Source: Candidatus Bathyarchaeia archaeon (GTDB lineage: Archaea > Thermoproteota > Bathyarchaeia > Bathyarchaeales > Bathycorpusculaceae). Taken from it: a DNA stretch of 64,000 nt. Where the stretch lies: the NCBI GenBank assembly GCA_037481775.1, contig JBBFKZ010000003.1, positions 1-64,000 of the forward strand, given 5' to 3'. The notes under the pieces are model-generated. The model was given only the letters and a program-made list of their open reading frames with translations, was not told where the DNA came from and ran no database searches. Positions within the stretch are counted from its first letter, which is position 1, and each line of letters begins with the position of its first letter. Made by a program: the position numbers and the translations under genes. This document shows, in pieces, positions 1 through 64,000 of the stretch.

Positions 1-117
1 CCTCAGCCTACGCCTGCGCCTCAGGCGCCTGTTGAAACCTACTTCGCCATCTCCACCGCAGCCATAATCGTTGCAATAGCCGTAATCGGTGTGCTGATAC
101 TCAGGAAGCGGCCGTAA
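1..117 (+). CDS. 3' end of a membrane-anchored PQQ-like beta-propeller surface protein (partial)
   Basis: Frame 1 reads PQPTPAPQAPVETYFAISTAAIIVAIAVIGVLILRKRP*, nearly identical to the C-terminal anchors of 30693..33194 and 37208..39823. Confidence 0.85.
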   Translation, partial: PQPTPAPQAPVETYFAISTAAIIVAIAVIGVLILRKRP

Positions 118-313
118 AGGTGCAGTCAGCAAAAACTTCGCTTTCCCCTTTTTTAGTCGTTCAAAGTCAGCTAAGCGCGACGGAGAGGTGAACTGGGGGC
201 TGAGTGGGTTTTGGGCTTACGCTGTAATTGCAGCAGAAGATTGCCATTCTTCGATTCTCTCCTTTAGTTTTAGCGCCCAAGACCCCAGCAAACCCAAAGT
301 TGGCAATGTCTAA
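91..313 (+). repeat. Copy 1 of a ~220-bp conserved element (gene end, T-rich terminator and structured sequence)
   Basis: Aligns by eye to 39797..40018; contains stem gggttttgggc (206-216)/gcccaagaccc (275-285). Confidence 0.85.
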
Positions 314-337
314 AAGAAAATCAAAGAAAATGTTTTC

Positions 338-421
338 TCAGACTTCGTGCGCTTGCCAGAATAAATAAACCTTCGTCTGCAGCAGGAAGCCGCAGACTTT
401 AATCAGCTGCGCAAGCCTTTC
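338..421 (-). pseudogene. Relic 3' end of a viral ABC-ATPase/GNAT fusion gene
   Basis: Translates ERLAQLIKVCGFLLQTKVYLFWQAHEV*; 20/22 aa identical to the C-terminus of 40025..41473; in-frame stop upstream at 476-478. Confidence 0.8.
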
Positions 422-745
422 AGCGCCTGAAGCCCTAAACCGCCCCAACAAACTTCCGCTTACGGCCGAAAAGTCCTATGCGAACACGTAGACTACGCCT
501 AACCCAACCAGAAATCGAAGAAAAAATCCGCCAAAAACGCAAAGAAGGCTGGAAACTTCCTGAAGTGTGACACGAGGGCCGAAAAAAGTCACATAAAAAA
601 TAACACTAACCAAGCCAGAGGATAAAACCAATCAATGACAACACAACAAAAACACAAAAAAGACGGCGTAACTGAACGTAAAGGCCTATGCCACGCTCTT
701 TTTGTGTTTAATAGTGAAGCTGGATTTATAGAGCAAGATGCAATA

Positions 746-1029
746 TTATGGTGGTCTGAGGTAGATGCGGATTTGGCCTTTTGAGACTTGGAGAGTTACG
801 TGGTCTTTATCAACGGCTTTTGATGCGGGACCAACTGCTGAAACTGCTAAAAGGTTTTTGAATGAAGATTTTACGCCGAGCACTTCTTGGGCTGCTTCCT
901 TTCTTAATTCAACTTCAAAATGTGTTACTTTCCACTCTTCCCGTCTATGATGATGTCTTTTATTTTGCCCACGCGCATGCCGTCGCACACGATTTCTTTA
1001 CCAATCAGATCAGTGTACTTCACAATCAT
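746..1029 (-). pseudogene. PRC-barrel-like protein with one frameshift (or sequencing error)
   Basis: ATG at 1029 after GAGGT gives MIVKYTDLIGKEIVCDGMRVGKIKDIIID; one missing base near 940-945 would join it to EEWKVTHFEVEL...YLRPP*. Confidence 0.65.
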
Positions 1030-1268
1030 TCTACCTCGTAAATCATTTTTATTTCATTCATTGAATTTATAAAATTTGTTCCAATAATTCACTGCGGCAG
1101 TAAAAAGACAGGTAGACATTGAGTACCGTCGATTGTGCATTGCGCTGTTAAAGCCAGTTTTCCATGTTGCTTTCGATGATTTTCAATGGTGAGGCTTGCT
1201 TCGTACCTCATTTTCGAGCCGTAAAGTTTAAGGGTTAATGGTTTGTAAGTTTTTGCGTACTAACTTAC

Positions 1269-1835
1269 GTGAAGGTTTGCAGTGTGAGCGTCAAACAGAA
1301 AACTGTTGAAGAACGCAAGGCGGAAGTTCTAATCAAACTTAGGAACTATAAGCTGGTTAAAAAGGAAACTTACGAAGGCGCCTTAGCATACATTGTTAAA
1401 GTTCCTGAAACGCAGGAGAAAGCCATAATCTGGTGTATTCTTGACGCAGCAACGGTGGGCATTAACGCTATGAATACGCTTTATAAGGTTATGGATGAGA
1501 AAAATTTGGATCACGCCATTGTAATTACCGAAGGCCGCTTCACACACGCGGTTAAGCAGGGTCAGAAAAAGAAGAAGATTGAGCTTTTGCCCAAGTCTTT
1601 CCCTGTATTTGACATTTTCGAGCATGATTTGGTGCCTAGGCATGAGATTTTAAGCGAGAAAGAGCGGGAGCAGCTTCTGGCGCAATATAAGGTTCAGCCG
1701 TATCAGATACCGCAAATAAAAGCCACCGACCCCGCGGTTAAAGTCATCGGCGCTAAACCAGGCGAGATTTTGAGGATTATTCGTAAGAGTCAGACGGCGG
1801 GCGAGTACATTTCGTATAGGTACGTGGTAGAATAG
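1269..1835 (+). CDS. rpo5: RNA polymerase subunit Rpo5/H with an extra N-terminal (Rpb5-like) domain
   Basis: C-terminal [15 protein letters not shown]...PQIKATDP...[26 protein letters not shown] is the Rpb5/RpoH signature; about 110 extra N-terminal residues. Confidence 0.93.
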
Positions 1836-1838
1836 AAG

Positions 1839-2396
1839 CTATTTTGCGGTCATAACGCCGGTTGCTTCTATTGCAATTTCGACTTCATCGCCGACTTTGA
1901 GGGCTAATCCTTCCGCTGTCTCTCGCGACATCAGGACAGTTACGGTTGCTGGTGTTGCAAGTTCAACTTTGACTTTTGCGGTTTCGCCGGTTTTTTCTAT
2001 AGCGGTGACTTTTCCTTTTAAGCTATTTTTTACGTTGTTTTTCATGTATGGGCGTTCCCAGCGTTCCATGTCGGATACGACTTTGTTCAAGTAGTTTTCC
2101 AGCTGCTTGTATTCGAGCAGCAAACTTTGGCCTAGCGGCGTTAGTTGTGCGCCTCCGCCTCCGTGTTTGCCGCCTTTGCGTGTTTCTACGATGGGTTCGC
2201 CTATGGCTTTTTGTATTTTTTGCAGGTAATTCCAAACGTAGCGGTAGGACATTCGGAGTTTTACGGCGGCTTTTGAGAGTGAGTTTTCTGTGGAGATGGC
2301 TTCAAGTATTTCTGCGCCGCCTTTTCCGAGGACTGGTTTTCCTTTGTATTCTATCCACATTTTGCATGAGGGTTTGTGTTTTTCTTGAGTGGTCAT
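1839..2396 (-). CDS. modE: ModE-family transcriptional regulator (wHTH + TOBE)
   Basis: LGKGGAEILEAI..NSLSKAA..L.MSYR..W...GGKHGGGAQLT motif and C-terminal TOBE domain; divergent from tupABC. Confidence 0.88.
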   Translation of the reverse strand: MTTQEKHKPSCKMWIEYKGKPVLGKGGAEILEAISTENSLSKAAVKLRMSYRYVWNYLQKIQKAIGEPIVETRKGGKHGGGGAQLTPLGQSLLLEYKQLENYLNKVVSDMERWERPYMKNNVKNSLKGKVTAIEKTGETAKVKVELATPATVTVLMSRETAEGLALKVGDEVEIAIEATGVMTAK

Positions 2397-2437
2397 TTCT
2401 GTTATAGCTTATGGTACGTAATGCTTATAAGATTAAG

Positions 2438-2461
2438 CGTTATGAATAACCATACATAACG
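2438..2461. promoter_or_regulatory. ModE box
   Basis: CGTTATGAATAACCATACATAACG is a 24-bp palindrome with the bacterial ModE consensus spacing, just downstream of a TATA-like CTTATAAG and 10 nt before tupA. Confidence 0.75.
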
Positions 2462-2471
2462 GTGTTGCAGG

Positions 2472-3482
2472 ATGCACCTTTGGCAAAAACTACTAATAAC
2501 AGCAGCTTTAGCCACAATCCTCATAACCACAAGCACTATCATCTACCTCCGGCACTTCGCCAAAAGACGACTAATAATCTCCACAACCACAAGCCTCTAC
2601 GACACAGGCGTACTTGACATAATCGAAAAAGACTACGAAGCGACTCACTTTGTTGACATCCAAATAATCTCCGCAGGCACAGGAATAGCCATCCAACACG
2701 CCCAAAACGGCGACGCCGACGTCATCATAGTTCATTCGCCATCAATGGAGAAGACGTTTCTTGAACAAGGCTACGGCGTAAACAGAAAAATAATCGCCTA
2801 CAACTTCTTCACCATCGTAGGACCAGCGTCGGATCCAGCGGGAATCAAAGGCAAAAACGCCACCGAAGCCCTAAAACGCATCGTCGCCTACGGCGAAAAC
2901 CTGCCTGACCAGACAGGGCAAACTAAAGTGTGGATTTCTCGAGGCGACAACTCTGGCACGCACGCTAAGGAGCAGCAGCTCTGGAAAACAGCAGGCTACA
3001 ACTATACGCTTATATCGGCTGAGCCGTGGTATGCAAGCGTAGGTTCAGGCATGGGCGACACGTTAAATGTGGCTAACCAGAAAGCCGCATACACGCTCGC
3101 GGACATAGGTACTTGCCTGAAATTCTACACTGGCGGCGTAATATCGCTAAGCGCGCTAATAACTGAAGACCAATCTCTACTTAACGTTTACAGCGTCATA
3201 GCCGTTAAACCCGCTGTTCCAGCTGACCAATCACTTCATGAGCAGATAAACTTTAACGATGCCATGGACTTTATACAGTACTTGGTTTCCGAGAGAACCC
3301 AGCAGCTTATAACTGATTATGGCAAGACTGATTATGGGCAAAGCCTCTTCTATGGTGCGGTGCAACCGTTAAGGGCTGATTCGCCACAGCCCATCGTCGG
3401 CTGGATAAAGAGCGCTGCCTTCTTTGATGGTTACGAGTGCCCACCGCAATATAGAAATGGCTACGCAGAACTTTACGATTAG
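2472..3482 (+). CDS. tupA: Tungstate ABC transporter substrate-binding protein
   Basis: TTTSLYDTG, GTG.A, VH, SRGDNSGTH motifs of TupA; N-terminal membrane anchor. Confidence 0.92.
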   Translation: MHLWQKLLITAALATILITTSTIIYLRHFAKRRLIISTTTSLYDTGVLDIIEKDYEATHFVDIQIISAGTGIAIQHAQNGDADVIIVHSPSMEKTFLEQGYGVNRKIIAYNFFTIVGPASDPAGIKGKNATEALKRIVAYGENLPDQTGQTKVWISRGDNSGTHAKEQQLWKTAGYNYTLISAEPWYASVGSGMGDTLNVANQKAAYTLADIGTCLKFYTGGVISLSALITEDQSLLNVYSVIAVKPAVPADQSLHEQINFNDAMDFIQYLVSERTQQLITDYGKTDYGQSLFYGAVQPLRADSPQPIVGWIKSAAFFDGYECPPQYRNGYAELYD

Positions 3483-3495
3483 AGGGCGTAATGTA

Positions 3496-4218
3496 TTGGT
3501 TGACATAATCGGCGGCATAGTAAAGGCATTTCAACTAATAGTTACAGGCGACTCAACACTTTACGGCATAGTCTTCCGCACATTCACTTTTTCAGGCGCA
3601 GCCGTTATCTTGGCCGCACTCTGGGGCACACCTATGGCATTGCTGGTAAGCCTCAGAAACTTCAGCGGCAAAACTATAATCAAAGGCTTCTTCAACTCGC
3701 TGATAGGCGTACCAACTGTAGTATTAGGCTTGGCGCTATTCCTAATTTTTTCAAAAGGCGGTCCACTAGGCTTCTTGGGTTTGCTTTATACGCCAGCTGC
3801 CATAATTCTCGGCGAAGCCATCCTTGTGACGCCCGTGTTAATCAGCATAATGGTGAACGCCATAGAAGCAGTTGACCCTGATATATTGAATTTAGCCAAG
3901 ACGCTTGGTGCTTCAGAATCACAGGCTTCAATAGCAGTTTTAAAAGAAGCCTTGAACGGTGTCCTGCTAAGCAACATAGCAAGTTTCAACCGTGCCATAG
4001 CCGAGCTAGGCGTGGCGCTGCTTGTCGGCGGTAACATAGCAGGCTATACAGACGTCTTAACCACGGCGATCTCCCGTTACACAGCAAGAGGCGAACTTGA
4101 TTTAGCTATAGCGTTAGGGATAATGTTAATGTTGATGGTGTTTTTGATAAACATGGCAGTAATCATGGCGCGGAAAGCAAAATGGCTACCGGCATTGTGG
4201 AGGTCGCCGCCGGCGTAA
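3496..4218 (+). CDS. tupB: Tungstate ABC transporter permease
   Basis: Hydrophobic; PTVVLGL, SKGGPLG, FNRAIAELG...VGGNI motifs; probable TTG start at 3496. Confidence 0.9.
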   Translation: MVDIIGGIVKAFQLIVTGDSTLYGIVFRTFTFSGAAVILAALWGTPMALLVSLRNFSGKTIIKGFFNSLIGVPTVVLGLALFLIFSKGGPLGFLGLLYTPAAIILGEAILVTPVLISIMVNAIEAVDPDILNLAKTLGASESQASIAVLKEALNGVLLSNIASFNRAIAELGVALLVGGNIAGYTDVLTTAISRYTARGELDLAIALGIMLMLMVFLINMAVIMARKAKWLPALWRSPPA

Positions 4219-4246
4219 TTCACCAAGGAAACGCGAGGACTAAAAA

Positions 4247-5308
4247 ATGGCGATACTTGCTGAATTGAAGGATGTAACCAAAATTTACGGAGAAAAAACA
4301 GCGCTTAAAAATGTGCACCTTCAGATTCAAGAAGGCGAAATACTGGCTCTTCTTGGACCCAACGGCTCCGGAAAAACCACACTACTGAAGTTGCTCGCGT
4401 TTCTCGAAGCGCCAACAAACGGTGAAATAAAGTTTCAAGGCGAAATAATTAACGCGAAAAATATTGAAAAAATGCGCTTGCAAAGCACGCTGGTCTTCCA
4501 GAAAACTGTCCTTTTTGATACCTCAGTCTATAACAACGTTGCCTACGGCTTAAAAATAAGAAGAACGCCGCGTGAAGCAGTGGACACGGAAGTGAGGAGA
4601 GCGCTGCGGCTTGTGCGCTTGGAGGGATTTGAAAGGCAACTTGCAAAGAAGCTTTCCGGCGGCGAGCAGCAGCGTGTGGCAATTGCCCGTGCTTTGGCGC
4701 TTAGAACGAAGCTTTTGCTTTTGGATGAGCCAACAGCGAATTTGGATCCAAAAAACGCCTCGATAATTGAGGATGTCATCGCCACTGTGAACCGTGAATA
4801 TAAAACTACTGTTGTGATGGCGACACATAACATGTTCCAGGCGAAGGCGCTTCCGCATAGAGTAGCGCTGATGGAAGAAGGCCAGATAACTGAGGTGGGA
4901 GAACCAGTTGAAATCTTCGGGAAACTCTCCAAGAATCTGGTGCGGTTCGCTGCGGTGGAGAATACTTTTGCGGGAGTAGCTAAAGTAGCGGGAAGCGGCA
5001 TTACAATTGTGGATGTAGGCAATGGCGTGCAGGTTGAGGTGACAGCCCAGAAGCAGGGTGAGGTGTCTATTTTCGTCAATCCGCAGGACATCATCCTTTC
5101 CAAGCATGTAGTCGAATCTAGCGCCCGAAACGTGTTTAAGGGCAAAATAATCGAAATCAAAGATTTAGGCGCAGTTGTGAAGCTCAAAGTAGATGCGGGT
5201 AAACCCTTTACGGTTCAAGTGACGAAGCGCTCCTTCAACGAGATGGGCTTAAACTTGAACTCAGAAGTGTATATCGCCTTCAAAGCTTCAAGCGTGCAAA
5301 TGCTTTAG
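4247..5308 (+). CDS. tupC: Tungstate ABC transporter ATPase with TOBE domain
   Basis: GPNGSGKT, LSGGEQQR, LLLDEP; SSARN TOBE tail. Confidence 0.9.
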   Translation: MAILAELKDVTKIYGEKTALKNVHLQIQEGEILALLGPNGSGKTTLLKLLAFLEAPTNGEIKFQGEIINAKNIEKMRLQSTLVFQKTVLFDTSVYNNVAYGLKIRRTPREAVDTEVRRALRLVRLEGFERQLAKKLSGGEQQRVAIARALALRTKLLLLDEPTANLDPKNASIIEDVIATVNREYKTTVVMATHNMFQAKALPHRVALMEEGQITEVGEPVEIFGKLSKNLVRFAAVENTFAGVAKVAGSGITIVDVGNGVQVEVTAQKQGEVSIFVNPQDIILSKHVVESSARNVFKGKIIEIKDLGAVVKLKVDAGKPFTVQVTKRSFNEMGLNLNSEVYIAFKASSVQML

Positions 5309-5529
5309 CTCTTGCCCTTCTCTTCCGCTCTTAGCTCATATAAGATTACAAGCGCTTCGCCGAGCGGCATGTTTAGCCTTGCTGCAAGCTCCGCCGGTGA
5401 TATGTCGGGTTTTTCGCGCAATATCTGTTCTCGCGTGTATGCCTTGCGTCTAGGATACATAACAGACGCGTGGACCGTTTCAACAAGTATGGGCCAGAGC
5501 TTTTCCCGCGTGTACTCTTCGAAGCTCAT
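5305..5529 (-). CDS. Small hypothetical protein (HTH-like C-terminus)
   Basis: 74-aa ORF with ISPAELAARLNMPLGEALVIL; co-oriented with the upstream radical SAM gene. Confidence 0.65.
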   Translation of the reverse strand: MSFEEYTREKLWPILVETVHASVMYPRRKAYTREQILREKPDISPAELAARLNMPLGEALVILYELRAEEKGKS

Positions 5530-5616
5530 GTTTCATCAAAATTCTCATTGGGTCGAGTAATTATTTTTGGCTATCGCTACACTTATGCGAAAACGGCGAA
5601 ATAACGTTTTAGGAGG

Positions 5617-6684
5617 CTATTTTTCACGCAAGGCCTTGGGGATATAAGCACATCTCGGGTCAGAACCGAACACGTCACCAGTGTAATATTCCGCGGCTGT
5701 GCGGCAGCCTCCGCAGATTTCGCGGTACTCGCAGACGCCGCACTTGCCCTTCAGACTGCTTTTGTCTCTGATTTTCGCGAAGAACTCGGAATTTTGCATT
5801 TCCTCCCAGATGGCTTTCAGCGACTTTTCTTTGACGTTGCCCAGTCTGTAGATGTCGTTGAAGCTGCAGGGTATGGCGTCTCCATTTTCTGCAATGCTCA
5901 TGAATTTTCCGAAGAAGCATCTGCCAAGGAAGAAGTGGTTAAACCAGTTGTCAAAATCAGGCAGTCCGCGTTGCTTGGCTATGCGCGCGAAGAAAGGGCA
6001 GTAAACGTTGATTTCAGGTTTCCCCTTATACTTTGAGCGTAAGTCAAAAAGCTGGTTGAAAGCCCACTCATACTGCTGCGGCGTGGGATCCGCTCGTAAG
6101 CTGTCTTTGCTTCTGCTGTAAGGTATAAACCCGTGATAGATGACCCAGCGCGCATTATATTTCGCTGCTAAGTCAAGAACATGCGTGAAGTCTTCGGTGT
6201 TAACGTTTGTGCCGCCGCCTTTAATGTTCGCAAAAGTGTATACGAGGCAGTTCAGCAAGCCGGCGCTTGAAAGCCGTTCAATGGCGGAAACAGCTTTAGC
6301 GTAAGCGCCTTTTCCGCGGATAAGGTCATTTGTTGCTTCGCCTCCGTCAATACTTACGGACACGCGAACCTCGTTAGCCACAATGTTCGAGAAGGCTTTA
6401 TCGTCCATGAGATGGCCATCGGTTATGATGCTTGCGTTTAAACCGATTTTCCTTGCATAACCGATTACGTCGAATAGGTCTTTGCGGAGAAGTGGTTCGC
6501 CGCCGCTTATTCCAAGCCAGCTTGCGCCAAAATCGTATATTTTGTCCACAAGCTGCAGAGCAACGGAAGTGCCCAGTTCATCAGGGAAAGGCGGTTTACC
6601 TGCGGATGCGCAGTGGACGCAGTTGCTGTCGCATGCGAAGGTGCATCGCCAAGGCAGAATGTACAGTGGTCCTTTACGCTGCAT
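5617..6684 (-). CDS. Radical SAM protein with SPASM domain
   Basis: CDSNCVHC motif, SGGEPLLR, C-terminal CGVCEYREICGGCR...C. Confidence 0.92.
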   Translation of the reverse strand: MQRKGPLYILPWRCTFACDSNCVHCASAGKPPFPDELGTSVALQLVDKIYDFGASWLGISGGEPLLRKDLFDVIGYARKIGLNASIITDGHLMDDKAFSNIVANEVRVSVSIDGGEATNDLIRGKGAYAKAVSAIERLSSAGLLNCLVYTFANIKGGGTNVNTEDFTHVLDLAAKYNARWVIYHGFIPYSRSKDSLRADPTPQQYEWAFNQLFDLRSKYKGKPEINVYCPFFARIAKQRGLPDFDNWFNHFFLGRCFFGKFMSIAENGDAIPCSFNDIYRLGNVKEKSLKAIWEEMQNSEFFAKIRDKSSLKGKCGVCEYREICGGCRTAAEYYTGDVFGSDPRCAYIPKALREK

Positions 6685-6730
6685 TATCTCAGGCTCCGAT
6701 AAACTTCTGGGAGAATGTTATTTAACCCTT

Positions 6731-7738
6731 TCATAACGCGCCCAGCCTATAGAGGTTTCCAACACTGTTCCACACGAACGCCTCGGGCAGCGCTTCAGCT
6801 ATGGCGCACATGGCCTTCCAGCCCGTGCAATGCGAAGGCACAATAAGCTCAGGCCTTATTTGCTTCAGCGCTTCGATGGTCGGTTGGATTCTGCCCTCAA
6901 AGTCTTTTCCAGCAAGGTGAAAACCGCCCATGACAGCGTAAACGTGCTTCACGCCTGTGAGCTGCCGCGCATAAGCCACCGTGTTGATTATGCCCGCGTG
7001 GGCGCAGCCTGAAAGAACCACGAGACCTTTCCCTTTAATGTTGATTACCACGGCGCGTTCATCCATAATCCACGGGTCAGGTTTCCAAGCGCCATCTGTG
7101 AAGACCCTGTGCTGTGCATAGCCCTTTTCGAAGCTTGTGTTCCGCGGAATCTCGCCGGTCACGCAAACCATGCCCTCTGCAGTTAAGAATGGCTGCTTCG
7201 TGTAGATTAGCCGCGCCTGCTGTAGCTGTGCTGCAGCGGGAAACGTCGGATACTTTCTAACCACGCCATCAGCGCTAGCGGCGCCTCGCACTGTGAACAT
7301 GTCTTCATGAACGATGACGGGTAGCTCTGCTTTGCCGATTGCTTGGACTGCCGCTGGCAAGCCGCCGAAGTGGTCGTAGTGTCCATGCGAGAGCACGATG
7401 CATTCGACTTCGTTTAGGTTTACGCCCATGCGCCGCGCGTTTTCCACTACGCCGTCAGCGCTTACTCCCGTGTCAAACAAGATGCAACTTGTCCTGTGTC
7501 GGCTGAAAACGCGGATGAGCATTGCAAAACCGTGCTCGCCGAAAGGCAGCGAAGCGTGTGCTTCAACCCATTGCGGTCCATACTTCGCCTTTGTCCATTG
7601 TCTGAAGGGCTTAACTTGCGGCTTGTCTACGTATGAGAGAAAATCCACCGAGTTATCCACTAGGCTTAATATCTCTGCGCCATCAGCTTGCTGAAGCGTG
7701 AAATTCTGGTTGACTGCCGGCTCGTTTAATGTAGCCAT
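6731..7738 (-). CDS. MBL-fold metallo-hydrolase
   Basis: EHG, FDTG, SHGHYDHFGG, GCAHAG, GGFHL, HCTG motifs. Confidence 0.9.
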   Translation of the reverse strand: MATLNEPAVNQNFTLQQADGAEILSLVDNSVDFLSYVDKPQVKPFRQWTKAKYGPQWVEAHASLPFGEHGFAMLIRVFSRHRTSCILFDTGVSADGVVENARRMGVNLNEVECIVLSHGHYDHFGGLPAAVQAIGKAELPVIVHEDMFTVRGAASADGVVRKYPTFPAAAQLQQARLIYTKQPFLTAEGMVCVTGEIPRNTSFEKGYAQHRVFTDGAWKPDPWIMDERAVVINIKGKGLVVLSGCAHAGIINTVAYARQLTGVKHVYAVMGGFHLAGKDFEGRIQPTIEALKQIRPELIVPSHCTGWKAMCAIAEALPEAFVWNSVGNLYRLGAL

Positions 7739-7749
7739 CGTTTTCCCTC

Positions 7750-8319
7750 TTATAAAGGTCCTTTATAGTAGCTTGTTGTTGGGCACCCAACGCATTTTTG
7801 ATTTGTGTATCGATTACACGGGGCGCAGTCCACGCTGCATGGAGTTACTTTGTTCTCTTTATGCGCAAGGTTTTCTCTTATGGGGAGAAAAGGGGAAAAG
7901 TAAAGGTCACTTATTGGGTAGAATTCTGATCTTCGGATGCCGCCGCTGCATCTTAGCGAGCATTTTTCCATGGATATGCTTTCAAGTGTTTCTTCGGTTT
8001 CAGCTACGACAAGGGCGATTAAGTTGTAGCCGCCTATTGTCTTGAAAATATGAACGACCCGCGGGCAATCTTTGAATCTGTCAAGCAAGTTTTGCATTGC
8101 TTCGGCGCTTTCCATCTCGAGCATAACAATTGCGGGGTGCAGTTTAAGCGCTTTAGGGTTAATTAGTGCAGAAACATGGATTTTGTTTGTTTTTACTAGT
8201 TTTTCCAGCCTTTTTTTAACGCCCATGCTGGTGAATCCAACTGCTTTGGCTATTTCCTGTAATGTTGCTCTTCCATCTTCTTGTAGGTGCGCAATTATTT
8301 TTTTGTCGATGTGGTCCAA
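7750..8319 (-). CDS. Lrp/AsnC-family regulator with Cys-rich C-terminus
   Basis: DHIDKKII..LQEDGR HTH; C-terminal PCSVDCAPC...CVGCP. Confidence 0.85.
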   Translation of the reverse strand: MDHIDKKIIAHLQEDGRATLQEIAKAVGFTSMGVKKRLEKLVKTNKIHVSALINPKALKLHPAIVMLEMESAEAMQNLLDRFKDCPRVVHIFKTIGGYNLIALVVAETEETLESISMEKCSLRCSGGIRRSEFYPISDLYFSPFLPIRENLAHKENKVTPCSVDCAPCNRYTNQKCVGCPTTSYYKGPL

Positions 8320-8393
8320 AAGATTCGCCTGTTTATTTTATAAACGCAAAGTATTAATAAGGTTTATTCATTAAACTACTTAAACTTTAAACG

Positions 8394-9329
8394 GTGATAA
8401 ATGTGAAAAACACGGCAGAACAAGCAAGCACCACAGAGACGCACACCGATAAACGCGACACATGCCCTGCTTCTGATGAAAGCAGCAAACAAATCAACCC
8501 GCAGGATCAATTGAAACTAAAAATGTGCAAAATTAAGCATAAAATAGCGGTTATAAGCGGAAAAGGCGGCGTGGGTAAGAGCACCGTAGCTGTGAACCTA
8601 GCCGTAGCATTAGCATTACATGGGCATCACGGCAAAGTGGGAATTCTTGATGCGGACATTCATGGTCCATGCGTGCCGAAAATGCTGGGATTAAAGGGAC
8701 AGAGACTCATCGGCGGGCCTGCAGGGTTACTTTTCCCAGTCACCAGCCGATTAGGGATAAAGGTTGTATCGATGGATTTCTTGCTTCCAAACGATGAAGC
8801 GCCAGTAATTTGGCGTGGCCCCTTGAAAATGCGGCTTATTCAGCAGTTCCTCTCGGATATTGCATGGGGCGAACTGGACTTTTTATTAATTGATCTTCCA
8901 CCTGGAACAGGAGATGAACCGTTAAGCATCGTGCAATTGATCCCAGACATGGATGGCGTCATAATAGTTACTATGCCCTCGGAGGTTTCAGAAGCTGTTG
9001 TTAAAAAATCTGTTGCGTTTGCTCGGCAAGTTGGCGTTCCAGTAATTGGCATAATCGAAAACATGAGCGGGTTTATTTGTCCTGAATGCGGCGCTAAGGT
9101 AGACATTTTCAAAACAGGCGGAGGCAAACGAATCGCTGAAAGTATGGGTATTCCCTATCTAGGTTCAATACCGATAGACCCGCAGATTTGTAATGAATCT
9201 GACTCTGGAATAGCATTCGTAACCGAAAGCAGCACTTCGCCCGCAGCAAAGGCTTTCACAGAAATTGTCAAGAAAATTGAAGAATTCATAGAAAACGCGG
9301 GCGCTACTGGTAGCGAAAAAAAGAATTAA
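8394..9329 (+). CDS. apbC: Mrp/NBP35 (ApbC) Fe-S cluster carrier ATPase
   Basis: SGKGGVGKST, DADIHGP, WRGP, DLPPGTGD, ENMS..CPEC. Confidence 0.92.
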   Translation: MINVKNTAEQASTTETHTDKRDTCPASDESSKQINPQDQLKLKMCKIKHKIAVISGKGGVGKSTVAVNLAVALALHGHHGKVGILDADIHGPCVPKMLGLKGQRLIGGPAGLLFPVTSRLGIKVVSMDFLLPNDEAPVIWRGPLKMRLIQQFLSDIAWGELDFLLIDLPPGTGDEPLSIVQLIPDMDGVIIVTMPSEVSEAVVKKSVAFARQVGVPVIGIIENMSGFICPECGAKVDIFKTGGGKRIAESMGIPYLGSIPIDPQICNESDSGIAFVTESSTSPAAKAFTEIVKKIEEFIENAGATGSEKKN

Positions 9330-9353
9330 CATAATAATAGAGAGTGTGATTGA

Positions 9354-9752
9354 ATGAAAATATGTGTAAGTGCAGCAGGAACTAATTTAGACGCCCCATT
9401 AGAACCGCGGTTTGGCAGGTGCCCATATTTTGTAATTGTTGATTCTGAAACGATGCAGTTTGAAGCTATCCCAAATGGCGCCTCGAATGCAGTAGGTGGT
9501 GCAGGAATACAGGCCGCACAAACAATAGTAAGCAAAGGTGTTCGAGTGGTAATAACAGGTAACGTTGGACCCAACGCTTTTCAAGCCTTATCAGCCGCTG
9601 GAGTAAAGATTTACGTGGGTGCCAGCGGAACAGTGGAAGAAGCTGTTGAAAAATACAAGAGAGGCGGATTAAAAGAAGTAAACTCCTCAACTGTTAAGGG
9701 GCATCACTTCGGAATGGGCGCCGGCAGAGGACGCGGCGGTAGGCAATGGTAA
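9354..9752 (+). CDS. NifB/NifX-like (FeMo-cofactor-binding fold) protein
   Basis: RFGRCPYF, GAGIQAAQ, TGNVGPNA; Gly/Arg-rich tail. Confidence 0.88.
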   Translation: MKICVSAAGTNLDAPLEPRFGRCPYFVIVDSETMQFEAIPNGASNAVGGAGIQAAQTIVSKGVRVVITGNVGPNAFQALSAAGVKIYVGASGTVEEAVEKYKRGGLKEVNSSTVKGHHFGMGAGRGRGGRQW

Positions 9753-9850
9753 TGAAAGGCACAGAAGATGCTCGCGTCAAAGTTCTTGAAGAGTTGAGGC
9801 AAAAAAAGGAAACAGTCATTCTAGAACATAAAATGAGCGGAGGTGAAAGA

Positions 9851-10222
9851 TTGAGGAAAGTTGTTATTCCCACTGAAGATGGAAACGGACTTAACGCTAC
9901 GCTTTCGGAGCATTTTGGTAGAGCACCATATTTCGTTGTTATAGAACTAAGCGAAGACGGTGATGTCGCGGCTGTTCAAACAGTGGCAAATGAAAGCGAA
10001 CATTTCGGTGGAACCGGAAGCCCACCCGACCGGATACTGCAGTTTAAACCAGATGCTGTAATAACCTATGGGATGGGGCCACGAGCGCTAAACATTTTTC
10101 AAGGAGCTGGCGTAGCTGTGCTAAGAACTGACGCTGTCACGGTGAAGGAAGCAATTGACGCGTACAAACGAGGCTTCCTAGTTGAACTCACAGAAGGCTG
10201 CCAACATGCCCATCACCATTAA
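9851..10222 (+). CDS. NifB/NifX-like protein
   Basis: HFGRAPYF, GMGPRA, His-rich tail; TTG start after GGAGGTGA (ORF is open from 9746). Confidence 0.85.
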   Translation: MRKVVIPTEDGNGLNATLSEHFGRAPYFVVIELSEDGDVAAVQTVANESEHFGGTGSPPDRILQFKPDAVITYGMGPRALNIFQGAGVAVLRTDAVTVKEAIDAYKRGFLVELTEGCQHAHHH

Positions 10223-10234
10223 CCCCTTTTCAGA

Positions 10235-10651
10235 GTGATGGCTATGCTGAAGTCAAACATGGAGGAGCTTTTATCAAAAGCTGGATATTCAGCTAAAGCC
10301 ATAAAACTCTACCTGACCAAGACTAACGTTGGTTCCATTGAAAATCCCGATGTTGCCGTAAGCTACACGGGGCTACCGTGTGGCGACAACATTACCCTTT
10401 ATTTAAAACTTAAAAACGATGTAATATGCGATGCAAAATTTGAGTACGTTGGCTGCGTGGGAACAGCTGCTTCAGGCTCCGCTTTAACAACAATACTCGT
10501 AGGTAAAACATTGGCAGAGGCATGGAACATCACTAAAGACGATGTTTTGCGAGAGTTAGATGGTTTACCAGAGCCTCATTGTGCGGAACTTGCAGTAACC
10601 GCTTTGCGTAAAGCGCTTGAGGCTTTAAAAGAAAGCCAGCAGCAAAAGTGA
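10235..10651 (+). CDS. IscU/NifU-like Fe-S scaffold
   Basis: PCGD, GC, HCA.LA conserved cysteines. Confidence 0.85.
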   Translation: MMAMLKSNMEELLSKAGYSAKAIKLYLTKTNVGSIENPDVAVSYTGLPCGDNITLYLKLKNDVICDAKFEYVGCVGTAASGSALTTILVGKTLAEAWNITKDDVLRELDGLPEPHCAELAVTALRKALEALKESQQQK

Positions 10652-10658
10652 TTTGCTC

Positions 10659-11495
10659 ATGATCATAGCGGTTGCAAGCGGAAAAGGGGGAACCGGCAAA
10701 ACCTCCGTTGCAGTTAATATGGCCGTTTCAGTGGGCAACGTGAAACTTTTAGACTGTGATGTTGAAGAGCCAAATGCCCATCTACTTTTGCATCCTGAAA
10801 TCAAAAGAAAAGAACCAGTCTACACGTTTATTCCAAAAATCAATAAAGACTTATGTAATATTTGCGGAGAATGCGCCAAATTCTGTCAGTTCAACGCTAT
10901 ACTCGCTATTGCAGAGGAAATTCTTGTTTTCCCAGAACTCTGCCACAACTGCGGCGGATGCTCGATAGTTTGTCCAAAAAAGGCAATCACATGGGCAAAA
11001 CATAGAATTGGCACGCTACATTTTGGCGTGGCTGGCAGTGTATCGCTTGTTTATGGAGAACTGAAAGTAAGCAAGCCTTTGGCTGTTCCAGTGATAAAGG
11101 CGGTTAAAAAGCATATAAAAGAAGCTAAAGACGTAATTATCGATTCTCCGCCTGGGACGTCCTGCCCGTTCGTGGAGACTGTAAATGACAGCAACTTTTG
11201 TCTGTTAGTAACAGAACCTACTCCTTTCGGTTTACATGATTTAAAAATAGCAGTTGAAGTTTTGCGGAAGCTTACAGTGCCTTTCGGCGTGGTTGTTAAC
11301 CGTGCGGATATAGGTGAAAAGAAACTTTACAATTACTGCCGAAGCGAGAACATAAGAATCATGCTGGAAATTCCATATCAACGGCGGATAACTGAGCTCT
11401 ACTCTAAGGGCATCCCCTTCAGCTTGGAAATGACTGAGTGGAAAGAAAAGTTTCAGACACTTTACAGCGAAATAAGGAGCCTTGCTACAAAATGA
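10659..11495 (+). CDS. MinD-superfamily ATPase with inserted 2x[4Fe-4S] ferredoxin
   Basis: ASGKGGTGKT, DCDVEEPN, two CxxCxxCxxxC motifs, DSPPGTSC, TEPTPFGLHD. Confidence 0.9.
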   Translation: MIIAVASGKGGTGKTSVAVNMAVSVGNVKLLDCDVEEPNAHLLLHPEIKRKEPVYTFIPKINKDLCNICGECAKFCQFNAILAIAEEILVFPELCHNCGGCSIVCPKKAITWAKHRIGTLHFGVAGSVSLVYGELKVSKPLAVPVIKAVKKHIKEAKDVIIDSPPGTSCPFVETVNDSNFCLLVTEPTPFGLHDLKIAVEVLRKLTVPFGVVVNRADIGEKKLYNYCRSENIRIMLEIPYQRRITELYSKGIPFSLEMTEWKEKFQTLYSEIRSLATK

Positions 11496-12388
11496 GACAG
11501 TTAACAATTTTAAGCGGTAAAGGCGGTACAGGAAAGACAACTATAACTGCTTCATTTGCTGTTTTGGCAAAAAAAGCTGTTATTGCAGATTGCGATGTTG
11601 ACGCACCAGATCTTCATATGCTTTTACATCCCGAAGTGATTGAGACACAAGAGTTCAAGGGCGCAAAAATCGCTGTAATTGACAAATCAAGATGTATCAA
11701 ATGCGGTTTATGCAGAGAAAAATGCAGATTCGACGCTATAACCGAAGAGATCAAAATTGCTCCTTTTGCTTGTGAAGGCTGCGGTGTCTGCGCGGTTATT
11801 TGCCCTGCGAATGCAATAACATTAGCTGAGCGGATTTCAGGTTACGCATACATCTCCAAGACGAAATACGGGTTCATGTCGCATGCTCTGCTTAATCCCG
11901 GTGAAGCAAACTCGGGAAAACTTGTTACGTTAGTTAGGCAAAATGCTAAGGTTATATCTGAAAAAGAAGGCGCCAGCCTGATTATAATAGATGGCCCACC
12001 TGGAATTGGCTGTCCAGTTATGGCTTCAGTAACAGGTGCGGATGCGGGCCTCATAATTACTGAGCCAACATTATCAGGAATTCACGATCTTAAGCGTGTA
12101 TTGCAATTGCTTCAGCATTTCAACGTTAAGCCACTTGTCTGCGTAAACATGTATGACATCAATATGAGTAACACTGAGCGAATTCTGAGGTTTTGCTGTG
12201 AAAACAATGTGAAAGTTGTTGGCAAAATACCGTTCAGCCCTGTCGTAACAGAGGCCATGGTTAATGGAGCAACAGTTTTTGAATACTCTCGACAGAGCCC
12301 TGTTTCTAACGAAATAGAGAATGTGTGGAAAAAAATAGCAACATTAATCCATGATAATATTCATGACAGTCGCATTGTAAAAACTTGA
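11492..12388 (+). CDS. Second MinD-superfamily ATPase with ferredoxin insert
   Basis: SGKGGTGKT, DCDVDA, two ferredoxin motifs, DGPPGIGC; ATGA overlap with the previous gene. Confidence 0.9.
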   Translation: MRQLTILSGKGGTGKTTITASFAVLAKKAVIADCDVDAPDLHMLLHPEVIETQEFKGAKIAVIDKSRCIKCGLCREKCRFDAITEEIKIAPFACEGCGVCAVICPANAITLAERISGYAYISKTKYGFMSHALLNPGEANSGKLVTLVRQNAKVISEKEGASLIIIDGPPGIGCPVMASVTGADAGLIITEPTLSGIHDLKRVLQLLQHFNVKPLVCVNMYDINMSNTERILRFCCENNVKVVGKIPFSPVVTEAMVNGATVFEYSRQSPVSNEIENVWKKIATLIHDNIHDSRIVKT

Positions 12389-12413
12389 TTTAAAACAAAG
12401 GGAGGTGAGATGT

Positions 12414-12695
12414 TTGCTGTCAGAAATTCCGATTGATCTTGCCAAAATAAAGAAGGAAGATTTAGACAAGGAGATACTACGCGCAGGGATTATTGCTGAG
12501 TTAGATGCGATTAATCTTTATGAGCAAATGGCTGCTTTGGCGGTTGATGAGAACATAAAGCGCATTCTCTTAGACATAGCGAAAGAGGAGAAAACGCATG
12601 TCGGCGAGTTTCAAGCGCTGCTGTTGATCCATGATAAGGAGCAAGAAAAAGAGCTTGAAAAAGGCAAAAAAGAAGTTGAAGAATTAAGCGACTAA
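12414..12695 (+). CDS. Encapsulated-ferritin-like (EncFtn/Flp) protein, stand-alone
   Basis: ILRAGIIAELDAINLYEQMA...ILLDIAKEEKTHVGEF (E..EExxH ferroxidase motif); TTG start after GGAGGTGA. Confidence 0.85.
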   Translation: MLSEIPIDLAKIKKEDLDKEILRAGIIAELDAINLYEQMAALAVDENIKRILLDIAKEEKTHVGEFQALLLIHDKEQEKELEKGKKEVEELSD

Positions 12696-12835
12696 GCGCG
12701 ACGCACACGGAAAATTGCGAAATATTTTTTCCAACTGATATATAGCCTCTTTCATTTCTTTAATTAGCCCTTCTTTTGGTACAGAATGTTCAAACAATTT
12801 ATGGAAACTGAATGCTATAGCTTTTCTATACTAAA

Positions 12836-13237
12836 TTACGGCTGTTTTTCCTGAAGTGTTTCTGCGACTTTGCTTGTCCCTTTTTTGGGCTGCTTATGCA
12901 ATTGTGCCAGAATTTTTCCTACTGCATCTGAGACTTTAATGTTGGGATCCACTAGAATAGGGGTTATCTTGTTATGAAACAACAGCTCTGATGCGCCTAG
13001 CCCCAGTTGGGATGTAATAACCGAGTTTGCGTTTAGTTCTGCTAATGTTTTTGCAGCTATAGGTCCGGAACCATGATTATAATCTGCTGCTGGGTTTTCG
13101 ATTATCTGAATGTTTTGTATTTTGCCGTTTTCAATGTCGATAAGGGTGAAAGTTTTTGTTTTTCCAAAAGTGTTTGATACTGTGTCGTCTATGCCGTTGT
13201 ATCCGTTTGTGGCAATGGCAATTCTAATTTTATCCAT
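12836..13237 (-). CDS. NifB/NifX-like protein (third copy)
   Basis: KIRIAIAT, FGKTKTF, ENP...HGSG motifs. Confidence 0.8.
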   Translation of the reverse strand: MDKIRIAIATNGYNGIDDTVSNTFGKTKTFTLIDIENGKIQNIQIIENPAADYNHGSGPIAAKTLAELNANSVITSQLGLGASELLFHNKITPILVDPNIKVSDAVGKILAQLHKQPKKGTSKVAETLQEKQP

Positions 13238-13291
13238 CTGATCACCTTTAATTATAAGCCCAATTGGGGGTAAGAAAAAAGTGAGGGTTGG

Positions 13292-13558
13292 TTATTTGTT
13301 GAGTTGGTTTAGTCTTTCCTCAATTTTCTTGAGGGTTTCTTGCATGGCTTTCAGTTGTGCTTCTATCATGGCTTTTTGTTCGGATAGTAATGCTGCTTCG
13401 TCTTCAGCTTTCATTGGGGGCATTGCACTGTATGGTCCGTATAGGTACAAGCATGCGCCTCTGCCGTAGAGCCAGCCTGGTCGTTGCCATGGCGGCAAAT
13501 TGCTGAATGGGCCTCTACCTGGCCATGGGCCTGTCCATCCTCTTCCTCTCCATCCCAT
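13292..13558 (-). CDS. DUF5320-like protein
   Basis: GWRGRG/PWQRPGW N-terminus plus coiled-coil tail, typical of these clusters. Confidence 0.75.
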   Translation of the reverse strand: MGWRGRGWTGPWPGRGPFSNLPPWQRPGWLYGRGACLYLYGPYSAMPPMKAEDEAALLSEQKAMIEAQLKAMQETLKKIEERLNQLNK

Positions 13559-13586
13559 TTTTGTTTCACCTCGCGCAAATGTTTTT

Positions 13587-13614
13587 TGTGCTTATGCACA
13601 TAATCAATTATGTG
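13587..13614. promoter_or_regulatory. Overlapping palindromes in a divergent promoter (candidate DUF134 operator)
   Basis: TGTGC-ttat-GCACA (13587-13600) and CACATAAT-ca-ATTATGTG (13597-13614). Confidence 0.45.
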
Positions 13615-13668
13615 ATAGTGCACAGAAATATATAAAAGTTACTGAACTCATAAAAAAAGCGAGGAAAA

Positions 13669-14013
13669 ATGTGCTGGCGACACCGATGCAGACGCGGCAG
13701 AAAAGGCCGCTTCCCAAAACCAATCACAATAGCAAAAGCACCAGCCGCCACAGTTTTCACCCCAGAACCCCGCATAAACCAGGCACCCATCCTCATAGAA
13801 CCCGCTGAAATCGAAGCCCTCAGACTCGTCGATCTAGACGGCCTCTCCCAAGAAGAAGCAGGAGAAAAAATGGGCGTATCAAGAGGGACTATATGGCGGC
13901 TAGTACAAAGCGCCAGGAAAAAAACCGCACAAGCCCTAACCGAAGGAAGACCCCTAAAGATCGCTGCAGAAAACGGCAAAGATAATACCGAAGGAACTCT
14001 TTCGACAAATTAA
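13669..14013 (+). CDS. DUF134 (UPF0251) HTH regulator
   Basis: EIEALRLVDLDGLSQEEAGEKMGVSRGT.WR...ARKK. Confidence 0.88.
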   Translation: MCWRHRCRRGRKGRFPKPITIAKAPAATVFTPEPRINQAPILIEPAEIEALRLVDLDGLSQEEAGEKMGVSRGTIWRLVQSARKKTAQALTEGRPLKIAAENGKDNTEGTLSTN

Positions 14014-14024
14014 AGGCGGAAAGT

Positions 14025-14567
14025 ATGAAAACAGCATTAATAGTTTATTGGTCGAAAACAGGAAACACCGAAAAAGTAGCTAATGCCATAAAAGAAGGCC
14101 TAGAAGCCCTACAGGTTCACGTAACCATTAAAAAACCAGAAGAAGCAGAAGACGAAGATTATTTCGCATACGACCTCGTCTGCGTAGGCGCCCCTTCATA
14201 CTCGTGGCATCCACCAGAGCCCATGACCAATTTTCTAAAGAACAAGTTTGCCGCTTACCGCAAAGCCGGCATGATCAAACCATGCGCCCCAAAAGTTCCT
14301 GGAAAAAACGCGTTAATTTTCGTAACTTATTCGGGACCACACACAGGCATTGATGAAGCAATACCTGCTGGAAAGTATATACGGCAATTCTTTGAACACT
14401 TGGGCTTTACTGTCCTAGACGAATGGTATGTCTTAAGCGAGTTCCACGGTTCACTAGAGAACAGCACACAAGGACGAATGGGCGACATAAGAGGAAAACC
14501 CACCCGAGAAGAACTACTGAAGATAACTGAAGATACGAAGCATCTAGCCAAGAAACACTTACTTTAA
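14025..14567 (+). CDS. Flavodoxin-like protein
   Basis: IVYWSKTGNTEKVA FMN-binding loop, GAPSY. Confidence 0.85.
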   Translation: MKTALIVYWSKTGNTEKVANAIKEGLEALQVHVTIKKPEEAEDEDYFAYDLVCVGAPSYSWHPPEPMTNFLKNKFAAYRKAGMIKPCAPKVPGKNALIFVTYSGPHTGIDEAIPAGKYIRQFFEHLGFTVLDEWYVLSEFHGSLENSTQGRMGDIRGKPTREELLKITEDTKHLAKKHLL

Positions 14568-14646
14568 AGCAATAACAGCCCCTTTCAGCGTTTCAGGCAC
14601 AAAGTTAATAGTTCACCGCGCCCGCTAAATAAACGGGTGAAATTTT

Positions 14647-15618
14647 TTGAAAGCTGCTGTTTATCGAGGCCCCTATAACATTAAAGTTGAAGATGCCCCT
14701 GAGCCGCATGTTTCAGGGCGCCAGGTTCTTGTGAAACTCAAGGCTGGAAGCATCTGCGGAACAGACATGCACTTTTACCGAGGCGAGTGGCGCTGGATGA
14801 AGCGCGGCCGCATAATTGGGCATGACGCGTGCGGCGTGAGGGCGGACAGCGGCGAGCGGGTGGTTATGGTGCCGCTGGTTTACTGCGGCCGATGCTACTA
14901 CTGCCTCAGAGGGCTACCCACCTACTGTGTGCGCGGCAAGTTCAAGGGGTTAACAAGCGACGGTTTCTTCGCTGAATCCATAGCAATACGCCGGGAAAAC
15001 TTGGTTCCTGTGCCCGACGGAGTCAGCGATGAGGAAGCCGCTGTTGTGGAGCCCGTTGCGCTGGCGCTTCACGTGTTTGATGTGCTTAAGCCTAACGTTG
15101 GCGACTGGGCAACCATAATCGGGCAAGGTGCCATCGGCTTGTTGATGACGCAGATAGCCCGGATGAAAGGCTGCCGAGTCATAGCCGTTGACTTGCAGGA
15201 GTATCGGCTGCGGCTTGCCGAGAAATACGGCGCAGAGTTCTGCATTAACGCGGCGCAGGAAGACGCCGTTAAGCGGGTCCGGAAAATCACAAAGCGCGGC
15301 TCGGATGTGGTGATTGAGGCTGCTGGAACAGTGCAGACGGTACAGCAGACGCCGTTTCTGGTGCGCAAGGCAGGCAAGGTGGCGTTGGTAGGCGAATCTA
15401 AGGGATACCTAAACCTGGAAGACGCTGACGAAGCCATATTCTTTACTACGTACATCTCGCCTGTCGAGTATCCGCTGGCTGTGCAGCTTATCGCCGAGAA
15501 GCACGTTGACGTGAAGAGCTTGGTGACGCACCGCTTCAGCTTAGCGGATTTCGAGAAGGCACTGCAGACAGCGAATAACCCTGCGGAGAAGCCGCTGAAG
15601 GTAGTAGTGACCGCGTAG
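14647..15618 (+). CDS. Zinc-dependent alcohol/sugar-alcohol dehydrogenase
   Basis: ICGTD.H, GHD, CGRCYYC...C, GQGAIG. Confidence 0.9.
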   Translation: MKAAVYRGPYNIKVEDAPEPHVSGRQVLVKLKAGSICGTDMHFYRGEWRWMKRGRIIGHDACGVRADSGERVVMVPLVYCGRCYYCLRGLPTYCVRGKFKGLTSDGFFAESIAIRRENLVPVPDGVSDEEAAVVEPVALALHVFDVLKPNVGDWATIIGQGAIGLLMTQIARMKGCRVIAVDLQEYRLRLAEKYGAEFCINAAQEDAVKRVRKITKRGSDVVIEAAGTVQTVQQTPFLVRKAGKVALVGESKGYLNLEDADEAIFFTTYISPVEYPLAVQLIAEKHVDVKSLVTHRFSLADFEKALQTANNPAEKPLKVVVTA

Positions 15619-15705
15619 GCTGCTTTACACCGTAAAGTATATTATCTATTTGGGGAAGTGATTACGCCGCTTTGCTTTAGCGATAAATGAGCGTGAACCA
15701 GCAGA

Positions 15706-16398
15706 ATGAGCATTAAAGCGGTAGTATTCGATTTAGACGGCACATTAGTAGGCTTCAACCTGGATTACCGTTCGCTGAGAGCCGAGGTCAGAGGCTACTT
15801 AGCGAAGCAAGGCGTCCCAGCGTCAGTGCTGTCGCTGCAGGAAAACATTTTTGAAATGCTCAAAAAGGCAGAGCTTTTCCTAAGAAACACGCGCAAGCCC
15901 ACTACCACAATAGAGAAGCTCCGCGGCGAAGTCTTGAGCATAGCTGAAAAATACGAGTTAGACGCGGCCATGAGCACTGGGCTGCTGTCAGGCGCTCTGG
16001 AAACGCTGAAGACGCTGAAACGCATGGGCTTGAAACTCGGGATATGCACAACTGACAGCGAAAAGGCGGCTACGTACATCCTGCAGCGCTTCAGGATTGC
16101 CGATTTCTTTGACGCGGTTGTAACGCGGGACAAAGTGAAACAGGTAAAACCTCATCCGGAGCATCTCCAGGCAGTGCTTGATGCTTTAGGCGTGAAGCCA
16201 GAGGAAAGCATGGTTGTCGGCGACAGCGTCATGGATATGCAGTGCGCGCAGGAGCTGAAGGCCATCGCGGTGGGTTTGCCCACTGGAATATCCACTAAGC
16301 AGCAGTTGACGCAGCAAGGCGCAAACTACATTGTAACGTCGATAACTGATGTGCCTGTTCTGATTGAGCGGATAAATAAGGCGCAAATGCAACAGTAG
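15706..16398 (+). CDS. HAD-family hydrolase (phosphoglycolate phosphatase-like)
   Basis: FDLDGTL, KPHP, VGDS..D. Confidence 0.9.
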   Translation: MSIKAVVFDLDGTLVGFNLDYRSLRAEVRGYLAKQGVPASVLSLQENIFEMLKKAELFLRNTRKPTTTIEKLRGEVLSIAEKYELDAAMSTGLLSGALETLKTLKRMGLKLGICTTDSEKAATYILQRFRIADFFDAVVTRDKVKQVKPHPEHLQAVLDALGVKPEESMVVGDSVMDMQCAQELKAIAVGLPTGISTKQQLTQQGANYIVTSITDVPVLIERINKAQMQQ

Positions 16399-16404
16399 AA
16401 GTTT

Positions 16405-16806
16405 TTAAGCTTGTTTAAAGCAGTATCTGGGCCATTGCGGCCACGGCTGCGCTGCAGTGCACGCGGCGTAGTCTATTATGAGTGGCATGCCAATACGTAG
16501 CTGATCGTGCGGTACGCCGGTTATCATGCCGGGAAGTTTTAAGCCGTTCTCAAGTTGCACTATACCTATGGCGTAGGGCGCTAGGGCTTGGAACTGCTGC
16601 GGCGCTATGTGGATGACTGTGAAGGTTGCCAGCGTGCCTTTCCCGCTGATTTCTGTCCATGTGAACTCCTGCGAGTGGCAGTTGTCGCAGAGCGGTCGGG
16701 GCGGCAGGTGGATTTTGCCGCAGCGCATGCATTCTCCCGCCATTAGTTTGCCCTGTGATAGGAACTTGTAGAACTGCTCGATTGTGAATGGCGCGTCACT
16801 ACTCAT
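16405..16806 (-). CDS. DUF35 Zn-ribbon/OB-fold thiolase partner
   Basis: CMRCG...PPR..CDNC; overlaps the thiolase stop. Confidence 0.88.
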   Translation of the reverse strand: MSSDAPFTIEQFYKFLSQGKLMAGECMRCGKIHLPPRPLCDNCHSQEFTWTEISGKGTLATFTVIHIAPQQFQALAPYAIGIVQLENGLKLPGMITGVPHDQLRIGMPLIIDYAACTAAQPWPQWPRYCFKQA

Positions 16807-17984
16807 TGCTGATCACTCCTGTAAATGTACACGGTGGCAGTGGCGCCTGAACCGCCTACGTTATGCGTCAACCCAACGCCTGCATCTTTGACTTGGCGCC
16901 GTTCCGCTTGCCCCGTGAGCTGCAGGTAAACCTCGTAAGCCTGCGCTGTACCCGTGGCGCCGACTGGGTGACCCTTCGCCTTCAAGCCACCACTTGTGTT
17001 AACAGGCAAGCGCCCGCCGAGGCGAGTTTCGCCGTTTTCCGCAAGTTTACCGCCTTCACCAGCCCTGCAGAAGCCAAGGTCTTCGTAAGCTATTATTTCG
17101 GCTATGGTGAAACAGTCATGCACCTCGGCAACGTCCACGTCGTCGGGTTTGACCTGCGCCATCTGGTAAGCTTTCTGCGCTGCCAGCCTTGTTGCCCGCA
17201 GCGAGGTGAGGCTTTGCCGCTCATAGAGGCCTATGGAGTCACTGGCTTGCCCGGCACCGATGATGTGCACAGGCTGATCAGTGAATCGCCTTGCCAGTTC
17301 GGGTTTTGTGAGGATTAGGCAGCTTGCGCCATCCGTGATGAGCGAGCAGTCATAAAGCTTCAGAGGCGACGCAACGACACGCGAGGTCAGGGCGGCTTCC
17401 AACGTTATTTCCTTCTGCATCTGCGCCTTCGGGTTAAGGCTTCCGTGATAATGGTTCTTGACAGCTACATGCGCCAGCTGCGCCTCTGTGGTGCCATACG
17501 CATGCATGTGCGCCGTTGCCATCAACGCGTACAAGCCGGGAAACGTGATGCCGTGCCACTGCTCAAACGGGTAATCCGAAGCCATCGCCAAATACTCCGT
17601 GACCTCGGCGGTGCTCCGATGCGTCATCTTCTCCACGCCGCCAACCAAGACAGCGTCCGCTAAGCCTGAAAGCACCGCGTAAACACCCGAGAGCAATGCT
17701 GCACCAGAGCTTGCGCAAGCCGCCTCAGTCCGCGTGGCCGGGATACCCAGCAGACCCGCCCAGTCCGCGGCGGCGGCGCCCGTGTGCCCCTGGTGCTCGT
17801 ACGCCTCGCCCATGTGCCCCACAAACATGGCTTTTATATCACGCTTGGGCTCCAGCCTCGGACAGCGGTCAAATGCTTCTTTAACGGCTTCGGCGAAAAG
17901 CTCCCGCGCGTATAAGCCCTCACGCTTGCCAAACCTTGACAAGCCCGCGCTGACTATGCTAACAAGCGGCTTACCACCCACCAA
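16803..17984 (-). CDS. Archaeal acetyl-CoA acetyltransferase (thiolase)
   Basis: EAACASS, EVHDCF, NTSGGLKAKGHPVGATG, HNVGG. Confidence 0.92.
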   Translation of the reverse strand: MVGGKPLVSIVSAGLSRFGKREGLYARELFAEAVKEAFDRCPRLEPKRDIKAMFVGHMGEAYEHQGHTGAAAADWAGLLGIPATRTEAACASSGAALLSGVYAVLSGLADAVLVGGVEKMTHRSTAEVTEYLAMASDYPFEQWHGITFPGLYALMATAHMHAYGTTEAQLAHVAVKNHYHGSLNPKAQMQKEITLEAALTSRVVASPLKLYDCSLITDGASCLILTKPELARRFTDQPVHIIGAGQASDSIGLYERQSLTSLRATRLAAQKAYQMAQVKPDDVDVAEVHDCFTIAEIIAYEDLGFCRAGEGGKLAENGETRLGGRLPVNTSGGLKAKGHPVGATGTAQAYEVYLQLTGQAERRQVKDAGVGLTHNVGGSGATATVYIYRSDQQ

Positions 17985-18504
17985 ACAACCAACACCTCTA
18001 GCTTATGCCCCTCTGCTATGTGCAAACACACTCTTAAAAACTATGCAACTCACACTTTTTGACAGTCACTGATATAATCATTTCACTTCAACTGGAAGCT
18101 TCCACTTAGGCAACTCCTGAGAACCTAATAAACTCTTGAATTGGAAAATTAGTTAGGATTCTCATAGCGGCTTCTTACCTTCCCATACCTATCGAGAACG
18201 TCATGTTGAACAAAACGTTCCAACAAATTTCAAAGGAGGCGAACCGTGCAGAGTTAAGCCATTCAACCTCAGTTATTCAGTCGGCACTCCATCGCAAGCA
18301 CCGGCCTATTTGGCGGCAGAAAGAAGTTCGAGGCGGCATTAGCCAATAAAAATGTAAGGACAAGAACAGTCACTAATCCGCATTACACCAACCAGAAGTT
18401 CACTATCTATAATGCGAAGGACTTGGGAAGTACTCATGACCCTAACGAGCGATTAACGCTCACCCTACCCCCGGAATGCTAACGCAAAGATAAAGAGGGG
18501 GAAT

Positions 18505-19377
18505 TTATTCTGGTCCGACTGCAGTATACACGAATGTGTTGCCTTTCGAGGATATCAGTTTAACCTGATAGTTATTGCCTTCAACCCACTCTTCAGTGAT
18601 GGTAATTGTTAGACCTGAATTTGCAGCCGCTGTCCCTGATACTGGCTTGAAATCTAGGTCATCGCTATTGACTTCTTTGTTGTTGAGGTATACTGCGCTT
18701 ATGGTGACAGGAGTTGTGCCGGTGTTATTTGCAATAATGCGAATATATCTGTCGCCTGCTCCCTCCTGTAAGAATTGCATTCTTGTTATTTTTAGTTCTT
18801 CTGTTGGCATAAAATCTATGGACGAATATTCTGGTTTCATTGTAACTTCTTTAAAGTACGCGTTTTTCTGTGTAAATACCACAACGGTAGCGTTTCCTTC
18901 CGGAAGTTCCTGGGCGTCTATACTTATAGAATTTTTTACATATACAACAAGTGCCTTGAAGCCTTCAAAGAGTATTTCGCCTGTTGCTTGCTTTAAGGTT
19001 AATGTCACGTCATCTATAGATATTTCCGACGTTGTTCCTGTTAATTCATTTGCTATTGGACTGATTTTGGAAACCAAACCAATTTCTGTTTTGCAATAGT
19101 ATACATTTGCCCAATTAACTGCTAATCCTTTGATAGTTATTTTCTGTATCTGTGCTGTAGTGTTCTTTTCGTTAATTAACAGTATAGCCGAATAAGAGGA
19201 ATTGATAAAAGGATTATACCATATTCCTGCGGAAATAATCTGCAGCGATTCTTCCTCGCTATTTAAAGTAGGCACAGTAACCTCTGAGCTTTTGCCTGGC
19301 TGATTAAGAAGCAAAACTAATAATGCGCTGGCGCCCACAATAATTACTACGATTAACGCAAGGAGTTTACTATTCAA
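18505..19377 (-). CDS. Membrane-anchored protein with pilin/Ig-like extracellular domains
   Basis: N-terminal TM; C-terminal TEELKIT...NTGTTPVTIS...YQVKLISSKGN; AT-rich DNA. Confidence 0.6.
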   Translation of the reverse strand: MNSKLLALIVVIIVGASALLVLLLNQPGKSSEVTVPTLNSEEESLQIISAGIWYNPFINSSYSAILLINEKNTTAQIQKITIKGLAVNWANVYYCKTEIGLVSKISPIANELTGTTSEISIDDVTLTLKQATGEILFEGFKALVVYVKNSISIDAQELPEGNATVVVFTQKNAYFKEVTMKPEYSSIDFMPTEELKITRMQFLQEGAGDRYIRIIANNTGTTPVTISAVYLNNKEVNSDDLDFKPVSGTAAANSGLTITITEEWVEGNNYQVKLISSKGNTFVYTAVGPE

Positions 19378-19481
19378 TTTTGAACAACCTCATATAGCTC
19401 TAAATTTGTTAATATTACACACTTAAAGAGAATTACGTGCCTAAAATCTGAATCAAAAATCAACATCAGCGACTGCAAAAC

Positions 19482-20397
19482 TTACACTTCATCAAAATAA
19501 TCCACATCTATTTTCTTAATAGCATAGCTTTTTACTTCTGAAACACCTACATTATGTTCAATCAACAATTCAGCTAACATAAATCCATCAATTAAGACAA
19601 TCTTAGGCGAATCAATTTGATCCGCATATCCAAGGGCATCATTTGAAAAATTAGATGTCGATATGAAAATTCCTTTATTTGCACCTTGACCTTTTAGTGC
19701 TCCAACAAATTTTTGAATTTCAGGGCGTCCAACCGTACTCTCCCATCTTTTAGCTTGTATATATATTCTATCTAAGCCAAGTCGGTCTTCCTTGATTATG
19801 CCGTCAATTCCTTGATCACCACTTTGGCCAATTGCTTGTCCAGCATCTTTTCGAGAGCCGCCATGTCCCATTTTTACTAATAACTCGACAACGACTTTTT
19901 CAAAAAATTGCGGTGAGGCTTCCTTAATTTTTTTTCAACAAGTCCTCGATTAACTCAGATTTAATTCTTTTATAGGCTTCCTCTAATAATTCCTCTGGAT
20001 TCAAAGATTCAGGTATCTCTTTCTGAGCAGAGCGTTCTTTTTTTTCTTCTTCTTGTCTCGTTTTAAACTTAATGAACTCTGGAAATCGCCTTAGATATTT
20101 TACATCTATTTTTGCAGGTTTTCCGCTTAAAACCTTCAAACCCTTTTCAGTTATTTGATAGTGGCCTTTTTTGTTGATTCTAAAAGTCCTGCTTTTTCGA
20201 GATATAATCTTGCCCATCTAACGCGGTTATTGACAATCGGTTCAGTTCCACTTGGAAGGAGTTCTCTTTTCTCTTTTTTCAGTTAAGTTAAAAGTCTCGT
20301 AAATGTGCTCAATCAACTCATTCAATTTATGTTCTTTTTTGTCGCTAAGATATTCCAGAAGCGGTTTCATCATTGTTTCGTAGCTTGGAATTGGCAT
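19482..20397 (-). pseudogene. mrr: Mrr restriction endonuclease, three frameshifts
   Basis: MPIPSYETMMKPLL, LLPSG, NRVRWAR.YLEKAGLLES, FFEKVVVELL..MG, DQGIDG, YIQAKRW are recovered across frameshifts in T-runs at 20274-79, 20167-72 and 19928-35. Confidence 0.88.
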
Positions 20398-20819
20398 ACA
20401 AAGAAATATACTCGATTTGTTTAAAAAAATTTTTTACAAAACAGGCTATTCAAATTTATAAATTTACTTCCTTTTCTTTCATCGGTTTAGGTAATTCTAA
20501 CTTTTATTTTGACCAGATTATGATGATACTCGTGAAAGACTATTCGCTTTCTTAATCCTCTTTTCGTGAATTAAGCCTTGTTTCAAAATAATAGGCTAGC
20601 ATATCCGTTGCATCTTCACTGTTTGCTGTAAAGAGAACGTTAAGAAAATGCTGGAGCAATGTAAATAATTTTTTTAGCATATATCTGTTGAAGAACTCGG
20701 ATGAATTTTTCAAAGTTTACGCTTTAAGATGGTAAGGTTGTTGTATTTCAAATCTGTAATATAAAGTAACAAATTTTTATATAGACATTTTGTGAAAAAT
20801 AAAAAATTGGAAATACTCA

Positions 20820-21653
20820 ATGAATCACTTTCAATGCAAAATCTGTGGTAAGCAAGATGCTCTTATCTTCCAATGTAACTATTGCCGTAACTATTTCTGT
20901 GTAGAACATCATCTACCCGAAAACCATGACTGCACGAACAAGCCAAGAGCAGCACCATTCTATGTGAGACCGTTTGGAGGAGAATTCTCTGAACCATCAC
21001 CAACAATAAACTATCCTCTTCCAAAACAGCATTCTAAAACTAAGCTATTGAAGAAAATTGCTGCGGTTTTTGCTCTTGCGATAATAGCTGTTCTTTTACT
21101 TTATTCTACATATCCTATTCTTCACCAATTAACCCAAAATCCTTCAGGACTAAGCGCACCAACATTAACAACAACTTACGTTGAAGTTAACTATCGGACA
21201 GTAGGGTGGTTTTACAGTGAGAGTTGGGGTTCATCATACAACTACACTTATCTTGTGCTTAATGTAGCTATCACTAACCATGGTTACTCACAAGTCAATG
21301 TGTTTGGAGACAATGGTTTTTCTGTATTAATTGATAATTCTGAATATTTGCCATCCACTCTTGTCCACTCATTACATAATAGTTCAGGTACGTATTATGT
21401 TAATTATCCTTATGTTGGTACAACAACGGAACGTTTTAACTTAGGTTCAAGTTTACCAAGCTCCGCAAAATTACTCGATACAGGGAGCAGTGCAGGAATA
21501 ATAGTCTTTAAATTAGGCGACCCTGACGTATATCCGCCACAACCACAAATTCTCAATAAACCCTTTACTTTAAAATACTCAGTTACTTATGGGGAACATG
21601 GGTTTATTTTAACTGGTCCTTATGCGAAAGTTGTAATAAATCAAATTGGTTAA
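20820..21653 (+). CDS. AN1-type zinc finger + TM + extracellular domain protein
   Basis: CKICG...CNYC..YFCVEHHLPENHDC followed by a TM segment. Confidence 0.8.
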   Translation: MNHFQCKICGKQDALIFQCNYCRNYFCVEHHLPENHDCTNKPRAAPFYVRPFGGEFSEPSPTINYPLPKQHSKTKLLKKIAAVFALAIIAVLLLYSTYPILHQLTQNPSGLSAPTLTTTYVEVNYRTVGWFYSESWGSSYNYTYLVLNVAITNHGYSQVNVFGDNGFSVLIDNSEYLPSTLVHSLHNSSGTYYVNYPYVGTTTERFNLGSSLPSSAKLLDTGSSAGIIVFKLGDPDVYPPQPQILNKPFTLKYSVTYGEHGFILTGPYAKVVINQIG

Positions 21654-21873
21654 AATAAAATGACTACCATTACAAACATGCCAACAATTCAGCTATTCTA
21701 TTTAAAAAATTTTAATTTATATCTTAACCTTAGGCGGTTATTAGCGATTCATTGCAGAAACCTATAGAGGGGCTATCCGCCGCGGCAGCATACGCACGAG
21801 CCGCCTCATAGAATGAGGTCTAACTACCTTAAAGGTTGCTTTATAGAAACAGCGGCAAGCGTAAATGCTGAAG

Positions 21874-22725
21874 CTACTTTTTGAAGCATACAGCGGCATA
21901 CCCAACTACGCTTGAGTAATCGCCTGTTATGTCTCCGCTGCTCTTGTAGCAGAGCAGTTTCGCTTCCTTGGCACCCAATGCCCTTGCAGCGGTTATCACA
22001 GCAGTAATTGGGCCATAACCGCAAGCAGACACGCCGCGTGCCTCAATAATTGAGTAAAACTGTTTTGCATCCATGGCTTCCACAGCTTTAAGTGCCGCCA
22101 AATCCTTTGCTGCAGCGCTATTTTGCGGCTCGTAATGCGTCATGTCCGACGAAGCGATAACCACAGCGTTCCTGCCTGCTAAAACCTCAGCAAGCGCCTG
22201 CCCTACCTCCACCGCGGAGAACAAATCCTGCATTTGGAAGCATATCGGCACAAACCGGAATGTGGAGCCGTAAATGTACTGCAGAAAAGGCAGCTGAACC
22301 TCAATTGAATGCTCAAAACGATGTGCCAGCTCATCCACGTCCACCAAACGCGCCTTCTGCACTATGTGATGGGCTGTTTCGCTGTCGATTTCCACATCAC
22401 CCAAAGGTGTACGCCAAACGCCCTCCTTCATCAAAGCCAAAGCGCTGCCATAACCCGTATGGTTCGGACCCAAGATTACCACGGTGTCCGGCTTGCCGTC
22501 TGATGCCAACGCGTAATAGGCATGAGCTGCAACAGGGCCAGAATACATGTAGCCGGCATGTGGACAAACAAGACCGACTATTTTCCCAGGTCCTTTCTCG
22601 TTGACAACTGGAAGGCTTCTAGGACCTAACTCGTGAAGAAAGCAACTTTTAATCTGAGCTTTCAGCTCTTCGGCGTTCCCCTCGTAGAACATGCCTGCGA
22701 CACGCGGACGCCGAATTGCTGTCAT
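21874..22725 (-). CDS. AmmeMemoRadiSam protein B (MEMO1 family)
   Basis: RRPRVAGMFY, PHAGYMYSG, GPNH, EHSIEVQLPF, SSDMTHY, CGYGP; ATG at 22725. Confidence 0.92.
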   Translation of the reverse strand: MTAIRRPRVAGMFYEGNAEELKAQIKSCFLHELGPRSLPVVNEKGPGKIVGLVCPHAGYMYSGPVAAHAYYALASDGKPDTVVILGPNHTGYGSALALMKEGVWRTPLGDVEIDSETAHHIVQKARLVDVDELAHRFEHSIEVQLPFLQYIYGSTFRFVPICFQMQDLFSAVEVGQALAEVLAGRNAVVIASSDMTHYEPQNSAAAKDLAALKAVEAMDAKQFYSIIEARGVSACGYGPITAVITAARALGAKEAKLLCYKSSGDITGDYSSVVGYAAVCFKK

Positions 22726-22729
22726 CGGC

Positions 22730-23419
22730 TCAGCTTTCTTCCTCCTCTTCCTTTGAAAGTTTAGCTTCGAAATCTTCAATCGTCGCCGCTGGATCCTTAT
22801 CTGCTGCCAACTCGCCTCTTTCACGCAGAACCTGTCGAGCGAGAAGCCAGAAGATAACCGCCAAGGCTCTTCTGCCCTTATTGTTTGTCGGGATAACGAC
22901 GTCTACACCGGCGAATTCGTTGTCAGTGCTGCACAAAGCTACTATTGGTATGCCCATCTTCGACGCTTCTTTGACGGCTTGGGCGTCTGCTCTCGGATCC
23001 GAGACAACTATGACTTCAGGGTCTATTTTGTTTGTGTACAATGGGTTTGATAAAAGGCCTGGAATAAAGCGGCCCACAATTGGTGTAGCGCCGGTTAATT
23101 TGCAGAATTTCGTCACAGGTTCATGTGCGTAAAGTCTAGCGGCTGCTACAGCCACCTTTGCTGGTTCAATTCGTGCTAGGAATTTGGCAGCTATTCTTAT
23201 GCGCTCATCTGTTTTTTTGACGTCCAAGACAAATAATCCATCGGGTCTGACACGGTATATGAATTGTTCCATGTCTCGGGTTTTCATTCGTGTTCCAATG
23301 TGTATGCCTGCTGACAGAAGGGTGTCACGGGGTAGCAAAAGCCCCTCCATCATCGGCTCTTCTTGTTCTTTTTCAAGTTTAAATTCCGGCGAATTTCCAC
23401 CTAAATCTTCTTCAGACAT
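22730..23419 (-). CDS. rps2: 30S ribosomal protein S2
   Basis: AGIHIGT, RPDGL, GRFIPG, DPRAD.QA, PTNNKG. Confidence 0.96.
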   Translation of the reverse strand: MSEEDLGGNSPEFKLEKEQEEPMMEGLLLPRDTLLSAGIHIGTRMKTRDMEQFIYRVRPDGLFVLDVKKTDERIRIAAKFLARIEPAKVAVAAARLYAHEPVTKFCKLTGATPIVGRFIPGLLSNPLYTNKIDPEVIVVSDPRADAQAVKEASKMGIPIVALCSTDNEFAGVDVVIPTNNKGRRALAVIFWLLARQVLRERGELAADKDPAATIEDFEAKLSKEEEEES

Positions 23420-23434
23420 TTTCCATTTTTCTCC

Positions 23435-24688
23435 TTAGAGTATTTTCAAATTAGCCATTTTGGCTTTATCACCTAAGAAATGCTCGATCCTTATTAACTC
23501 ATTTATTTTCGCGACACGTGCGCCTTCAATGACGCCTGTTTTTATTATTGGGCATCGAAACGCCACAGCCAAGTGCGCAATATGCCAATCGCATGTGTCG
23601 CCAGAGCGGTGAGACATCACTGTTGTGTAGCCATGTTTTTGAGCCATCTCGATTGTTTCCAGCGCGTCTGTTAGCGTCCCAATCTGGTTAACCTTAATTA
23701 TAATTGCATTTGCCGCATTAATCTTTATTCCACGGTTTAATCGTTCGCTGTTTGTCGTGAACAAGTCGTCGCCGCAAATCAAGCAGTCATTAACTTTCTT
23801 GGTAAGTTCGGCGAAACTCTCAAAGTCCTCTTCGTGAAACGGATCTTCAACGTAAACAAGGTGATACTTCTCTATCAAGTCTAAAATAAATTCAAGCTGC
23901 TCAGCGCTGTCTCGTTTTTTCCCTTCATTCTCATAAACGTATTTGCCTTCTTTTTCGTTCCACAGCGAGGATGCGGCAGCATCAACGCCGAAGCCGCATT
24001 CAAAGTCTAACTCGTTGCTAACTTCTTCACATGCTTTGGAGATTACTTCTAATGCGTCCACGTTTCCGATGTTGGCAATCCATGCGCCTTCAGAGCTTAT
24101 TCCGCCGTTGAAAAGTTTATCTTTCTTTTTTAAGGCGTCGCCTATTTTTTTGTGAATTAGCGCATTTGCGGTTGCAGCTTCGAGGAATGATTCAGCACCA
24201 TAGGGTAGCGCCAAGTATTCTTGGATGTCTGGCGATTTACCACGCGTATGTGCGCCGCCACTTATGCAGTTTCCAAGTGGGTATGGAAGGGTATTAGCGA
24301 GGTTTCCGCCTAAAAATTGGAACAAAAGAAGACTATGCGAGTTTGCTGCGGCTTCCGCACTGGCTAAAGAGATGGCAAAAGCAGTGTTTCCGCCAATGTT
24401 GCTGAAGTTTTCTGTGCCATCAATCTCATGAAGCATGTTGTCAATTTCTTCCTGAGAATCAGCGTTTAAACCAGCTATTTCAGGCGCTATCAACTCATCG
24501 ATCTTTTTAAGCGCCTGGTCCACTCCACCTTGCGGATAGTAAACCACTTCAGCGTTGCCGCGGCTTTTTCCGGAGGGAGCTGAGGCTCTTCCGAAACCTG
24601 AAGCAGTTATAACGTCAACTTCGATGGTTTCTTCTCCTCTGCTATTGAAGATTTTTCGGGCAATTATATCTTCAATCGTTGACGACAC
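23435..24688 (-). CDS. eno: Enolase
   Basis: NSRG, GGAH, EDPF, GDDLFTTN, IKVNQIGT, SHRSG. Confidence 0.93.
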   Translation of the reverse strand: MSSTIEDIIARKIFNSRGEETIEVDVITASGFGRASAPSGKSRGNAEVVYYPQGGVDQALKKIDELIAPEIAGLNADSQEEIDNMLHEIDGTENFSNIGGNTAFAISLASAEAAANSHSLLLFQFLGGNLANTLPYPLGNCISGGAHTRGKSPDIQEYLALPYGAESFLEAATANALIHKKIGDALKKKDKLFNGGISSEGAWIANIGNVDALEVISKACEEVSNELDFECGFGVDAAASSLWNEKEGKYVYENEGKKRDSAEQLEFILDLIEKYHLVYVEDPFHEEDFESFAELTKKVNDCLICGDDLFTTNSERLNRGIKINAANAIIIKVNQIGTLTDALETIEMAQKHGYTTVMSHRSGDTCDWHIAHLAVAFRCPIIKTGVIEGARVAKINELIRIEHFLGDKAKMANLKIL

Positions 24689-24895
24689 AGTTTTTAGCCT
24701 CGCGCTATACCCTTTTATTTAGCTATTATTTACTCTTTCGGAAAATTGACATTTAACTTGATGTTTAAAAAAGGACATGCGCACATCCATGGGCGAGGCC
24801 CGTAGAGAAAGCGGCAAACAGCGCGAGACTATGCTGCGGCTTCTTTGCTTTCTGAAAATTAAGCATAGCTAAAAATAAATCTAATCGCTTACTTC

Positions 24896-26044
24896 TTGGG
24901 TACTATGCGACTAATGCTTAGCTGTTCTGAGCTCGGTTTAGGGCATGTTTCCCGACTCCTACCGCTGGGGAAAAAACTAGAAGAAAGAGGACACGACTTA
25001 TTCTTTTTCTCTGGAGGCAAAGCCTACGAACTGCTACGTAAAGAATTCAAGCATGTTTATCCATGCACGCCTGTAGCATGGTACGAAAACTCGGCTGGAA
25101 TAGTCACTTCCGCATCGCTCATAAACATACTATTTCCTCTTCCCTACTTCAATCATGAAAAAGGCAAATTTGAGATTAAAAATTCAAGCGGCATGGAAAC
25201 CATCCACCGCTACTACGACTTGCGACGGCACATCAGGAAAATTAAGCCTGACTTGATAGTCGCTGATGGCGACATACATGCGCTACGACTCGCAAGCAGA
25301 TGGAATGTTCGCTCAGTCTACATAACAAACGTCATCAGACCAAGTTATAGCTTTGCCACGGTGCTTAGCCCAGGCGAGAGGCTCGTTGAACGTTACGTGA
25401 AGCAATGCACAAAAATAATCATTCCTGACAACCCGTCGCCCTATACCATCAGCGAATATAACCTAGGCGACTTGGAAAGCGTGGGCATAAGCGAAAAAGT
25501 CGAGTTTGTAGGCAGCTTCCTCGACACAACCTACACGCCTGGCGTAGAGGAGCATATTTTCGTTCCAATAAGCGGACCTTACGGAACACGAGCTAAACTG
25601 ATGCAGACGGTGCTTCCATTATTCGAGCAGAGTGAAACGAAAAGCGTAATAAGCTTGGGGATACCAGGCGAAAAAGTCACTATGAAGAGAGGCAACTGCG
25701 AGATACATACATGGCTATCTACACAGGAACGGCAAGAGTACATGAAAAACGCGTTGTTGGTCATCTTTAGTGGTGGGCACATGAGCTGCTTTGAGACCAT
25801 AAAATATGCGAAGCCAAGCATTTGCATTCCAACGCAACCTGAGCAGATGGGGAACGCGGCGAAGCTTCAAAAGCTGAAATGCTCAGTAACCGTGAAAAAC
25901 AAGCGAGAAATGAAGGCGGCTCTCCAGAAAATCGAGAGGGAAAGGCAAGTTTTTAAAAGAAGCGTTATGGCGCTTAACGCGTTTTCCAGCAGGTTTAAGG
26001 GCTTGAAGCAGGCAGTTGAGATTATCGAAAGCGTAATAAAATGA
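24896..26044 (+). CDS. GT-B glycosyltransferase (GT28/MJ1255-like)
   Basis: GLGHVSR, GGH, P...EQ..NA motifs. Confidence 0.8.
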   Translation: MGTMRLMLSCSELGLGHVSRLLPLGKKLEERGHDLFFFSGGKAYELLRKEFKHVYPCTPVAWYENSAGIVTSASLINILFPLPYFNHEKGKFEIKNSSGMETIHRYYDLRRHIRKIKPDLIVADGDIHALRLASRWNVRSVYITNVIRPSYSFATVLSPGERLVERYVKQCTKIIIPDNPSPYTISEYNLGDLESVGISEKVEFVGSFLDTTYTPGVEEHIFVPISGPYGTRAKLMQTVLPLFEQSETKSVISLGIPGEKVTMKRGNCEIHTWLSTQERQEYMKNALLVIFSGGHMSCFETIKYAKPSICIPTQPEQMGNAAKLQKLKCSVTVKNKREMKAALQKIERERQVFKRSVMALNAFSSRFKGLKQAVEIIESVIK

Positions 26045-26055
26045 GCAGGTGATGC

Positions 26056-26682
26056 TTACTTTCCGCTTAGGTGCAAGCGTTTAACCTTGCCTTCAGGTGT
26101 CTCCTCTTCAAAAATTATGGCGTTGAACTTGTAAATTTTGGTGCCCTTCGTCAGCCAACTATCCGGCGCAAGCCCAGCTTTAATGCAGCATTGGCAGAGA
26201 AACTCCTCTTCGCACCAGCCCCATTCAACAGGCACCTGCGGCAGAAGCAACCCTTTAAAGAAGCCTTTTTCCACGATTAAGCCGTCTTCACCAACCTTAA
26301 TTTTGGAAACATACTCTTCTGGCTTATTCACTTCCACCAGCTCAGGTGGCGTAAGCACACTTACTTCAAAAACCACATTGCAATACTCTTTTAGAGAAAG
26401 CGGGCGGAAACGTGGATCTCGTGTTGCCGCGCTTATGGCGGAATCTATAACTGCTTCCACAAGCGGAGCAGTTGGGTAAGGGTAGCCTATGCAACCTCTA
26501 AGCGTTTTTTCACCGTTTCGCAAACTGTTTATGGTGACAAAAACGCCGCAGTGCGTAAACAGTTTTTTAGGAGTATCCGGAGGAGCTTTAATGGTTTCTT
26601 CTGTTTGCAAGTACTCTTTTACCGCCTTTCGTGCAAGTTTGACAAGGAAAGTGCCTTCTTCCAAGCTTAATTCGAAGGGCAA
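26056..26682 (-). CDS. AmmeMemoRadiSam protein A (AMMECR1 family)
   Basis: GVFVT, LRGCIG, DPRF, EVSVLT, GLLLPQV. Confidence 0.93.
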   Translation of the reverse strand: MPFELSLEEGTFLVKLARKAVKEYLQTEETIKAPPDTPKKLFTHCGVFVTINSLRNGEKTLRGCIGYPYPTAPLVEAVIDSAISAATRDPRFRPLSLKEYCNVVFEVSVLTPPELVEVNKPEEYVSKIKVGEDGLIVEKGFFKGLLLPQVPVEWGWCEEEFLCQCCIKAGLAPDSWLTKGTKIYKFNAIIFEEETPEGKVKRLHLSGK

Positions 26683-26759
26683 AGCGGTTTTTCTCCATAC
26701 AATGGGAATTACGTACTTTCAGCGAATTAAATGCTATAGGCTCTTGTTAAGCTACTGGC

Positions 26760-27389
26760 TTAAAATTTTATTGACTCTTCAGTCATGCCGTCTTTTGTTA
26801 TTATTAGGAAGTCTATGCCGTCGCCGCTCATGGAGTCTCGGCTTATGGCGGATTTTATGGCTCTGGTCACCAGAGCTTTTGCCTCTTCTATGCTTAGCCC
26901 CTCTTTGTAGCCTTCTTCTAGAACGCCCATGGCTATTTCTGTTCCAGAACCGACTGCGGCATATTTGTCGGGTATTAGTGATCCCAGAACGTCCAGCACG
27001 TAAAGTGATGGTCCTTCTTCGTCTAAACCGCCTACAATTGTCTGCGTGATCAGTGGCGCGTACCGGCGGTTGAAGAGGATAACGGACATGAGTTTAGCGG
27101 CGGCTTTCACAGAGATTTTTCTACCAGTATCCATGCTGAACAGGTTGGCTTGTGCCTCTACTTCTCGCGCGAGGATTTGCATGTCGCTGACAAGCCCAGC
27201 ACATGCTGCGCCTATTTGATCGGTTATTTTGAAAACTTTTTTGACGCCTTTGCTTACTACAAGGTAGCCGTATGTGGCGCGTTTTTCAGAAGCTAAAATA
27301 ACGCCATCTTTACAGACAACTCCTATTGTTGTCGCGCCAGGAATCCAAACATATCCCTGCTGTTGAGCTTGCGCGCCGTATCCTTCCAT
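26760..27389 (-). CDS. psmB: Proteasome beta subunit (Thr1 replaced by Ala)
   Basis: GATTIGVVCKDGVILASEKR, AGLVSD, GSG, RD.MSGDG; ATG at 27389. Confidence 0.92.
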   Translation of the reverse strand: MEGYGAQAQQQGYVWIPGATTIGVVCKDGVILASEKRATYGYLVVSKGVKKVFKITDQIGAACAGLVSDMQILAREVEAQANLFSMDTGRKISVKAAAKLMSVILFNRRYAPLITQTIVGGLDEEGPSLYVLDVLGSLIPDKYAAVGSGTEIAMGVLEEGYKEGLSIEEAKALVTRAIKSAISRDSMSGDGIDFLIITKDGMTEESIKF

Positions 27390-27542
27390 AAATTTTTCAC
27401 CTTTGCCGTTGATATACACATGCAAACCTATTAAGGTTACTTATAAACTACGTTAAACAAGTTCGTTCAACATGATGATTAAGAGCTATGGCTGCAAGTT
27501 AGCTTATTAATGTGCAGCGTGAACTGTTTCTGTTGATGTAGA

Positions 27543-27695
27543 ATGAGTGCTTCTGAACCTGTGAGATGCCAGAGATGCAGGAAGCCCCTGGATTATGTAA
27601 CTATTTTCGCAAAAGGTTTGTTACGTTTCCAGCAACCTCTTCGGAATGTTACCGTAGTTGCTATCTGCGTGGAGTGCTTCGAGAGAAAACAGTAG
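27543..27695 (+). CDS. 50-aa zinc-finger microprotein (absent from the ORF track)
   Basis: MSASEPVRCQRCRKPLDYV...VAICVECFERKQ*; two CxxC pairs. Confidence 0.6.
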   Translation: MSASEPVRCQRCRKPLDYVTIFAKGLLRFQQPLRNVTVVAICVECFERKQ

Positions 27696-27761
27696 CTGAA
27701 GACCCACAGGTAAAAAGCTTTTACAACATAGTCGCCTTCAGTATAGCATGGGTTTAAGAAA

Positions 27762-28355
27762 TTGATAGGTGTTTATGCCAAAAACTTTGGCGAAGTCTGG
27801 TTCGGCGTTGCATGCAATGAGCAGCGCGTTTTCAGCACTTCTTTTGCCGGCAGCGAGCAAGACGTTTTGAGATGCTTACTGGCGGGTGTACCGTTTAATG
27901 TTCCCTTCCAAGTTTTTCAAGCGCCTTCAGCTTTAGCTGAAAAAGTGCTTGCAGTAGTGAAAAACGTTTACGACGGAAAGGGGACTTCGCACGCTCTATG
28001 CTTAGCCATGGAGCATCTGCCTAAATACACTAGAAAAGTGCTGGAGGCAACAAGCCTGATACCCATAGGCTACGTGGCTTCTTACGGCGCCCTCGCCAAA
28101 GCTGTTGGAGGCAGCCCAAGAGCAGTCGGCAACGTAATGGCCATGAACCCCTTCGCGCCTGTCATACCCTGCCACCGAGTTGTCAGCGCAGACTTCACAT
28201 TGGGCGGTTACGGCTGGGGTTTAGCTGTGAAGGCTGCGTTATTACGGCGTGAAAAGCAGGGTTACACCTCTTCAAAGATGATTTCGGTTGATTGCGGGGA
28301 ATTGCAGGTTTTTCCTGTTGAGTATGTGCTGAAAAAATTGGAAAAAGCCTACTGA
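27762..28355 (+). CDS. ogt: Methylated-DNA-protein-cysteine methyltransferase
   Basis: SYG.LA, RAVG, NP...IPCHRVV, GGY. Confidence 0.92.
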   Translation: MIGVYAKNFGEVWFGVACNEQRVFSTSFAGSEQDVLRCLLAGVPFNVPFQVFQAPSALAEKVLAVVKNVYDGKGTSHALCLAMEHLPKYTRKVLEATSLIPIGYVASYGALAKAVGGSPRAVGNVMAMNPFAPVIPCHRVVSADFTLGGYGWGLAVKAALLRREKQGYTSSKMISVDCGELQVFPVEYVLKKLEKAY

Positions 28356-28443
28356 TGGGGATGATGGCTTTTGTTTATTCTCTGATGCTCTGTGTAGCCT
28401 ATAGCCACTTATTTAAAGGCGGAAGCGTTGAGCGAGCAGCGTT

Positions 28444-29604
28444 TTAGAAGAAGCTTTGTACGGGTGAATCTTCGGCGGCTACTGCTACTCCGATTTCTTC
28501 GATTTTTGTTTTGGTTAAAGCCTTTATCTTGTTGAAGTCGGCCAGTTCGCCGTAGCTTACTAGCGTTATGGCAGTGCCTTCTTCTCCTTTGCGTGCAGTC
28601 CTGCCGATGCGGTGGAAGTAAACAGGAGCATCCAGCGGCACATCGTAATTTATTATGTGTGTTATGCCCTCTATGTCTAATCCTCTAGCTGCGACATCGG
28701 TAGCTACGAGAAGGCGCAGTCGATCCCGTCGGAAATCATTGATTACGAGGTCTCTTTGCGGTTGAGTGAAACCAGCATGCAACGCCTGAGCTCTATGCCC
28801 CTTTCGGCTTAGCTGCTCTGAAAGTTTGCTTGCGCCTCGGCGTGTGCGACAGAAAATTATGGCTTTTCCCATGGGATTCTCGTAGAGTATTTTGCAGAGA
28901 ACCTCAAACTTGGCGTGCTGATTGACAATAGTATAGTACTGTTTCATCTGTGTTAATGCAATTTCATCTTTGCTTACAAGGATCTTCTCCGGTTTTCGCA
29001 AGTACCTGTTGCAGACACTCATCACCGCTTCATCTATTGTTGCTGAGAAGAGACAAGTCTGCCTGCTCGACGGCGTTTTGGCAAGAATGTACTTTATGTC
29101 TTCGATGAAGCCCATGTCCAGCATTCTGTCCGCCTCGTCAAGAACCACCATTTTAACCGACGATAAGTCCAGTACCCGTCTCTCAAGCAAATCAATTACG
29201 CGGCCTGGCGTACCTACGACGATATGGACGCCGCTTGAGAGCTCCCGTATCTGCTTTCCAATTGAGGTGCCGCCGTAAACCGGCAAGATCTTCAGTCCAG
29301 TGTACTTCGCGAAGAATTTGATGTTATCCGCAACTTGCACAGCCAGTTCGCGTGTTGGCACTAAAACTAAACCTTGAACTTTTCTTATTTCGGGATTTAA
29401 CTTTTCAACCATGGGCACGCCGAACGCGGCGGTTTTCCCCGTGCCCGTTTGTGCTTGCCCGATGACATCTTTGCCTTCGAGCAACGGCACTATCGCTTGA
29501 GCTTGAATTGGAAAAAGACTTTTAAACCCAAGTTCTTCAACGCCTTTCAAGACCTCCATGCTTATGGGTAAGTCTTGGAATGATTGTATATTCATTATGT
29601 TCAT
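28444..29604 (-). CDS. DEAD-box RNA helicase
   Basis: AQTGTGKT, PTRELA, TPGR, DEAD, SAT, ARGLD, HRIGRTAR. Confidence 0.95.
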   Translation of the reverse strand: MNIMNIQSFQDLPISMEVLKGVEELGFKSLFPIQAQAIVPLLEGKDVIGQAQTGTGKTAAFGVPMVEKLNPEIRKVQGLVLVPTRELAVQVADNIKFFAKYTGLKILPVYGGTSIGKQIRELSSGVHIVVGTPGRVIDLLERRVLDLSSVKMVVLDEADRMLDMGFIEDIKYILAKTPSSRQTCLFSATIDEAVMSVCNRYLRKPEKILVSKDEIALTQMKQYYTIVNQHAKFEVLCKILYENPMGKAIIFCRTRRGASKLSEQLSRKGHRAQALHAGFTQPQRDLVINDFRRDRLRLLVATDVAARGLDIEGITHIINYDVPLDAPVYFHRIGRTARKGEEGTAITLVSYGELADFNKIKALTKTKIEEIGVAVAAEDSPVQSFF

Positions 29605-29921
29605 TTTCTCCTGCCACAGAATCTTCATGACTTTTCAAAAGCTTACAAAAGCTTCGTTAATGACATGATTAATGTGACGTAACAAAGCTCTTAACGCGCC
29701 TATAAAAAGCTTTAGCAAGCTTTCAACCGAAAGAAACACGACTTAAGCCTATTTCGCCATAGACGACAAGCAAATAATTAATCCAGTTGCGCGCTGGGTT
29801 ACCCCGAGGATGCATGCATCAGCAATCAGCAAAGACAGGACTAAGGCAATAGACTGTATTGTAAAAAGTATGTGCCAGCAAGACAAACATGCAGGAAAGC
29901 AGTGCTGAAAGCGAGTTGCTG

Positions 29922-30368
29922 TCAGGCGGTTTCTACTGGAATAACTTCCATATCCACAGTTGTTTCTTTTTCAGATGAACCGTAAGCTGAAGGCGACTTC
30001 GATTTTTGGACATCAGCTGGTCTAACAAGCTCGTGGGTGACAAAGAAATCGAAAAGCTTCTTCACATCCGTCAAAGTAGCCTTTTCCTCTGAACATGGCA
30101 GCCGCTCGGTAACCAGCCGCTTAGGATAATAGTATAACGCAAAATAGCGCTCACTGCCTGCTTTTTCTTCTTTTACTTCCATCCAAGTCATATTTTCCCG
30201 CTCGAAAATCAGCTTCAGCTTGCCTGCAAGTGCTAAATCAGAATCCAAAAACACTTTTGAACCATTGGAATCAACAGCGTAGGCTATCGGCGTGCAGAAA
30301 AACGCGTCGCCTTTAACAGGTTGAACAAAAATCACATCTCGTATCTGCCGTTTATTCTTTCCAAACAT
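29922..30368 (-). CDS. Hypothetical protein
   Basis: 148-aa ORF with ATG start in an otherwise empty gap. Confidence 0.55.
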   Translation of the reverse strand: MFGKNKRQIRDVIFVQPVKGDAFFCTPIAYAVDSNGSKVFLDSDLALAGKLKLIFERENMTWMEVKEEKAGSERYFALYYYPKRLVTERLPCSEEKATLTDVKKLFDFFVTHELVRPADVQKSKSPSAYGSSEKETTVDMEVIPVETA

Positions 30369-30692
30369 AGTCCACCACGATAATAAGCTACGTTCAGACC
30401 TCTTTTATGAATTATTAACTCTGGCAATGAATTTCAAATAAACAAAAAGCAAAGGCGAGAAAAGGCGAATTTATAAAATTGCTTAAAAATCCATGCCTTC
30501 CCACATAAACACGGTCAGTGCACTACAGAGTTCACCTCCATGGAAGGTTGTTTACGAAGTAGATTGATTTTACTCATGAGGTGAGCTAATTGCCTTCGTT
30601 TGGAAAAATTTAAATACAAATCAAAAACAAACACTCTTTGTGCACACTAACGTGTGTACTAAAGTTTAAGGAAGAATAGGAGAATAGATCAT

Positions 30693-33194
30693 ATGCCAAA
30701 TTGTAAAATAAGGCTAGCTGTTGCTGTCTCATTCCTTATGCTGATCGCTCTTCTTGCTGCACCAGCATTTGCTCAAATTGCACCTAGTAGGCTAAAAACA
30801 GTCGCCGTTATCGATGTGGTTCCTAACCCCGTTGGAGTCGGTGAAGACGTTCTGATCCGATTTGGTATTTTGCTGCAAACGCCTAACGTGGCCTTTGGAT
30901 ATAAAGGCTTAACATTGACCATCACGAAGCCAGACGGCACTACCGAGACACTTGGGCCATACCAGACAGACTCAACAGGCGGAACTGGAACAGTCTATAA
31001 GCCAACTCAAGCTGGGACATACAAGATAAAAGTTAACTTTCCAGAGCAGGTCTGGACTTTCGGCGACTTCGTTAACCGTGAAGGACTCTACACTATTCTT
31101 AACGGCACAATATTGTCGGCTAGCAGCGCTGAAATTGAGCTCACAGTTCGCCAAGAGCCCTCACAGCTATATCCTAGTCATCCGTTGCCCGCAGAGTACT
31201 GGGGCAGGCCAATTGATCCTCAGCTGCGTGAGTGGGCTACAATCTCCGGCAACTGGATGGCGCGGCCCTTTAACTCGTTGGCAGAGTATAATGATGATGC
31301 ACCTGAAACTGCTCACGTGCTATGGGCGAAGCCTTTGACTACGGGCGGCTTAACAGGCGGCTATTGGGGAGACGGACAAGTGCCTGCATCGTCTGAAACG
31401 GGCGATGCATATGAAGGCAAATTCCCGAATGCGGTGGTATTGAACGGAATCGTCTATTACACGAGAACAGACACGAGAATGGAGCAGGCGCCAGCAATCA
31501 TTGGAATAGATCTGCATACTGGAGAGGAAGTATTTTTCAAGAACAACACTGCGTTAGCGTTCGGACAAATTCTCTACTTCAACAGCTATAACTATGACGG
31601 GGTATTCACATATCTAGTCCAGACAGTTGGAACAACATATAACTTCTATGATCCTTTCACGGGCAATTGGCAATTTAGCTTCACGAATGTGCCTTCTGGC
31701 ACCCGCGTTTTCGGTCCAAGCGGTGAAATCCTAATCTACCAAATAGACTACGCTAATGGCTGGATGGCTCTCTGGAACTCAACTGCTGCTGGGCACTCGC
31801 ACTTGGGCGCTATGGGACCTGACTATGGCAGTTGGGGCAACTCGGTCCATGGAAGAACAATAGTTGCAAATGTGTCGAGAGCTTACTCATGGAACGTCTC
31901 AATACCAAAAGGCTTAACTGTCACAGTTAGCCCAATCAGTGGGCCCTCAATAAAGATCTACAATGATGACCGAATTGTAGGCTTATTCTTCAACTGGACT
32001 ACAGTGCGATGCTGGGCAATAAACCTGAAGCCTGGACTTAGAGGCCAAGTAATATTCGACAAGACATGGACGCCGCCATCCGATTGGAATGATGGTTCTC
32101 ACACGCTGCACTTCGTAGGAGCAACCAACAATGTTGCGAAAGGTGTCATAGCAATTTGGGACAAAGAATTAAGGCGGCACTACGGCTTCAGCGTGGAAAC
32201 TGGCAACTTCATGTGGCAGACAGAAAGCGAAATCTGGCTTGACGCTTATGGCTGGGGCAATGCTGAGCACACGTGGTACTTCGCTTACGGCAAACTATAC
32301 TCAGTCGGCGTCGGCGGCATCCTATACGCCTATGATGACCAAACAGGAAAGACAGTATGGACTTACCCGTTAGACGATAAATACGGTGAGCCTGTCACAG
32401 GCAATAACTGGTGGGGCTGGATAACGCTTATAGCAGACGGCAAACTCTACGTAGGCCACCTCGAGCACTCTGCTGAGCAGCCTCTGCCTCGTGGCGCGCC
32501 GTTCGTGTGCTTGGATGCTGATACTGGCGATGTGATTTGGCGCGTAAACGGCATGTTCCGCGCTACCAGGTGGGGTGGCAACGCTGTTATCGGCGACAGC
32601 ATCATCGCCACCATGGACACATATGACCAGCGAGTATACGCCATCGGCAAGGGTCCCACAGCCGTTTCAGTTTCAGCTTCCCCCGACATTGCAGTGCACG
32701 GCAGCAAGATCCTCGTAAAGGGCTCAGTCATCGATATTTCACCTGGCACAAAAGACCCAATTTTGGCTATGCGTTTCCCGAATGGCGTGCCCGCTGTTGC
32801 TGATGAGTCGATGAGCGACTGGATGCTGTACGTGTATAAGCAGTTTGAGTGCCCCGCGAACGTTAAGGGCGTTGAGGTTGTTGTTGAGGTGCTTGATCCT
32901 AACAACAACTACTATGAAGTAGGCAGAACCACAACAGACGGCTCAGGCTTCTACAAACTAACCTTCGAACCACCAGTCCCTGGCGAATACACTGTCATCG
33001 CACGGTTCACTGGCTCTAAGGCGTATTATGGCTCTTACGCCAAAACCGCAGTGTTCGTGGAAGAAGCACCGCCAGCGTCACCTGCATCTACGCCACCGCC
33101 TCAAGCGCCTGTCGAAACCTACTTCGCCATCTCCACAATCGCCATAATCGTTGCTATTGCCGTTGTCGGCGTCTTGCTGTTGAAGAGAAAGTAA
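30693..33194 (+). CDS. Secreted, C-terminally anchored PQQ-like beta-propeller protein
   Basis: Signal peptide, repeated D..TG..VW docking motifs, Ig-like ends, Pro linker + TM + KRK. Confidence 0.88.
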   Translation: MPNCKIRLAVAVSFLMLIALLAAPAFAQIAPSRLKTVAVIDVVPNPVGVGEDVLIRFGILLQTPNVAFGYKGLTLTITKPDGTTETLGPYQTDSTGGTGTVYKPTQAGTYKIKVNFPEQVWTFGDFVNREGLYTILNGTILSASSAEIELTVRQEPSQLYPSHPLPAEYWGRPIDPQLREWATISGNWMARPFNSLAEYNDDAPETAHVLWAKPLTTGGLTGGYWGDGQVPASSETGDAYEGKFPNAVVLNGIVYYTRTDTRMEQAPAIIGIDLHTGEEVFFKNNTALAFGQILYFNSYNYDGVFTYLVQTVGTTYNFYDPFTGNWQFSFTNVPSGTRVFGPSGEILIYQIDYANGWMALWNSTAAGHSHLGAMGPDYGSWGNSVHGRTIVANVSRAYSWNVSIPKGLTVTVSPISGPSIKIYNDDRIVGLFFNWTTVRCWAINLKPGLRGQVIFDKTWTPPSDWNDGSHTLHFVGATNNVAKGVIAIWDKELRRHYGFSVETGNFMWQTESEIWLDAYGWGNAEHTWYFAYGKLYSVGVGGILYAYDDQTGKTVWTYPLDDKYGEPVTGNNWWGWITLIADGKLYVGHLEHSAEQPLPRGAPFVCLDADTGDVIWRVNGMFRATRWGGNAVIGDSIIATMDTYDQRVYAIGKGPTAVSVSASPDIAVHGSKILVKGSVIDISPGTKDPILAMRFPNGVPAVADESMSDWMLYVYKQFECPANVKGVEVVVEVLDPNNNYYEVGRTTTDGSGFYKLTFEPPVPGEYTVIARFTGSKAYYGSYAKTAVFVEEAPPASPASTPPPQAPVETYFAISTIAIIVAIAVVGVLLLKRK

Positions 33195-33368
33195 TAGCCA
33201 AAACCTCGCAGTCTAATTTCCCCCATTTTTCCTTTTTGGAGAATGCAATGCTTATTCAAATTGAAGCAGGGGTCAATTAGGCCTGTTTTTTAATTTCTGC
33301 GTCATTAGCTAGAACGCGTGGGCAGAAGCTCTTTATTGTTGAATGTGTTAATTAATTGTGATGCTGAA

Positions 33369-34292
33369 ATGAGGAAGATAGTGTTAGTAAGCATCATCTT
33401 TATTTTGTTGCTTTCCGTTTCAGCACCGATCGAGCGGGCCGTTTTTCATACGGTTGACGCCAATTTTGTTCCCGGCATACCCTTCATCCGTATTATTTCG
33501 CCAGCAAACAAAACCTACAACACGGATTTGATCCCGCTGAATATATCGATCAGCACGTTCTTTGACTTTTACGGCAATCTCAGAATAGTTGAATATAGTC
33601 TTGACGGAAAAGAAAACGTTACCATAAGCACGGAGTATCAAGGCTTGGGCGAAGACTACTATTCAACAGTGACAGGCTTCGCGCAGTTGCCTGCGCTGTC
33701 TGAGGGAACGCATACAATAGCAGTTTATGCGACTTACCGGTTTCCAGATTACGGCGAATATACCACGTCAGATAGCAAAACCGTTACTTTCACGATCGAT
33801 TTTGCTTCGCCCTACATTACAATTCTTTCGCCTAGAAACTCTGCAAGATACAACACGACCGATGTACCGCTGATTTTCACGGTTGATAGATCCTTTTCAA
33901 CTCTGAGTTACTGCTTGGATAGTAACGCAAACATCTTCATGGAAGGAAACACTACACTAACCGGTTTGCCAGTGGGACTGCATAAACTTGTCGTTTACGC
34001 TACTAATGCAGAAGGCGCTACTGGGATTTCAGAAACTGTTTCCTTCGAGATAGGCGAGGAATTCGCGCCGCCTTCACCGTCACCCTCGCTTACTCCATCA
34101 TTCTCACCTGAAGTTAAGCCCACGGCTGCTCCCGCTGTGACTCCAACATCAACTGCCCCTTCAGAGCCGCTCCCATTAAATCTACTCGCCGCTTCTGTAT
34201 TTACCCTGATTATAGTTGTTTTAGGTCTTAGTTTCAAGAAAATTCGAAAAAAGAATAGAGCTGCTTCCCCCTCATTCACTTCTAAAAACTAG
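33369..34292 (+). CDS. Secreted Ig-like repeat protein with C-terminal TM
   Basis: Two I.SP.N..Y.T...PL...YSLDG...L..G.H repeats; Pro/Thr linker and TM. Confidence 0.75.
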   Translation: MRKIVLVSIIFILLLSVSAPIERAVFHTVDANFVPGIPFIRIISPANKTYNTDLIPLNISISTFFDFYGNLRIVEYSLDGKENVTISTEYQGLGEDYYSTVTGFAQLPALSEGTHTIAVYATYRFPDYGEYTTSDSKTVTFTIDFASPYITILSPRNSARYNTTDVPLIFTVDRSFSTLSYCLDSNANIFMEGNTTLTGLPVGLHKLVVYATNAEGATGISETVSFEIGEEFAPPSPSPSLTPSFSPEVKPTAAPAVTPTSTAPSEPLPLNLLAASVFTLIIVVLGLSFKKIRKKNRAASPSFTSKN

Positions 34293-34367
34293 CATTTGCG
34301 GATCATTTTAAAGACGGCAAAATCAGACAATTTAAGCAATAATGTGCAATTTTATATTGGTTCAATT

Positions 34368-34436
34368 TAGGCGGGCGGGTTGAGATTTGCATCCTCTGGC
34401 GTGGAGAAATTACCCGCAAATTCTCTTTTTCTATTT
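34368..34436 (-). repeat. tRNA-3'-end-like/att-like repeat A
   Basis: 22/24 identical to 35732-35755; shares a GCGTGGAGAAA..ACCCGCAAA arm. Confidence 0.6.
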
Positions 34437-34442
34437 TTTAGA

Positions 34443-35618
34443 TTATTTGTTAATTTTTTGGCGTTTTATAAGCAGGATCGCAACAAGTGTAACGAACATT
34501 AATGATGGAAGGATAAACCACGCTGCCGGAAACTCTGAGACGTAAGTAATCGCATAGAGGGCTTGCCAATAACTCCAGATTGCTTTTTCAGTACCATTTT
34601 TGTATTTTAATCCGACAAAATCATTGGGCACAGCTTTGGAATCTGTCTCTTCCTCTACCGTGCGAATGTCATGTAAGCATAACCAGTTGACAATTTCCAG
34701 AGGCATATTTCTTGTGTTTTCCAGAAACCAGAGCAGAAACTCAACTTGTTCTTGTTCAGATCCACCTCTTAACAGCGCAGAACTAGTCCATCCTATCTCA
34801 CTGAAAGCAATTGGCTTATCTCCTGTGTAGTTCATTATGCACGTGTAATAGTCAGACGGCATGTCGCCTGGTTTTTCGTACCGTGCGGGTCCTGGATAAC
34901 CAAGCATATACGGGTATGACGTGAAGCCAAAAAGGTCGATTTTGTCTTTGTTGAACTTTTCTATTAAGAACCACCCGTTATAGGAATCGATTGTATCAAG
35001 TCTAAAAACTATGAAGACTTTGGTTTCTGGAGACACCGCCTTTATTCCATCGTAGGTTTCGTTTACCAAGCTGACGTAATTATCGAAGTCTTCTTGGCTG
35101 CAGTTCCAGTAGTATGTGTCTACTTCATTCCCTATACAGAAGTATCTTGGATGATAATCTCGAGAAATGTTGACGGCTTGCTCGATCCACAGCTGGCGAA
35201 GTTCAGGGGTTCCAAGGTTTGTCGTGATAGAGTTCATGTAAGAGGGGACTTGCAAAATTACTTTCCCGTTTTCTATGGTCCAGAAATTCAGTTCAAATAT
35301 GGGCGTCAGACCGCTTGAGTTTATTAGCCATAAAAGCCCTTGTGTCTGAGGCTTTTTCAAATGTTCAGTTGTATTGTACCATGGTACATTTGCAAACCAA
35401 AGATTCATAACATCTGCAACCGAACCAGCTATGTTATATACTTCAAAAGTTTCATTCAAATTGATTGTGGGCGTGGGGGTTACACCGATTAAAAAGTTTC
35501 TGGAAGTTATGGGAAGAGAAGCCCCTTCACATTTCGCCTTTTTAACAGTAGTTGTATTAACCAAGCTTGCGACAGAAAACAAGAAAATTAGGATGAAAGA
35601 CATAACCTTGTATTTCAT
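34443..35618 (-). CDS. Secreted glycoside hydrolase-like TIM-barrel protein with PEF-CTERM-like tail
   Basis: IGNEV, FTSYPY, PIAFSEIGW clan GH-A-like motifs; tail VSEFP + TM + KRQK; ATG at 35618. Confidence 0.7.
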   Translation of the reverse strand: MKYKVMSFILIFLFSVASLVNTTTVKKAKCEGASLPITSRNFLIGVTPTPTINLNETFEVYNIAGSVADVMNLWFANVPWYNTTEHLKKPQTQGLLWLINSSGLTPIFELNFWTIENGKVILQVPSYMNSITTNLGTPELRQLWIEQAVNISRDYHPRYFCIGNEVDTYYWNCSQEDFDNYVSLVNETYDGIKAVSPETKVFIVFRLDTIDSYNGWFLIEKFNKDKIDLFGFTSYPYMLGYPGPARYEKPGDMPSDYYTCIMNYTGDKPIAFSEIGWTSSALLRGGSEQEQVEFLLWFLENTRNMPLEIVNWLCLHDIRTVEEETDSKAVPNDFVGLKYKNGTEKAIWSYWQALYAITYVSEFPAAWFILPSLMFVTLVAILLIKRQKINK

Positions 35619-35731
35619 GTGACTCTTTCCAACAAGTTGTATAGAGTTTTGTGCATTTAAAAGGTAGACACCGAAGCCTAACACTGAACCATCATCCAAA
35701 CTTCGATACTTCACTGGTGTGAAGTTCAACG

Positions 35732-35805
35732 TAGGCGGGCGGGGTGGGATTTGCACTCGCTGCAGCGTGGAGAAAACACCCGCAAAAACCCCTCTTTTTT
35801 TATTC
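35732..35805 (-). repeat. tRNA-3'-end-like/att-like repeat B
   Basis: Minus strand GTGCAAATCCCACCCCGCCCGCCTA resembles a T-arm plus acceptor 3' strand; same arm as repeat A. Confidence 0.6.
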
Positions 35806-35891
35806 TAGAAATGGGAATACGATTTGTGAAACAGATAAAATCAAACTTTTTAGAGAACGCAAGTAAAAGCGATGGTATTTCACGCCATTTA

Positions 35892-35958
35892 TGGTGCATT
35901 CGCCGGGATTTGAACCCGAAACAGCAACGGATGGAGATATCCCGCAAAATCCTCCTTT
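35892..35958 (-). repeat. tRNA 3' fragment ending in CCA (candidate att site), repeat C
   Basis: Minus strand CGGGTTCAAATCCCGGCGAATGCACCA; no 5' half present; same TGGAGA..CCCGCAAA arm. Confidence 0.65.
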
Positions 35959-36275
35959 ATCTTTTGCCGTTTCTTTTAGCAGCGACTAACAGAAGGTGAT
36001 ACCTAAATTTTCATGATTACTTTACATGGCGTTAACAGAAGAGGAATCGCCGTAAACGTTATTGTCCATCAAATTGTTCCTCGCCACACTGCCCAAGCAA
36101 GCCCAATCACCCTTTATTCGATGAAATGACGCTTCCAGCAGCCCCGGCGCCGAGAAAACCTGATATGCATACAGCCACGGTTGCATGTTACGTAAAAAGA
36201 TTCTACATAGGCACCTGCAAACTTGAACAGCGTGGAAGGCATCTTTCACAAGCGCAAATCCATTTAATTTCCAGC

Positions 36276-37127
36276 TTAACGCTGACCCAGCATTCGCCAT
36301 TTAGTTTCGAAGTAATCTCTCATCAAAGCCACAAACTCCGGCGCATCAGACCATAAAACAGGGCTATCCAGAGAAGCACCTATCCTGCAGAACACCTCCT
36401 TTCCATCAACCAGCAGCACACACGCCTGCTGACCCGACCGCGCAAACCTAACCGCAAAACATCTGCTACTGCACAACTCGGGATGAAGACGAAGCTCCAT
36501 GTCTTCTACGCCATTAATTATAAATTTGAACTGGACCCCGCGCTTCACAGCATCTCGCCAGACGCCCTCATCTAAATCCCTTATCTGGCAGAAAAGACGC
36601 GCAGTAGTAAGGCACATAACACTCTTCTTTGAATCCGCAACCGCCCTGCCCAGCTTATACACCGATTTTGACGGGTCAGTTTCGTTTTTAGCAAGCAGCC
36701 TGAAACCCGCTGAGCTGGGCGCCGCGCCGCCTGCGGCTTGGCAGTCAACTTCAAAGTTTCTAAACTGCGCTGCTGCCTCCTTCTCCAGCTGCGCCATTTC
36801 GCTCTCTTTCCTTTTGAGCAGAAGCTGCAGGGTTGACTGTACGGGGATCGCGTGGAAGGTTGCTGGTTTGGCAAGTGTTTTCTCGACCAGGCCGTCTTCT
36901 TGAAGCTCGGAAAGCGCTTGGTAGACGGGCTGCCGCGGCTTCTTCAGCTGTTTGCAGAGGCTTTTTTCGTCTGAGTCTTGATGGATCAGCAAGGCTAGGT
37001 ACACCTTGGCTTTTATGCTGGATAGGCCGAGCTTTGTTAAAATTTTCACGGGCTCCTCGGGGATCAAGGGTGGCTCTTCCTTTATTATGGAGTGCTCATT
37101 AAGCAGCTTATTTTTGTCTGTCATCAT
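36276..37127 (-). CDS. TrmB-family transcriptional regulator
   Basis: LGLS...AKVYLAL, R..VY..L.EL...GLVEK..P; C-terminal LLVDGKEV domain. Confidence 0.85.
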   Translation of the reverse strand: MMTDKNKLLNEHSIIKEEPPLIPEEPVKILTKLGLSSIKAKVYLALLIHQDSDEKSLCKQLKKPRQPVYQALSELQEDGLVEKTLAKPATFHAIPVQSTLQLLLKRKESEMAQLEKEAAAQFRNFEVDCQAAGGAAPSSAGFRLLAKNETDPSKSVYKLGRAVADSKKSVMCLTTARLFCQIRDLDEGVWRDAVKRGVQFKFIINGVEDMELRLHPELCSSRCFAVRFARSGQQACVLLVDGKEVFCRIGASLDSPVLWSDAPEFVALMRDYFETKWRMLGQR

Positions 37128-37207
37128 TCAGCGTTGATGACACAGTTTTATTAGAGTCATATCTCATAATTATGTTTTGCGTAAAATAATGAAAGGAGAA
37201 AAGGAAG

Positions 37208-39823
37208 ATGAACAAAAACAAACAAACTGTAATTGTTTTGATTCTGATGTCAATAATGGCTGTTATGCTTGTTGCTTTGCCTCTGGCTAACGCGCACACG
37301 CCGCCATTGCAAATTCCTACATATGCCTACATCAATGTCGCACCTAACCCCGTCGGCGTAGGTCAACAAGTTGCTGTCACAGGCTGGATTGATAAGGTGC
37401 CGCCGGGCGCGTCAGGACCATGGGGCACCCGATGGTACAACATGAAAGTGACAGTCACGAAGCCTGACGGAAGCACCGAAGAACTCGGGCCTTTCACCTC
37501 AGACTCGGTGGGTGGCATTTGGACATGGTATACGCCTACTCAGGTCGGTACATACAAATTTGTGCTTACCTTCCCTGGTCAAGTGGCAAAGGTAGAGAAT
37601 CCAATACCTCCAGGCTATAATCCTATAGTACCTTTGGGAACCCAATTTATCAACGACACATATTTGCCGAGTACTAGTGAACCTTTCTATCTTACGGTGC
37701 AGCAGGAGCCTATAGAGTCGAAGTATCCGCCTAATCCGTTGCCAACTGAATACTGGTCAAGACCGATAAATTCGATGAACAGAGAATGGTACTTGATTGG
37801 CGGCAACTGGCTCGGGCTCGGCGCAACATCATTCGGCACAACTGGCATGTACTCCAGTAAGGACAACTTCGCGCCCTACACTACAGCGCCTAATAGTGCT
37901 CATGTTCTATGGACGGAGCCAATTGCTTTCGGAGGCCAAATAGGAGGCGAGCATGGTCCAGACGAGACAAGCCTTTACGCCACTGGCACGGCTTACGAAG
38001 CCAAATTCAATGCGGTAATACTTTACGGGATACTTTATTACACGGAGTATCCTGGCGCTGGCAACAATCCTGCGGGTTTGAAGGCTGTTGATTTGCGTAC
38101 TGGTGAGACGGTTTGGGAGAAGCCTGTTACTACGCCTTTGCGGGTTGGCATGATCTATAACTTCATTACTGGCGATCAGTATGGTGCGCATGCGTACTTG
38201 TTCTGTGCTCCTGCGACGGTAGGTTTTGTGCCTTATCCGCCGGGCAACACCTGGGAGATGTATGATGCAATGACTGGCGATTGGATATTGAACATTGCTA
38301 ATGCGAGTGCTGGCACGCTTGTGCGTGGCCCGATGGGGGAAATTTTAAGCTATACTCTTGCTGGTGGTATGTTGCGTATGTGGAACATGAGCAAATGCAT
38401 TGCTGAAGGACAACGAAAATACGTTTACAGTTTGATATACACGCCTGAGGAGATTTGGCGGCCGCCAAAAGGAGCGACAATCGACTGGAACGGCGGCTAT
38501 CAATGGAGTGTTCCTGTCGCAACTACTCTTGACGGCAAGCCAATTTCTCCGCCTCTAGCAATTACTGCGATTTCTGACGATGTAGTGCTTATGACTGGTA
38601 TAGAAGGTTTGTATACTGGAGGAGCCCCTGGAGGTGCCTCTTCAGGTTATATGGTACAAGCAGGTTACAGTGCAATCGACGGACGACTACTGTGGGGACC
38701 AGTAAACAGAACATTCGAAGCGTGGACCACTAAAAATATTAATCGATTTCCTGGAGCTTTGGGTGATGGCGTTTATGCCGTATACACTCTGCAGACGTTT
38801 TCATGGGAAGCATATGACATAAAGACTGGCAATAAACTTTGGGGTCCAAAAAGGGTCTTCAACAGTAGCTGGGCATACTACGATTACACAGGTCCAGGAG
38901 TTATTGGCTATGGCAATCTTTACACGTGGGGATTAAGTGGTGAAGTATACTGCCTTGACGCTAAGACAGGTGAAATTAAGTGGAACTTTAATACCGGAAG
39001 CTCAGGCGTCGACAGCCCATTCGGCTCTTGGCCTCTTGGTACATGGTGGAGTCATTATGTTCTCGCTGATGGCAAACTGTATGTGCGGGCTGGACACGAC
39101 TATACGCCGCCAGTGTTCAAAGGTGCGAAGATTTACTGTTTAAATGCGTCTACGGGAAAGTTGATTTGGAGTTCGTTAAGCTTTGATATTGTGGGTTCGC
39201 CTGCTGTGGCTGATGGCATTATGGTTTGGTTCAATGGCTATGATAATCAGATTTATGCTTACGGTAAGGGTCCAAGCAAAACTACTGTGGCTGCGTCTCC
39301 GAAGGTTACGGTGCATGGCGGCAAGGTGCTTGTTGAGGGTATGGTCACTGATGAGTCTCCTGGTGCGAAGAAGTATGCGCAGACTGCTAGGTTCCCGAAT
39401 GGTGTTCCAGCGATAGCGGATGAGGACATGAGTGCTTGGATGGAGTATTTGTATCAGCAGCAGCCGAAGCCTGTGAATGCGAAGGGCGTTGAAGTGACTG
39501 TTACTGTGCTTGATCCGAATGGTAACTGTTATGATGTGGCTAAGGCTACGAGCGACGTGAACGGCTTTTACAGCGCGACGTTTGAGCCGCCTGTTCCTGG
39601 CAAGTACACTGTTATCGCCACGTTCACCGGTTCAGAATCCTACTACGGGTCTGTTGCGGAAACTGCTGTGTTCGTTGAGGAAGCGCCTCCGCCTACTCCT
39701 GAGCCTACGTCGATGCCTGCGTCAGCGGCTGACCTCTACTTGGTTCCGGGAATAATTGGCATAATCGTCGCAATTGCAGTAGTCGGCGCTATCATAGTGC
39801 TGATGCTGAGGAAGCGGCCGTAA
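37208..39823 (+). CDS. Secreted, C-terminally anchored PQQ-like beta-propeller protein
   Basis: Paralog of 30693..33194 (PNPVGVG, EYW.RPI, RFPNGVPA, FEPPVPG); TM + RKRP. Confidence 0.88.
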   Translation: MNKNKQTVIVLILMSIMAVMLVALPLANAHTPPLQIPTYAYINVAPNPVGVGQQVAVTGWIDKVPPGASGPWGTRWYNMKVTVTKPDGSTEELGPFTSDSVGGIWTWYTPTQVGTYKFVLTFPGQVAKVENPIPPGYNPIVPLGTQFINDTYLPSTSEPFYLTVQQEPIESKYPPNPLPTEYWSRPINSMNREWYLIGGNWLGLGATSFGTTGMYSSKDNFAPYTTAPNSAHVLWTEPIAFGGQIGGEHGPDETSLYATGTAYEAKFNAVILYGILYYTEYPGAGNNPAGLKAVDLRTGETVWEKPVTTPLRVGMIYNFITGDQYGAHAYLFCAPATVGFVPYPPGNTWEMYDAMTGDWILNIANASAGTLVRGPMGEILSYTLAGGMLRMWNMSKCIAEGQRKYVYSLIYTPEEIWRPPKGATIDWNGGYQWSVPVATTLDGKPISPPLAITAISDDVVLMTGIEGLYTGGAPGGASSGYMVQAGYSAIDGRLLWGPVNRTFEAWTTKNINRFPGALGDGVYAVYTLQTFSWEAYDIKTGNKLWGPKRVFNSSWAYYDYTGPGVIGYGNLYTWGLSGEVYCLDAKTGEIKWNFNTGSSGVDSPFGSWPLGTWWSHYVLADGKLYVRAGHDYTPPVFKGAKIYCLNASTGKLIWSSLSFDIVGSPAVADGIMVWFNGYDNQIYAYGKGPSKTTVAASPKVTVHGGKVLVEGMVTDESPGAKKYAQTARFPNGVPAIADEDMSAWMEYLYQQQPKPVNAKGVEVTVTVLDPNGNCYDVAKATSDVNGFYSATFEPPVPGKYTVIATFTGSESYYGSVAETAVFVEEAPPPTPEPTSMPASAADLYLVPGIIGIIVAIAVVGAIIVLMLRKRP

Positions 39824-40018
39824 AGGTGCAGTCAACAAAACTTCACTTCCCCCTTTTTTTGGGCGTTCAAAGTCAGCTAAGCTCGACGGAGAATAGAACT
39901 GCGGGCTGAATGGGCTTTGGGCTTAAAATGGCGATTGCAGCAGCAGATTGCCATTTTTCTCTTCTCCTTTAGGTTTGGCGCCCAAGGCCCCAGCAAACCC
40001 ATGTTTAGTAATGTTTAA
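39797..40018 (+). repeat. Copy 2 of the ~220-bp conserved structured element
   Basis: Aligns to 91..313; stem gggctttgggc (39912-22)/gcccaaggccc (39980-90). Confidence 0.85.
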
Positions 40019-40024
40019 CTGAAG

Positions 40025-41473
40025 TTAGGTGTTTTTCCAGAAAAGGTAACCTTTCGTCTGTAGAAGAAAACCGCATACCTTTATTAAGCGTGCAAGCCTT
40101 TCAAGGCTGGCTTTCACCGCTTCTTCTGCGTATGCTTGCTTTTTCCCGAAGGGCATGTGGCAGAAAAAGTATTTCATAAACCGTGCGTGGCAATATTTAA
40201 CAAACGCCTCTCTTATCAACTGTATCTGTTCAGGGCTTAGGCTTTGCAGCTTGCCATAAACGTATTTCTCGCTGCCTAACAATTGAATGTTGAAGCTGAG
40301 CCGCCGAAGAGTTTCAGCTATGGCTAAGGCTTCTTTTGGAGGAGGCTGCTCGGCTATTTTTCGCATTCCAGCCTTTTCCGCGAAAGGGTTGTATTTCGCC
40401 ATGACTGCTGGCATTTCCACATAGGGCGTTCCAGCAAGGGATAGAGTTTCCTTTACAAGCTTAACGCCTAAACCTATAGCGCGGTATTTTGGATGCACGA
40501 CTACACGGCTTATAGTGCTCACTTTCTCGTTTAGCTCTTTCATACCCATTTTAGGCAGAACAAGCCTTCTTCCGAAACATGTTGGTGGCGGATACGCGTA
40601 AACGATTACTCCGCAAAGCTCGTCGCCACGTTTAAGGCTGAAGATTCTGCGAGGCGCAGCTATTTTGTGGCTGCGGTAATGGAAGCCCGCCAGCCTACGC
40701 CAGTCTTCTGTTGTGCCCTGTTCTACTCGCATTTCTTTGACGAGGCTGCATTCTTTAGCCGACTGATTGGGGTAATAGCGGATATCTATTTCTTTGCCGA
40801 ATTTTTTATAGATATAAACTGAAGGGTTAAGGTCCTCAAATAAGTCAGTATGCGTTGTCGCTGCTAGAACAGCTTTGCCCTGCTGCCTCGCCAGCTTCTG
40901 AAGATTGTAAGCCACGATTTTAGCGGTGTCCCTGTCCAATGTTGCCGCAAACTCGTCCAAAATCCAAAACTGCGCTTGGTTTTCTATCATTTTGGCGATT
41001 TTATATCTGTATTTTTGTCCGTCGCTCAGCTGCTCATAACTCCTTAGGAACAGGAATGCGTCGTTCAGGCCTACTCTGCTGAGAAGCTCAAGTGCTTCCT
41101 CAAGACTTTTGCCAACAGTTTCGATTAAAGGCTTGTTTGGTTCAGGCTTGATGTCTGCTATGTTTATGCATTTTAAGCCTAAATCTTGGCGAATATCCTT
41201 CTCCAAAGCCTTGAGCAGAACGGATTTGCCTGAGCCGCTGTCGCCCGTGATGTAGACAATGTCTGTTGGCCCTATCTTCAGCTCTGCGTTGTCGTAGATT
41301 ACGAATTTTTGCCACTGGTCAAGGCCGAGGCCGAAGGCTTCAGCTACGCCTACAACTCTTTCCGTCGGTTCCAGTGCAGCGGTTTCATAGGCTATGTTTA
41401 TGGTGAATTTGCCGGTTTTGCGGTCGTATTTTCTGCTGACTTGACGTATGCGGAAAAATTCTCGGGTTTTCAA
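40025..41473 (-). CDS. ABC-type ATPase fused to GNAT acetyltransferase
   Basis: GDSGSGKS, LSDGQKYR, ILDEF, TTH; then HY and ISRVVVHPKYRAIGLG acetyl-CoA motif; no TM domain. Confidence 0.85.
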   Translation of the reverse strand: MKTREFFRIRQVSRKYDRKTGKFTINIAYETAALEPTERVVGVAEAFGLGLDQWQKFVIYDNAELKIGPTDIVYITGDSGSGKSVLLKALEKDIRQDLGLKCINIADIKPEPNKPLIETVGKSLEEALELLSRVGLNDAFLFLRSYEQLSDGQKYRYKIAKMIENQAQFWILDEFAATLDRDTAKIVAYNLQKLARQQGKAVLAATTHTDLFEDLNPSVYIYKKFGKEIDIRYYPNQSAKECSLVKEMRVEQGTTEDWRRLAGFHYRSHKIAAPRRIFSLKRGDELCGVIVYAYPPPTCFGRRLVLPKMGMKELNEKVSTISRVVVHPKYRAIGLGVKLVKETLSLAGTPYVEMPAVMAKYNPFAEKAGMRKIAEQPPPKEALAIAETLRRLSFNIQLLGSEKYVYGKLQSLSPEQIQLIREAFVKYCHARFMKYFFCHMPFGKKQAYAEEAVKASLERLARLIKVCGFLLQTKGYLFWKNT

Positions 41474-41498
41474 GATGGTCTACGGGCTCCTCGTTTGG

Positions 41499-42170
41499 TT
41501 ATGCGAATGTGAATGTTAATCGCCATTCAACGGTTAATGGCACGCTTGGGTTCACTTGGAAAGCGGTGAAGTCTCCGTCCGCCGCGCTCAATCGGCTGAA
41601 GAGGGCTGTGGCTGCGCCATTAAAGCCTGTCCAGCCGAAGCTCTGCAAGGCTGTCTGCAAATAGAGGTATAGGCCTATTTCTGAAACTGTTATGGCGGTT
41701 AGGGTTCCAGCGTTCCATGTGGCTGTCCAGGCGACGCGGTATGTTCCGCCTCCCGGTGAGCTGGTGGCGCCTGACTGGCTGTCTGGCGGCGTTGAAACAG
41801 GCGTGGTTAGCCCAGTCGTGGTTCCTTGGGTTATGTTGCCTCCTGTGCCCAGCCGCATGTAGCTGTAGGTTTTGCCTGTCCAATCACGGGAAAACAGGTA
41901 GTACGGTCCTGAGCTGCCTGTCTGCGAGGCTGCAAGCGCGTTTATCATGTGGATTAGGCCTTGGTTGACTATGTGTCCTTTGCTTGCAAACTTTAGTTTT
42001 TTGTTTTTGCCTTCGCCCTCATAGACTAATACTTCGTCGGTGACTTTGACTATGTCGCCGAAAGTGTTGCGGCGCTTCAGCAGATCCTTCAGCTTCTGTT
42101 TGGAAAGGCAGATTTGCCGTTTCAAAGCATTGTATTCCACCAATGTCAAAGGTCTTTTTGGCATGTTCAT
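41499..42170 (-). CDS. Putative tail tip/fibre-associated structural protein
   Basis: IVNQGL...YMRLGTG...SEIGL...RL...LTVEW motifs typical of tail-fibre/baseplate domains; end of the tail operon. Confidence 0.55.
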   Translation of the reverse strand: MNMPKRPLTLVEYNALKRQICLSKQKLKDLLKRRNTFGDIVKVTDEVLVYEGEGKNKKLKFASKGHIVNQGLIHMINALAASQTGSSGPYYLFSRDWTGKTYSYMRLGTGGNITQGTTTGLTTPVSTPPDSQSGATSSPGGGTYRVAWTATWNAGTLTAITVSEIGLYLYLQTALQSFGWTGFNGAATALFSRLSAADGDFTAFQVNPSVPLTVEWRLTFTFA

Positions 42171-42194
42171 TTTGGCGTTTTCACCTCCCCTTTT

Positions 42195-42446
42195 TTAGCT
42201 GTTTGTGATTGTCCAGGACTCGGAAAGGCTGGGTGTGTCGTCTCCTGTTTTTCCAGTGCCGAGAAGCACCGTTTCCGACCACGCTGGAACATCTTCGAAC
42301 TTTGACGTGTCGCCTAAAACGATCTGTTCTTGAGGCGTTGGCTTGTCGCCTATGCTTCCGCGCATGTAAGCTATGAAGCCGCCTTCCTGTCCCATGTTCC
42401 AGCTGTTGGCTTTTCCCTCAAATCCTCTCACAACTTCAACGGGCAT
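42195..42446 (-). CDS. Small hypothetical viral protein
   Basis: In the tail operon, with GAAGGTGA upstream. Confidence 0.6.
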   Translation of the reverse strand: MPVEVVRGFEGKANSWNMGQEGGFIAYMRGSIGDKPTPQEQIVLGDTSKFEDVPAWSETVLLGTGKTGDDTPSLSESWTITNS

Positions 42447-42456
42447 GGTGTCACCT

Positions 42457-44559
42457 TCACGTGTTCATAATTGCCAGATCCTCTTGCAGGCTTGGAGCGT
42501 CTTCTCCAGCGATGTTTTCGTTCATGCTGTAGGCGTGTGTTTCAAGGTAGAGGCAGGTTTCGCCGATTTGTTTTCCTCCGCCATGGTTTAGGTAAACGGA
42601 TTCAACCATGCTGAATTCAAGCTGGCGCCTTTCGCTTATCAGCCAAGCCATGGGCCAACTGTTACTGTAAACCTGATCTTCACAGCGGCTCAGCTCAACA
42701 GGGTTGAAGAAAATGGCGTCTGCCACAAGCATCTGCTCATTGGCGGGTAGAAAGCCATTAGTAATATCCGTTAAAACAAAGCCGTATGGCTCTTCTTGTG
42801 GCTCTTCTGTTTCGCCTGGGCCAACAGCGGGAATGCTGTACGCAGCTTCATGATAGGCGACGAGGGCGTCTGCCAGCTTGAAGCCCCTGTCCTGGAATAG
42901 AACGGTTGTTCTAACGCTTTTAGCTGAGAAGCTCCATTCGACGCTTTTAACTTCGCCGTTGTAATTGTTTAAGCCGACTTCAGTGTTGGTTATGCTTGCG
43001 ATGCAGTAAAGGTCTATGGGCACGATGTGCGGTGTTGTAAGCGCGATTTCCTTTTTCAGCTCCTTGTATTTTTGGAGCAAGCCTTCGGCTTTGGCTTGGG
43101 TAGCCGCTTGGCTGGACAGGCTGATGTCCCGGAAGGTTTTGTCTCTTCGCCAGTAGAGGCTTTCGCTTGACGCGTCATGCGCCGTGTACTCGTAGGGCAC
43201 GCCTGAAACGGTTTTGCCCACTTGGCGCACGTAGTTTATGACTTCGTCGATTTCGCGGTTGCTTATGCTTAGCTGGTCGCTTTTGCCCTTGAACGGTAAG
43301 CTGCTTACGCTGCGGGCTTGGCTAAGCGGAATGAAATAGACGTCTTTGTTATAGTCTACGCCCCAGACGTAGGCGTTTGCGTCTGCCAGTTCCTTTATTA
43401 TTTTTGCTACGCTTACGGCGTGGTATTCTGCGCTTGTGGTTACGCCGTCTGCCACGTTGTCAGCTGTGAACACGTCTTCAAAATAGGTTTCTATGAGGTC
43501 TTTAACTATGCTGCCGCATTTTTTGTTTATGTAAATCTTGTTGTAGGCTTCTCGGAAATCCAGCCTTTTCGCGTAGCCGCTGCTGCTTTCCACTTTAAGC
43601 CTTGAAGGCGGATAAGTGCGCTCAGGCGCCTCAATATAGCCTCTGAAAAGCAGGTAAAGCACCGCTTCGGTTCCAGCCCTTATCTCAATTTCGGTTTTCA
43701 CGCCCAGCTCAGCGTATTTGTTTCCCTCGTTCCGCAGCGTCAGCGAAGCCTGAGGGTGGCTGCCGTCACGCAGCGTTACCTTGAAGTCGATTACGTCGTC
43801 GGTTATGACGCGTTTAACCGTGCCAGTTACAGCCGTGACAACTGCCTTGGCTTTGCGGGATTGGTTTCCGAAGACATAGAAGCCCCTAACGTAAAACTCG
43901 ATTGAGCCTGACGCTTGTGCCATGGCGCTTAAGCAGCAGCGCAGCGTTCCTGAGAGGCTTTGGTCGCACCAGTCGCTAACCTGCCAGACTGTCATGCCGT
44001 TTGAAGCCTGCCTGATTGTTAAGGCTATGTTGAGTTTGCGGGTGTCCGCCGTGTAAGGCGTTACTTCCATCTCGATTAGGTATTCGGTGCCTAAGCTCCA
44101 TGTAGCGTCTGAAGTATGCGTCTTAGGCGCGTAGTCTTGGCTTAAGGCCAGTTTAAACTTGTAGTCGTCTGCTGTGCCGCTGACTATGGCGACCCACATG
44201 CCGTAAATGCTTGTGCCCAAAAAGTGTCCGTCACGCACGTCAGGCGACATGAGGTAAAGGTAAAAGCCGTAGTCCGTAGGCTTTACGGCTACTCGGGTTT
44301 TGAAGGGCACTTTGAACTCGGCTCGGCTCATGAGGTTGACGCCGCCCCAGCCGTTGCTGTCCACGGCAGCAGCGAACAGGCAGCCCTCTTCAGTGGGCGT
44401 TATCACTGCGGTGGAAAACTGTACGCTTGGGTTTTCCCGAGTGTAGAACATGGACCATTTGCCCCTGTCAGGCGGGTAGTCTCCAGAGCCCGTGAACGCG
44501 TCTTTGAAGAGCAGGTTCTTGTATTTCGCCACTTTACTCGTAGCCTCCCATGTCGTCAA
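42457..44559 (-). CDS. Baseplate hub/tail tip protein with N-terminal beta-sandwich
   Basis: Second gene after tape measure; LFRGYIE, IIKELADANAYVWGVD..YF and INYV hub-like motifs. Confidence 0.6.
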   Translation of the reverse strand: MTTWEATSKVAKYKNLLFKDAFTGSGDYPPDRGKWSMFYTRENPSVQFSTAVITPTEEGCLFAAAVDSNGWGGVNLMSRAEFKVPFKTRVAVKPTDYGFYLYLMSPDVRDGHFLGTSIYGMWVAIVSGTADDYKFKLALSQDYAPKTHTSDATWSLGTEYLIEMEVTPYTADTRKLNIALTIRQASNGMTVWQVSDWCDQSLSGTLRCCLSAMAQASGSIEFYVRGFYVFGNQSRKAKAVVTAVTGTVKRVITDDVIDFKVTLRDGSHPQASLTLRNEGNKYAELGVKTEIEIRAGTEAVLYLLFRGYIEAPERTYPPSRLKVESSSGYAKRLDFREAYNKIYINKKCGSIVKDLIETYFEDVFTADNVADGVTTSAEYHAVSVAKIIKELADANAYVWGVDYNKDVYFIPLSQARSVSSLPFKGKSDQLSISNREIDEVINYVRQVGKTVSGVPYEYTAHDASSESLYWRRDKTFRDISLSSQAATQAKAEGLLQKYKELKKEIALTTPHIVPIDLYCIASITNTEVGLNNYNGEVKSVEWSFSAKSVRTTVLFQDRGFKLADALVAYHEAAYSIPAVGPGETEEPQEEPYGFVLTDITNGFLPANEQMLVADAIFFNPVELSRCEDQVYSNSWPMAWLISERRQLEFSMVESVYLNHGGGKQIGETCLYLETHAYSMNENIAGEDAPSLQEDLAIMNT

Positions 44560-45343
44560 CTGCGAAAAAGTAGCTCCGCGCCTGATTCTTGGTGATGGCG
44601 AATTTGATTTTGCTCAGCTGGCTCCAGTCAACCGCGTCGTAGTCTGCGAATTGGGTTTTGTGGATGCGGATTCTACGCCACTCATCAGCCGCAGCCAACT
44701 CAGCTATAAAATCATAATAAGCTTCGTTCTCGCCTTCTTGGACGGTTACAACCGCGCTGCTGATGGCTGCGACATCGTTTATCAGGAAGGCGAAGCTTAT
44801 CCAGTCAAAGTCTTCAAGGTTGAATGTGTCCACAGGCTCATAAGCCACGTTTAATTCTTCGTCTGCTTCGGCGTCGTGGCTGACTTTAAGGCAGCCTCTA
44901 CCCTCGAAAGGCAATGGCTGGCTTTCGGCTATAGTTACAGACGCGCCTTCCGTGGCGGTGAACCAGCTTGTTATGGCGTCGCATGCGTTAACCTGTTTGA
45001 ACATGCTTTCTTTTAGCGTGAGGCTGTAGCGGAGAAAGTTGAAGCCTGTTTTGGCGAGTTTTACTTCTCGTATGAAAACTACTGTTTGCGCCACGTCACA
45101 GTCCATTTTTAGGCTTTGTCCAAGCTGGCAGACGCGTTGTAGCTGTCTGAAATCGTTGAATCTTGAAGGCCCTGTCAGAACTCCTGAAAGCTGTATTTCT
45201 GTTGCGTGTTCGCCGAGGTCTTGGGTGCTGCTGCCTCTTGCAGCTGGCAAATCCACGTCTTCAAACCGTTTAGAGTTGGAAAAGTTGAAGTCGGCTACTA
45301 TGCCAAGGTTTAGGTTGCCAAGCGTTACAGTCAAAGCTTTCAC
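44534..45343 (-). CDS. Distal tail (Dit/GpU-like) protein with carbohydrate-binding-like domain
   Basis: Follows tape measure; QDLG...IQLSG motif; C-terminal WRRIRI...F...VDWSQL...VDD domain. Confidence 0.55.
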   Translation of the reverse strand: MKALTVTLGNLNLGIVADFNFSNSKRFEDVDLPAARGSSTQDLGEHATEIQLSGVLTGPSRFNDFRQLQRVCQLGQSLKMDCDVAQTVVFIREVKLAKTGFNFLRYSLTLKESMFKQVNACDAITSWFTATEGASVTIAESQPLPFEGRGCLKVSHDAEADEELNVAYEPVDTFNLEDFDWISFAFLINDVAAISSAVVTVQEGENEAYYDFIAELAAADEWRRIRIHKTQFADYDAVDWSQLSKIKFAITKNQARSYFFAVDDMGGYE

Positions 45344-47025
45344 CTTGCCACAAAGAACGTTTGCGCCCGCAAGTCGCGTCGGACAATTGCGCTTAGCTCG
45401 TTGTAAACTGCCTCTGCGAACTCGCGTGGGTCCTGCGGCGCTATGCTGCCTTCTGGAAAGTTGAATGTGGGCGCTAAAACAAGTGTTTGGCTGCCTGCAG
45501 GTGTGGATCCAACTGCTGCTGGGTTTGGGCCTAAAGCTGGAGCCTTTAATTCTGCTCCGAAGCTTTTAATGGTGCCATAAGCGGTGTTCATGGCTTCTTC
45601 CACGGCGTCGTTGAAAACTGAGAGGCTTTTCCTGCTGGATTCCACTGCGTTTCCAATTGCATGAGCGAAACACACTTTGCCGATGAAGCTGCTTATGCTG
45701 TTCCAGGCATCGCTCATGGCGCCGCCGACGTTGCTTGCGAAATTGTTTAGGGCGTTTCCAGCAGAGTTTACAGCATTTCCAACTGCGCTTGCTATTCCGC
45801 CTGCAGCGTTCTTGATAGTGTTGACTGCTCCGCTGACGGTGTTGACTATGCTGTTCCAGATTTTTCCAGCTGTGTCAGCTAAACCTGAAAAGAAGCCGCC
45901 TATGGTGTTGCAGAAGTCTTTCACCGTGCCTATAAGCGGAGCCACAACCGTGTTCCAAACGCTTACTATGCCCTTGCAAAGGTCTGTCCAGACGCTTCCG
46001 CCGACCAGCCATCCGAACAGGGCTTTGAAGGCGCCGTAAACCGTGTCGCAGAACCATTTAACCGCGTCTACTATTGGCTTGATGAAGGTATTCCAAGCCC
46101 AGCTTACGCCGCTGCATATAGCGTTCCAAACGTCGCCCAACGCCTTAGTGACGTCGCTCCAGTGTTGAATTAGATAGGCTATTGTTGTTATGGGGCCGAA
46201 AAGCGCCGCCAATATAGGGTTGCTCGTGATAGTGTCCCAGAGGGTTTTCAAGACGCCTATGAAAGGCTGCACAACGTTTTGCCAAAGCCAAGTTAAAGCG
46301 CCTACTACAGCGTCAATTGCTGGCTTAAAAAAGTTGTAAATTGCTTGCCCAATAGCGTTTATCGCGTTGCGGAAGGGCTCGCAAGTCTGGTATGCGGTTA
46401 TTAGGGCTCCAACGACAAGACCAATAGCCATAACCACAGCCATCAACGGGTTTGCCGCCAAAAACGCTGTAGCCGAGTTAACAAGGTTTACGGCGCCATG
46501 AAAGTTTTGGAAAACCTTTACTCCACTGTCAACCATTGTTATAACGGTTGGAATGACGGTTAAGGCGCTTTGCACCATAGCCTCGTTCAGGTTTCCCTGA
46601 ATCATGCTGGCGCGTTCAACCGCCACCTGATACCTTTCTTGGGCGACTGTGAGGTCTGCTGCTGCAGCCCGTGCCTGTTCGCTGTCGACGCCATATTTTT
46701 CTACGGCAGCGTTATACCGGCGTTGAGCATCTTCCAAAGCGTTTAGGCTTGTTTTAACTTGCAGGTTTGCCCTGTCAACGCTGACTTGCATGTCGGCTAC
46801 GCGGTCGTAAGCGTTGTAGAGGGCGAAGGCGCCTGTGGCTAATCCGCTGAAGCCTGTTACGAGGCTTCTGACGCTTGCGTTGGTTTTTTCCTGTTCCGCT
46901 GTTACAGTCTTGTTTGCCTCTTCCACTTGCCTCATGCTTTCGGTTATCTGTTTGCCAGCTTCCGCTACGGTTTTGCTTGCCTCATCTGTGGCTCGCAATA
47001 CAACGTTTACGTTTATTTCGCTCAT
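45340..47025 (-). CDS. Tail tape measure protein
   Basis: INVVLRATDEAS N-terminus, ANP, Trp/Phe-spaced amphipathic repeats; follows the chaperone. Confidence 0.9.
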   Translation of the reverse strand: MSEINVNVVLRATDEASKTVAEAGKQITESMRQVEEANKTVTAEQEKTNASVRSLVTGFSGLATGAFALYNAYDRVADMQVSVDRANLQVKTSLNALEDAQRRYNAAVEKYGVDSEQARAAAADLTVAQERYQVAVERASMIQGNLNEAMVQSALTVIPTVITMVDSGVKVFQNFHGAVNLVNSATAFLAANPLMAVVMAIGLVVGALITAYQTCEPFRNAINAIGQAIYNFFKPAIDAVVGALTWLWQNVVQPFIGVLKTLWDTITSNPILAALFGPITTIAYLIQHWSDVTKALGDVWNAICSGVSWAWNTFIKPIVDAVKWFCDTVYGAFKALFGWLVGGSVWTDLCKGIVSVWNTVVAPLIGTVKDFCNTIGGFFSGLADTAGKIWNSIVNTVSGAVNTIKNAAGGIASAVGNAVNSAGNALNNFASNVGGAMSDAWNSISSFIGKVCFAHAIGNAVESSRKSLSVFNDAVEEAMNTAYGTIKSFGAELKAPALGPNPAAVGSTPAGSQTLVLAPTFNFPEGSIAPQDPREFAEAVYNELSAIVRRDLRAQTFFVAR

Positions 47026-47194
47026 TCACTTTTGCCTCTTGCCCATTCCAGCCAAGCAGCCAAGAAGCCTATTTGGAAAGGCGTTAAACCTGCGATGTAT
47101 TCAAGCGGGTAGCCGTATTCATGGGCTATCAAGCCAATGAGTTGGGCTTCACTGTTGGCGTCGATCCATTCTATGGCGGAGTCTGCTGTTGGGC
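47022..47194 (-). CDS. gpT-like extension of the tail assembly chaperone, reached by -1 frameshift
   Basis: The -1 frame after T TTT TTA (47195-47201) reads SPTADSAIEW...IAHEYGYPLEYIAGLTPFQIGFL...KSE*, with its stop overlapping the tape measure ATG. Confidence 0.8.
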
Positions 47195-47551
47195 TAAAAA
47201 ACGCGGAAACACCTGTGACAGGCGAGTGGCAAGTATGGCTTTTACGTGGAAAGGTAAAGCTTCAAATTCTTCCCAGGAAAGGTCTGGCTCTGCTTTCCGC
47301 AGCATGGCATGGATTACGCGGTAAAACTTCTCCTCATTGTCTTCAACGGTTTCAAGATTTAAGGCTTTAAACTCTTTCCACGTTAAGAGCCCATACCTGA
47401 TCTCGCCAAGCTCCTGGTCGTATATTGTGTGGATTTTGCGTGTGTCTTCAGCCAATGCTTTAGGATCGAAACGCTTCGCTTTCTCTGCCTTTTCCGCTTC
47501 GTAGGCTTCAAGCTGCCGCCTGTACTCGGCGATTTTGCCCTGTTCAGCCAA
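47171..47551 (-). CDS. Tail assembly chaperone (gpG-like)
   Basis: Between tail tube and tape measure; slippery heptamer near the 3' end. Confidence 0.8.
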   Translation of the reverse strand: MAEQGKIAEYRRQLEAYEAEKAEKAKRFDPKALAEDTRKIHTIYDQELGEIRYGLLTWKEFKALNLETVEDNEEKFYRVIHAMLRKAEPDLSWEEFEALPFHVKAILATRLSQVFPRFLAQQQTPP

Positions 47552-47574
47552 AGCTAACCAGCCCCCTTTTCTGG

Positions 47575-47979
47575 CTATCCTTGTTCTTCTATGGTTTCGA
47601 GCAGCAGGTCGTCGCCTTCGCCTTCCATGCTCTGCATAACTACGCCTGTAGGCTTCTGGTCAAGCTTCCACTTGGTGAAAATCACGTTTTTCACTGTTAT
47701 CTTCGGGTTTCCAGCAACATCGCCAGCAGGGTCCAGCTCAATGTCCACAGGGCTTCCAGCTTTAACGGTTTCCGCGTAAGCGTTGTCCACGTACATGGCT
47801 TCAATGCTGACCTTGTAGCTTTGGTTTCCAATAGCCAAAAACGCGGGTTTCTCGCTGTTTAACGCGTATTCCTTGATCAAGTCTATGTCAATGTTTATGC
47901 CTACGCCTTTAGCGTAGCCAATTTCCGTTTCGCCTTTCTTAACTACGCCTTTTCTGCCCAACACCGGCGTTGAACTCAA
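47575..47979 (-). CDS. Major tail tube protein
   Basis: 134-aa beta-rich protein in the canonical position; no sheath gene nearby. Confidence 0.7.
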   Translation of the reverse strand: MSSTPVLGRKGVVKKGETEIGYAKGVGINIDIDLIKEYALNSEKPAFLAIGNQSYKVSIEAMYVDNAYAETVKAGSPVDIELDPAGDVAGNPKITVKNVIFTKWKLDQKPTGVVMQSMEGEGDDLLLETIEEQG

Positions 47980-48056
47980 TTTTCCATCTTCACCCCATCT
48001 CTATTTTCGGTTTACAGCACGCCCTCAGCCGAGAAGCGTGTCTGCCCGAAAAGCTT

Positions 48057-48488
48057 CTAAGCCTTAACCGTCACCTCGCAGCGGAGCACAAGCCTTGCTG
48101 CGGCTATTACCTGCGAGACTTTGCCCCAGTCTGTGCCAACCGTCATGGTTTCACCTTCCATGCTTGCCGCTTGGCTGCCGCGGACTAAGCCGCCGAGCGT
48201 TGGGTCCTCAGCTAAAACTTGTTTGGCTCTTTCAATCTTGTCCATGACGCTTTGCAAGGCTACGTTGTCTTCTTGCGCAGTGTCGACTATGATTATGCTC
48301 CAAGTGTGTTGCCAAACCTCGTTGGCGAAGGTTTCCTGCTGCACTGGTCCGCCGTTCCAAACTGCATAGCAGAAAGGCGTCTGGTTTCGCGTGTAAGGCG
48401 GGCCGAAAAAGAAGTTGGCTTCTGGAATGCCCAATTCATTGTCAGCCTTTAAGAGGTTGAGGATTTTCTGGGTGATTTCCTTCAGCAC
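48057..48488 (-). CDS. Tail terminator/completion protein
   Basis: Position after the gp10-like gene; L..DPTLGGLV motif. Confidence 0.7.
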   Translation of the reverse strand: MLKEITQKILNLLKADNELGIPEANFFFGPPYTRNQTPFCYAVWNGGPVQQETFANEVWQHTWSIIIVDTAQEDNVALQSVMDKIERAKQVLAEDPTLGGLVRGSQAASMEGETMTVGTDWGKVSQVIAAARLVLRCEVTVKA

Positions 48489-48491
48489 TTT

Positions 48492-48695
48492 TCAATGCCT
48501 CTTGGATTTTTGTATCATTTCCATGATGGCTATGCGGTTGCGCACAGCCGTGTTAATATCGTCCAAAACGATTTCCTGCATCCACAAGGGCATACGCAAA
48601 ATCCTTGTACCAAGCTGCTCCCACATGCGCATCCATTTTTGGCGCAATGCAGACTCTCTGCCCCAACCTTCTAAAACTGTGACTTCAGCCATCAA
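48492..48695 (-). CDS. Small hypothetical viral protein
   Basis: Start overlaps the upstream stop; fills the operon gap. Confidence 0.55.
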   Translation of the reverse strand: MMAEVTVLEGWGRESALRQKWMRMWEQLGTRILRMPLWMQEIVLDDINTAVRNRIAIMEMIQKSKRH

Positions 48696-49141
48696 ACTTC
48701 ACCGTAGAAAAGTTGACAGTAAAGATTCAACACCAGCTCCTGAAGCTTTGGCAAACATTCTTCACTTGTGCTTTTAACGAAAAATCTTCCTGGAAAGCCT
48801 GGATGTTGCACTCTTTTGGCGAAGACTGCTTGTCCATCTATCTCGAAGGCTAAAATCGAAGCTTGGACAGGCTCGATGATGTGGGGTCTTGTGCCAAACT
48901 CAACGTAAGGTGCATAGGGGGCTGTGGAACCAACTTCGACAGTGTCTCCGCTTTTGTGGATTATTATGCTATCGCGTAGATAGCCTGTGCGGATTGGAGC
49001 TTTCATGCGCATGGTTTCAGCTATTAGGCTGCTGCTTCTGTCCAAAAACTCGTCAAACACTTTGGGCGCTTCACGTTTCACTCGCTCAACCCATTTTTGG
49101 AAGGGGTCCATGTCAAAGTCAACTTCAACCGAAACGGGCAT
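48692..49141 (-). CDS. HK97 gp10-like neck/tail-completion protein
   Basis: APIRTGYLRDSI, YAPYVEFGTRPH, HPG..GRFF motifs. Confidence 0.88.
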   Translation of the reverse strand: MPVSVEVDFDMDPFQKWVERVKREAPKVFDEFLDRSSSLIAETMRMKAPIRTGYLRDSIIIHKSGDTVEVGSTAPYAPYVEFGTRPHIIEPVQASILAFEIDGQAVFAKRVQHPGFPGRFFVKSTSEECLPKLQELVLNLYCQLFYGEV

Positions 49142-49142
49142 T

Positions 49143-49508
49143 TTAGGGGCCCTCCAGCAGGGTTATGCCGGCGCGTTTTCTGCGGTGGATAAAGTCGCGT
49201 ACTTGCTGTTTCAGGAACTCAAGCTGGGCGATTTTCTCCGCCGGCCCGTGAAAGGTTAGCTGTCCAAGGTTTACGCTCCAGCCTGTTGCACCTGAGCCTG
49301 TAACTTTCAAGTAGCAATATACAGCCGCGAGGTTCGCGACAGCGTTGGCTTCAGAAGGCGAACAGTCTTCAGCGTTGATGGTTTCGCCTGTTTCCTCGCT
49401 TAAGAAAGCGGCAGCCTCATCCCTAAACGCGAGGGCATCTTCATCGCTTATGTCCGCAGTTGTCAAGCCTAAACGTTTACGAATTTGGTCTGCTGTAACC
49501 GCCGCCAT
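49143..49508 (-). CDS. Head-tail adaptor (gp6/gp15-like)
   Basis: Helical ~120-aa protein (VTADQIRKRLGL...ISDE) leading the neck operon. Confidence 0.65.
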   Translation of the reverse strand: MAAVTADQIRKRLGLTTADISDEDALAFRDEAAAFLSEETGETINAEDCSPSEANAVANLAAVYCYLKVTGSGATGWSVNLGQLTFHGPAEKIAQLEFLKQQVRDFIHRRKRAGITLLEGP

Positions 49509-49551
49509 ATGCTTGTTCAACTAAAATAAGCGTTTAAAGTGGTTAAAAAGG

Positions 49552-49609
49552 AAATCTGAAATAGAATTTTAATTAAAATCCAATTTAATTAAATTATAAG
49601 TTCAGATTT
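49552..49609. promoter_or_regulatory. Divergent promoter/operator between the neck-tail and terminase operons
   Basis: AAATCTGAA...TTCAGATTT inverted repeat enclosing two 14-bp palindromes, ATTTTAATTAAAAT and AATTTAATTAAATT. Confidence 0.55.
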
Positions 49610-49717
49610 GCTTAAAAACCTGTTTTTCCGTCTATTTTAATGTATCGTAAAACATCAGATATGGAGAGTTAAACTCTGCCACGTGAAGTCACCTTAAGCT
49701 TACCGTTTCTGGCCATT

Positions 49718-50131
49718 GTGGTTTCCTTAGCGTTTCTGCTGGGTGTAGGCGTTACTCTCGCTGTTACTCAGTTCTCGCTTAGGATTCCAAGCACCGCCGC
49801 TGTTGTTGCTGTAGGTTTAAGCGTTTGGAGAGATGAAGCCTGCACCGTTCCAGTTTCATCTATTGACTGGGGAGTTTTGGCGCCCGACGAATCCAAAAAC
49901 CTTGTGTTGATTTTGCGAAGCGAAAGCAACGTGCCCGTAACGCTTTCCATGAACGCTTCAGGCGGGAATCCGCCGCAAGCCGCCAATTACATCCAACTGT
50001 CATGGAATTACAATGGCGTGCAACTTCAGCCTCAAACCATTATTCCTGTAACATTTACTTTAACAGTGAACCCTTCTGTTTCAGGCATTTCCTCTTTCAG
50101 TTTTGAAATCGTGTTGGTTGCAAGCGGGTGA
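49718..50131 (+). CDS. Small secreted/membrane-anchored Ig-like protein
   Basis: Hydrophobic N-terminus; SIDWG.L.P...SNVP.TL motif. Confidence 0.65.
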   Translation: MVSLAFLLGVGVTLAVTQFSLRIPSTAAVVAVGLSVWRDEACTVPVSSIDWGVLAPDESKNLVLILRSESNVPVTLSMNASGGNPPQAANYIQLSWNYNGVQLQPQTIIPVTFTLTVNPSVSGISSFSFEIVLVASG

Positions 50132-50141
50132 ACGCTTCAAG

Positions 50142-50549
50142 ATGAGTAAGAAAGTGCTTAAACAGTTAAGCGAGTTGCAGCTTGGCGACATGGTTGAGGT
50201 TTCGTGGCTGGACGCTTCAAGAGGCAGATTGGAAACGGTTGAGGAGCTTCGCGAAGCTGGAGCAGCTGGAGCAGAAATAGACTTGCCTGTCACAAGTTAT
50301 GGAGTTTACATAGGCTCTTTTGGCAAAAGAGCTCAACACATTGTGCTTGTGGCAAGCCAGTGGCTTTTCGCTCAGGGCTACGGGCAGATTGACTGCACCA
50401 TAATTCCCGTTGGTACAGTTGAGAACATCAGGGTTTTGTTGCCTAAGCTGATGGAGGCGGAGAACGTGCAGGTTTGCCAGCAAGCCTTCATCCATGGAAG
50501 AGCCAGACGCCTCATGCGGAGAATAACGCTTTTCGGGGATGAGCGTTGA
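50142..50549 (+). CDS. Hypothetical viral protein (SH3/Sm-like beta fold)
   Basis: LGDMVEVSWLDAS...SYGVY...IIP motif; ATG at 50142. Confidence 0.6.
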   Translation: MSKKVLKQLSELQLGDMVEVSWLDASRGRLETVEELREAGAAGAEIDLPVTSYGVYIGSFGKRAQHIVLVASQWLFAQGYGQIDCTIIPVGTVENIRVLLPKLMEAENVQVCQQAFIHGRARRLMRRITLFGDER

Positions 50550-50791
50550 GGAATCCTATACGCGAGGCTTTAACAAGAACGGTTCATGTGAAGGCTGGGA
50601 GAAGAGTTGAGGTTCCGCCAAGCCAGAAGCTGCTTTATGCGGTTTACTTCAGCCTTGGAATGGTTGGCTGTTTAACAGCTTTAGAGGCTGTGCACTTGGT
50701 TATATTAGGCAGTTGGAATACTGAAATCTTTACCGTTATTTCGGGGCTTGTTGGCAATATTACGGGCATTTTCTTGACTCAGAAGGCTTAA
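50546..50791 (+). CDS. Small two-TM membrane protein
   Basis: Two hydrophobic segments; overlaps the upstream stop. Confidence 0.6.
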   Translation: MRNPIREALTRTVHVKAGRRVEVPPSQKLLYAVYFSLGMVGCLTALEAVHLVILGSWNTEIFTVISGLVGNITGIFLTQKA

Positions 50792-50795
50792 GCTT

Positions 50796-51236
50796 ATGGC
50801 GAGAGGAAAACCTTGGACTGAAGAGGAGATTGCGGTTTTGGACGAGCTTGCCAGTCAAGGCTTGTCTCCTCAGCAAATTTATGAAAGTGGAAGGCTTCCG
50901 GAAAGAACCGTTGACGCTATAAGGAAACAGCTTAAACTTTGCTCTATAGTTCAAACTAAGCACACGGCAATAGTTCAAACTATTGAGCCAGCAGAAGACG
51001 CTTTAAGCATGGAAATGGTTGTCAAGCTTTTCAGCACAGCTTTTAAGCAAATCTGCGAACTGCAACAGGTTGACAAACTCACGCTTGAAAGGTTTCGCAT
51101 AATTTTCCAAGCCGCCAAGGACTATGGGCCTCTTCTGAGCAGCTTTCAAAAGTGGGAGGAAATTGAAAAGCGTGTGGAAGAGCTTGCTGCTGCTGTTGCG
51201 GAATTACAGGCAGCGAAGAGCGCTAAGAAAGCTTGA
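50796..51236 (+). CDS. Putative terminase small subunit
   Basis: N-terminal WTEEE...RT.DAIR Myb/HTH-like motif and coiled-coil tail, directly upstream of TerL. Confidence 0.6.
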   Translation: MARGKPWTEEEIAVLDELASQGLSPQQIYESGRLPERTVDAIRKQLKLCSIVQTKHTAIVQTIEPAEDALSMEMVVKLFSTAFKQICELQQVDKLTLERFRIIFQAAKDYGPLLSSFQKWEEIEKRVEELAAAVAELQAAKSAKKA

Positions 51237-52554
51237 GGAAACCGAGCACGCTGTTAGGCGAATGCTAAGGGAAGAAGAGGTTGAAGTAAAGGACGCCGTA
51301 GATTTTGCAGTTAAAGTTTTAGGCATAACGCCTTTCGACTATCAGGCACGGCTTTTGTTGGACGATAATAAGCGCATTGTCGCGTGCATGGGAAGGCAGA
51401 CAGGCAAAACCACGACGATAGCCATGAAAGCCATATACTTCGCAGACACAAACCCAAATGTTACTGTTCTGATTACAAGCCCAAGTCTACGCCAAAGCAT
51501 GATAATGTTCGACCGCATAGCCACATTCGTCTATTCCACACCACGCTTAAGAAACAAGATTGTAAGGGCTACAAGAACGCTGATTCATCTTGAAAATGGC
51601 AGCCGCATAATAGCTTTGCCATGCAGCGAAAACCTGTTGAGAGGATATACGGCGCAGATGGTTATTTGTGATGAAGCCTCATTCATGCCTGAAGAGGTTA
51701 TAACGCAAGTGATTTTTCCGATGTTGAGCACAACGGACGGCTACGCCATTTTTCTAAGCACGCCTTGGGGTAAGGACCATTTCTTTTACAGAGCCTTTGT
51801 CAATCCAGCCTACAGCGTGCATAAAGTAAAGTCTGAACAATGCCCATTGATTAAGCCCGAGTTTCTCGAGGAGATGAAAGCCAATATGACTAAAGAAGCC
51901 TACTTGATGGAGTATGAAGCAGAGTTTGTCGAAGCCCTGAACAGCTATTTCCCACAAGATTTAATCCGAAAATGTGTTGAATTAGCCCAAAAATTAGGCG
52001 TTGAGCTTTACGGAAGCCTTGAAGCAACCTTTCCAACAGGAGACTATTATGCCGGAGTGGATTTCGGCAAGCTGCAAGATTATAGCGTTATCACAGTTTT
52101 GAAGCGTGAAGGCGACATCCTCAAACTTGTTTATCTTTACCAGTTTCCACTCGAAACACCGTACACGCAAGTTATAGGACATTTAGTAAGAGCCCATCAG
52201 AAATTCAAATTTAGGAAAGCGCTCGTGGATCAAACAGGCGTAGGCGAGCCTGTTCTCGATGAAATCCGCAACCAAGGCTTAAACAATGTTGAAGGACTAA
52301 AGTTTACGGTTCAAACAAAAGAGGAGCTGCTATCGAATTTGAAGATTGCTATGGAGCAGAATCGCTTGGCGATACCGTATCATAGGCAACTGTGCACGCA
52401 AATAAACGAGCAACAATACGCATACAGCAAAAGCGGACACCTACAATTCAGCCACCCAATAAACAGCCATGACGACATGCTATGGTCATTAGCCTTAAGC
52501 ACTTATGCGTCAAGAGAACCGCCAAGAAAAGAACCAACCTTCACTTTCGGGTAA
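51163..52554 (+). CDS. terL: Terminase large subunit
   Basis: GRQTGKTT, LRG, ICDEA, LSTP.G, GVDFG, VDQTGVG, HDD; the true start is probably somewhat downstream. Confidence 0.95.
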   Translation: MKSVWKSLLLLLRNYRQRRALRKLEETEHAVRRMLREEEVEVKDAVDFAVKVLGITPFDYQARLLLDDNKRIVACMGRQTGKTTTIAMKAIYFADTNPNVTVLITSPSLRQSMIMFDRIATFVYSTPRLRNKIVRATRTLIHLENGSRIIALPCSENLLRGYTAQMVICDEASFMPEEVITQVIFPMLSTTDGYAIFLSTPWGKDHFFYRAFVNPAYSVHKVKSEQCPLIKPEFLEEMKANMTKEAYLMEYEAEFVEALNSYFPQDLIRKCVELAQKLGVELYGSLEATFPTGDYYAGVDFGKLQDYSVITVLKREGDILKLVYLYQFPLETPYTQVIGHLVRAHQKFKFRKALVDQTGVGEPVLDEIRNQGLNNVEGLKFTVQTKEELLSNLKIAMEQNRLAIPYHRQLCTQINEQQYAYSKSGHLQFSHPINSHDDMLWSLALSTYASREPPRKEPTFTFG

Positions 52555-52753
52555 AAAGTCCAACGACACTTTATCTTTCCTCCGCAATCAGCGGTTCATG
52601 GGTCTAAATCTAATGCCCGCGCACCATTTTCAAGATATCAAATTTGCCTGATTTTCGCTCTTTTCAGCATAGAATGGCAGAAAATTGACTTCAAATCGTG
52701 GGAGGCTTTTGATTTTGCTTGAGCGTTTAAAACTGTCAACCGTAGAATAATCT

Positions 52754-53731
52754 TCAATCAGGTAGTCGCTGGGGAACCGATTTTTGGAATAACTCGTTCA
52801 ATTTCTCAATTTGTTCATTGCACAATTGTTTTTTGGCAAGATGATTAATCCAGAACTCGTATTTGCACCCATATATTCTTACTATAACTCCATTTAGACA
52901 TTTTGCTTCCTCCTGTGAGAACAATTCATTAACAATTGAGGCAAAACATTCGATGCTAACATCCAATATTTGGCAGTCAATAACCCAAAAGATTGGGCTG
53001 TAAGATTTAAACTGCTTCTGCTTTTTATCGCTAAAGAAGTTCTCGAATACTTTTTTCCGTACAGGTTCCATCAGAATCTTAAATGAGCTTAAGGTTGCGT
53101 CTTCTGTTCTTTTGGTTTTAGCAGATGCGTTCTCTGTTATCTCTATTTTAATGTGATGAGTACCTACGTCGCGTTTTAGCGTGTCTATTGCCTCTTTGTC
53201 AACAGGATATGAATAAGAACCGGTTTCTTTGGCACTAATTTTGCTTTTAATGAATTTTATTAGATTGTCTGCTTCTTTGTCTATCCATTCATAGTCAAGC
53301 GTTCCAAAGTCTATCTTAACAATAAAATCCGATTCTATCTTCCCTATTTCTTTCCATACACGACGTATTGCATCACTTTTCAGTAGCTTCAATAGCGTTT
53401 CTACTTCAAAGAATACGTCTTCACCAACAATGTTTACCTTAATATCTGGGGTTGAAAAACCCTTCCTCTCAATAAGGAACTTGGGATTTAGATTTAGCTT
53501 CTTCAATTTTTCTGCAAATACAAGTTCGGAAAGATAACTTTCCCAATTATTGCCGTCTTTTCTCAATCTGTCAATTTTATTTTTGAAATTTGGTATGCCA
53601 CCAAGCTCAGCAAACAAGTTTTCAACGTAATCCATGGACGCTGGACAGTCATAAAAGTGAACTAATAATGGATGGTTCTTATCAAAAGTGTCCAAATATT
53701 TCTTAAGAAGGGCATGATTCCCAAAGTCCAT
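52754..53731 (-). CDS. AT-rich hypothetical protein with PD-(D/E)XK-like motif
   Basis: SEL...TPDI...FEV; the expected Lys position reads Glu. Confidence 0.55.
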   Translation of the reverse strand: MDFGNHALLKKYLDTFDKNHPLLVHFYDCPASMDYVENLFAELGGIPNFKNKIDRLRKDGNNWESYLSELVFAEKLKKLNLNPKFLIERKGFSTPDIKVNIVGEDVFFEVETLLKLLKSDAIRRVWKEIGKIESDFIVKIDFGTLDYEWIDKEADNLIKFIKSKISAKETGSYSYPVDKEAIDTLKRDVGTHHIKIEITENASAKTKRTEDATLSSFKILMEPVRKKVFENFFSDKKQKQFKSYSPIFWVIDCQILDVSIECFASIVNELFSQEEAKCLNGVIVRIYGCKYEFWINHLAKKQLCNEQIEKLNELFQKSVPQRLPD

Positions 53732-53884
53732 TCGTCTTCTTTGTATAGTTTGTATTAGGAATAAATATTAGTTGTGGTAGGAATAAAAATACTTCAGTAT
53801 AGCCAGAAAAACATGAAGTCTAAACATGGATTCAGACTTCACAAACAATAAGAGTTCTAAAGCGAAAAAGAAGATGAAAGAGCC

Positions 53885-54670
53885 ATGAAAATTTATAAAA
53901 AAATCCTTTTCGCCAACTTCATGGCTTTTCTTACAATAATGTTATATTTCATAAGTATAGGGATTCCACGTTCAACATTTGATACTTATGAATATAACTA
54001 TATTGAACATTCGACAACAACACCTTTATCTAATGAAGCTACAATAACTAAGAAAGACTTTAACCTAACTTATGTTAAATGGATTAGTTTTTGGAAACTC
54101 GAAGGTTCTACATACGGAAGTTTGGGTATTCATTACAACATTACTTTTTTGTGGAATAACCCATTCGGATTTAATGTCAGTGTAGACATTGAAACAAGCT
54201 ATAATCCGCAAAATGGGGCAAGTTATAGCGTGCAACATGGTGTTTATGTTAATGGCACACAGTTAAACCGCTCTTCGCTTATCAATGTTCAGCCACTTGA
54301 AACAATAAAGATTGACTACTATGACGCTGTAGAATGGTTCAATCTGGAATCCCTCAACGATACCGAAACCCTTAACAGGGAATTAAAGGTCTCTGAAGAA
54401 GGTATAATTGAAGGTGCGCAACTACGCTTTATATTTCCAAAAGAAAATTGGCAAACAGTTTTAACAAAATATCCGCAGTCATTTTCAACAAAAACAGATA
54501 CTTGGACCGAAACAGAAAAAGTTTATTTGGGTTGTCTTTTCCATCCCGAAATCTTCATTGAATTCTTAAAGAATGGCTTACTTTATAGCGTCATCGTTAT
54601 TGCTATGATTTGGCTTTCAGCATTCATATACTTTCAAATCAAAACCTTCTATAATTGGGCTAAGAGTTGA
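53885..54670 (+). CDS. AT-rich membrane protein with large extracellular loop
   Basis: N- and C-terminal TM segments; many NxS/T sequons. Confidence 0.65.
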   Translation: MKIYKKILFANFMAFLTIMLYFISIGIPRSTFDTYEYNYIEHSTTTPLSNEATITKKDFNLTYVKWISFWKLEGSTYGSLGIHYNITFLWNNPFGFNVSVDIETSYNPQNGASYSVQHGVYVNGTQLNRSSLINVQPLETIKIDYYDAVEWFNLESLNDTETLNRELKVSEEGIIEGAQLRFIFPKENWQTVLTKYPQSFSTKTDTWTETEKVYLGCLFHPEIFIEFLKNGLLYSVIVIAMIWLSAFIYFQIKTFYNWAKS

Positions 54671-54876
54671 GTGAAATGGAGAGAGAAATGATTTGTGATT
54701 GTCAACTTGAAGACAGGACTTGCGAGGATGTAAAAGAGGATAATGAACGAAATGGAAAATATTCTATAAGAATGCAGTTTGGATGCAGGAACGAAAATAA
54801 AAACATCTGTTGTCGCTTTTGCAAAATAGAAGATTGCAAAATTAAATGTATAAAGATTAAACAAAACTTAACATAA
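54667..54876 (+). CDS. Small Cys-rich protein
   Basis: CDC...C...GC...CCRFC...C...C; overlaps the upstream stop. Confidence 0.45.
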   Translation: MSEMEREMICDCQLEDRTCEDVKEDNERNGKYSIRMQFGCRNENKNICCRFCKIEDCKIKCIKIKQNLT

Positions 54877-55293
54877 AAAGGAACCAACTAACGAAAAGGT
54901 TAAGATAGAAATCATTTTGCTCAATCGGGTTTTAACCAATCCCAATAACGTAAGCATTACATTCCATTTTTAATTTCGTCTTCATGTATGATTATTCTTG
55001 TAAAGCTTGTGTGCAATTAAATCCAATCGGTTGAAGTATTTCAAAGTCGATATAGCATGCTTTTTCAACTACTTTTCAAAATGCAACACGCCCACTATGG
55101 TTTTTTCTCCATTCCATTTCTTCTTTCCACTTTTCCCTTTCGAACTTTATTCTACTTCTCGTTGAAAGGTATTGAAAAACTCCAATAATAGTCGAACCTA
55201 ACAAGATAGCTATTTCAACTTCCATTTTTTCACCTCTACTGTCTGCATCATTTATAAGAACGGAAAAAGTTTTCTGTTTTTCTGCTCAGTCCA

Positions 55294-55548
55294 TTAGACT
55301 TGTTTGCTAACTATGTTTTCGCTTATTTCTTCTAAACGTCTTGCTACTTCAACACCTTTGCCGGTTAGCCTGTTTATTCTTCTTGGTGCTATGAATTGGC
55401 TTTCAATCAAGCCTTCCGAATGTAGGGCGTTTATCATTTCGCTGCACCATTGTTCTGTTATGCCTGCTCTTTTGGCTATTTCGCTGTTTTGTAATGGTCC
55501 CTTCTCGAGCAGTATGACCAGAATCTTCTGTTTAACTGTAAGGAACAT
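55294..55548 (-). CDS. Winged-HTH (MarR-like) regulator
   Basis: SEIAKRAGIT...L..EGLI...RLT.KG. Confidence 0.8.
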   Translation of the reverse strand: MFLTVKQKILVILLEKGPLQNSEIAKRAGITEQWCSEMINALHSEGLIESQFIAPRRINRLTGKGVEVARRLEEISENIVSKQV

Positions 55549-55633
55549 GCCTTATCTATGATATTTTTGTTTAGTTTTTAATGATAAACCCTTCTGAAAC
55601 TTTAATTTAAAATAGCGTTTAAGGCATTAGATA

Positions 55634-55933
55634 GTGTTGGGTGTTGGTTTGGAGGATGAAGAGGTTTTCGCGTTAGAGTTTGAGTTGAAGCCGAGGCTTT
55701 TGGCGACGGTGCTTTGGGGGTTAGGCGTTGGAACATGGTTTCTAACAGTTTACGCTATGCTAATTTGGCATGGATGGATCGGCAATGTTGAGGATGCGCT
55801 TTTTGTGCTTGTGAGTTTCATTTGCGGCTTAAACGCCATGGCGATGGGCTTCCTCATAGACATGCATTCGATGGAGTATAAAGGAGTCAGGTTTGGTATT
55901 CGAAGGAGAAAACGGGGAAAGAAAGAGGGATAA
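55634..55933 (+). CDS. Small two-TM membrane protein
   Basis: Two hydrophobic helices and a basic tail. Confidence 0.55.
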   Translation: MLGVGLEDEEVFALEFELKPRLLATVLWGLGVGTWFLTVYAMLIWHGWIGNVEDALFVLVSFICGLNAMAMGFLIDMHSMEYKGVRFGIRRRKRGKKEG

Positions 55934-55958
55934 TGAGGCGTTAAGGCTTTAGGGTTAG

Positions 55959-56843
55959 CTACGTTATGCCTGTGATTTCGCATATGGCTGTTGGTCTCTT
56001 AATGCGGGGAACCACGGCTTCGTAGACCCGAAAGTGGTGGTTCATGTCGACGGTTTGCATATAGAAGGTTTTTAGGTCTTGGGCTACGCACAGGTCTGCG
56101 TTTTCCGCTCCGCTTTTGATTAGTATTGCGCTGTCTGTTCCGCCGTCAGCCGCCTTAAGCTGGCTGCTTATGTAGATGTTGCCTTGAATAAGCTCCTTGA
56201 TTTTCTCGATTTGGCTTATGCCCGTATTCGCTATAAGCGTGTGAGCATCCATGAAGGCGCTTGGCTGCACAATCAAATCGTAAGGAGGCGGATAATACTT
56301 GTCAAGCAGTTTTTTGGCTGCCGCCCGTACATCGTTTAATGCGTTCGGAGCTGTTGCCCATGCGCCGCCGCTTGCCTGCGTCTGCCTTCCCGTGGCGGTT
56401 GTTAATCCTTCTATGCCAAGCATGGGTTCGCCAGAGATTTCGCCGTTAAGGATTAGGCGATCTTCTTTCTGAGCCACAACGAGGGCTGCTGATTCCGCGT
56501 TTGCCGTGTCCAATGGTGTTCCAAACCGCCTTGAAGCTTCCAAGTCTCGCCAGTGTATGCGGAAGTCTTTGTGCAGTATTGGCACTGTGAGGCTTTTGCG
56601 TGTGTAGATTATTGTGTCTTCTGCTGGCGTTTCGCCGTACATGCTGATGTGCGCTGCGCTCATTTCTGATAGCTCGTCCCAATCCACGGTCATGACGCCT
56701 ACGCCTGCAAGCTGTTTAACTGGCAAGACACGACGTCCAACCAAGACTGGCTGAGCAGCTCTGACCACAGCCTCGTCAAGCTGTTTCCACTCCTCTTCAC
56801 GCAATGGTGCCTGTGCTCTTCCAACAAGCGTTAACGGGTCCAT
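55959..56843 (-). CDS. Major capsid protein of family 1 encapsulin (Linocin M18/EncA) type
   Basis: APLREEEW, LVGRR, PILHKDF.IHWRDLEA, PLD..A..AA..VAQKED.LI..G, MNH.FRV.EA...RIK.P.AIC; only capsid candidate in the cluster. Confidence 0.9.
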   Translation of the reverse strand: MDPLTLVGRAQAPLREEEWKQLDEAVVRAAQPVLVGRRVLPVKQLAGVGVMTVDWDELSEMSAAHISMYGETPAEDTIIYTRKSLTVPILHKDFRIHWRDLEASRRFGTPLDTANAESAALVVAQKEDRLILNGEISGEPMLGIEGLTTATGRQTQASGGAWATAPNALNDVRAAAKKLLDKYYPPPYDLIVQPSAFMDAHTLIANTGISQIEKIKELIQGNIYISSQLKAADGGTDSAILIKSGAENADLCVAQDLKTFYMQTVDMNHHFRVYEAVVPRIKRPTAICEITGIT

Positions 56844-56845
56844 TT

Positions 56846-57355
56846 CTAAATCACCAACCTAACCATAATCGACTTGTCAGCAGCAGAGGCATCAACACTT
56901 TCCTCTGCGTAGGCTACGATTGGTCCGTAAGGCGGGATGCTGCCGATTTCCAAGAGGTCTGGCTGAGCAGCGGTAGACGTTACTTGCGTGGCTCCTGAAG
57001 GGACGCTTACGGATATTGTAGCTGCAGCCTTCAATTTTCCGTTTGCAGCACAAACCAGCGATGCACCTTTAACAACGTTGTTTCCGCTTGCCAAAGTGGC
57101 TACCACAACCGCAGGCGCCTTCAACACACGAACTGGATGCTTATCTGGAAAGGCATTTGCAATCGGATATCTTGGGTCTGCGTCCAGAATGCCTAAGGGC
57201 TTTTGTTCTCCGTCGCCTGCAAGCGTTACTTGATGGTCGGCTGTGCCTTTCTTAACGAACAGTCCTGGCTTGCATGATGTGCCTTCGGTTATTAGCTCTT
57301 CAACGATGGGTGAGCCGCCAACCAAAATCTTGTTAGAAGGTTTAACGAACGGCAT
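56846..57355 (-). CDS. Capsid decoration/cement-like protein
   Basis: Directly upstream of the capsid gene; beta-clip-like (VVKGASLV...NG.L...IVAYA.E). Confidence 0.65.
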   Translation of the reverse strand: MPFVKPSNKILVGGSPIVEELITEGTSCKPGLFVKKGTADHQVTLAGDGEQKPLGILDADPRYPIANAFPDKHPVRVLKAPAVVVATLASGNNVVKGASLVCAANGKLKAAATISVSVPSGATQVTSTAAQPDLLEIGSIPPYGPIVAYAEESVDASAADKSIMVRLVI

Positions 57356-57362
57356 GGCTCAC

Positions 57363-57713
57363 TCACTGCTCCTTCTTGTGGTATAAGCAGCCAACCGTCA
57401 GCCTGTTTTCATCTTCGCTTGTGGTTGCCCCAGCACTGCGAACATTTTTCACCGTGCCTTTAACGCTGTCAACGCCTTTCTGGACGAGCCTAAGCTGTGC
57501 AAGATCCAGCTTCTCAAGTTCATCCTTTGAAAGAATAGTCTTCTCTAAAATGGATTTGATTGCAGCTTCCCTTTCCTTTTCAACATAAGCAGTCAATGTT
57601 TTGGTGGCTTCAGTCATCGTTGTCTTGAGCTTCTCGTTCTCAGCCTCAAGCTCCGCAATCCTCGCCTTTAACGTTTCAACGGTTTCTGTTGGCTTTTCTT
57701 CACTCATATTCAT
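57363..57713 (-). CDS. Coiled-coil scaffold protein with C-terminal encapsulin cargo-loading-like peptide
   Basis: LKARIAELEAENEKLK coiled coil, low-complexity linker, then LTVGCL (57384-57401). Confidence 0.75.
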   Translation of the reverse strand: MNMSEEKPTETVETLKARIAELEAENEKLKTTMTEATKTLTAYVEKEREAAIKSILEKTILSKDELEKLDLAQLRLVQKGVDSVKGTVKNVRSAGATTSEDENRLTVGCLYHKKEQ

Positions 57714-57935
57714 TCACAAAATAGTCACTCACATCATGCAATATGGGTTCAGCGAAGCGTTGAGCGGTCAGACTGCAATGGATTTTATGGTTCGGTTAAG
57801 TGGAATTTTGATGGGTAAGCGGTTAAGAAGATCGACATATCACTGAATCATTAAGTTGATTGAGTTAGGTAGAAGTGAAGATATATCCAGATTTGAAATA
57901 TGGACTATTAAATCACGGAAGCATCTATAATTACC

Positions 57936-58034
57936 ATGGGGAAAACCGTGGATAAGCGGCAGATTCGCAGAGTACTGAAAAAGAATGGGTATTCCGACAA
58001 AGCTGTTAAGGCAATCCTCAGATGGTACGAATGA
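57936..58034 (+). CDS. 32-aa microprotein (absent from the ORF track)
   Basis: MGKTVDKRQIRRVLKKNGYSDKAVKAILRWYE*; L..GYS.KA motif also at the N-terminus of 10235..10651. Confidence 0.4.
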   Translation: MGKTVDKRQIRRVLKKNGYSDKAVKAILRWYE

Positions 58035-58119
58035 ATCTGTCTCGGTCATGATTTATTGACTATTAGGTCAAGGATGATAGAAATATATTCTCGGCTTGTG
58101 TAGAAGATTTTGATGAGAC

Positions 58120-58566
58120 ATGGCTGAAAAAGTTTCTTTAGATTCGGATGAAGTGTTTGAGGCTATCTCGCACCCTTTAAGGATAAAAATATTGAAAGCG
58201 CTCGCTAAGACACCACTCGGTTTTAGTGAGCTCAAGCGGGCAATTAATGTTGAAAGTAGTGGCGCCTTAGATTTTCATCTCAAAAAGATGCAAAGTCTGA
58301 TTGAAACAGACTCAGCTGGTCGATACATTTTAAACGCTAAAGGATCTGCTGCACTGGAAGCCATACGCGTCATCCAGCAATATGGGTGGCAAAGGCGCTC
58401 TTTTTTATTGAACGTTCTCGCTTATGTGCTTGTCAACATCTGGACGCTAATTAACTTCTCTTTAAGCTTAAATTCCATCATCGTGTTTGTCGGATCAACA
58501 CTTTGGATGGCATTCTATTCTTATTGGACGTTTATCTACAGGCGGGTTTCTTTAAGACAAAAGTAA
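58120..58566 (+). CDS. ArsR-type wHTH protein with C-terminal TM helices
   Basis: FEAISHPLRIKIL...FSELK...SSG.LDFHLKK followed by two TMs. Confidence 0.8.
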   Translation: MAEKVSLDSDEVFEAISHPLRIKILKALAKTPLGFSELKRAINVESSGALDFHLKKMQSLIETDSAGRYILNAKGSAALEAIRVIQQYGWQRRSFLLNVLAYVLVNIWTLINFSLSLNSIIVFVGSTLWMAFYSYWTFIYRRVSLRQK

Positions 58567-58595
58567 TTGAGTTAAATGGAAAACTTCCTGGTATT

Positions 58596-59819
58596 TTAGG
58601 TTGTTCCCTTTAATTGGCTGACAAGAGCGCTCACGTTTGCTATTAGGCTGTCTGCTGATTCGTAGCCTTCAAGCTGCTTTTTGATGTTTTCTGGTAGGGC
58701 TTTGGCTTCTGGCAGTTCTGGGTTATAGCGAACTGTTATGCCATGTTGGAGTGCACGTTTTACTATGCGTTCGTAGATTGTGTTGCGTTCTGGTTGTGTG
58801 TATTCTTGTCTAAATTGGCTCCAGCGGGCTAAGGCGTTTCTGCATCGGTCTTCTGGCACAAGCGGATAAGCGTAATTCACGGGGTCAGCGTAGTCTTCTT
58901 CATTCTGTGGATAATCTTTCGGCGGAGTTAGATGTCCTTTGTCTTCTCGGAATTTTATGCCGTGCTTCTTTTCTCGCTCTTCTGCAGCCTTACGCAGTTT
59001 TTCTCTTTCGCTCTCTTCTTGCTTCTTCTCGGCTGTGTCGCCTTCTTCTCTTGTTGCTGGTTCAAAGTTTCCGCCGTGGTCTTGGCAGTGTTTGCGGGCT
59101 TCAGCTTCACTCCATGTTTTAACTGGATAGCGGTAGGCTTGCTCAACCGAGCCAGCTTCAAGCTTGTCCTTCGGTTTGCCAAAAATGACGCGGTAGCTTT
59201 TGCCGTTGTGTTCTCGTTCGCCGCTGCCCACTATGTTTAGTTTTTCCGGGTCTTTTAGGCGACAGCTGTGCTCGTTTGGGTAAGGGTCTGCGCCCTTAAG
59301 CGTGTCCACGCCTATTCCACAGAGCGGGTAGCTGCATCTTCCCTGCCAGCTTCCAACAGCCACATGGTCGATGAGAATATCTTTTTTCACATATTCGTAG
59401 TGTTGCCCGTTCCACTCGCCCTGTTGTGGAATGCACTCAAAGAAGAAGCCTATGCTCACGCTTCTCGCTTTGCCAGTTTTAATGTCTTCAAGGTATTGGG
59501 GGCTGCAGCGGTTTTTGAAGAAAGCCAACTCAGCTTTTATGCGGTCCTTCTCGAATTTGGCGTTGCGCACTGTCCCGCGGATAAGCCCGGGCTTAGAAAG
59601 GATTATTTCTGGCGGGTGCTCCTCAACAACCCAAGCGTTCAAAGCTGTGAAAGCTGCCTTCTCAACTTCTTCTGCAGGTTCGTAGATGAGCATGCCATCA
59701 TAATCGTAAACGCCTTCGCGGGTGATCACCGCTGGCACGGTAAGCGTTTCCGCGTCTTCTCTGATTTGGAGGCTGTCGGCTTCAACGCTTTTCACGCCGT
59801 ACTTCAGCATGGCAGTCAC
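58596..59819 (-). CDS. Prohead protease (DUF2213-like) with C-terminal extra domains
   Basis: REGVYDY, HP, VSIGF, GEW.G..Y, DHVAV...GRC; then PYPNEHSCRL and YADPVNYAYPL modules. Confidence 0.8.
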   Translation of the reverse strand: MTAMLKYGVKSVEADSLQIREDAETLTVPAVITREGVYDYDGMLIYEPAEEVEKAAFTALNAWVVEEHPPEIILSKPGLIRGTVRNAKFEKDRIKAELAFFKNRCSPQYLEDIKTGKARSVSIGFFFECIPQQGEWNGQHYEYVKKDILIDHVAVGSWQGRCSYPLCGIGVDTLKGADPYPNEHSCRLKDPEKLNIVGSGEREHNGKSYRVIFGKPKDKLEAGSVEQAYRYPVKTWSEAEARKHCQDHGGNFEPATREEGDTAEKKQEESEREKLRKAAEEREKKHGIKFREDKGHLTPPKDYPQNEEDYADPVNYAYPLVPEDRCRNALARWSQFRQEYTQPERNTIYERIVKRALQHGITVRYNPELPEAKALPENIKKQLEGYESADSLIANVSALVSQLKGTT

Positions 59820-59823
59820 CTTG

Positions 59824-60066
59824 CTATGAGGGTTTAGCCGTGTCTACGAGTTTCTGCAGCCAAACCGTAATGGCTGTAGGTCCCACGAGGGCCGTGTAGA
59901 CGTCGAGGGTTATGCCAGCCAAGTCTAAGCCTAGGGCTGAGAATGCGCCTATGGCGATTGTTCTGAGAAACTTGTGCCAGTTGAAGGGTTTGTCCTGTGC
60001 TGCGTAGCCGAGTAAAGCGTAGATTAGGGCTGCAGTCGCTCCTAAACCCACATTTAATGGGTTCAT
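59824..60066 (-). CDS. Small holin-like membrane protein
   Basis: 80 aa, hydrophobic, FNWHKF..T motif; immediately upstream of the protease. Confidence 0.55.
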   Translation of the reverse strand: MNPLNVGLGATAALIYALLGYAAQDKPFNWHKFLRTIAIGAFSALGLDLAGITLDVYTALVGPTAITVWLQKLVDTAKPS

Positions 60067-60170
60067 TTATTCACCTAAAATGGAAAGAATAAGCGTGCCT
60101 TTTAGGTTCAGCGAACAGACCGCAGTAGACATAAAGCTTATGAAAAGGTGATAACTTCAAGTGGCTATGG

Positions 60171-60542
60171 ATGATTATGGGTAGAAGATGGCTTTCAGAG
60201 AGAGCTGATGGAGTTGCTTTTTGGATTATGATGCTGCTTAGCGCTGTTTTTCTAACGTATTCATACGCAACTACGCAAACGGTGGATTGGCTTCTGATTC
60301 TTGTTCCAATAATAGGTATATTATTTATTTTCAGGTTTGTGTGGACAGTGTTCGCATGGCGCAAAATATCCAGCATTGAGATGGAAAAGGTGGAGCATGT
60401 GGCTTTTTTTGGGATTAGCCTAACCTTATTAGTAATGTTAATTGCCGGATATGCAATAGCGAACTTTTTCAACTATTACTTGCTTTATGTTTTTGTTGCG
60501 GGTCTGCTCGTTAAATTTATCCTGCAATTTTTCTCTCACTAA
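60171..60542 (+). CDS. Four-TM membrane protein (inserted, opposite strand)
   Basis: Highly hydrophobic 123-aa ORF. Confidence 0.6.
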   Translation: MIMGRRWLSERADGVAFWIMMLLSAVFLTYSYATTQTVDWLLILVPIIGILFIFRFVWTVFAWRKISSIEMEKVEHVAFFGISLTLLVMLIAGYAIANFFNYYLLYVFVAGLLVKFILQFFSH

Positions 60543-60591
60543 AGAGGAAAAAGTTTGTATTGAGAATCGTGTCTAACGCCAAATATCTTAA

Positions 60592-62034
60592 TTACCGTTT
60601 TAATCCATATTCTTCAATCCAACTGTAAAAAGTTTGCTTGCCAATACCCAACTCTTTGCATATTGTGTTTACGCTTTTGCCTGTTGCTATTCTGTCTGCT
60701 AATAGTTTGTCTACGGGTTTTCCGAATTTGCGTTCTAACTCCAGTTTCCGCTTTGATGTTGCGGAGCTGATGTTTTGAGGGGTTCCGTTTTGGAGTTGGC
60801 TTAAGCCTAAGACTACGTCGGCGCCTGGAAGTCGCTCTAAACCTTCATGTTGTCTTATCTCGTTGATTGTCATCCAGTTTGTTTTTAGCGTTAGGCTGCG
60901 GGTTTTGTCGAGTTCTGCGGCTGCTTGATCCCTTGGGTTTATTTCGAATCCGCCAAGCCAGTTAATGCGGTAATGCGTGTCTGAGATTTGTTTTGTTTTT
61001 ATTAGGCGGTCGATTAGGTCCATGATGTATGGTTCGTAGCGGCTTTGGCAGTCGCTTATCTGCTTGAAGTATTCGCGTTCGTTTACTTCGCTTCCAGCTA
61101 ATTGTCCGGCTTGTGCTCCGCGTAGAATCGCCATTGGTATGCTTGTGCCTGCGCTTATGTTTTCCATTATGGGCGTGTAGTAGGGTTCTGGGTCTAAGGC
61201 TCTTCCAGCTAAGCCTTTAAACTCGATTGTGGTGTTTTCGTCTGCCCACATGCTCGTCTGAGCCGTTAACGGGCCCCATTGACGCTTGTACGCTTCGATT
61301 TCTTCTCGCGTTGCGCCTTTGACAGTTACAACAGGGAAGCCGCTGCCATAACGGTACATAGTTTGCCCCATACCCCAACGAATATTCCGCAAAACAGTTA
61401 GGTCATCCCAGACGGGTTCGAGAACGCTTATGCCTTTCCATGGATGGTCTAAGAGGCGAGTGGCGAAATGGATGACACGGCTAAAGTGAACCTCAACCTC
61501 TTCATTCTCAGCTATTTTTATCTTGTAAGTTTCTGGCAAGCCAAAGCGTGCACTCTGCCTATTCTTGTCTGTTTGAACGCTTGTTATCATTGTTGGTGCG
61601 TAGGCTTCGAGGCTCACGATTTTCTCAGGCACTAAGACTGGGTCTCTTAATGTGACACCTTTATCCTGATAGCCTAAGACGATTATGCTCCAGCCATAAG
61701 CCCGTTCAAAAACCGCCGCCTGCGTGAAAACGTCTTTAGCGTTAAGCAGAAGCAAGACTTTCTGAACAGCCTCGTTAAACTTTTCCTTGTCAACGCCTTC
61801 CTCAAGAGGCTCAACATTAAACCAGTTGTCAAAAACGTCGTGAGCCACGGCGAAGACGATGCGGTGTGCTACAGGCTCGCGTTTAATTGCAAAAGTGATA
61901 TTGTCATTGGTTAGGGGTTGACCGAACTCGGCGCCTAAACCTGTGTAAACACGCTGAATTTCAGCTTGTGCCTGAGAAGGCGCAGAGTGTATTCCAAAGA
62001 GTTTCTGGGCTAAAAGCTGCCTAACACTAACCAT
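60592..62034 (-). CDS. Portal protein (DUF1073-like) with C-terminal HTH
   Basis: RAYGWSII, RFGLPETY, VHFSRVIHF, G.SVLE, IPMAILRG.Q.G, MTINEIR...GL; ATG at 62034. Confidence 0.88.
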   Translation of the reverse strand: MVSVRQLLAQKLFGIHSAPSQAQAEIQRVYTGLGAEFGQPLTNDNITFAIKREPVAHRIVFAVAHDVFDNWFNVEPLEEGVDKEKFNEAVQKVLLLLNAKDVFTQAAVFERAYGWSIIVLGYQDKGVTLRDPVLVPEKIVSLEAYAPTMITSVQTDKNRQSARFGLPETYKIKIAENEEVEVHFSRVIHFATRLLDHPWKGISVLEPVWDDLTVLRNIRWGMGQTMYRYGSGFPVVTVKGATREEIEAYKRQWGPLTAQTSMWADENTTIEFKGLAGRALDPEPYYTPIMENISAGTSIPMAILRGAQAGQLAGSEVNEREYFKQISDCQSRYEPYIMDLIDRLIKTKQISDTHYRINWLGGFEINPRDQAAAELDKTRSLTLKTNWMTINEIRQHEGLERLPGADVVLGLSQLQNGTPQNISSATSKRKLELERKFGKPVDKLLADRIATGKSVNTICKELGIGKQTFYSWIEEYGLKR

Positions 62035-62173
62035 AGTGCTTTTCAGCCTCCGCTTTGGTTTCACGCAAAACTTGACGGATTACGTCTTGCATGCTTCGAG
62101 CCTTCCGCCTTTTCAGTTCTTTCAAGAGCCACTCGTAAAGCTCAGAATCAACGCTCTGCTGGAAAATAGGCAC
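62027..62173 (-). CDS. 48-aa ribbon-helix-helix regulator (absent from the ORF track)
   Basis: MPIFQQSVDSELYEWLLKELKRRKARSMQDVIRQVLRE...; overlaps the portal start. Confidence 0.65.
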   Translation of the reverse strand: MPIFQQSVDSELYEWLLKELKRRKARSMQDVIRQVLRETKAEAEKHYG

Positions 62174-62366
62174 GCATTCAACACCAACAACTATGTTAAG
62201 CCAGAAAAATAAAAGAAAATCTGAAATAATACTTGAATTAAACGTTTATTGAATAATCACGCGGAATGATAGAATAAAAACAATGTTTGACCAATCTTAA
62301 ATGCACATAAAATGTGCGCTACGATGCCTCGCTGTTTATTTACGGAAACTGGTTTGCCATCAACTC

Positions 62367-63245
62367 TTATTGTGATGTTGGAGCTTTCACCATCTTTCTC
62401 AAGAAATTGTAGCTCACAGCATTTGCATGTTTCCAGACGACATCAAAAAGCGTTTCGATTTCCTTGACCAGCTTCCCCTTGGCGACAAATCCCAGTTCAA
62501 AGTTGTTATATAAAGAGTTTAGTCTAAATTCCGCTGAACCTACATAACACTTGATTCCATCCACAAGAACTAGTTTTGCATGAGTCGATTCATAATGCAT
62601 AAGTTGAGAATCGCCCAAGCGCAAATTCTCGTGAAAGTCCTTCACTGCAAAATAGCCAGAATTCCCGAAAGCACGATATATATCCCACATCCTTAAAACG
62701 GATTTTATGAGACTCATGTAGTGATAGTCTTTTTTCTGAGGGTCTAACACTTCTCGGGTCAGCAAAAAAACCTTAACTCCTGCTTTAGCTAATCTTTTCA
62801 ATTCCATAGAAAAATGAGTCACAATAGACTCTTCAGGAAAAGGCAGTGAAACTTTAACATATTCGCGAGCAGAGTTTAATAGATGATCAAACGCTATATC
62901 TGTCATAATGATCCTTTCATTTGTTGGAAGATCAGATAAAAGCGATGCAGGAATTGTAGCCACAATTTGTATGTCATCTAACGATTTTGTTTCATAGCTG
63001 AAATATATTCGATCTTTTAATATCGCTTTTTTGCTTCTTATTATTGGTTTTCTCAGTATAACAACATAATCCCGATTTTCTTTTTTGAGCTCGAGATTTT
63101 GAGAGCGAACAAGTGCCATTACCTTGAGTTCTGCAAGCGGTTGTTCTTCAACAGGGAACATCGAGAGAAGAGATCCAAGGTGTAGCTTGCCATTATTTTC
63201 CTTAAGTGTTTGAATTATCTTTGTTGCCATGCTCACGTTTACCAA
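62367..63245 (-). CDS. Phospholipase D-family nuclease (DrmC-like)
   Basis: Single HAKLVLVD...GSA...N.ELG HKD motif. Confidence 0.82.
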   Translation of the reverse strand: MVNVSMATKIIQTLKENNGKLHLGSLLSMFPVEEQPLAELKVMALVRSQNLELKKENRDYVVILRKPIIRSKKAILKDRIYFSYETKSLDDIQIVATIPASLLSDLPTNERIIMTDIAFDHLLNSAREYVKVSLPFPEESIVTHFSMELKRLAKAGVKVFLLTREVLDPQKKDYHYMSLIKSVLRMWDIYRAFGNSGYFAVKDFHENLRLGDSQLMHYESTHAKLVLVDGIKCYVGSAEFRLNSLYNNFELGFVAKGKLVKEIETLFDVVWKHANAVSYNFLRKMVKAPTSQ

Positions 63246-63265
63246 TCTTCCCTCGAGATTTTTGT

Positions 63266-64000
63266 TTAAATCTCGTTACCTGTTTGTGTTTCATAAGGTG
63301 AAATGGGTATCCCCCAGAACTTGAGTAGCAGAGTGCGACTGAGTAAATAATTCGGGAATATGTATGCATTAGGAACTTCGCTTGGAAAGAATGGATGGCA
63401 GAGGGGATCGCGAATGTAAAGACATGTGACGCAGCCATCATAACATTGATATCGGCAATCTCTCACGCGTTTCATCGATTCGTTAAGCCATCTCGTAAGC
63501 AAATCGTATGCAAGGTACTCAACTCCTCCAGCCTCAACTTGTTCTCTTTCAAATATCAAGAGAGCGCAATCATCTATGAGCACTTTTCCAACGAATGCTG
63601 ATTCCTCTAAGCCCGTTCGCAAAGAAGCTTGATACGTTAATGCATGTTCAATTGAATGTAGTAGTGTAAATAAAGGAACCGAGTACTTAAGTTCGCTTAT
63701 CGGAGCTGAAGTCAAGTATTCTTTTGTCTGATTGCTAATCCACGAGTAGACACTATCAACAGCCAATTTGCTGCCTTCCCTCAAAATTTTCAATTGTGCA
63801 CGTACATCCTTTAGAATTGCTGAACCAGGGTTTGTTCTTTCTAATCTTCTAATAATGTCTTCCAAAACAACTTCAGCTATTCTTTCCTTATCTAACTGAA
63901 CTACAAGACCTTTACCTTGACTTTGAGTCATGTACGCTCTATATTCAAACTGATTTGTGTCGGGGTTTCTTTGCTGGAAAAATCTGACCTGCACGTCTGT
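63266..64000 (-). CDS. DUF1998 (DrmB/MZB-like) domain protein, partial
   Basis: LLHSIEHAL, LLIFE...GG, CRYQCYDGCVTCL; frame is open to the window edge. Confidence 0.78.
   Translation of the reverse strand, partial: TDVQVRFFQQRNPDTNQFEYRAYMTQSQGKGLVVQLDKERIAEVVLEDIIRRLERTNPGSAILKDVRAQLKILREGSKLAVDSVYSWISNQTKEYLTSAPISELKYSVPLFTLLHSIEHALTYQASLRTGLEESAFVGKVLIDDCALLIFEREQVEAGGVEYLAYDLLTRWLNESMKRVRDCRYQCYDGCVTCLYIRDPLCHPFFPSEVPNAYIFPNYLLSRTLLLKFWGIPISPYETQTGNEI

Follow-up and report, generated by a model that had tools for sequence, protein, structure and literature searches.

A tailed provirus of a Bathyarchaeia archaeon with an encapsulin-family major capsid protein and a scaffold bearing a putative encapsulin-type docking peptide

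Among the closest described systems is EncA of Myxococcus xanthus, a family 1, T=3 encapsulin with the cargo proteins EncB, EncC and EncD. The targeting peptide of EncC (PEKRLTVGSLRR, core RLTVGSL) has been published along with the EncA residues that contact the peptide, which include R28, R34, D38, D213 and D243 (PMC10402063). Viral capsids with encapsulin domains have also been published. The available sections of Aguilar et al. 2026 (PMC13669383) describe 62 viral major capsid proteins (MCPs) with encapsulin domains only, one group in which family I encapsulins are mixed with MCPs of phages and of an archaeal virus, and an archaeal virus that groups with a Bathyarchaeota 'encapsulin'. In the same sections cargo and scaffold are compared by fold only (P22, phi29) and no shared peptide is reported. 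For the DNA analysed here, the subject of an earlier note, a claim that its encapsulin-like viral capsid is nearly unique would be an overstatement in view of these proteins. The published evidence on where encapsulins come from, and on how a capsid could become an enzyme container, consists of fold similarity and mixed phylogenetic groups.

We analysed a window of 64,000 nucleotides from a Bathyarchaeia archaeon (the whole stretch of DNA studied, contig JBBFKZ010000003.1), in which an open reading frame at 55959-56843 on the minus strand starts with ATG and encodes a protein of 294 aa. This protein scored 210.6 bits against the NCBIfam equivalog model NF041155 encap_f1 (cut-off 100) and 175.1 bits against Pfam PF04454 Linocin_M18 (cut-off 24.3), the profiles that mark a family 1 encapsulin system. 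Scores were 39.6 bits against PF09950 Major_capside, 37.7 bits against DUF6260 and 78.6 bits against the PHROG major head protein family phrog_264, so that ordinary viral MCP families did not score better. The protein was 38% identical to an EncA-like Myxococcaceae protein over 285 residues. It was aligned with M. xanthus EncA (4pt2) by HMMER at E 1.3e-59 (query 7-292, chain 5-280), and all six motif blocks that had been described as collinear with EncA were visible in this alignment. The HK97 fold of EncA is known from its solved structure, and the full-length 38% identity to EncA predicts, by homology only, the same fold for the 294-aa protein. The stop-to-stop frame is 299 aa and leaves no space for an N-terminal delta domain, as had been noted before. 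Judged by sequence, membership of the protein in the family 1 encapsulin sequence family is supported.

The 1.82-Mb genome gave no PF05065 match and a single NF041155 match, and no capsid family (Pfam, PHROGs) was found among the other large ORFs of the element. The 294-aa protein was confirmed in this way as the sole capsid candidate, and it sits in a conserved portal/protease/scaffold/terminase module as is characteristic of a Caudoviricetes MCP. Neither a dedicated enzyme cargo with a targeting peptide nor a fused cargo was found in the operon; the sole neighbour with a targeting-type peptide is a 116-aa coiled-coil protein of no enzyme family, and the capsid has no fused domain. The context is viral, with portal, protease, cement, TerL, neck, tube and tape measure genes present, and the protein does not branch inside the cellular encapsulin clade (groups C and D below, 100/100 without it). 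We conclude that the 294-aa protein is a viral capsid protein and not a cellular encapsulin in the sense of a cargo-loading, portal-less compartment. Of the proposal in the earlier note that a family 1 encapsulin serves as the MCP, the encapsulin sequence family and the role as capsid of a tailed archaeal provirus therefore stand, and a cellular encapsulin, given the position outside C and D, does not.

The head genes are ordered portal, protease, scaffold, cement and capsid, with terminase, neck and tail genes close by, and Pfam and PHROG assignments bore out the capsid slot that had been read for the 294-aa ORF among portal, terminase, neck and tail genes. The portal protein (60592..62064, minus strand as for all features of this paragraph unless stated; 490 aa with a C-terminal HTH) matched PF06381 Phage_portal_3 at 116.8 bits and phrog_146 at 143.2 bits. 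The prohead maturation protease (58596..59819; 407 aa, DUF2213 plus DUF6582) matched PF09979 at 50.4 bits as well as phrog_530 and phrog_2229. An ArsR/DUF7347-type HTH protein with a membrane tail (58120..58566; Pfam DUF7347 49.8 bits) is encoded on the opposite, plus strand in the interval between protease and scaffold. The scaffolding protein (57363..57713; 116 aa) consists of a coiled coil and then a Gly/Ser/acidic linker; it was assigned from its slot between the protease and the cement and capsid genes, it is conserved in 13 related loci, and its family matches were to coiled coils only. The cement/decoration protein (56846..57355; 169 aa) matched Pfam Phage_cement PF22758 at 37.5 bits and is 49-98% identical across related loci. 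Between capsid and terminase lies a low-GC (0.37) variable insert (52754..54670, no strand assigned) with two ORFs, one of 325 aa and one encoding a 261-aa membrane protein, neither of which matched a Pfam or PHROG family; the gap from capsid to TerL in relatives is 1.7 to 4.2 kb. The terminase genes (50796..52554, plus strand) encode a putative small terminase of 146 aa, assigned from position and conservation among related loci, and the 463-aa large terminase (TerL; 51163-52554, plus strand), which matched phrog_2 at 163.4 bits and Pfam Terminase_6N/6C.

Three neck proteins (48057..49520, minus strand), namely a tail-terminator-like protein of 143 aa, an HK97-gp10-like tail completion protein of 149 aa and a head-tail adaptor of 125 aa, were assigned by phrog_37 (weak), PF04883 and phrog_5, and the adaptor is 56-68% identical across related loci. 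The remaining tail genes are on the same strand. The tail tube protein (47575..47979; 134 aa) matched phrog_290 and Pfam Phage_tube_2 (E 1.2e-5), the latter at 25.5 bits, slightly under the cut-off of 27. A probable tail assembly chaperone (47171..47551) is placed by position only, with tblastn relatives holding the equal slot in related viral contigs, and had no Pfam or PHROG family match. The tape measure protein (45340..47025; 561 aa) matched phrog_58 at 107.2 bits and many further tape-measure PHROGs, and it is followed by three tail/baseplate proteins (41499..45343; 223, 700 and 269 aa) with matches to phrog_5417, phrog_1887 and phrog_9983, the latter two being tail protein families. The most distal gene of the tail module encodes an ABC-type ATPase fused to a GNAT acetyltransferase (40025..41473; Pfam ABC_tran, Acetyltransf_1) with PADLOC mad3/mad8-like ATPase matches. 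We saw no sheath gene, suggesting a siphovirus-type tail. The head, neck, tail and packaging genes of the element are all intact open frames.

The element is an integrated tailed, siphovirus-like provirus of about 41 kb in a Bathyarchaeia archaeon. A tyrosine integrase gene (PF00589, C3:75580-76767) adjoins a tRNA-Arg, and the 3' end of the tRNA is repeated at the far border, the arrangement of a temperate provirus. The putative left attachment site (35724..35753, no strand assigned) is about 30 bp long, of which 18 are exact, with 3 mismatches, and is made up of the 3' end of tRNA-Arg(CCT) and 12 bases past the tRNA; its partner copy is at C3:76799-76828, beyond the window and ~41 kb from the left copy. 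One contig of run X6 matched up to 35753 and continued with the tRNA's next 11 bases, resembling an empty site, which as a single contig is weak evidence. Cover of 36.0-39.3 kb was low in other samples (contigs only), hinting at a variable stretch. DrmC (a PLD nuclease of 292 aa) and the start of DrmB (62367..64000, minus strand, PADLOC) open a DISARM-like defence system inside the provirus that runs past the window to the integrase, with PADLOC scores of 205.6 bits for DrmC, 613.2 bits for DrmB and 1032.2 bits for DrmA and a C5 methylase with DrmMII matches.

Close relatives were found at 9 IMG/VR loci and 11 Bathyarchaeia-titled GTDB loci, and IMG/VR viral contigs hold modules that are 97-98% identical. 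This recurrence of the same module in viral contigs and Bathyarchaeia MAGs supports the conclusion that the capsid locus is not chimeric, a possibility that had been raised with the original observation. In locus and motif counts identical capsids were counted once, loci with a capsid frame under 200 aa (including L018, L020, L021 and L022) were excluded and the stated upstream room was required. Portal and protease were present in all 6 close-relative loci with at least 4.5 kb upstream and the cement gene in all 12 with at least 0.7 kb. Matches were present in 8 of 301 genomes of the class and in none of the 3 further genomes of its genus, a patchy distribution as expected for a mobile element. 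In one related MAG locus (L018) the capsid copy is 5'-truncated and the upstream head genes are absent.

Relatives that are 30-45% identical, sought with smaller alignments (A4-A7), form two large viral clades, A and B, with portals that co-diverge. Portal and protease were present in 32/32 clade B IMG/VR loci with room for them, and in clade A the portal was found in 17/32 and the protease in 18/32 loci. Among clade C loci none of 18 had a portal or protease and none of 80 had any match to the window's head or tail proteins; no relative turned up when IMG/VR was scanned with an alignment of clade C, and the same scan of metagenomes gave 214. The labels viral and cellular for clades A, B and C reflect relatives in IMG/VR or metagenome loci and the 6 named sequences among the 30 of clade C rather than the context of every row. 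Across 61 loci portal and capsid identities to the window were correlated (Spearman 0.80). The viral lineage is large and mostly uncultured, with a head module of a Phage_portal_3 portal, a DUF2213 protease, a separate coiled-coil scaffold, a cement protein and an encapsulin-like capsid.

Phylogenies were built from successive samples. The first tree used 172 of 207 rows, with sequences under 245 aa or over 400 aa excluded and the Bathyarchaeia virus clade (68-98% identical) thinned to 8. The second used 92 hand-picked from the 172, the third these 92 plus 20 of 22 archaeal fused proteins, the 2 excluded being mis-trimmed, and the careful maximum likelihood tree and AU test used 78 of 112 rows, thinned evenly. 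The trees cover family members other than the bacterial T=1 encapsulins, which were compared via PDB E-values, and four rows marked X carry no context label. In the careful tree the sampled cellular encapsulins, group C (bacterial EncA/IMEF-like) and group D (archaeal ferritin-fused), formed one clade at 100/100 without the 294-aa protein, and the Bathyarchaeia virus clade joined viral clade B at 93/97. Constraining the Bathyarchaeia virus clade to join the cellular clade cost 3.9 lnL (AU p 0.436), and in the quick tree the constrained topology was 9.8 lnL better (AU p 0.596). By these sequence trees the Bathyarchaeia virus clade may be sister to the cellular clade or to viral clade B; neither was rejected and the backbone is weak. 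A claim that the protein is nearer viral clade B than encapsulins was dropped, as the AU tests did not reject the grouping with the cellular clade. The placement outside cellular encapsulins, one of the checks proposed at the outset, was thus obtained, and the sister relationship was left at two alternatives.

The scaffold ends in ...SEDENRLTVGCLYHKKEQ, which we compared with the published EncC peptide. A putative encapsulin-type docking peptide, RLTVGCL (57384..57404, minus strand; scaffold residues 104-110), is followed by YHKKEQ and the stop, so that the C-terminal position, the flexible linker before, the RLTVGSL-like core and the basic residues after of an EncA-type targeting peptide are all present, and they are conserved across clades. 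In an alignment of 24 scaffolds T106, V107 and G108 were invariant and L110 was at least 90% conserved; T-V-G was the sole invariant stretch in proteins otherwise 19-34% identical across clades. We searched for the motif [LIVMTFW]T[VIL]G.[LIMFWY] within the last 40 aa of same-strand ORFs whose end lies no more than 1.5 kb upstream of the shell gene. This LTVG-type end was found in 10/10 loci of the Bathyarchaeia virus clade, 26/39 of clade B, 24/47 of clade A and 14/45 of encapsulin clade C, and was missed in 13/39 clade B, 23/47 clade A and 31/45 clade C loci; it was found in 0/11 outgroup phage loci. The background was about 0.2-0.3% (19 of 11,124 other ORFs of the same loci and 26 of 8,904 host genome ORFs). 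One example pair is a viral scaffold ending in LKGLTVGSLYGKKQGEQ and a ferritin-like cargo ending in GKLTVGSLLGKKQG. A global homology of scaffold and cargo was considered and rejected, as a profile of the 24 scaffolds scored at most 12.8 bits on ferritin-like cargo, and the claim is limited to the 6-7-residue peptide. On the capsid side two of five EncA contact residues are conserved: R34 corresponds to query R37, present in 45/46 aligned sequences, and D243 to query D256, present in 9/9 Bathyarchaeia virus, 6/6 clade A, 10/10 clade C and 11/21 clade B sequences. The other three differ in the query (R28 to Q31, D38 to P41, D213 to G221), and the D38 and D213 positions are variable within clade C too. 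We found no published statement of a peptide common to viral scaffold and encapsulin cargo in the literature searched.

Could the virus instead descend from a compartment? The ancestor of the Bathyarchaeia virus, or of clades A and B, would then have taken up a family 1 encapsulin gene from a cell in place of its own capsid gene, and its scaffold would have acquired the targeting peptide. This would fit the scores of the capsid, which are far higher with curated encapsulin models than with those for viral capsids, and the sister position to the cellular clade, which neither AU test rejected; two-way traffic is argued for in the available part of Aguilar et al. 2026 (PMC13669383). However, the capsid is not nested among cellular encapsulins, its identities co-vary with those of the portal, and a cellular encapsulin of its type was not found among the 301 genomes of the class. 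With clades A, B and the phage outgroup all viral, a single change from virus to cell suffices and recapture must be very old or repeated. We consider it distinctly improbable. A recent recapture, one of two origins that the earlier note had offered, is disfavoured by the lack of nesting, the portal correlation and a capsid type common to clades A and B; the other, a viral lineage near the encapsulin ancestor, fits better, and a sister position to the cellular clade was not rejected. The element might also be a defective provirus whose capsid is now a host nanocompartment; the Sulfolobus solfataricus encapsulin, for which this has been suggested, is a precedent cited in the accessible text of Andreas and Giessen 2021 (PMC8346489). 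The related MAG locus with a truncated capsid and no head genes would be in keeping with such a fate. Here, however, the head, neck, tail and packaging frames are all intact, an integrase and att-like repeats are present, the capsid gene has no adjoining enzyme cargo, nearly identical modules occur in IMG/VR viral contigs and the gene was not found in the other three genomes of the genus, making a domesticated remnant very unlikely indeed.

The scaffold peptide itself could be unrelated to the encapsulin targeting peptide, arising by convergence or chance, with the scaffold binding the capsid in another mode as in P22 or phi29. Scaffolds and cargo share only 6-7 residues and no wider similarity, the query departs from EncA at three of the five contact positions, and the motif is absent from the distant Linocin-matching phages Hardycor1, StAshley and Mannheimia 587AP2 and from the 11 outgroup loci. 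Yet the motif has the same position, at the C-terminus with a flexible linker before and basic residues after, and the gene has the same slot in viruses and encapsulin operons, directly upstream of homologous shell genes. It is more than 100-fold enriched over background, and its T-V-G is invariant in otherwise divergent scaffolds. We regard convergence as unlikely.

The explanation that we consider probable is that the 294-aa protein is the MCP of a provirus whose scaffold docks via its peptide, and that encapsulins are a domesticated cellular branch. Within the protein family of the viral capsid, EncA/IMEF-type family 1 encapsulins form the cellular branch. The scaffold C-terminus (RLTVGCL...) would dock on the inner face of the capsid, in the N-helix/P-domain pocket, where EncA binds the RLTVGSL targeting peptide of its cargo, and would nucleate the procapsid around the portal. 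The protease would then clear the interior, TerL would package DNA and the cement protein would stabilise the expanded head. Encapsulins would be a domesticated offshoot that retained the shell and peptide dock, with the docking peptide shifted onto ferritin-like enzymes. The analysis itself establishes the protein family, the genomic setting, the conserved module, the place in the tree, the identity and enrichment of the motif and the two conserved EncA contact positions. We infer peptide binding, assembly order, capsid size and the direction from virus to encapsulin, the last from the phage capsid outgroup and parsimony. We give about even chances to a further claim drawn from the peptide comparison, that the EncA-type cargo targeting peptide is the inherited capsid-docking end of a viral scaffold. 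The Bathyarchaeia virus and clades A and B would still use this peptide for procapsid assembly, and encapsulins would be a domesticated capsid with the last dozen or so scaffold residues grafted onto ferritin-like enzymes.

To the question of encapsulin origin the locus adds a complete tailed virus genome with a capsid ~38% identical to an encapsulin of solved structure, unusually close for HK97-fold proteins, and evidence that the virus is part of a broad lineage of viruses in which the portal co-evolves. It also adds a molecular link, a like C-terminal peptide on viral scaffolds and encapsulin cargo, by which the origin question becomes testable at the bench. If the cargo peptide was inherited from a viral scaffold, scaffold and cargo would count as 'internal proteins' that can stand in for each other at the level of sequence, beyond analogy, and the viral capsid and EncA would cross-load each other's peptides. 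The NCBI equivalog model labels such proviral capsid genes 'family 1 encapsulin nanocompartment shell protein', and encapsulin surveys may therefore count proviruses as compartments. The Bathyarchaeota 'encapsulin' of published trees could be a proviral capsid of the same kind.

Compared with known systems, the capsid resembles M. xanthus EncA in length class, lack of a delta domain, collinear motifs and 38% identity (to the EncA-like Myxococcaceae protein), and in having a partner protein with a C-terminal RLTVG-x-L peptide like that of EncC. EncA loci differ in that they carry ferritin-like cargo and lack genes for portal, protease, cement, terminase and tail (0/80 clade C loci), whereas in the provirus the peptide is on a coiled-coil scaffold in a full virion module and the capsid falls outside the clade of cellular encapsulins. 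The archaeal family 1 encapsulins with a fused ferritin (Pyrococcus furiosus type) were detected in 59 other genomes when 401 from Thermoproteota were searched. They belong to the same Pfam/NCBIfam family as the capsid but have a ferritin-like domain at the N-terminus and a length of 350-390 aa, are kept within host families (e.g. 11/16, 13/23), fall inside bacterial clade C on a long branch and are distant from the query (PDB 2e0z, E 3.6e-4). The Linocin_M18 viral MCPs of Structural Group 5, which in the available sections of PMC13669383 include those of a Haloarcula tailed virus and gammaproteobacterial phages, are likewise tailed-virus capsids matching the family 1 profile. The isolated Linocin-type viruses compared are much more distant: the Hardycor1 MCP is 27% identical and those of the Brevundimonas and Mannheimia phages 28-32% over part of their length, and the scaffold-like proteins of Hardycor1, Brevundimonas phage StAshley and Mannheimia phage 587AP2 differ in having no LTVG end. 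The Bathyarchaeia viruses 'Fuxiviridae' and 'Kunpengviridae', as presented in the accessible text of Duan et al. 2024 (PMC10848311), in which the word 'encapsulin' does not occur, are also Caudoviricetes; they encode a portal, TerL, a tail tube and an MCP of HK97-like type, and hot springs are the source of some of them, but they have TerL beside the portal, unlike the provirus. The Sulfolobus solfataricus encapsulin (Heinemann et al. 2011, cited in PMC8346489) is similar in that an archaeal shell gene of family 1 type lies in viral surroundings. Its element is described in the available part of that review as defective and transitional, whereas the virion module of the Bathyarchaeia provirus is complete and conserved, and relatives of this provirus occur in viral contigs.

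The 294-aa capsid ORF (55959-56843, minus strand) was compared with family profiles and solved structures. It matched the NCBIfam equivalog model for family 1 encapsulin shells, NF041155, at 210.6 bits (cut-off 100) and Pfam Linocin_M18 at 175.1 bits, as compared to 39.6 bits for PF09950 Major_capside, 37.7 bits for DUF6260 and 78.6 bits for PHROG phrog_264 'major head protein'. The closest solved structure was EncA, the family 1 encapsulin shell of Myxococcus xanthus (4pt2, E 1.3e-59, residues 7-292 on 5-280), followed by T=4 and related shells with 6nj8 at 2.4e-47; T=1 encapsulin structures reached E values of 4e-5 to 0.2 at most. BLASTP gave 38% identity over 285 residues to an EncA-like Myxococcaceae protein. 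These scores bear out the ORF and encapsulin-family assignment made in the earlier note and answer the profile comparison it proposed, and all the motifs it named were visible in the capsid-EncA alignment. It had also stated that the protein has no N-terminal delta domain, and such a domain is impossible because the stop-to-stop frame is just 299 aa. The claim that this ORF is the only capsid candidate held as well, as the genome contained no PF05065 capsid and no further NF041155 match. A 74% identical protein of the same viral clade (public record P0033) carries the public name 'family 1 encapsulin nanocompartment shell protein', so that proviral capsid genes receive an encapsulin label from the curated equivalog model.

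The capsid gene lies within a set of head and tail genes. Upstream on the same strand are a Phage_portal_3 portal (60592-62064, 116.8 bits; phrog_146, 143.2 bits), a DUF2213/phrog_530 head maturation protease, a 116-aa coiled-coil protein that we call the scaffold (57363-57713, minus strand) and a PF22758 cement protein. Downstream are the small terminase and the large one (phrog_2, 163.4 bits), both on the opposite strand. The neck genes there encode an adaptor and two proteins that resemble HK97 gp10 and a terminator, respectively, and the tail genes encode a tube protein, a tape measure (phrog_58, 107.2 bits) and three further tail proteins; a sheath gene was not seen. At its C-terminus (residues about 458-486) the portal protein has a helix-turn-helix, which is also similar to the HTH families of small terminases. 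An ABC-type ATPase fused to a GNAT acetyltransferase (40025-41473) closes the tail module, and a fragment of a similar gene adjoins the end of the capsid gene in one related locus, L021. Capsid and terminase genes are separated by an insert of about 3.2 kb (52754-55900, GC 0.37) with two ORFs, of 325 aa and a 261-aa membrane protein, that match no Pfam or PHROG family. This gap ranges from 1.7 to 4.2 kb across relatives and, as its length varies, may be a hot spot for accessory genes.

The contig continues past the window, where a tyrosine integrase adjoins tRNA-Arg(CCT). The 3' end of this tRNA plus 12 more bases is repeated at 35724-35753 (18 bases exact), and together the two sides bound an element of about 41 kb. 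One contig from one other sample reaches 35753 and runs on into the following 11 bases of the tRNA, the pattern of an unoccupied site; being a single contig, it gives only a hint of an empty attachment site. Inside the left border, 36004-39900 encodes a TrmB-type regulator and an 871-aa secreted PQQ-propeller/Ig-like protein, and this stretch had very low cover in other samples containing the viral module. An 833-aa paralogue of the propeller protein lies just beyond the border (30693-33194). Between portal and integrase, from 62367-64000 in the window to about 71550 of the longer contig C3 (367-9550 of locus L002, the same contig continued), PADLOC scored DrmA at 1032 bits, DrmB at 613 bits and DrmC at 206 bits, followed by two ORFs with no assigned role and a C5 cytosine methylase with DrmMII matches. 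The provirus carries a DISARM-like defence island in an archaeon.

The earlier note had allowed that the locus could be chimeric and proposed a survey of the neighbourhood. Capsid relatives with 73-98% identity, members of what we call the Bathy-virus clade, were found on 9 IMG/VR contigs and 11 contigs of MAGs titled Bathyarchaeia or Bathyarchaeota. The same gene order occurred on both kinds of contig, so the locus is not chimeric. The scaffold-cement-capsid order was kept wherever the contig was long enough, flanked by portal and protease on its upstream side and by terminase and adaptor on its downstream side. After removal of identical capsids, portal and protease were present in all 6 loci with at least 4.5 kb upstream and the cement gene in all 12 with at least 0.7 kb. 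The exception was a Bathyarchaeia MAG contig, L018 (10001-10744), with a 92% identical capsid copy that lacks the first 46 residues; its 10 kb upstream held unrelated genes and no portal, protease, scaffold or cement gene, and the copy is probably a remnant of a decayed or rearranged provirus. Of 301 genomes sampled from the host's class, 8 had a match; the 3 other genomes from the host's genus had none. The gene is distributed as expected for a component of a mobile element.

A homology search over 1.84 billion representatives gave 1255 matches at E <= 0.001. The Bathy-virus clade formed one 50% cluster (496 bits), and the following matches began at 205 bits, about 41% identity. Trees resolved an outgroup of longer phage capsids that includes the isolated viruses Hardycor1, Brevundimonas StAshley and Mannheimia 587AP2, a clade A, a clade B with the Bathy-virus clade, a clade C and four unplaced rows. 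Clade C includes proteins that are named as encapsulins (Myxococcaceae EncA and those of Sulfurihydrogenibium, Bacillota, Jettenia, Marinithermofilum and Radiobacillus). Labels of clades as viral or cellular rest on the genome contexts of relatives. IMG/VR scans with subsets of clades B and A collected 42+24 and 70+18 loci. Among loci with room, a portal and protease like the window's occurred in 32/32 for clade B; for clade A the portal was found in 17/32 and the protease in 18/32. The clade C alignment found no relatives in IMG/VR and 214 in metagenomes, and none of 80 kept clade C loci had any of the window's head or tail genes. Within the host's phylum, 59 other genomes out of 401 had matches, which form group D, ferritin-fused proteins of 350-390 aa conserved within host families.

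In the careful tree (IQ-TREE, LG+G4, 78 rows, T=1 encapsulins left out as in all trees; ultrafast bootstrap/SH-aLRT), the cellular encapsulins C+D formed a single clade (100/100), support was 100/99 for the Bathy-virus clade, 97/95 for B and 99/97 for A, and the Bathy-virus clade grouped with B (93/97). The capsid protein therefore branches outside the cellular encapsulin crown; of the earlier reading the encapsulin family match stands and a place among encapsulins proper does not. Forcing the Bathy-virus clade with C+D cost 3.9 log-likelihood units (AU p 0.436) and in a quick tree scored better than the free topology, so in the deeper order the Bathy-virus clade may be sister to either B or C+D. 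EncA-type encapsulins scored 196 bits to the viral capsid protein versus 25-52 bits to T=1 encapsulins. Portal and capsid identity to the window's proteins co-varied across 61 loci (Spearman 0.80), which speaks against a recent replacement of the capsid gene on its own. As the outgroup and clades A and B are viral, a single virus-to-cell change would be the simplest reading.

The scaffold ends in ...SEDENRLTVGCLYHKKEQ. The targeting peptide of EncC, a cargo of EncA, is PEKRLTVGSLRR; its core RLTVGSL fills three hydrophobic pockets in EncA, with R28, R34, D38, D213 and D243 as contact residues (PMC10402063, PMC7925596). The scaffold end was conserved as LTVG[C/D]L[Y/F]HK in the Bathy-virus clade; clade B forms included NLTVGSLYG, RLTVGSLYGK, GLTVGSLYGKKQGEQ and GLTVGDLS, and clade A scaffolds or protease-scaffold fusions ended in LTVGEWD, LTVGRWD or GLTVGSLMGKK. 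Three clade A loci from IMG/VR (L102, L156, L157) carry the LTVGSL end on an ORF of 416-562 aa with a match to the DUF2213 protease as well; protease and scaffold thus seem to be fused in these loci, with a single docking peptide that would serve both. Across 24 aligned scaffolds, otherwise 19-34% identical between clades, the only invariant stretch was T-V-G, plus one leucine. Loci of clade C have the same end on the ferritin-like gene directly upstream of the shell gene, e.g. KLTVGSLLGKKQG and RLTVGSLLGQAQG; no scaffold-cargo similarity was found beyond the peptide. One fixed pattern, applied to all groups, was present in 10/10 Bathy-virus, 26/39 clade B, 24/47 clade A and 14/45 clade C loci, in 0/11 outgroup phage loci, in 19 of 11,124 other ORFs of the same loci and in 26 of 8,904 host genome ORFs. 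EncA R34 corresponds to R37 of the capsid protein (conserved in 45 of 46 aligned sequences) and D243 to D256 (conserved in most groups). The other three contacts, R28, D38 and D213, are replaced in the capsid protein, and D38 and D213 vary among encapsulins too.

We infer peptide binding, capsid size and evolutionary direction. The scaffold's C-terminal peptide would dock in a pocket homologous to the EncA targeting-peptide site and drive procapsid assembly around the portal, with proteolysis, packaging and cementing to follow; encapsulins would have inherited both shell and dock.

We found no report of the shared scaffold/cargo peptide in full-text searches of the open literature; an earlier description may exist in subscription reviews and supplements. 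The word 'encapsulin' was absent from an archaeal provirus paper (PMC11705971) and from a Bathyarchaeia virus survey (PMC10848311). A viral origin of encapsulins has been argued, citing a defective Sulfolobus provirus (Andreas and Giessen 2021, PMC8346489). Viral capsids with encapsulin domains, mixed virus-encapsulin groups and an archaeal virus that groups with a 'Bathyarchaeota encapsulin' are already published, in a paper that compared cargo and scaffold by fold alone and reported low sequence similarity (Aguilar et al. 2026, PMC13669383).

Follow-up and report, generated by a model that had tools for sequence, protein, structure and literature searches.

A scaffolding-protein candidate of an archaeal head-tailed provirus ends in an encapsulin-type targeting motif

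An integrated archaeal provirus encodes a small protein, 116 aa long and located between the protease gene and the genes for the cement and major capsid proteins, whose C-terminal tail carries LTVGCL, a motif of the type through which Family 1 encapsulins bind their cargo. The presence of this motif is real and far beyond chance. On balance we consider it probable that the protein is the scaffold of the provirus and that its LTVGxL tail docks in a groove of the capsid protein homologous to the encapsulin cargo site. What is new here, and partly supported by the sequence comparisons described below, is a viral scaffold candidate whose putative coat-docking tail corresponds to an encapsulin targeting peptide.

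The kinship of encapsulins and HK97-fold viruses is accepted, and until now the argument has been built on the shell fold together with a loose likeness between cargo and scaffold. If a conserved docking peptide is indeed shared at the sequence level, it would for the first time tie cargo loading to procapsid scaffolding through a concrete mechanism, would allow direct tests of how and in which direction the virus-encapsulin transition took place, and would offer new orthogonal peptide-shell pairs for nanocompartment engineering. A search of main texts in the full-text-searchable literature found no report of a viral scaffold with an encapsulin targeting peptide, and the word 'scaffold' occurs 0 times in Andreas & Giessen 2021. 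The features on which our analysis is based are collected in Table 1.

Table 1. Coordinates of the scaffold candidate, the capsid protein and other provirus genes in the window
Feature	Coordinates	Strand	Basis
Scaffolding-protein candidate, 116 aa, pI 5.6	57363..57713	-	ORF and translation
Charged N-terminal region of helical / leucine-zipper-like type, residues 8-75, presumably for oligomerisation	57489..57692	-	Weak Pfam matches
Second conserved block KGTVKNVRSAG, residues 85-95	57429..57461	-	Conservation in homolog alignment
Variable linker GATTSEDENR, residues 95-104	57402..57431	-	Sequence and length vary in the A2 and cross-clade alignments
C-terminal motif RLTVGCLYHK, residues 104-113, putative docking motif	57375..57404	-	Conservation and match to targeting peptides
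Cement / decoration protein, 169 aa	56846..57355	-	Pfam Phage_cement PF22758, E 3.1e-9, 37.5 bits
Major capsid protein (MCP), 294 aa, Linocin_M18 family, without N-terminal delta domain	55959..56843	-	PF04454, phrog_264
MCP residues 13-40 (PLREEEWKQLDEAVVRAAQPVLVGRRVL)	56724..56807	-	Aligned to EncA N-terminal helix, part of the targeting-peptide site
MCP D256	56076..56078	-	Alignment with EncA D243, for which a peptide contact is published
Prohead protease with long C-terminal extension, 407 aa	58596..59819	-	DUF2213 E 3.4e-13; phrog_530 head maturation protease E 1.2e-13
Portal protein, 490 aa	60592..62064	-	Phage_portal_3 E 1.2e-33; phrog_146 E 2.5e-41
Large terminase subunit	51163..52554	+	Terminase_6N and Terminase_6C; phrog_2 E 2.1e-47
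Neck and tail module	42457..49141	-	PHROG matches and DNA_circ_N
Neck1	48692-49141		
Minor tail	47575-47979		
Tape measure	45340-47025		
Tail proteins	44534-45343, 42457-44559		

The provirus and its capsid protein

The window, as we call the 64-kb stretch of DNA that was analyzed, takes up the beginning of a 145.8-kb contig (145,825 bp) from a 1.82-Mb genome that is 96.7% complete; no tRNA gene was found in these 64 kb. The genes for the portal, an 80-aa membrane-like ORF, the protease, the scaffold candidate, the cement protein and the MCP follow one another in this order on the same strand, interrupted by a 148-aa gene on the opposite strand (58120-58566) that is the next upstream neighbour of the scaffold candidate. 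The cement gene follows the scaffold candidate after 7 nt and the MCP gene follows the cement gene after 2 nt. Together with the opposite orientation of the upstream neighbour, this spacing fits the description of the candidate, in an initial annotation of this DNA, as the first gene of the capsid operon.

The rest of the region is that of a head-tailed virus. The protease has approximately 240 residues beyond its DUF2213 domain, and the C-terminal HTH of the portal (residues 446-488) resembles small terminase subunits (HTH_23/HTH_29, phrog_4102). Matches in the neck and tail module were to phrog_5 (E 2.6e-20), phrog_58 (E 1.7e-30) and phrog_1887 (E 8.5e-10), with weaker ones to phrog_290 and phrog_9983. 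The host genes enolase and DEAD-box helicase are located further left on the same contig. An HK97-type MCP, portal, large terminase, protease and tail genes between host flanks are the hallmarks of a head-tailed archaeal (Caudoviricetes-like) provirus. Given the portal, protease, terminase and neck/tail genes and the host genes on the contig, we conclude that the region is an integrated head-tailed provirus of a Bathyarchaeia archaeon and that the shell gene encodes its capsid protein; the cellular, non-viral context of a Family 1 encapsulin system is absent from the window.

The MCP matches PF04454 over profile positions 4-252 of 253 (E 2.1e-51, 175 bits) and the major head protein family phrog_264 with an E value of 7.7e-22, and its gene is the sole Linocin_M18 gene in the genome. 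Surveying all PDB chains returned M. xanthus EncA as the best solved relative (E 1.3e-59, 204.6 bits, residues 7-292 on 5-280), with an identity of ~38% by hand count of the HMMER mid-line (110/286). EncA was followed by two other encapsulins and then by 6NJ8 (E 2.4e-47), which is the thermotolerans T=4 shell (PMC13669383); T. maritima 3DKT was absent from this match table. The MCP is thus a Linocin_M18 protein with the N-terminal helix of Family 1 shells, the EncA alignment beginning at residue 5. A quick maximum-likelihood tree was built from 68 shells. In it a single branch with a support of 98 divides the 49 shells of virus context from the 9 bacterial ones, and the clade of the window MCP is on the viral side, nearest the root as set by midpoint rooting.

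What forms the shell here is the major capsid protein of a virus, from the Linocin_M18 family, and not an encapsulin. It had been proposed that the tail motif independently supports calling the shell an encapsulin; this part of the initial annotation has to be given up, as the gene sits among portal, protease, cement, terminase, neck, tape measure and tail genes. Homologs are named by their sources as Bathyarchaeia or Bathyarchaeota, and a close homolog, P0167, is labelled at NCBI as a family 1 encapsulin shell protein; upstream of it, in locus L053, lie the genes for scaffold and cement. Aguilar et al. 2026 (PMC13669383) likewise mention 'an archaeal encapsulin from Bathyarchaeota'. Our findings caution against taking Family 1 encapsulin annotations in Bathyarchaeia genomes at face value, the shells so labelled being capsid proteins of proviruses.

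The scaffold candidate and its C-terminal motif

Translation of the minus-strand ORF gives a protein ending in ...ENRLTVGCLYHKKEQ (also given as RSAGATTSEDENRLTVGCLYHKKEQ and ...KGTVKNVRSAGATTSEDENRLTVGCLYHKKEQ) and places the LTVGCL core at residues 105-110, nucleotides 57384-57401, confirming the observation from which this study started. The motif is 6 residues from the stop, in the gene two upstream of the shell gene. At the other end of the protein, the ATG at 57707 is probably the true start (114 aa), since the majority of homologs are 113-114 aa long and start with its third residue (MSEE...). Residues 1-75 contain 17 D+E and 13 K+R, and residues 4-72 have weak, sub-threshold Pfam matches to TSC22, bZIP, ZapB, GrpE and SIKE. 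In the best heptad register 11/20 a/d positions are hydrophobic, which is a weak signal. The protein had been described as a coiled coil; the sub-threshold matches, over residues 5-70, and the heptad count speak weakly for this, and a coiled coil is plausible.

Two conserved segments frame a variable one in the C-terminal part. Within the KGTVKNVRSAG block, K85, G86, V88, K89, R92 and A94 are each at least 90% conserved in the alignment of homologs (A2), and distant clades have NSVRFG, YKNIRAG or YKSIRAG at this position. The linker of residues 95-104 is rich in G/S/T/D/E and contains indels in the alignment, in keeping with the flexible linker that had been predicted ahead of the motif.

Profile searches yielded matches below their cut-offs. 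The best was to DUF7539 (PF24383; 24.9 bits, E 2.7e-5, gathering cut-off 27), in which residues 33-113, the motif included, align to profile positions 5-84 of 128; a precomputed PF24383 match is present in several of 114 homologs. The match to Phage_scaffold (PF06810) scored 15.5 bits against a cut-off of 35, that to the head scaffolding family phrog_2932 had an E value of 0.023, and the homologs P0063 and P0070 have a precomputed PF06810 match. The 116-aa protein itself belongs to neither PF06810 nor a PHROG scaffold family, and our use of the word scaffold is based on gene position, size and sub-threshold HMM matches. Pfam revealed no enzyme or ferritin-like family in the protein, only the weak matches to DUF7539 and coiled-coil-type families. 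It therefore lacks the enzyme or ferritin-like character of Family 1 cargo, and shares with Family 1 partners a C-terminal targeting peptide and a gene adjoining the shell gene. The ESM Atlas clusters nearest the candidate are viral, some with Mu-like_Pro, and include Mu gpI-type clusters, which we note as a lead only.

To gauge how often the motif occurs by chance, LT[VI]GxL was searched in the six-frame translation of the window, where it was found once. Across the whole genome (3.64 M codons), frames of at least 60 aa contain 5 copies of the relaxed pattern [LMF]T[VI]G.[LM], and the sole copy within 50 aa of a stop is that of the scaffold candidate. No further targeting-peptide-bearing protein that might be a capsid load was found in the genome, and one unrelated ORF was found in related loci. 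Among 114 homologs that are 50-96% identical to the candidate, LT[VI]G.L is present in 110 and the core in 112, the two homologs without it being fragments of 68 and 75 aa, and the ten residues preceding the motif vary in sequence and length. Further distant representatives retain the core motif in only 5 of 21 cases; the rest comprise fragments, copies with frameshifts, divergent sequences (TFTLSDLY, TTIPPLY) and coiled coils that are unrelated.

Scans with the MCP alignment identified 46 loci on viral contigs, with MCPs 36-98% identical to that of the window, and 32 loci in species-representative genomes. The order protease, small helical protein, cement, MCP recurs in related loci, with the cement gene again between scaffold and MCP. 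The small proteins at the scaffold position are 25-34% identical across clades and share one common architecture. T[VI]G.[LMI] is found in the last 35 aa of 44/52 scaffold-position proteins, the window included, and in the last 35 aa of 1/1198 other ORFs of at least 80 aa from 51 related loci. Variants across clades are LTVGCLYHK, LTVGDLS.., LTVGSLYGK, MTVGSLFGK, TTVGDLYGK, WTVGDLT and LTIGDMS. The eight proteins without the core have LTVGDK (two), LTIGST, SPLGDL or LTVP[NG]KFRFG (two, from the two most divergent loci), or are truncated copies in decayed proviruses (two). In 35 non-redundant scaffolds LTVGCL is the best-conserved 6-residue window (score 0.83), with T106 conserved at 97%, G108 at 94%, V107 at 85%, L110 at 80% and L105 at 74%. 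The check that the initial annotation had named, conservation of the motif in homologous scaffolds, comes out strongly positive, in close homologs as well as across the related loci.

The same core terminates encapsulin cargo proteins. The targeting peptide of M. xanthus EncC is PEKRLTVGSLRR (EKRLTVGSLR; bioRxiv 10.1101/2023.07.26.550694) and the native M. xanthus T3 peptide is PLTVGSLRRGG (PMC7925596), both of which agree with the Myxococcus motif LTVGSL(RR) that the initial annotation had cited. The tail of Q. thermotolerans IMEF is HKKKGFTVGSLIQ, with FTVGSLIQ, of which TVGSLIQ was modelled in the shell groove; a cargo construct minus the 13 tail residues of IMEF was made as a peptide-less control (PMC6668986). 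The LTVGCL core matches the EncC and IMEF peptides, of the type (L/F)TVGSL, and the closest solved shells of the MCP are those with TVGSL-type targeting peptides. The genome scan also recovered the nearest bacterial shells. In Effusibacillus and Marinithermofilum the gene directly upstream of the shell encodes a Pfam IMEF_Flp cargo, and the C-terminal ends of these cargo proteins are RKRLTVGSLVQY, KKLTVGSLIGY, RRFTVGNMINRSSTL and SPWSVGNLRFKGE. L[TS]VGS[LM] ends seven Effusibacillus-type cargo proteins; in the six that are further to the upstream cargo genes it takes the forms LTVGSL (four), LTVGSM (one) and LSVGSL (one).

Comparison of the scaffold alignment with IMEF cargo using hhalign set KNVRSAGATTSEDENRLTVGCLYH against ESFRSAG-----RDKKLTVGSLIG, with a P of 0.005 and a probability of only 7%. 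This alignment pairs the KGTVKNVRSAG block with ESFRSAG of the Effusibacillus IMEF cargo tail. Homology between the body of the scaffold and the body of IMEF cargo was considered and rejected, as hhalign aligns the tails only.

That the resemblance is convergence or chance and functionally meaningless appears very improbable, and the conservation data bring this explanation close to refutation. In its favour are the length of the shared core, only 5-6 residues, and the low hhalign probability for the tails. Against this, no segment of the protein is more conserved across clades than the motif, which is missing from 1197/1198 other ORFs in the same loci and has no second copy near a C-terminus in the 1.82-Mb genome. 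The motif also occupies the same place, a C-terminal tail after a linker encoded upstream of a homologous shell, in viruses and bacteria.

The docking groove and the proposed role of the tail

In EncA, polar contacts to the peptide are made by R28, R34, D38, D213 and D243 (bioRxiv 10.1101/2023.07.26.550694), and the acidic residues D38 and D213 are part of the patch that holds the peptide's terminal arginines. The numbering of that paper is the chain index minus 1, to which all 6 named residues, including N105, fit. Two of the five contacts are kept in the window MCP and three are lost. R37 aligns with EncA R34 and is kept in every viral clade examined and in 5/7 bacterial shells shown; D256 is kept in every viral clade examined, and in at least 80% of viral and of bacterial shells. 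EncA R28 is replaced by Q31, with R or K in most viral clades, and D38 and D213 by P41 and G221. Columns conserved across viral and bacterial shells number 32, with clusters at 76-135 and 256-285. The idea that the N-terminal helix is the best-conserved part of the shell in viruses and encapsulins was rejected, as just 1 of the 32 columns is in residues 1-45.

Where the EncA peptide has its terminal arginines, YHK or S-x-x-T follows the motif in the viral tail. Loss of the acidic residues together with such a tail would fit an interaction whose hydrophobic core is conserved and whose periphery has diverged. Covariation of the post-motif residue (Y/F vs S/T) with MCP columns 13, 40, 43, 75, 77, 131 and 261 looked suggestive, the MCP states of the LYGKK clade (L022/L023/L029) being those of the other Y-tail clades; with 1 independent pair on supported branches of the tree and 2 on all branches, the comparison has no power.

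The loss of three polar contacts would also fit a reading in which the conserved tail is a recognition or cleavage site of the maturation protease, or a contact to portal or cement, and resembles the encapsulin peptide without using the same binding site. Scaffolds of phages that encode a protease are commonly cleaved, and at least one of the two conserved blocks, KNVRSAG and LTVGCLYHK, is without an assigned role. We nevertheless judge this explanation decidedly unlikely: the same core is present on bacterial encapsulin cargo with no protease, portal or cement gene nearby, it has been found experimentally to bind the shell in encapsulins (bioRxiv 10.1101/2023.07.26.550694, PMC6668986), and R37 and D256 of the groove are conserved. 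As judged from these alignments, the tail most likely serves to dock in the groove that is the homologous counterpart of the cargo site in encapsulins.

If the protein is the provirus scaffold, assembly might proceed as follows. The N-terminal charged helical part would probably self-associate, and would be joined to the conserved tail, KN[VI]RSAG ... LTVGxLYHK, with a variable linker. The LTVGxL core would dock on the inner face of each MCP, in the groove formed by the N-terminal helix together with the P-domain, which would be the same groove that binds the cargo (L/F)TVGSL peptide in the Family 1 shells of M. xanthus EncA and Q. thermotolerans. The docked scaffold would then recruit coat subunits into the procapsid and would later be cleared by the DUF2213 protease and the packaging of DNA, the protease acting before or during that step. 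None of the comparisons points to the part in portal incorporation that the initial annotation had proposed.

Docking of the tail would also be compatible with a protein that is an internal cargo of the virion or procapsid, with the C-terminal extension of the protease acting as the scaffold. The length of that extension and the Phage_scaffold match far under its threshold are in line with such an arrangement. There is also a precedent for it in Hardycor1 (a Halorubrum phage) and Brevundimonas phages, in which a 494-568-aa DUF2213 protein directly precedes a cement-like gene and the MCP without a separate small scaffold gene; the Hardycor1 DUF2213 protein ends ...TDAVGALSTLTEREQAGD, and Hardycor1, for which virus and host are both in culture, has a related ..AVGALS.. 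tail. This arrangement seems unlikely here, because a small helical protein just before the coat gene is in the classic scaffold position and is kept there in 50/52 loci, with truncated copies in the other two. Moreover, the MCP matches EncA over its full length and, lacking a delta domain, would need a separate scaffold. The Mu gpI-type clusters among the ESM Atlas neighbours, as a lead, point the same way.

The sequences show where the gene lies, how the motif is conserved and matches validated targeting peptides, and to which shells the MCP is related; taken together, these comparisons lead us to infer a scaffolding role for the 116-aa protein, binding of its tail in the groove, and common descent of scaffold tail and cargo peptide. 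They suggest a common origin, and a common mechanism of docking, for cargo loading and viral scaffolding. As a tentative proposal, to which we give slightly less than even chances, the TVGSL-type peptide and its groove were inherited from a viral scaffold-capsid pair: an ancestral bipartite tail (..RSxG - linker - LTVGxL) would have moved onto ferritin-like enzymes, and the shell would have lost portal, protease and terminase to give rise to EncA/IMEF-type encapsulins. Were this viral origin true, scaffold tails and encapsulin cargo peptides should still be cross-compatible, and the 'Bathyarchaeota encapsulins' of databases would be provirus capsid genes.

Comparison with known systems

Encapsulin cargo and viral scaffolds have been described as interchangeable internal partners of HK97-fold shells, and Family 1 encapsulins as grouping with some viral MCPs (Aguilar et al., Nat Commun 2026; PMC13669383). 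The basis given there is an overall helical-hairpin likeness at 4-18% identity. The present case differs in the shared docking motif; none is described in the main text of that paper, in which 'targeting peptide' occurs 0 times (PMC13669383). The provirus protein can also be compared with DUF7539 (PF24383), which it matches with the motif region included, but at 24.9 bits it falls short of the cut-off of 27. DUF7539 is a family without assigned function, and a search of the full-text-searchable literature found no mention of it.

P22 gp8, phi29 gp7 and 80alpha gp46 are small helical scaffolds with an oligomerising N-terminal part and a C-terminus that binds the coat protein, and their genes are located just before the coat gene. 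The provirus protein is likewise small and helical, and is encoded before the coat gene(s) and after the portal and protease. It has no significant sequence similarity to phage scaffolds, as the Phage_scaffold score indicates, and the part of it presumed to bind the coat is, in place of a helix-turn-helix, a short extended peptide like that of encapsulin cargo.

The closest parallels are the Family 1 systems of the TVGSL type, which comprise M. xanthus EncB/C/D and the cargo of Q. thermotolerans and other IMEF systems, and with which the provirus has the core (L/F)TVG[S/C/D/N]L in common. In these systems, as in the provirus, the peptide is C-terminal after a flexible linker and is encoded upstream of a shell of the Linocin_M18 family. 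The provirus MCP matches solved Family 1 shells with E values of 1e-47 to 1e-59 and conserves EncA R34 and D243. The carrier of the peptide differs, being a non-enzymatic helical protein amid portal, protease, terminase and tail genes. The periphery of the motif differs as well: the viruses have YHK or S-x-x-T after the core, whereas encapsulin cargo has RR or I-x-Y, and the acidic residues D38 and D213, by which EncA holds the terminal Arg, are replaced by P and G in the MCP of the window.

Conserved segments of the scaffold tail and of the prohead protease

The tail of the candidate scaffolding protein carries, in addition to its LTVG motif, a second conserved block with the consensus KGTVKN[VI]RSAG. 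The counterpart of this block in distant viral clades, at an equivalent position, is NSVRFG or YKNIRAG, and in five of the seven Effusibacillus IMEF cargo tails [RQ]S[AT]G lies 3-4 residues ahead of LTVGSL. The tail common to this cargo and the viral scaffolds may thus be bipartite, consisting of the second block and the LTVG motif; alternatively, the block could serve as a protease site. The C-terminal ends of the prohead proteases are conserved too, in the window and in the protease genes of related loci L001-L045, reading ..ADSLIAKV..L[VI].QL in the window's clade and ..E[IL]ERSR.LL.. in distant clades. These ends are candidates for a separate capsid-targeting signal.

Features of the provirus and of the sequences compared with it (window positions unless a locus is named)
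Feature	Location	Strand	Description
Second conserved scaffold block	57429-57461	-	9-10 residues ahead of LTVG motif
Entries compared for this block	L074:4662-4958; P0216-P0220
Prohead protease C-terminal end	58596-58650	-
148-aa gene between protease and scaffold	58120-58566	+	N-terminus winged-helix regulator-like; C-terminal half hydrophobic
PLD-like nuclease-family protein	62367-63245	-	PLDc_2, E 6.7e-11
ABC-ATPase/GNAT fusion	40025-41473	-
Portal C-terminal helix-turn-helix	60592-60740 (portal residues ~446-488)	-	HTH_23/HTH_29; phrog_4102, E 8.5e-4
146-aa ORF ahead of large terminase	50796-51236		Weak matches only
494-aa DUF2213 protein of Hardycor1	L080 2406-3890		Followed by 145-aa gene, then MCP

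Organization and borders of the provirus

The head module is divided into two transcription units by the opposite-strand 148-aa gene, for which there was no PHROG match. The viral genes are flanked by the PLD-like protein and the ABC-ATPase/GNAT fusion, which may be border markers of the provirus or defence genes.

Encapsulin names and bacterial shell genes

A Bathyarchaeota encapsulin is mentioned in a 2026 paper (Aguilar et al., PMC13669383). The shell P0167 (L053, JBHIEV010000006.1), 74% identical, bears the NCBI name 'family 1 encapsulin nanocompartment shell protein'; despite this name, scaffold and cement genes lie directly upstream of its gene. Database 'encapsulins' of Bathyarchaeia may be provirus capsid genes. 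At four Hydrogenobacter/Aquificota loci (L066-L069) an FAD-dependent oxidoreductase-like gene of 347-367 aa lies ahead of the bacterial shell gene, and its product lacks a TVGSL-type C-terminal tail; these loci may have another cargo or another loading arrangement.

Related viruses and the portal protein

One Bathyarchaeota MAG contig (CAVQNT010000006.1) holds two decayed proviruses of the same family (L058, L061). Their portal and protease reading frames are split, and their scaffold genes are truncated and no longer encode the motif. The MCP of the cultivated haloarchaeal virus Halorubrum phage Hardycor1 (L080, MT152698.1) is 27% identical, and its DUF2213 protein ends in ..TDAVGALSTLTEREQAGD, a single sequence whose similarity to the ..TVGDLSVVT.. 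tails we treat as a lead only. No separate small terminase was identified; the C-terminal helix-turn-helix of the portal protein is similar to small terminase subunits.
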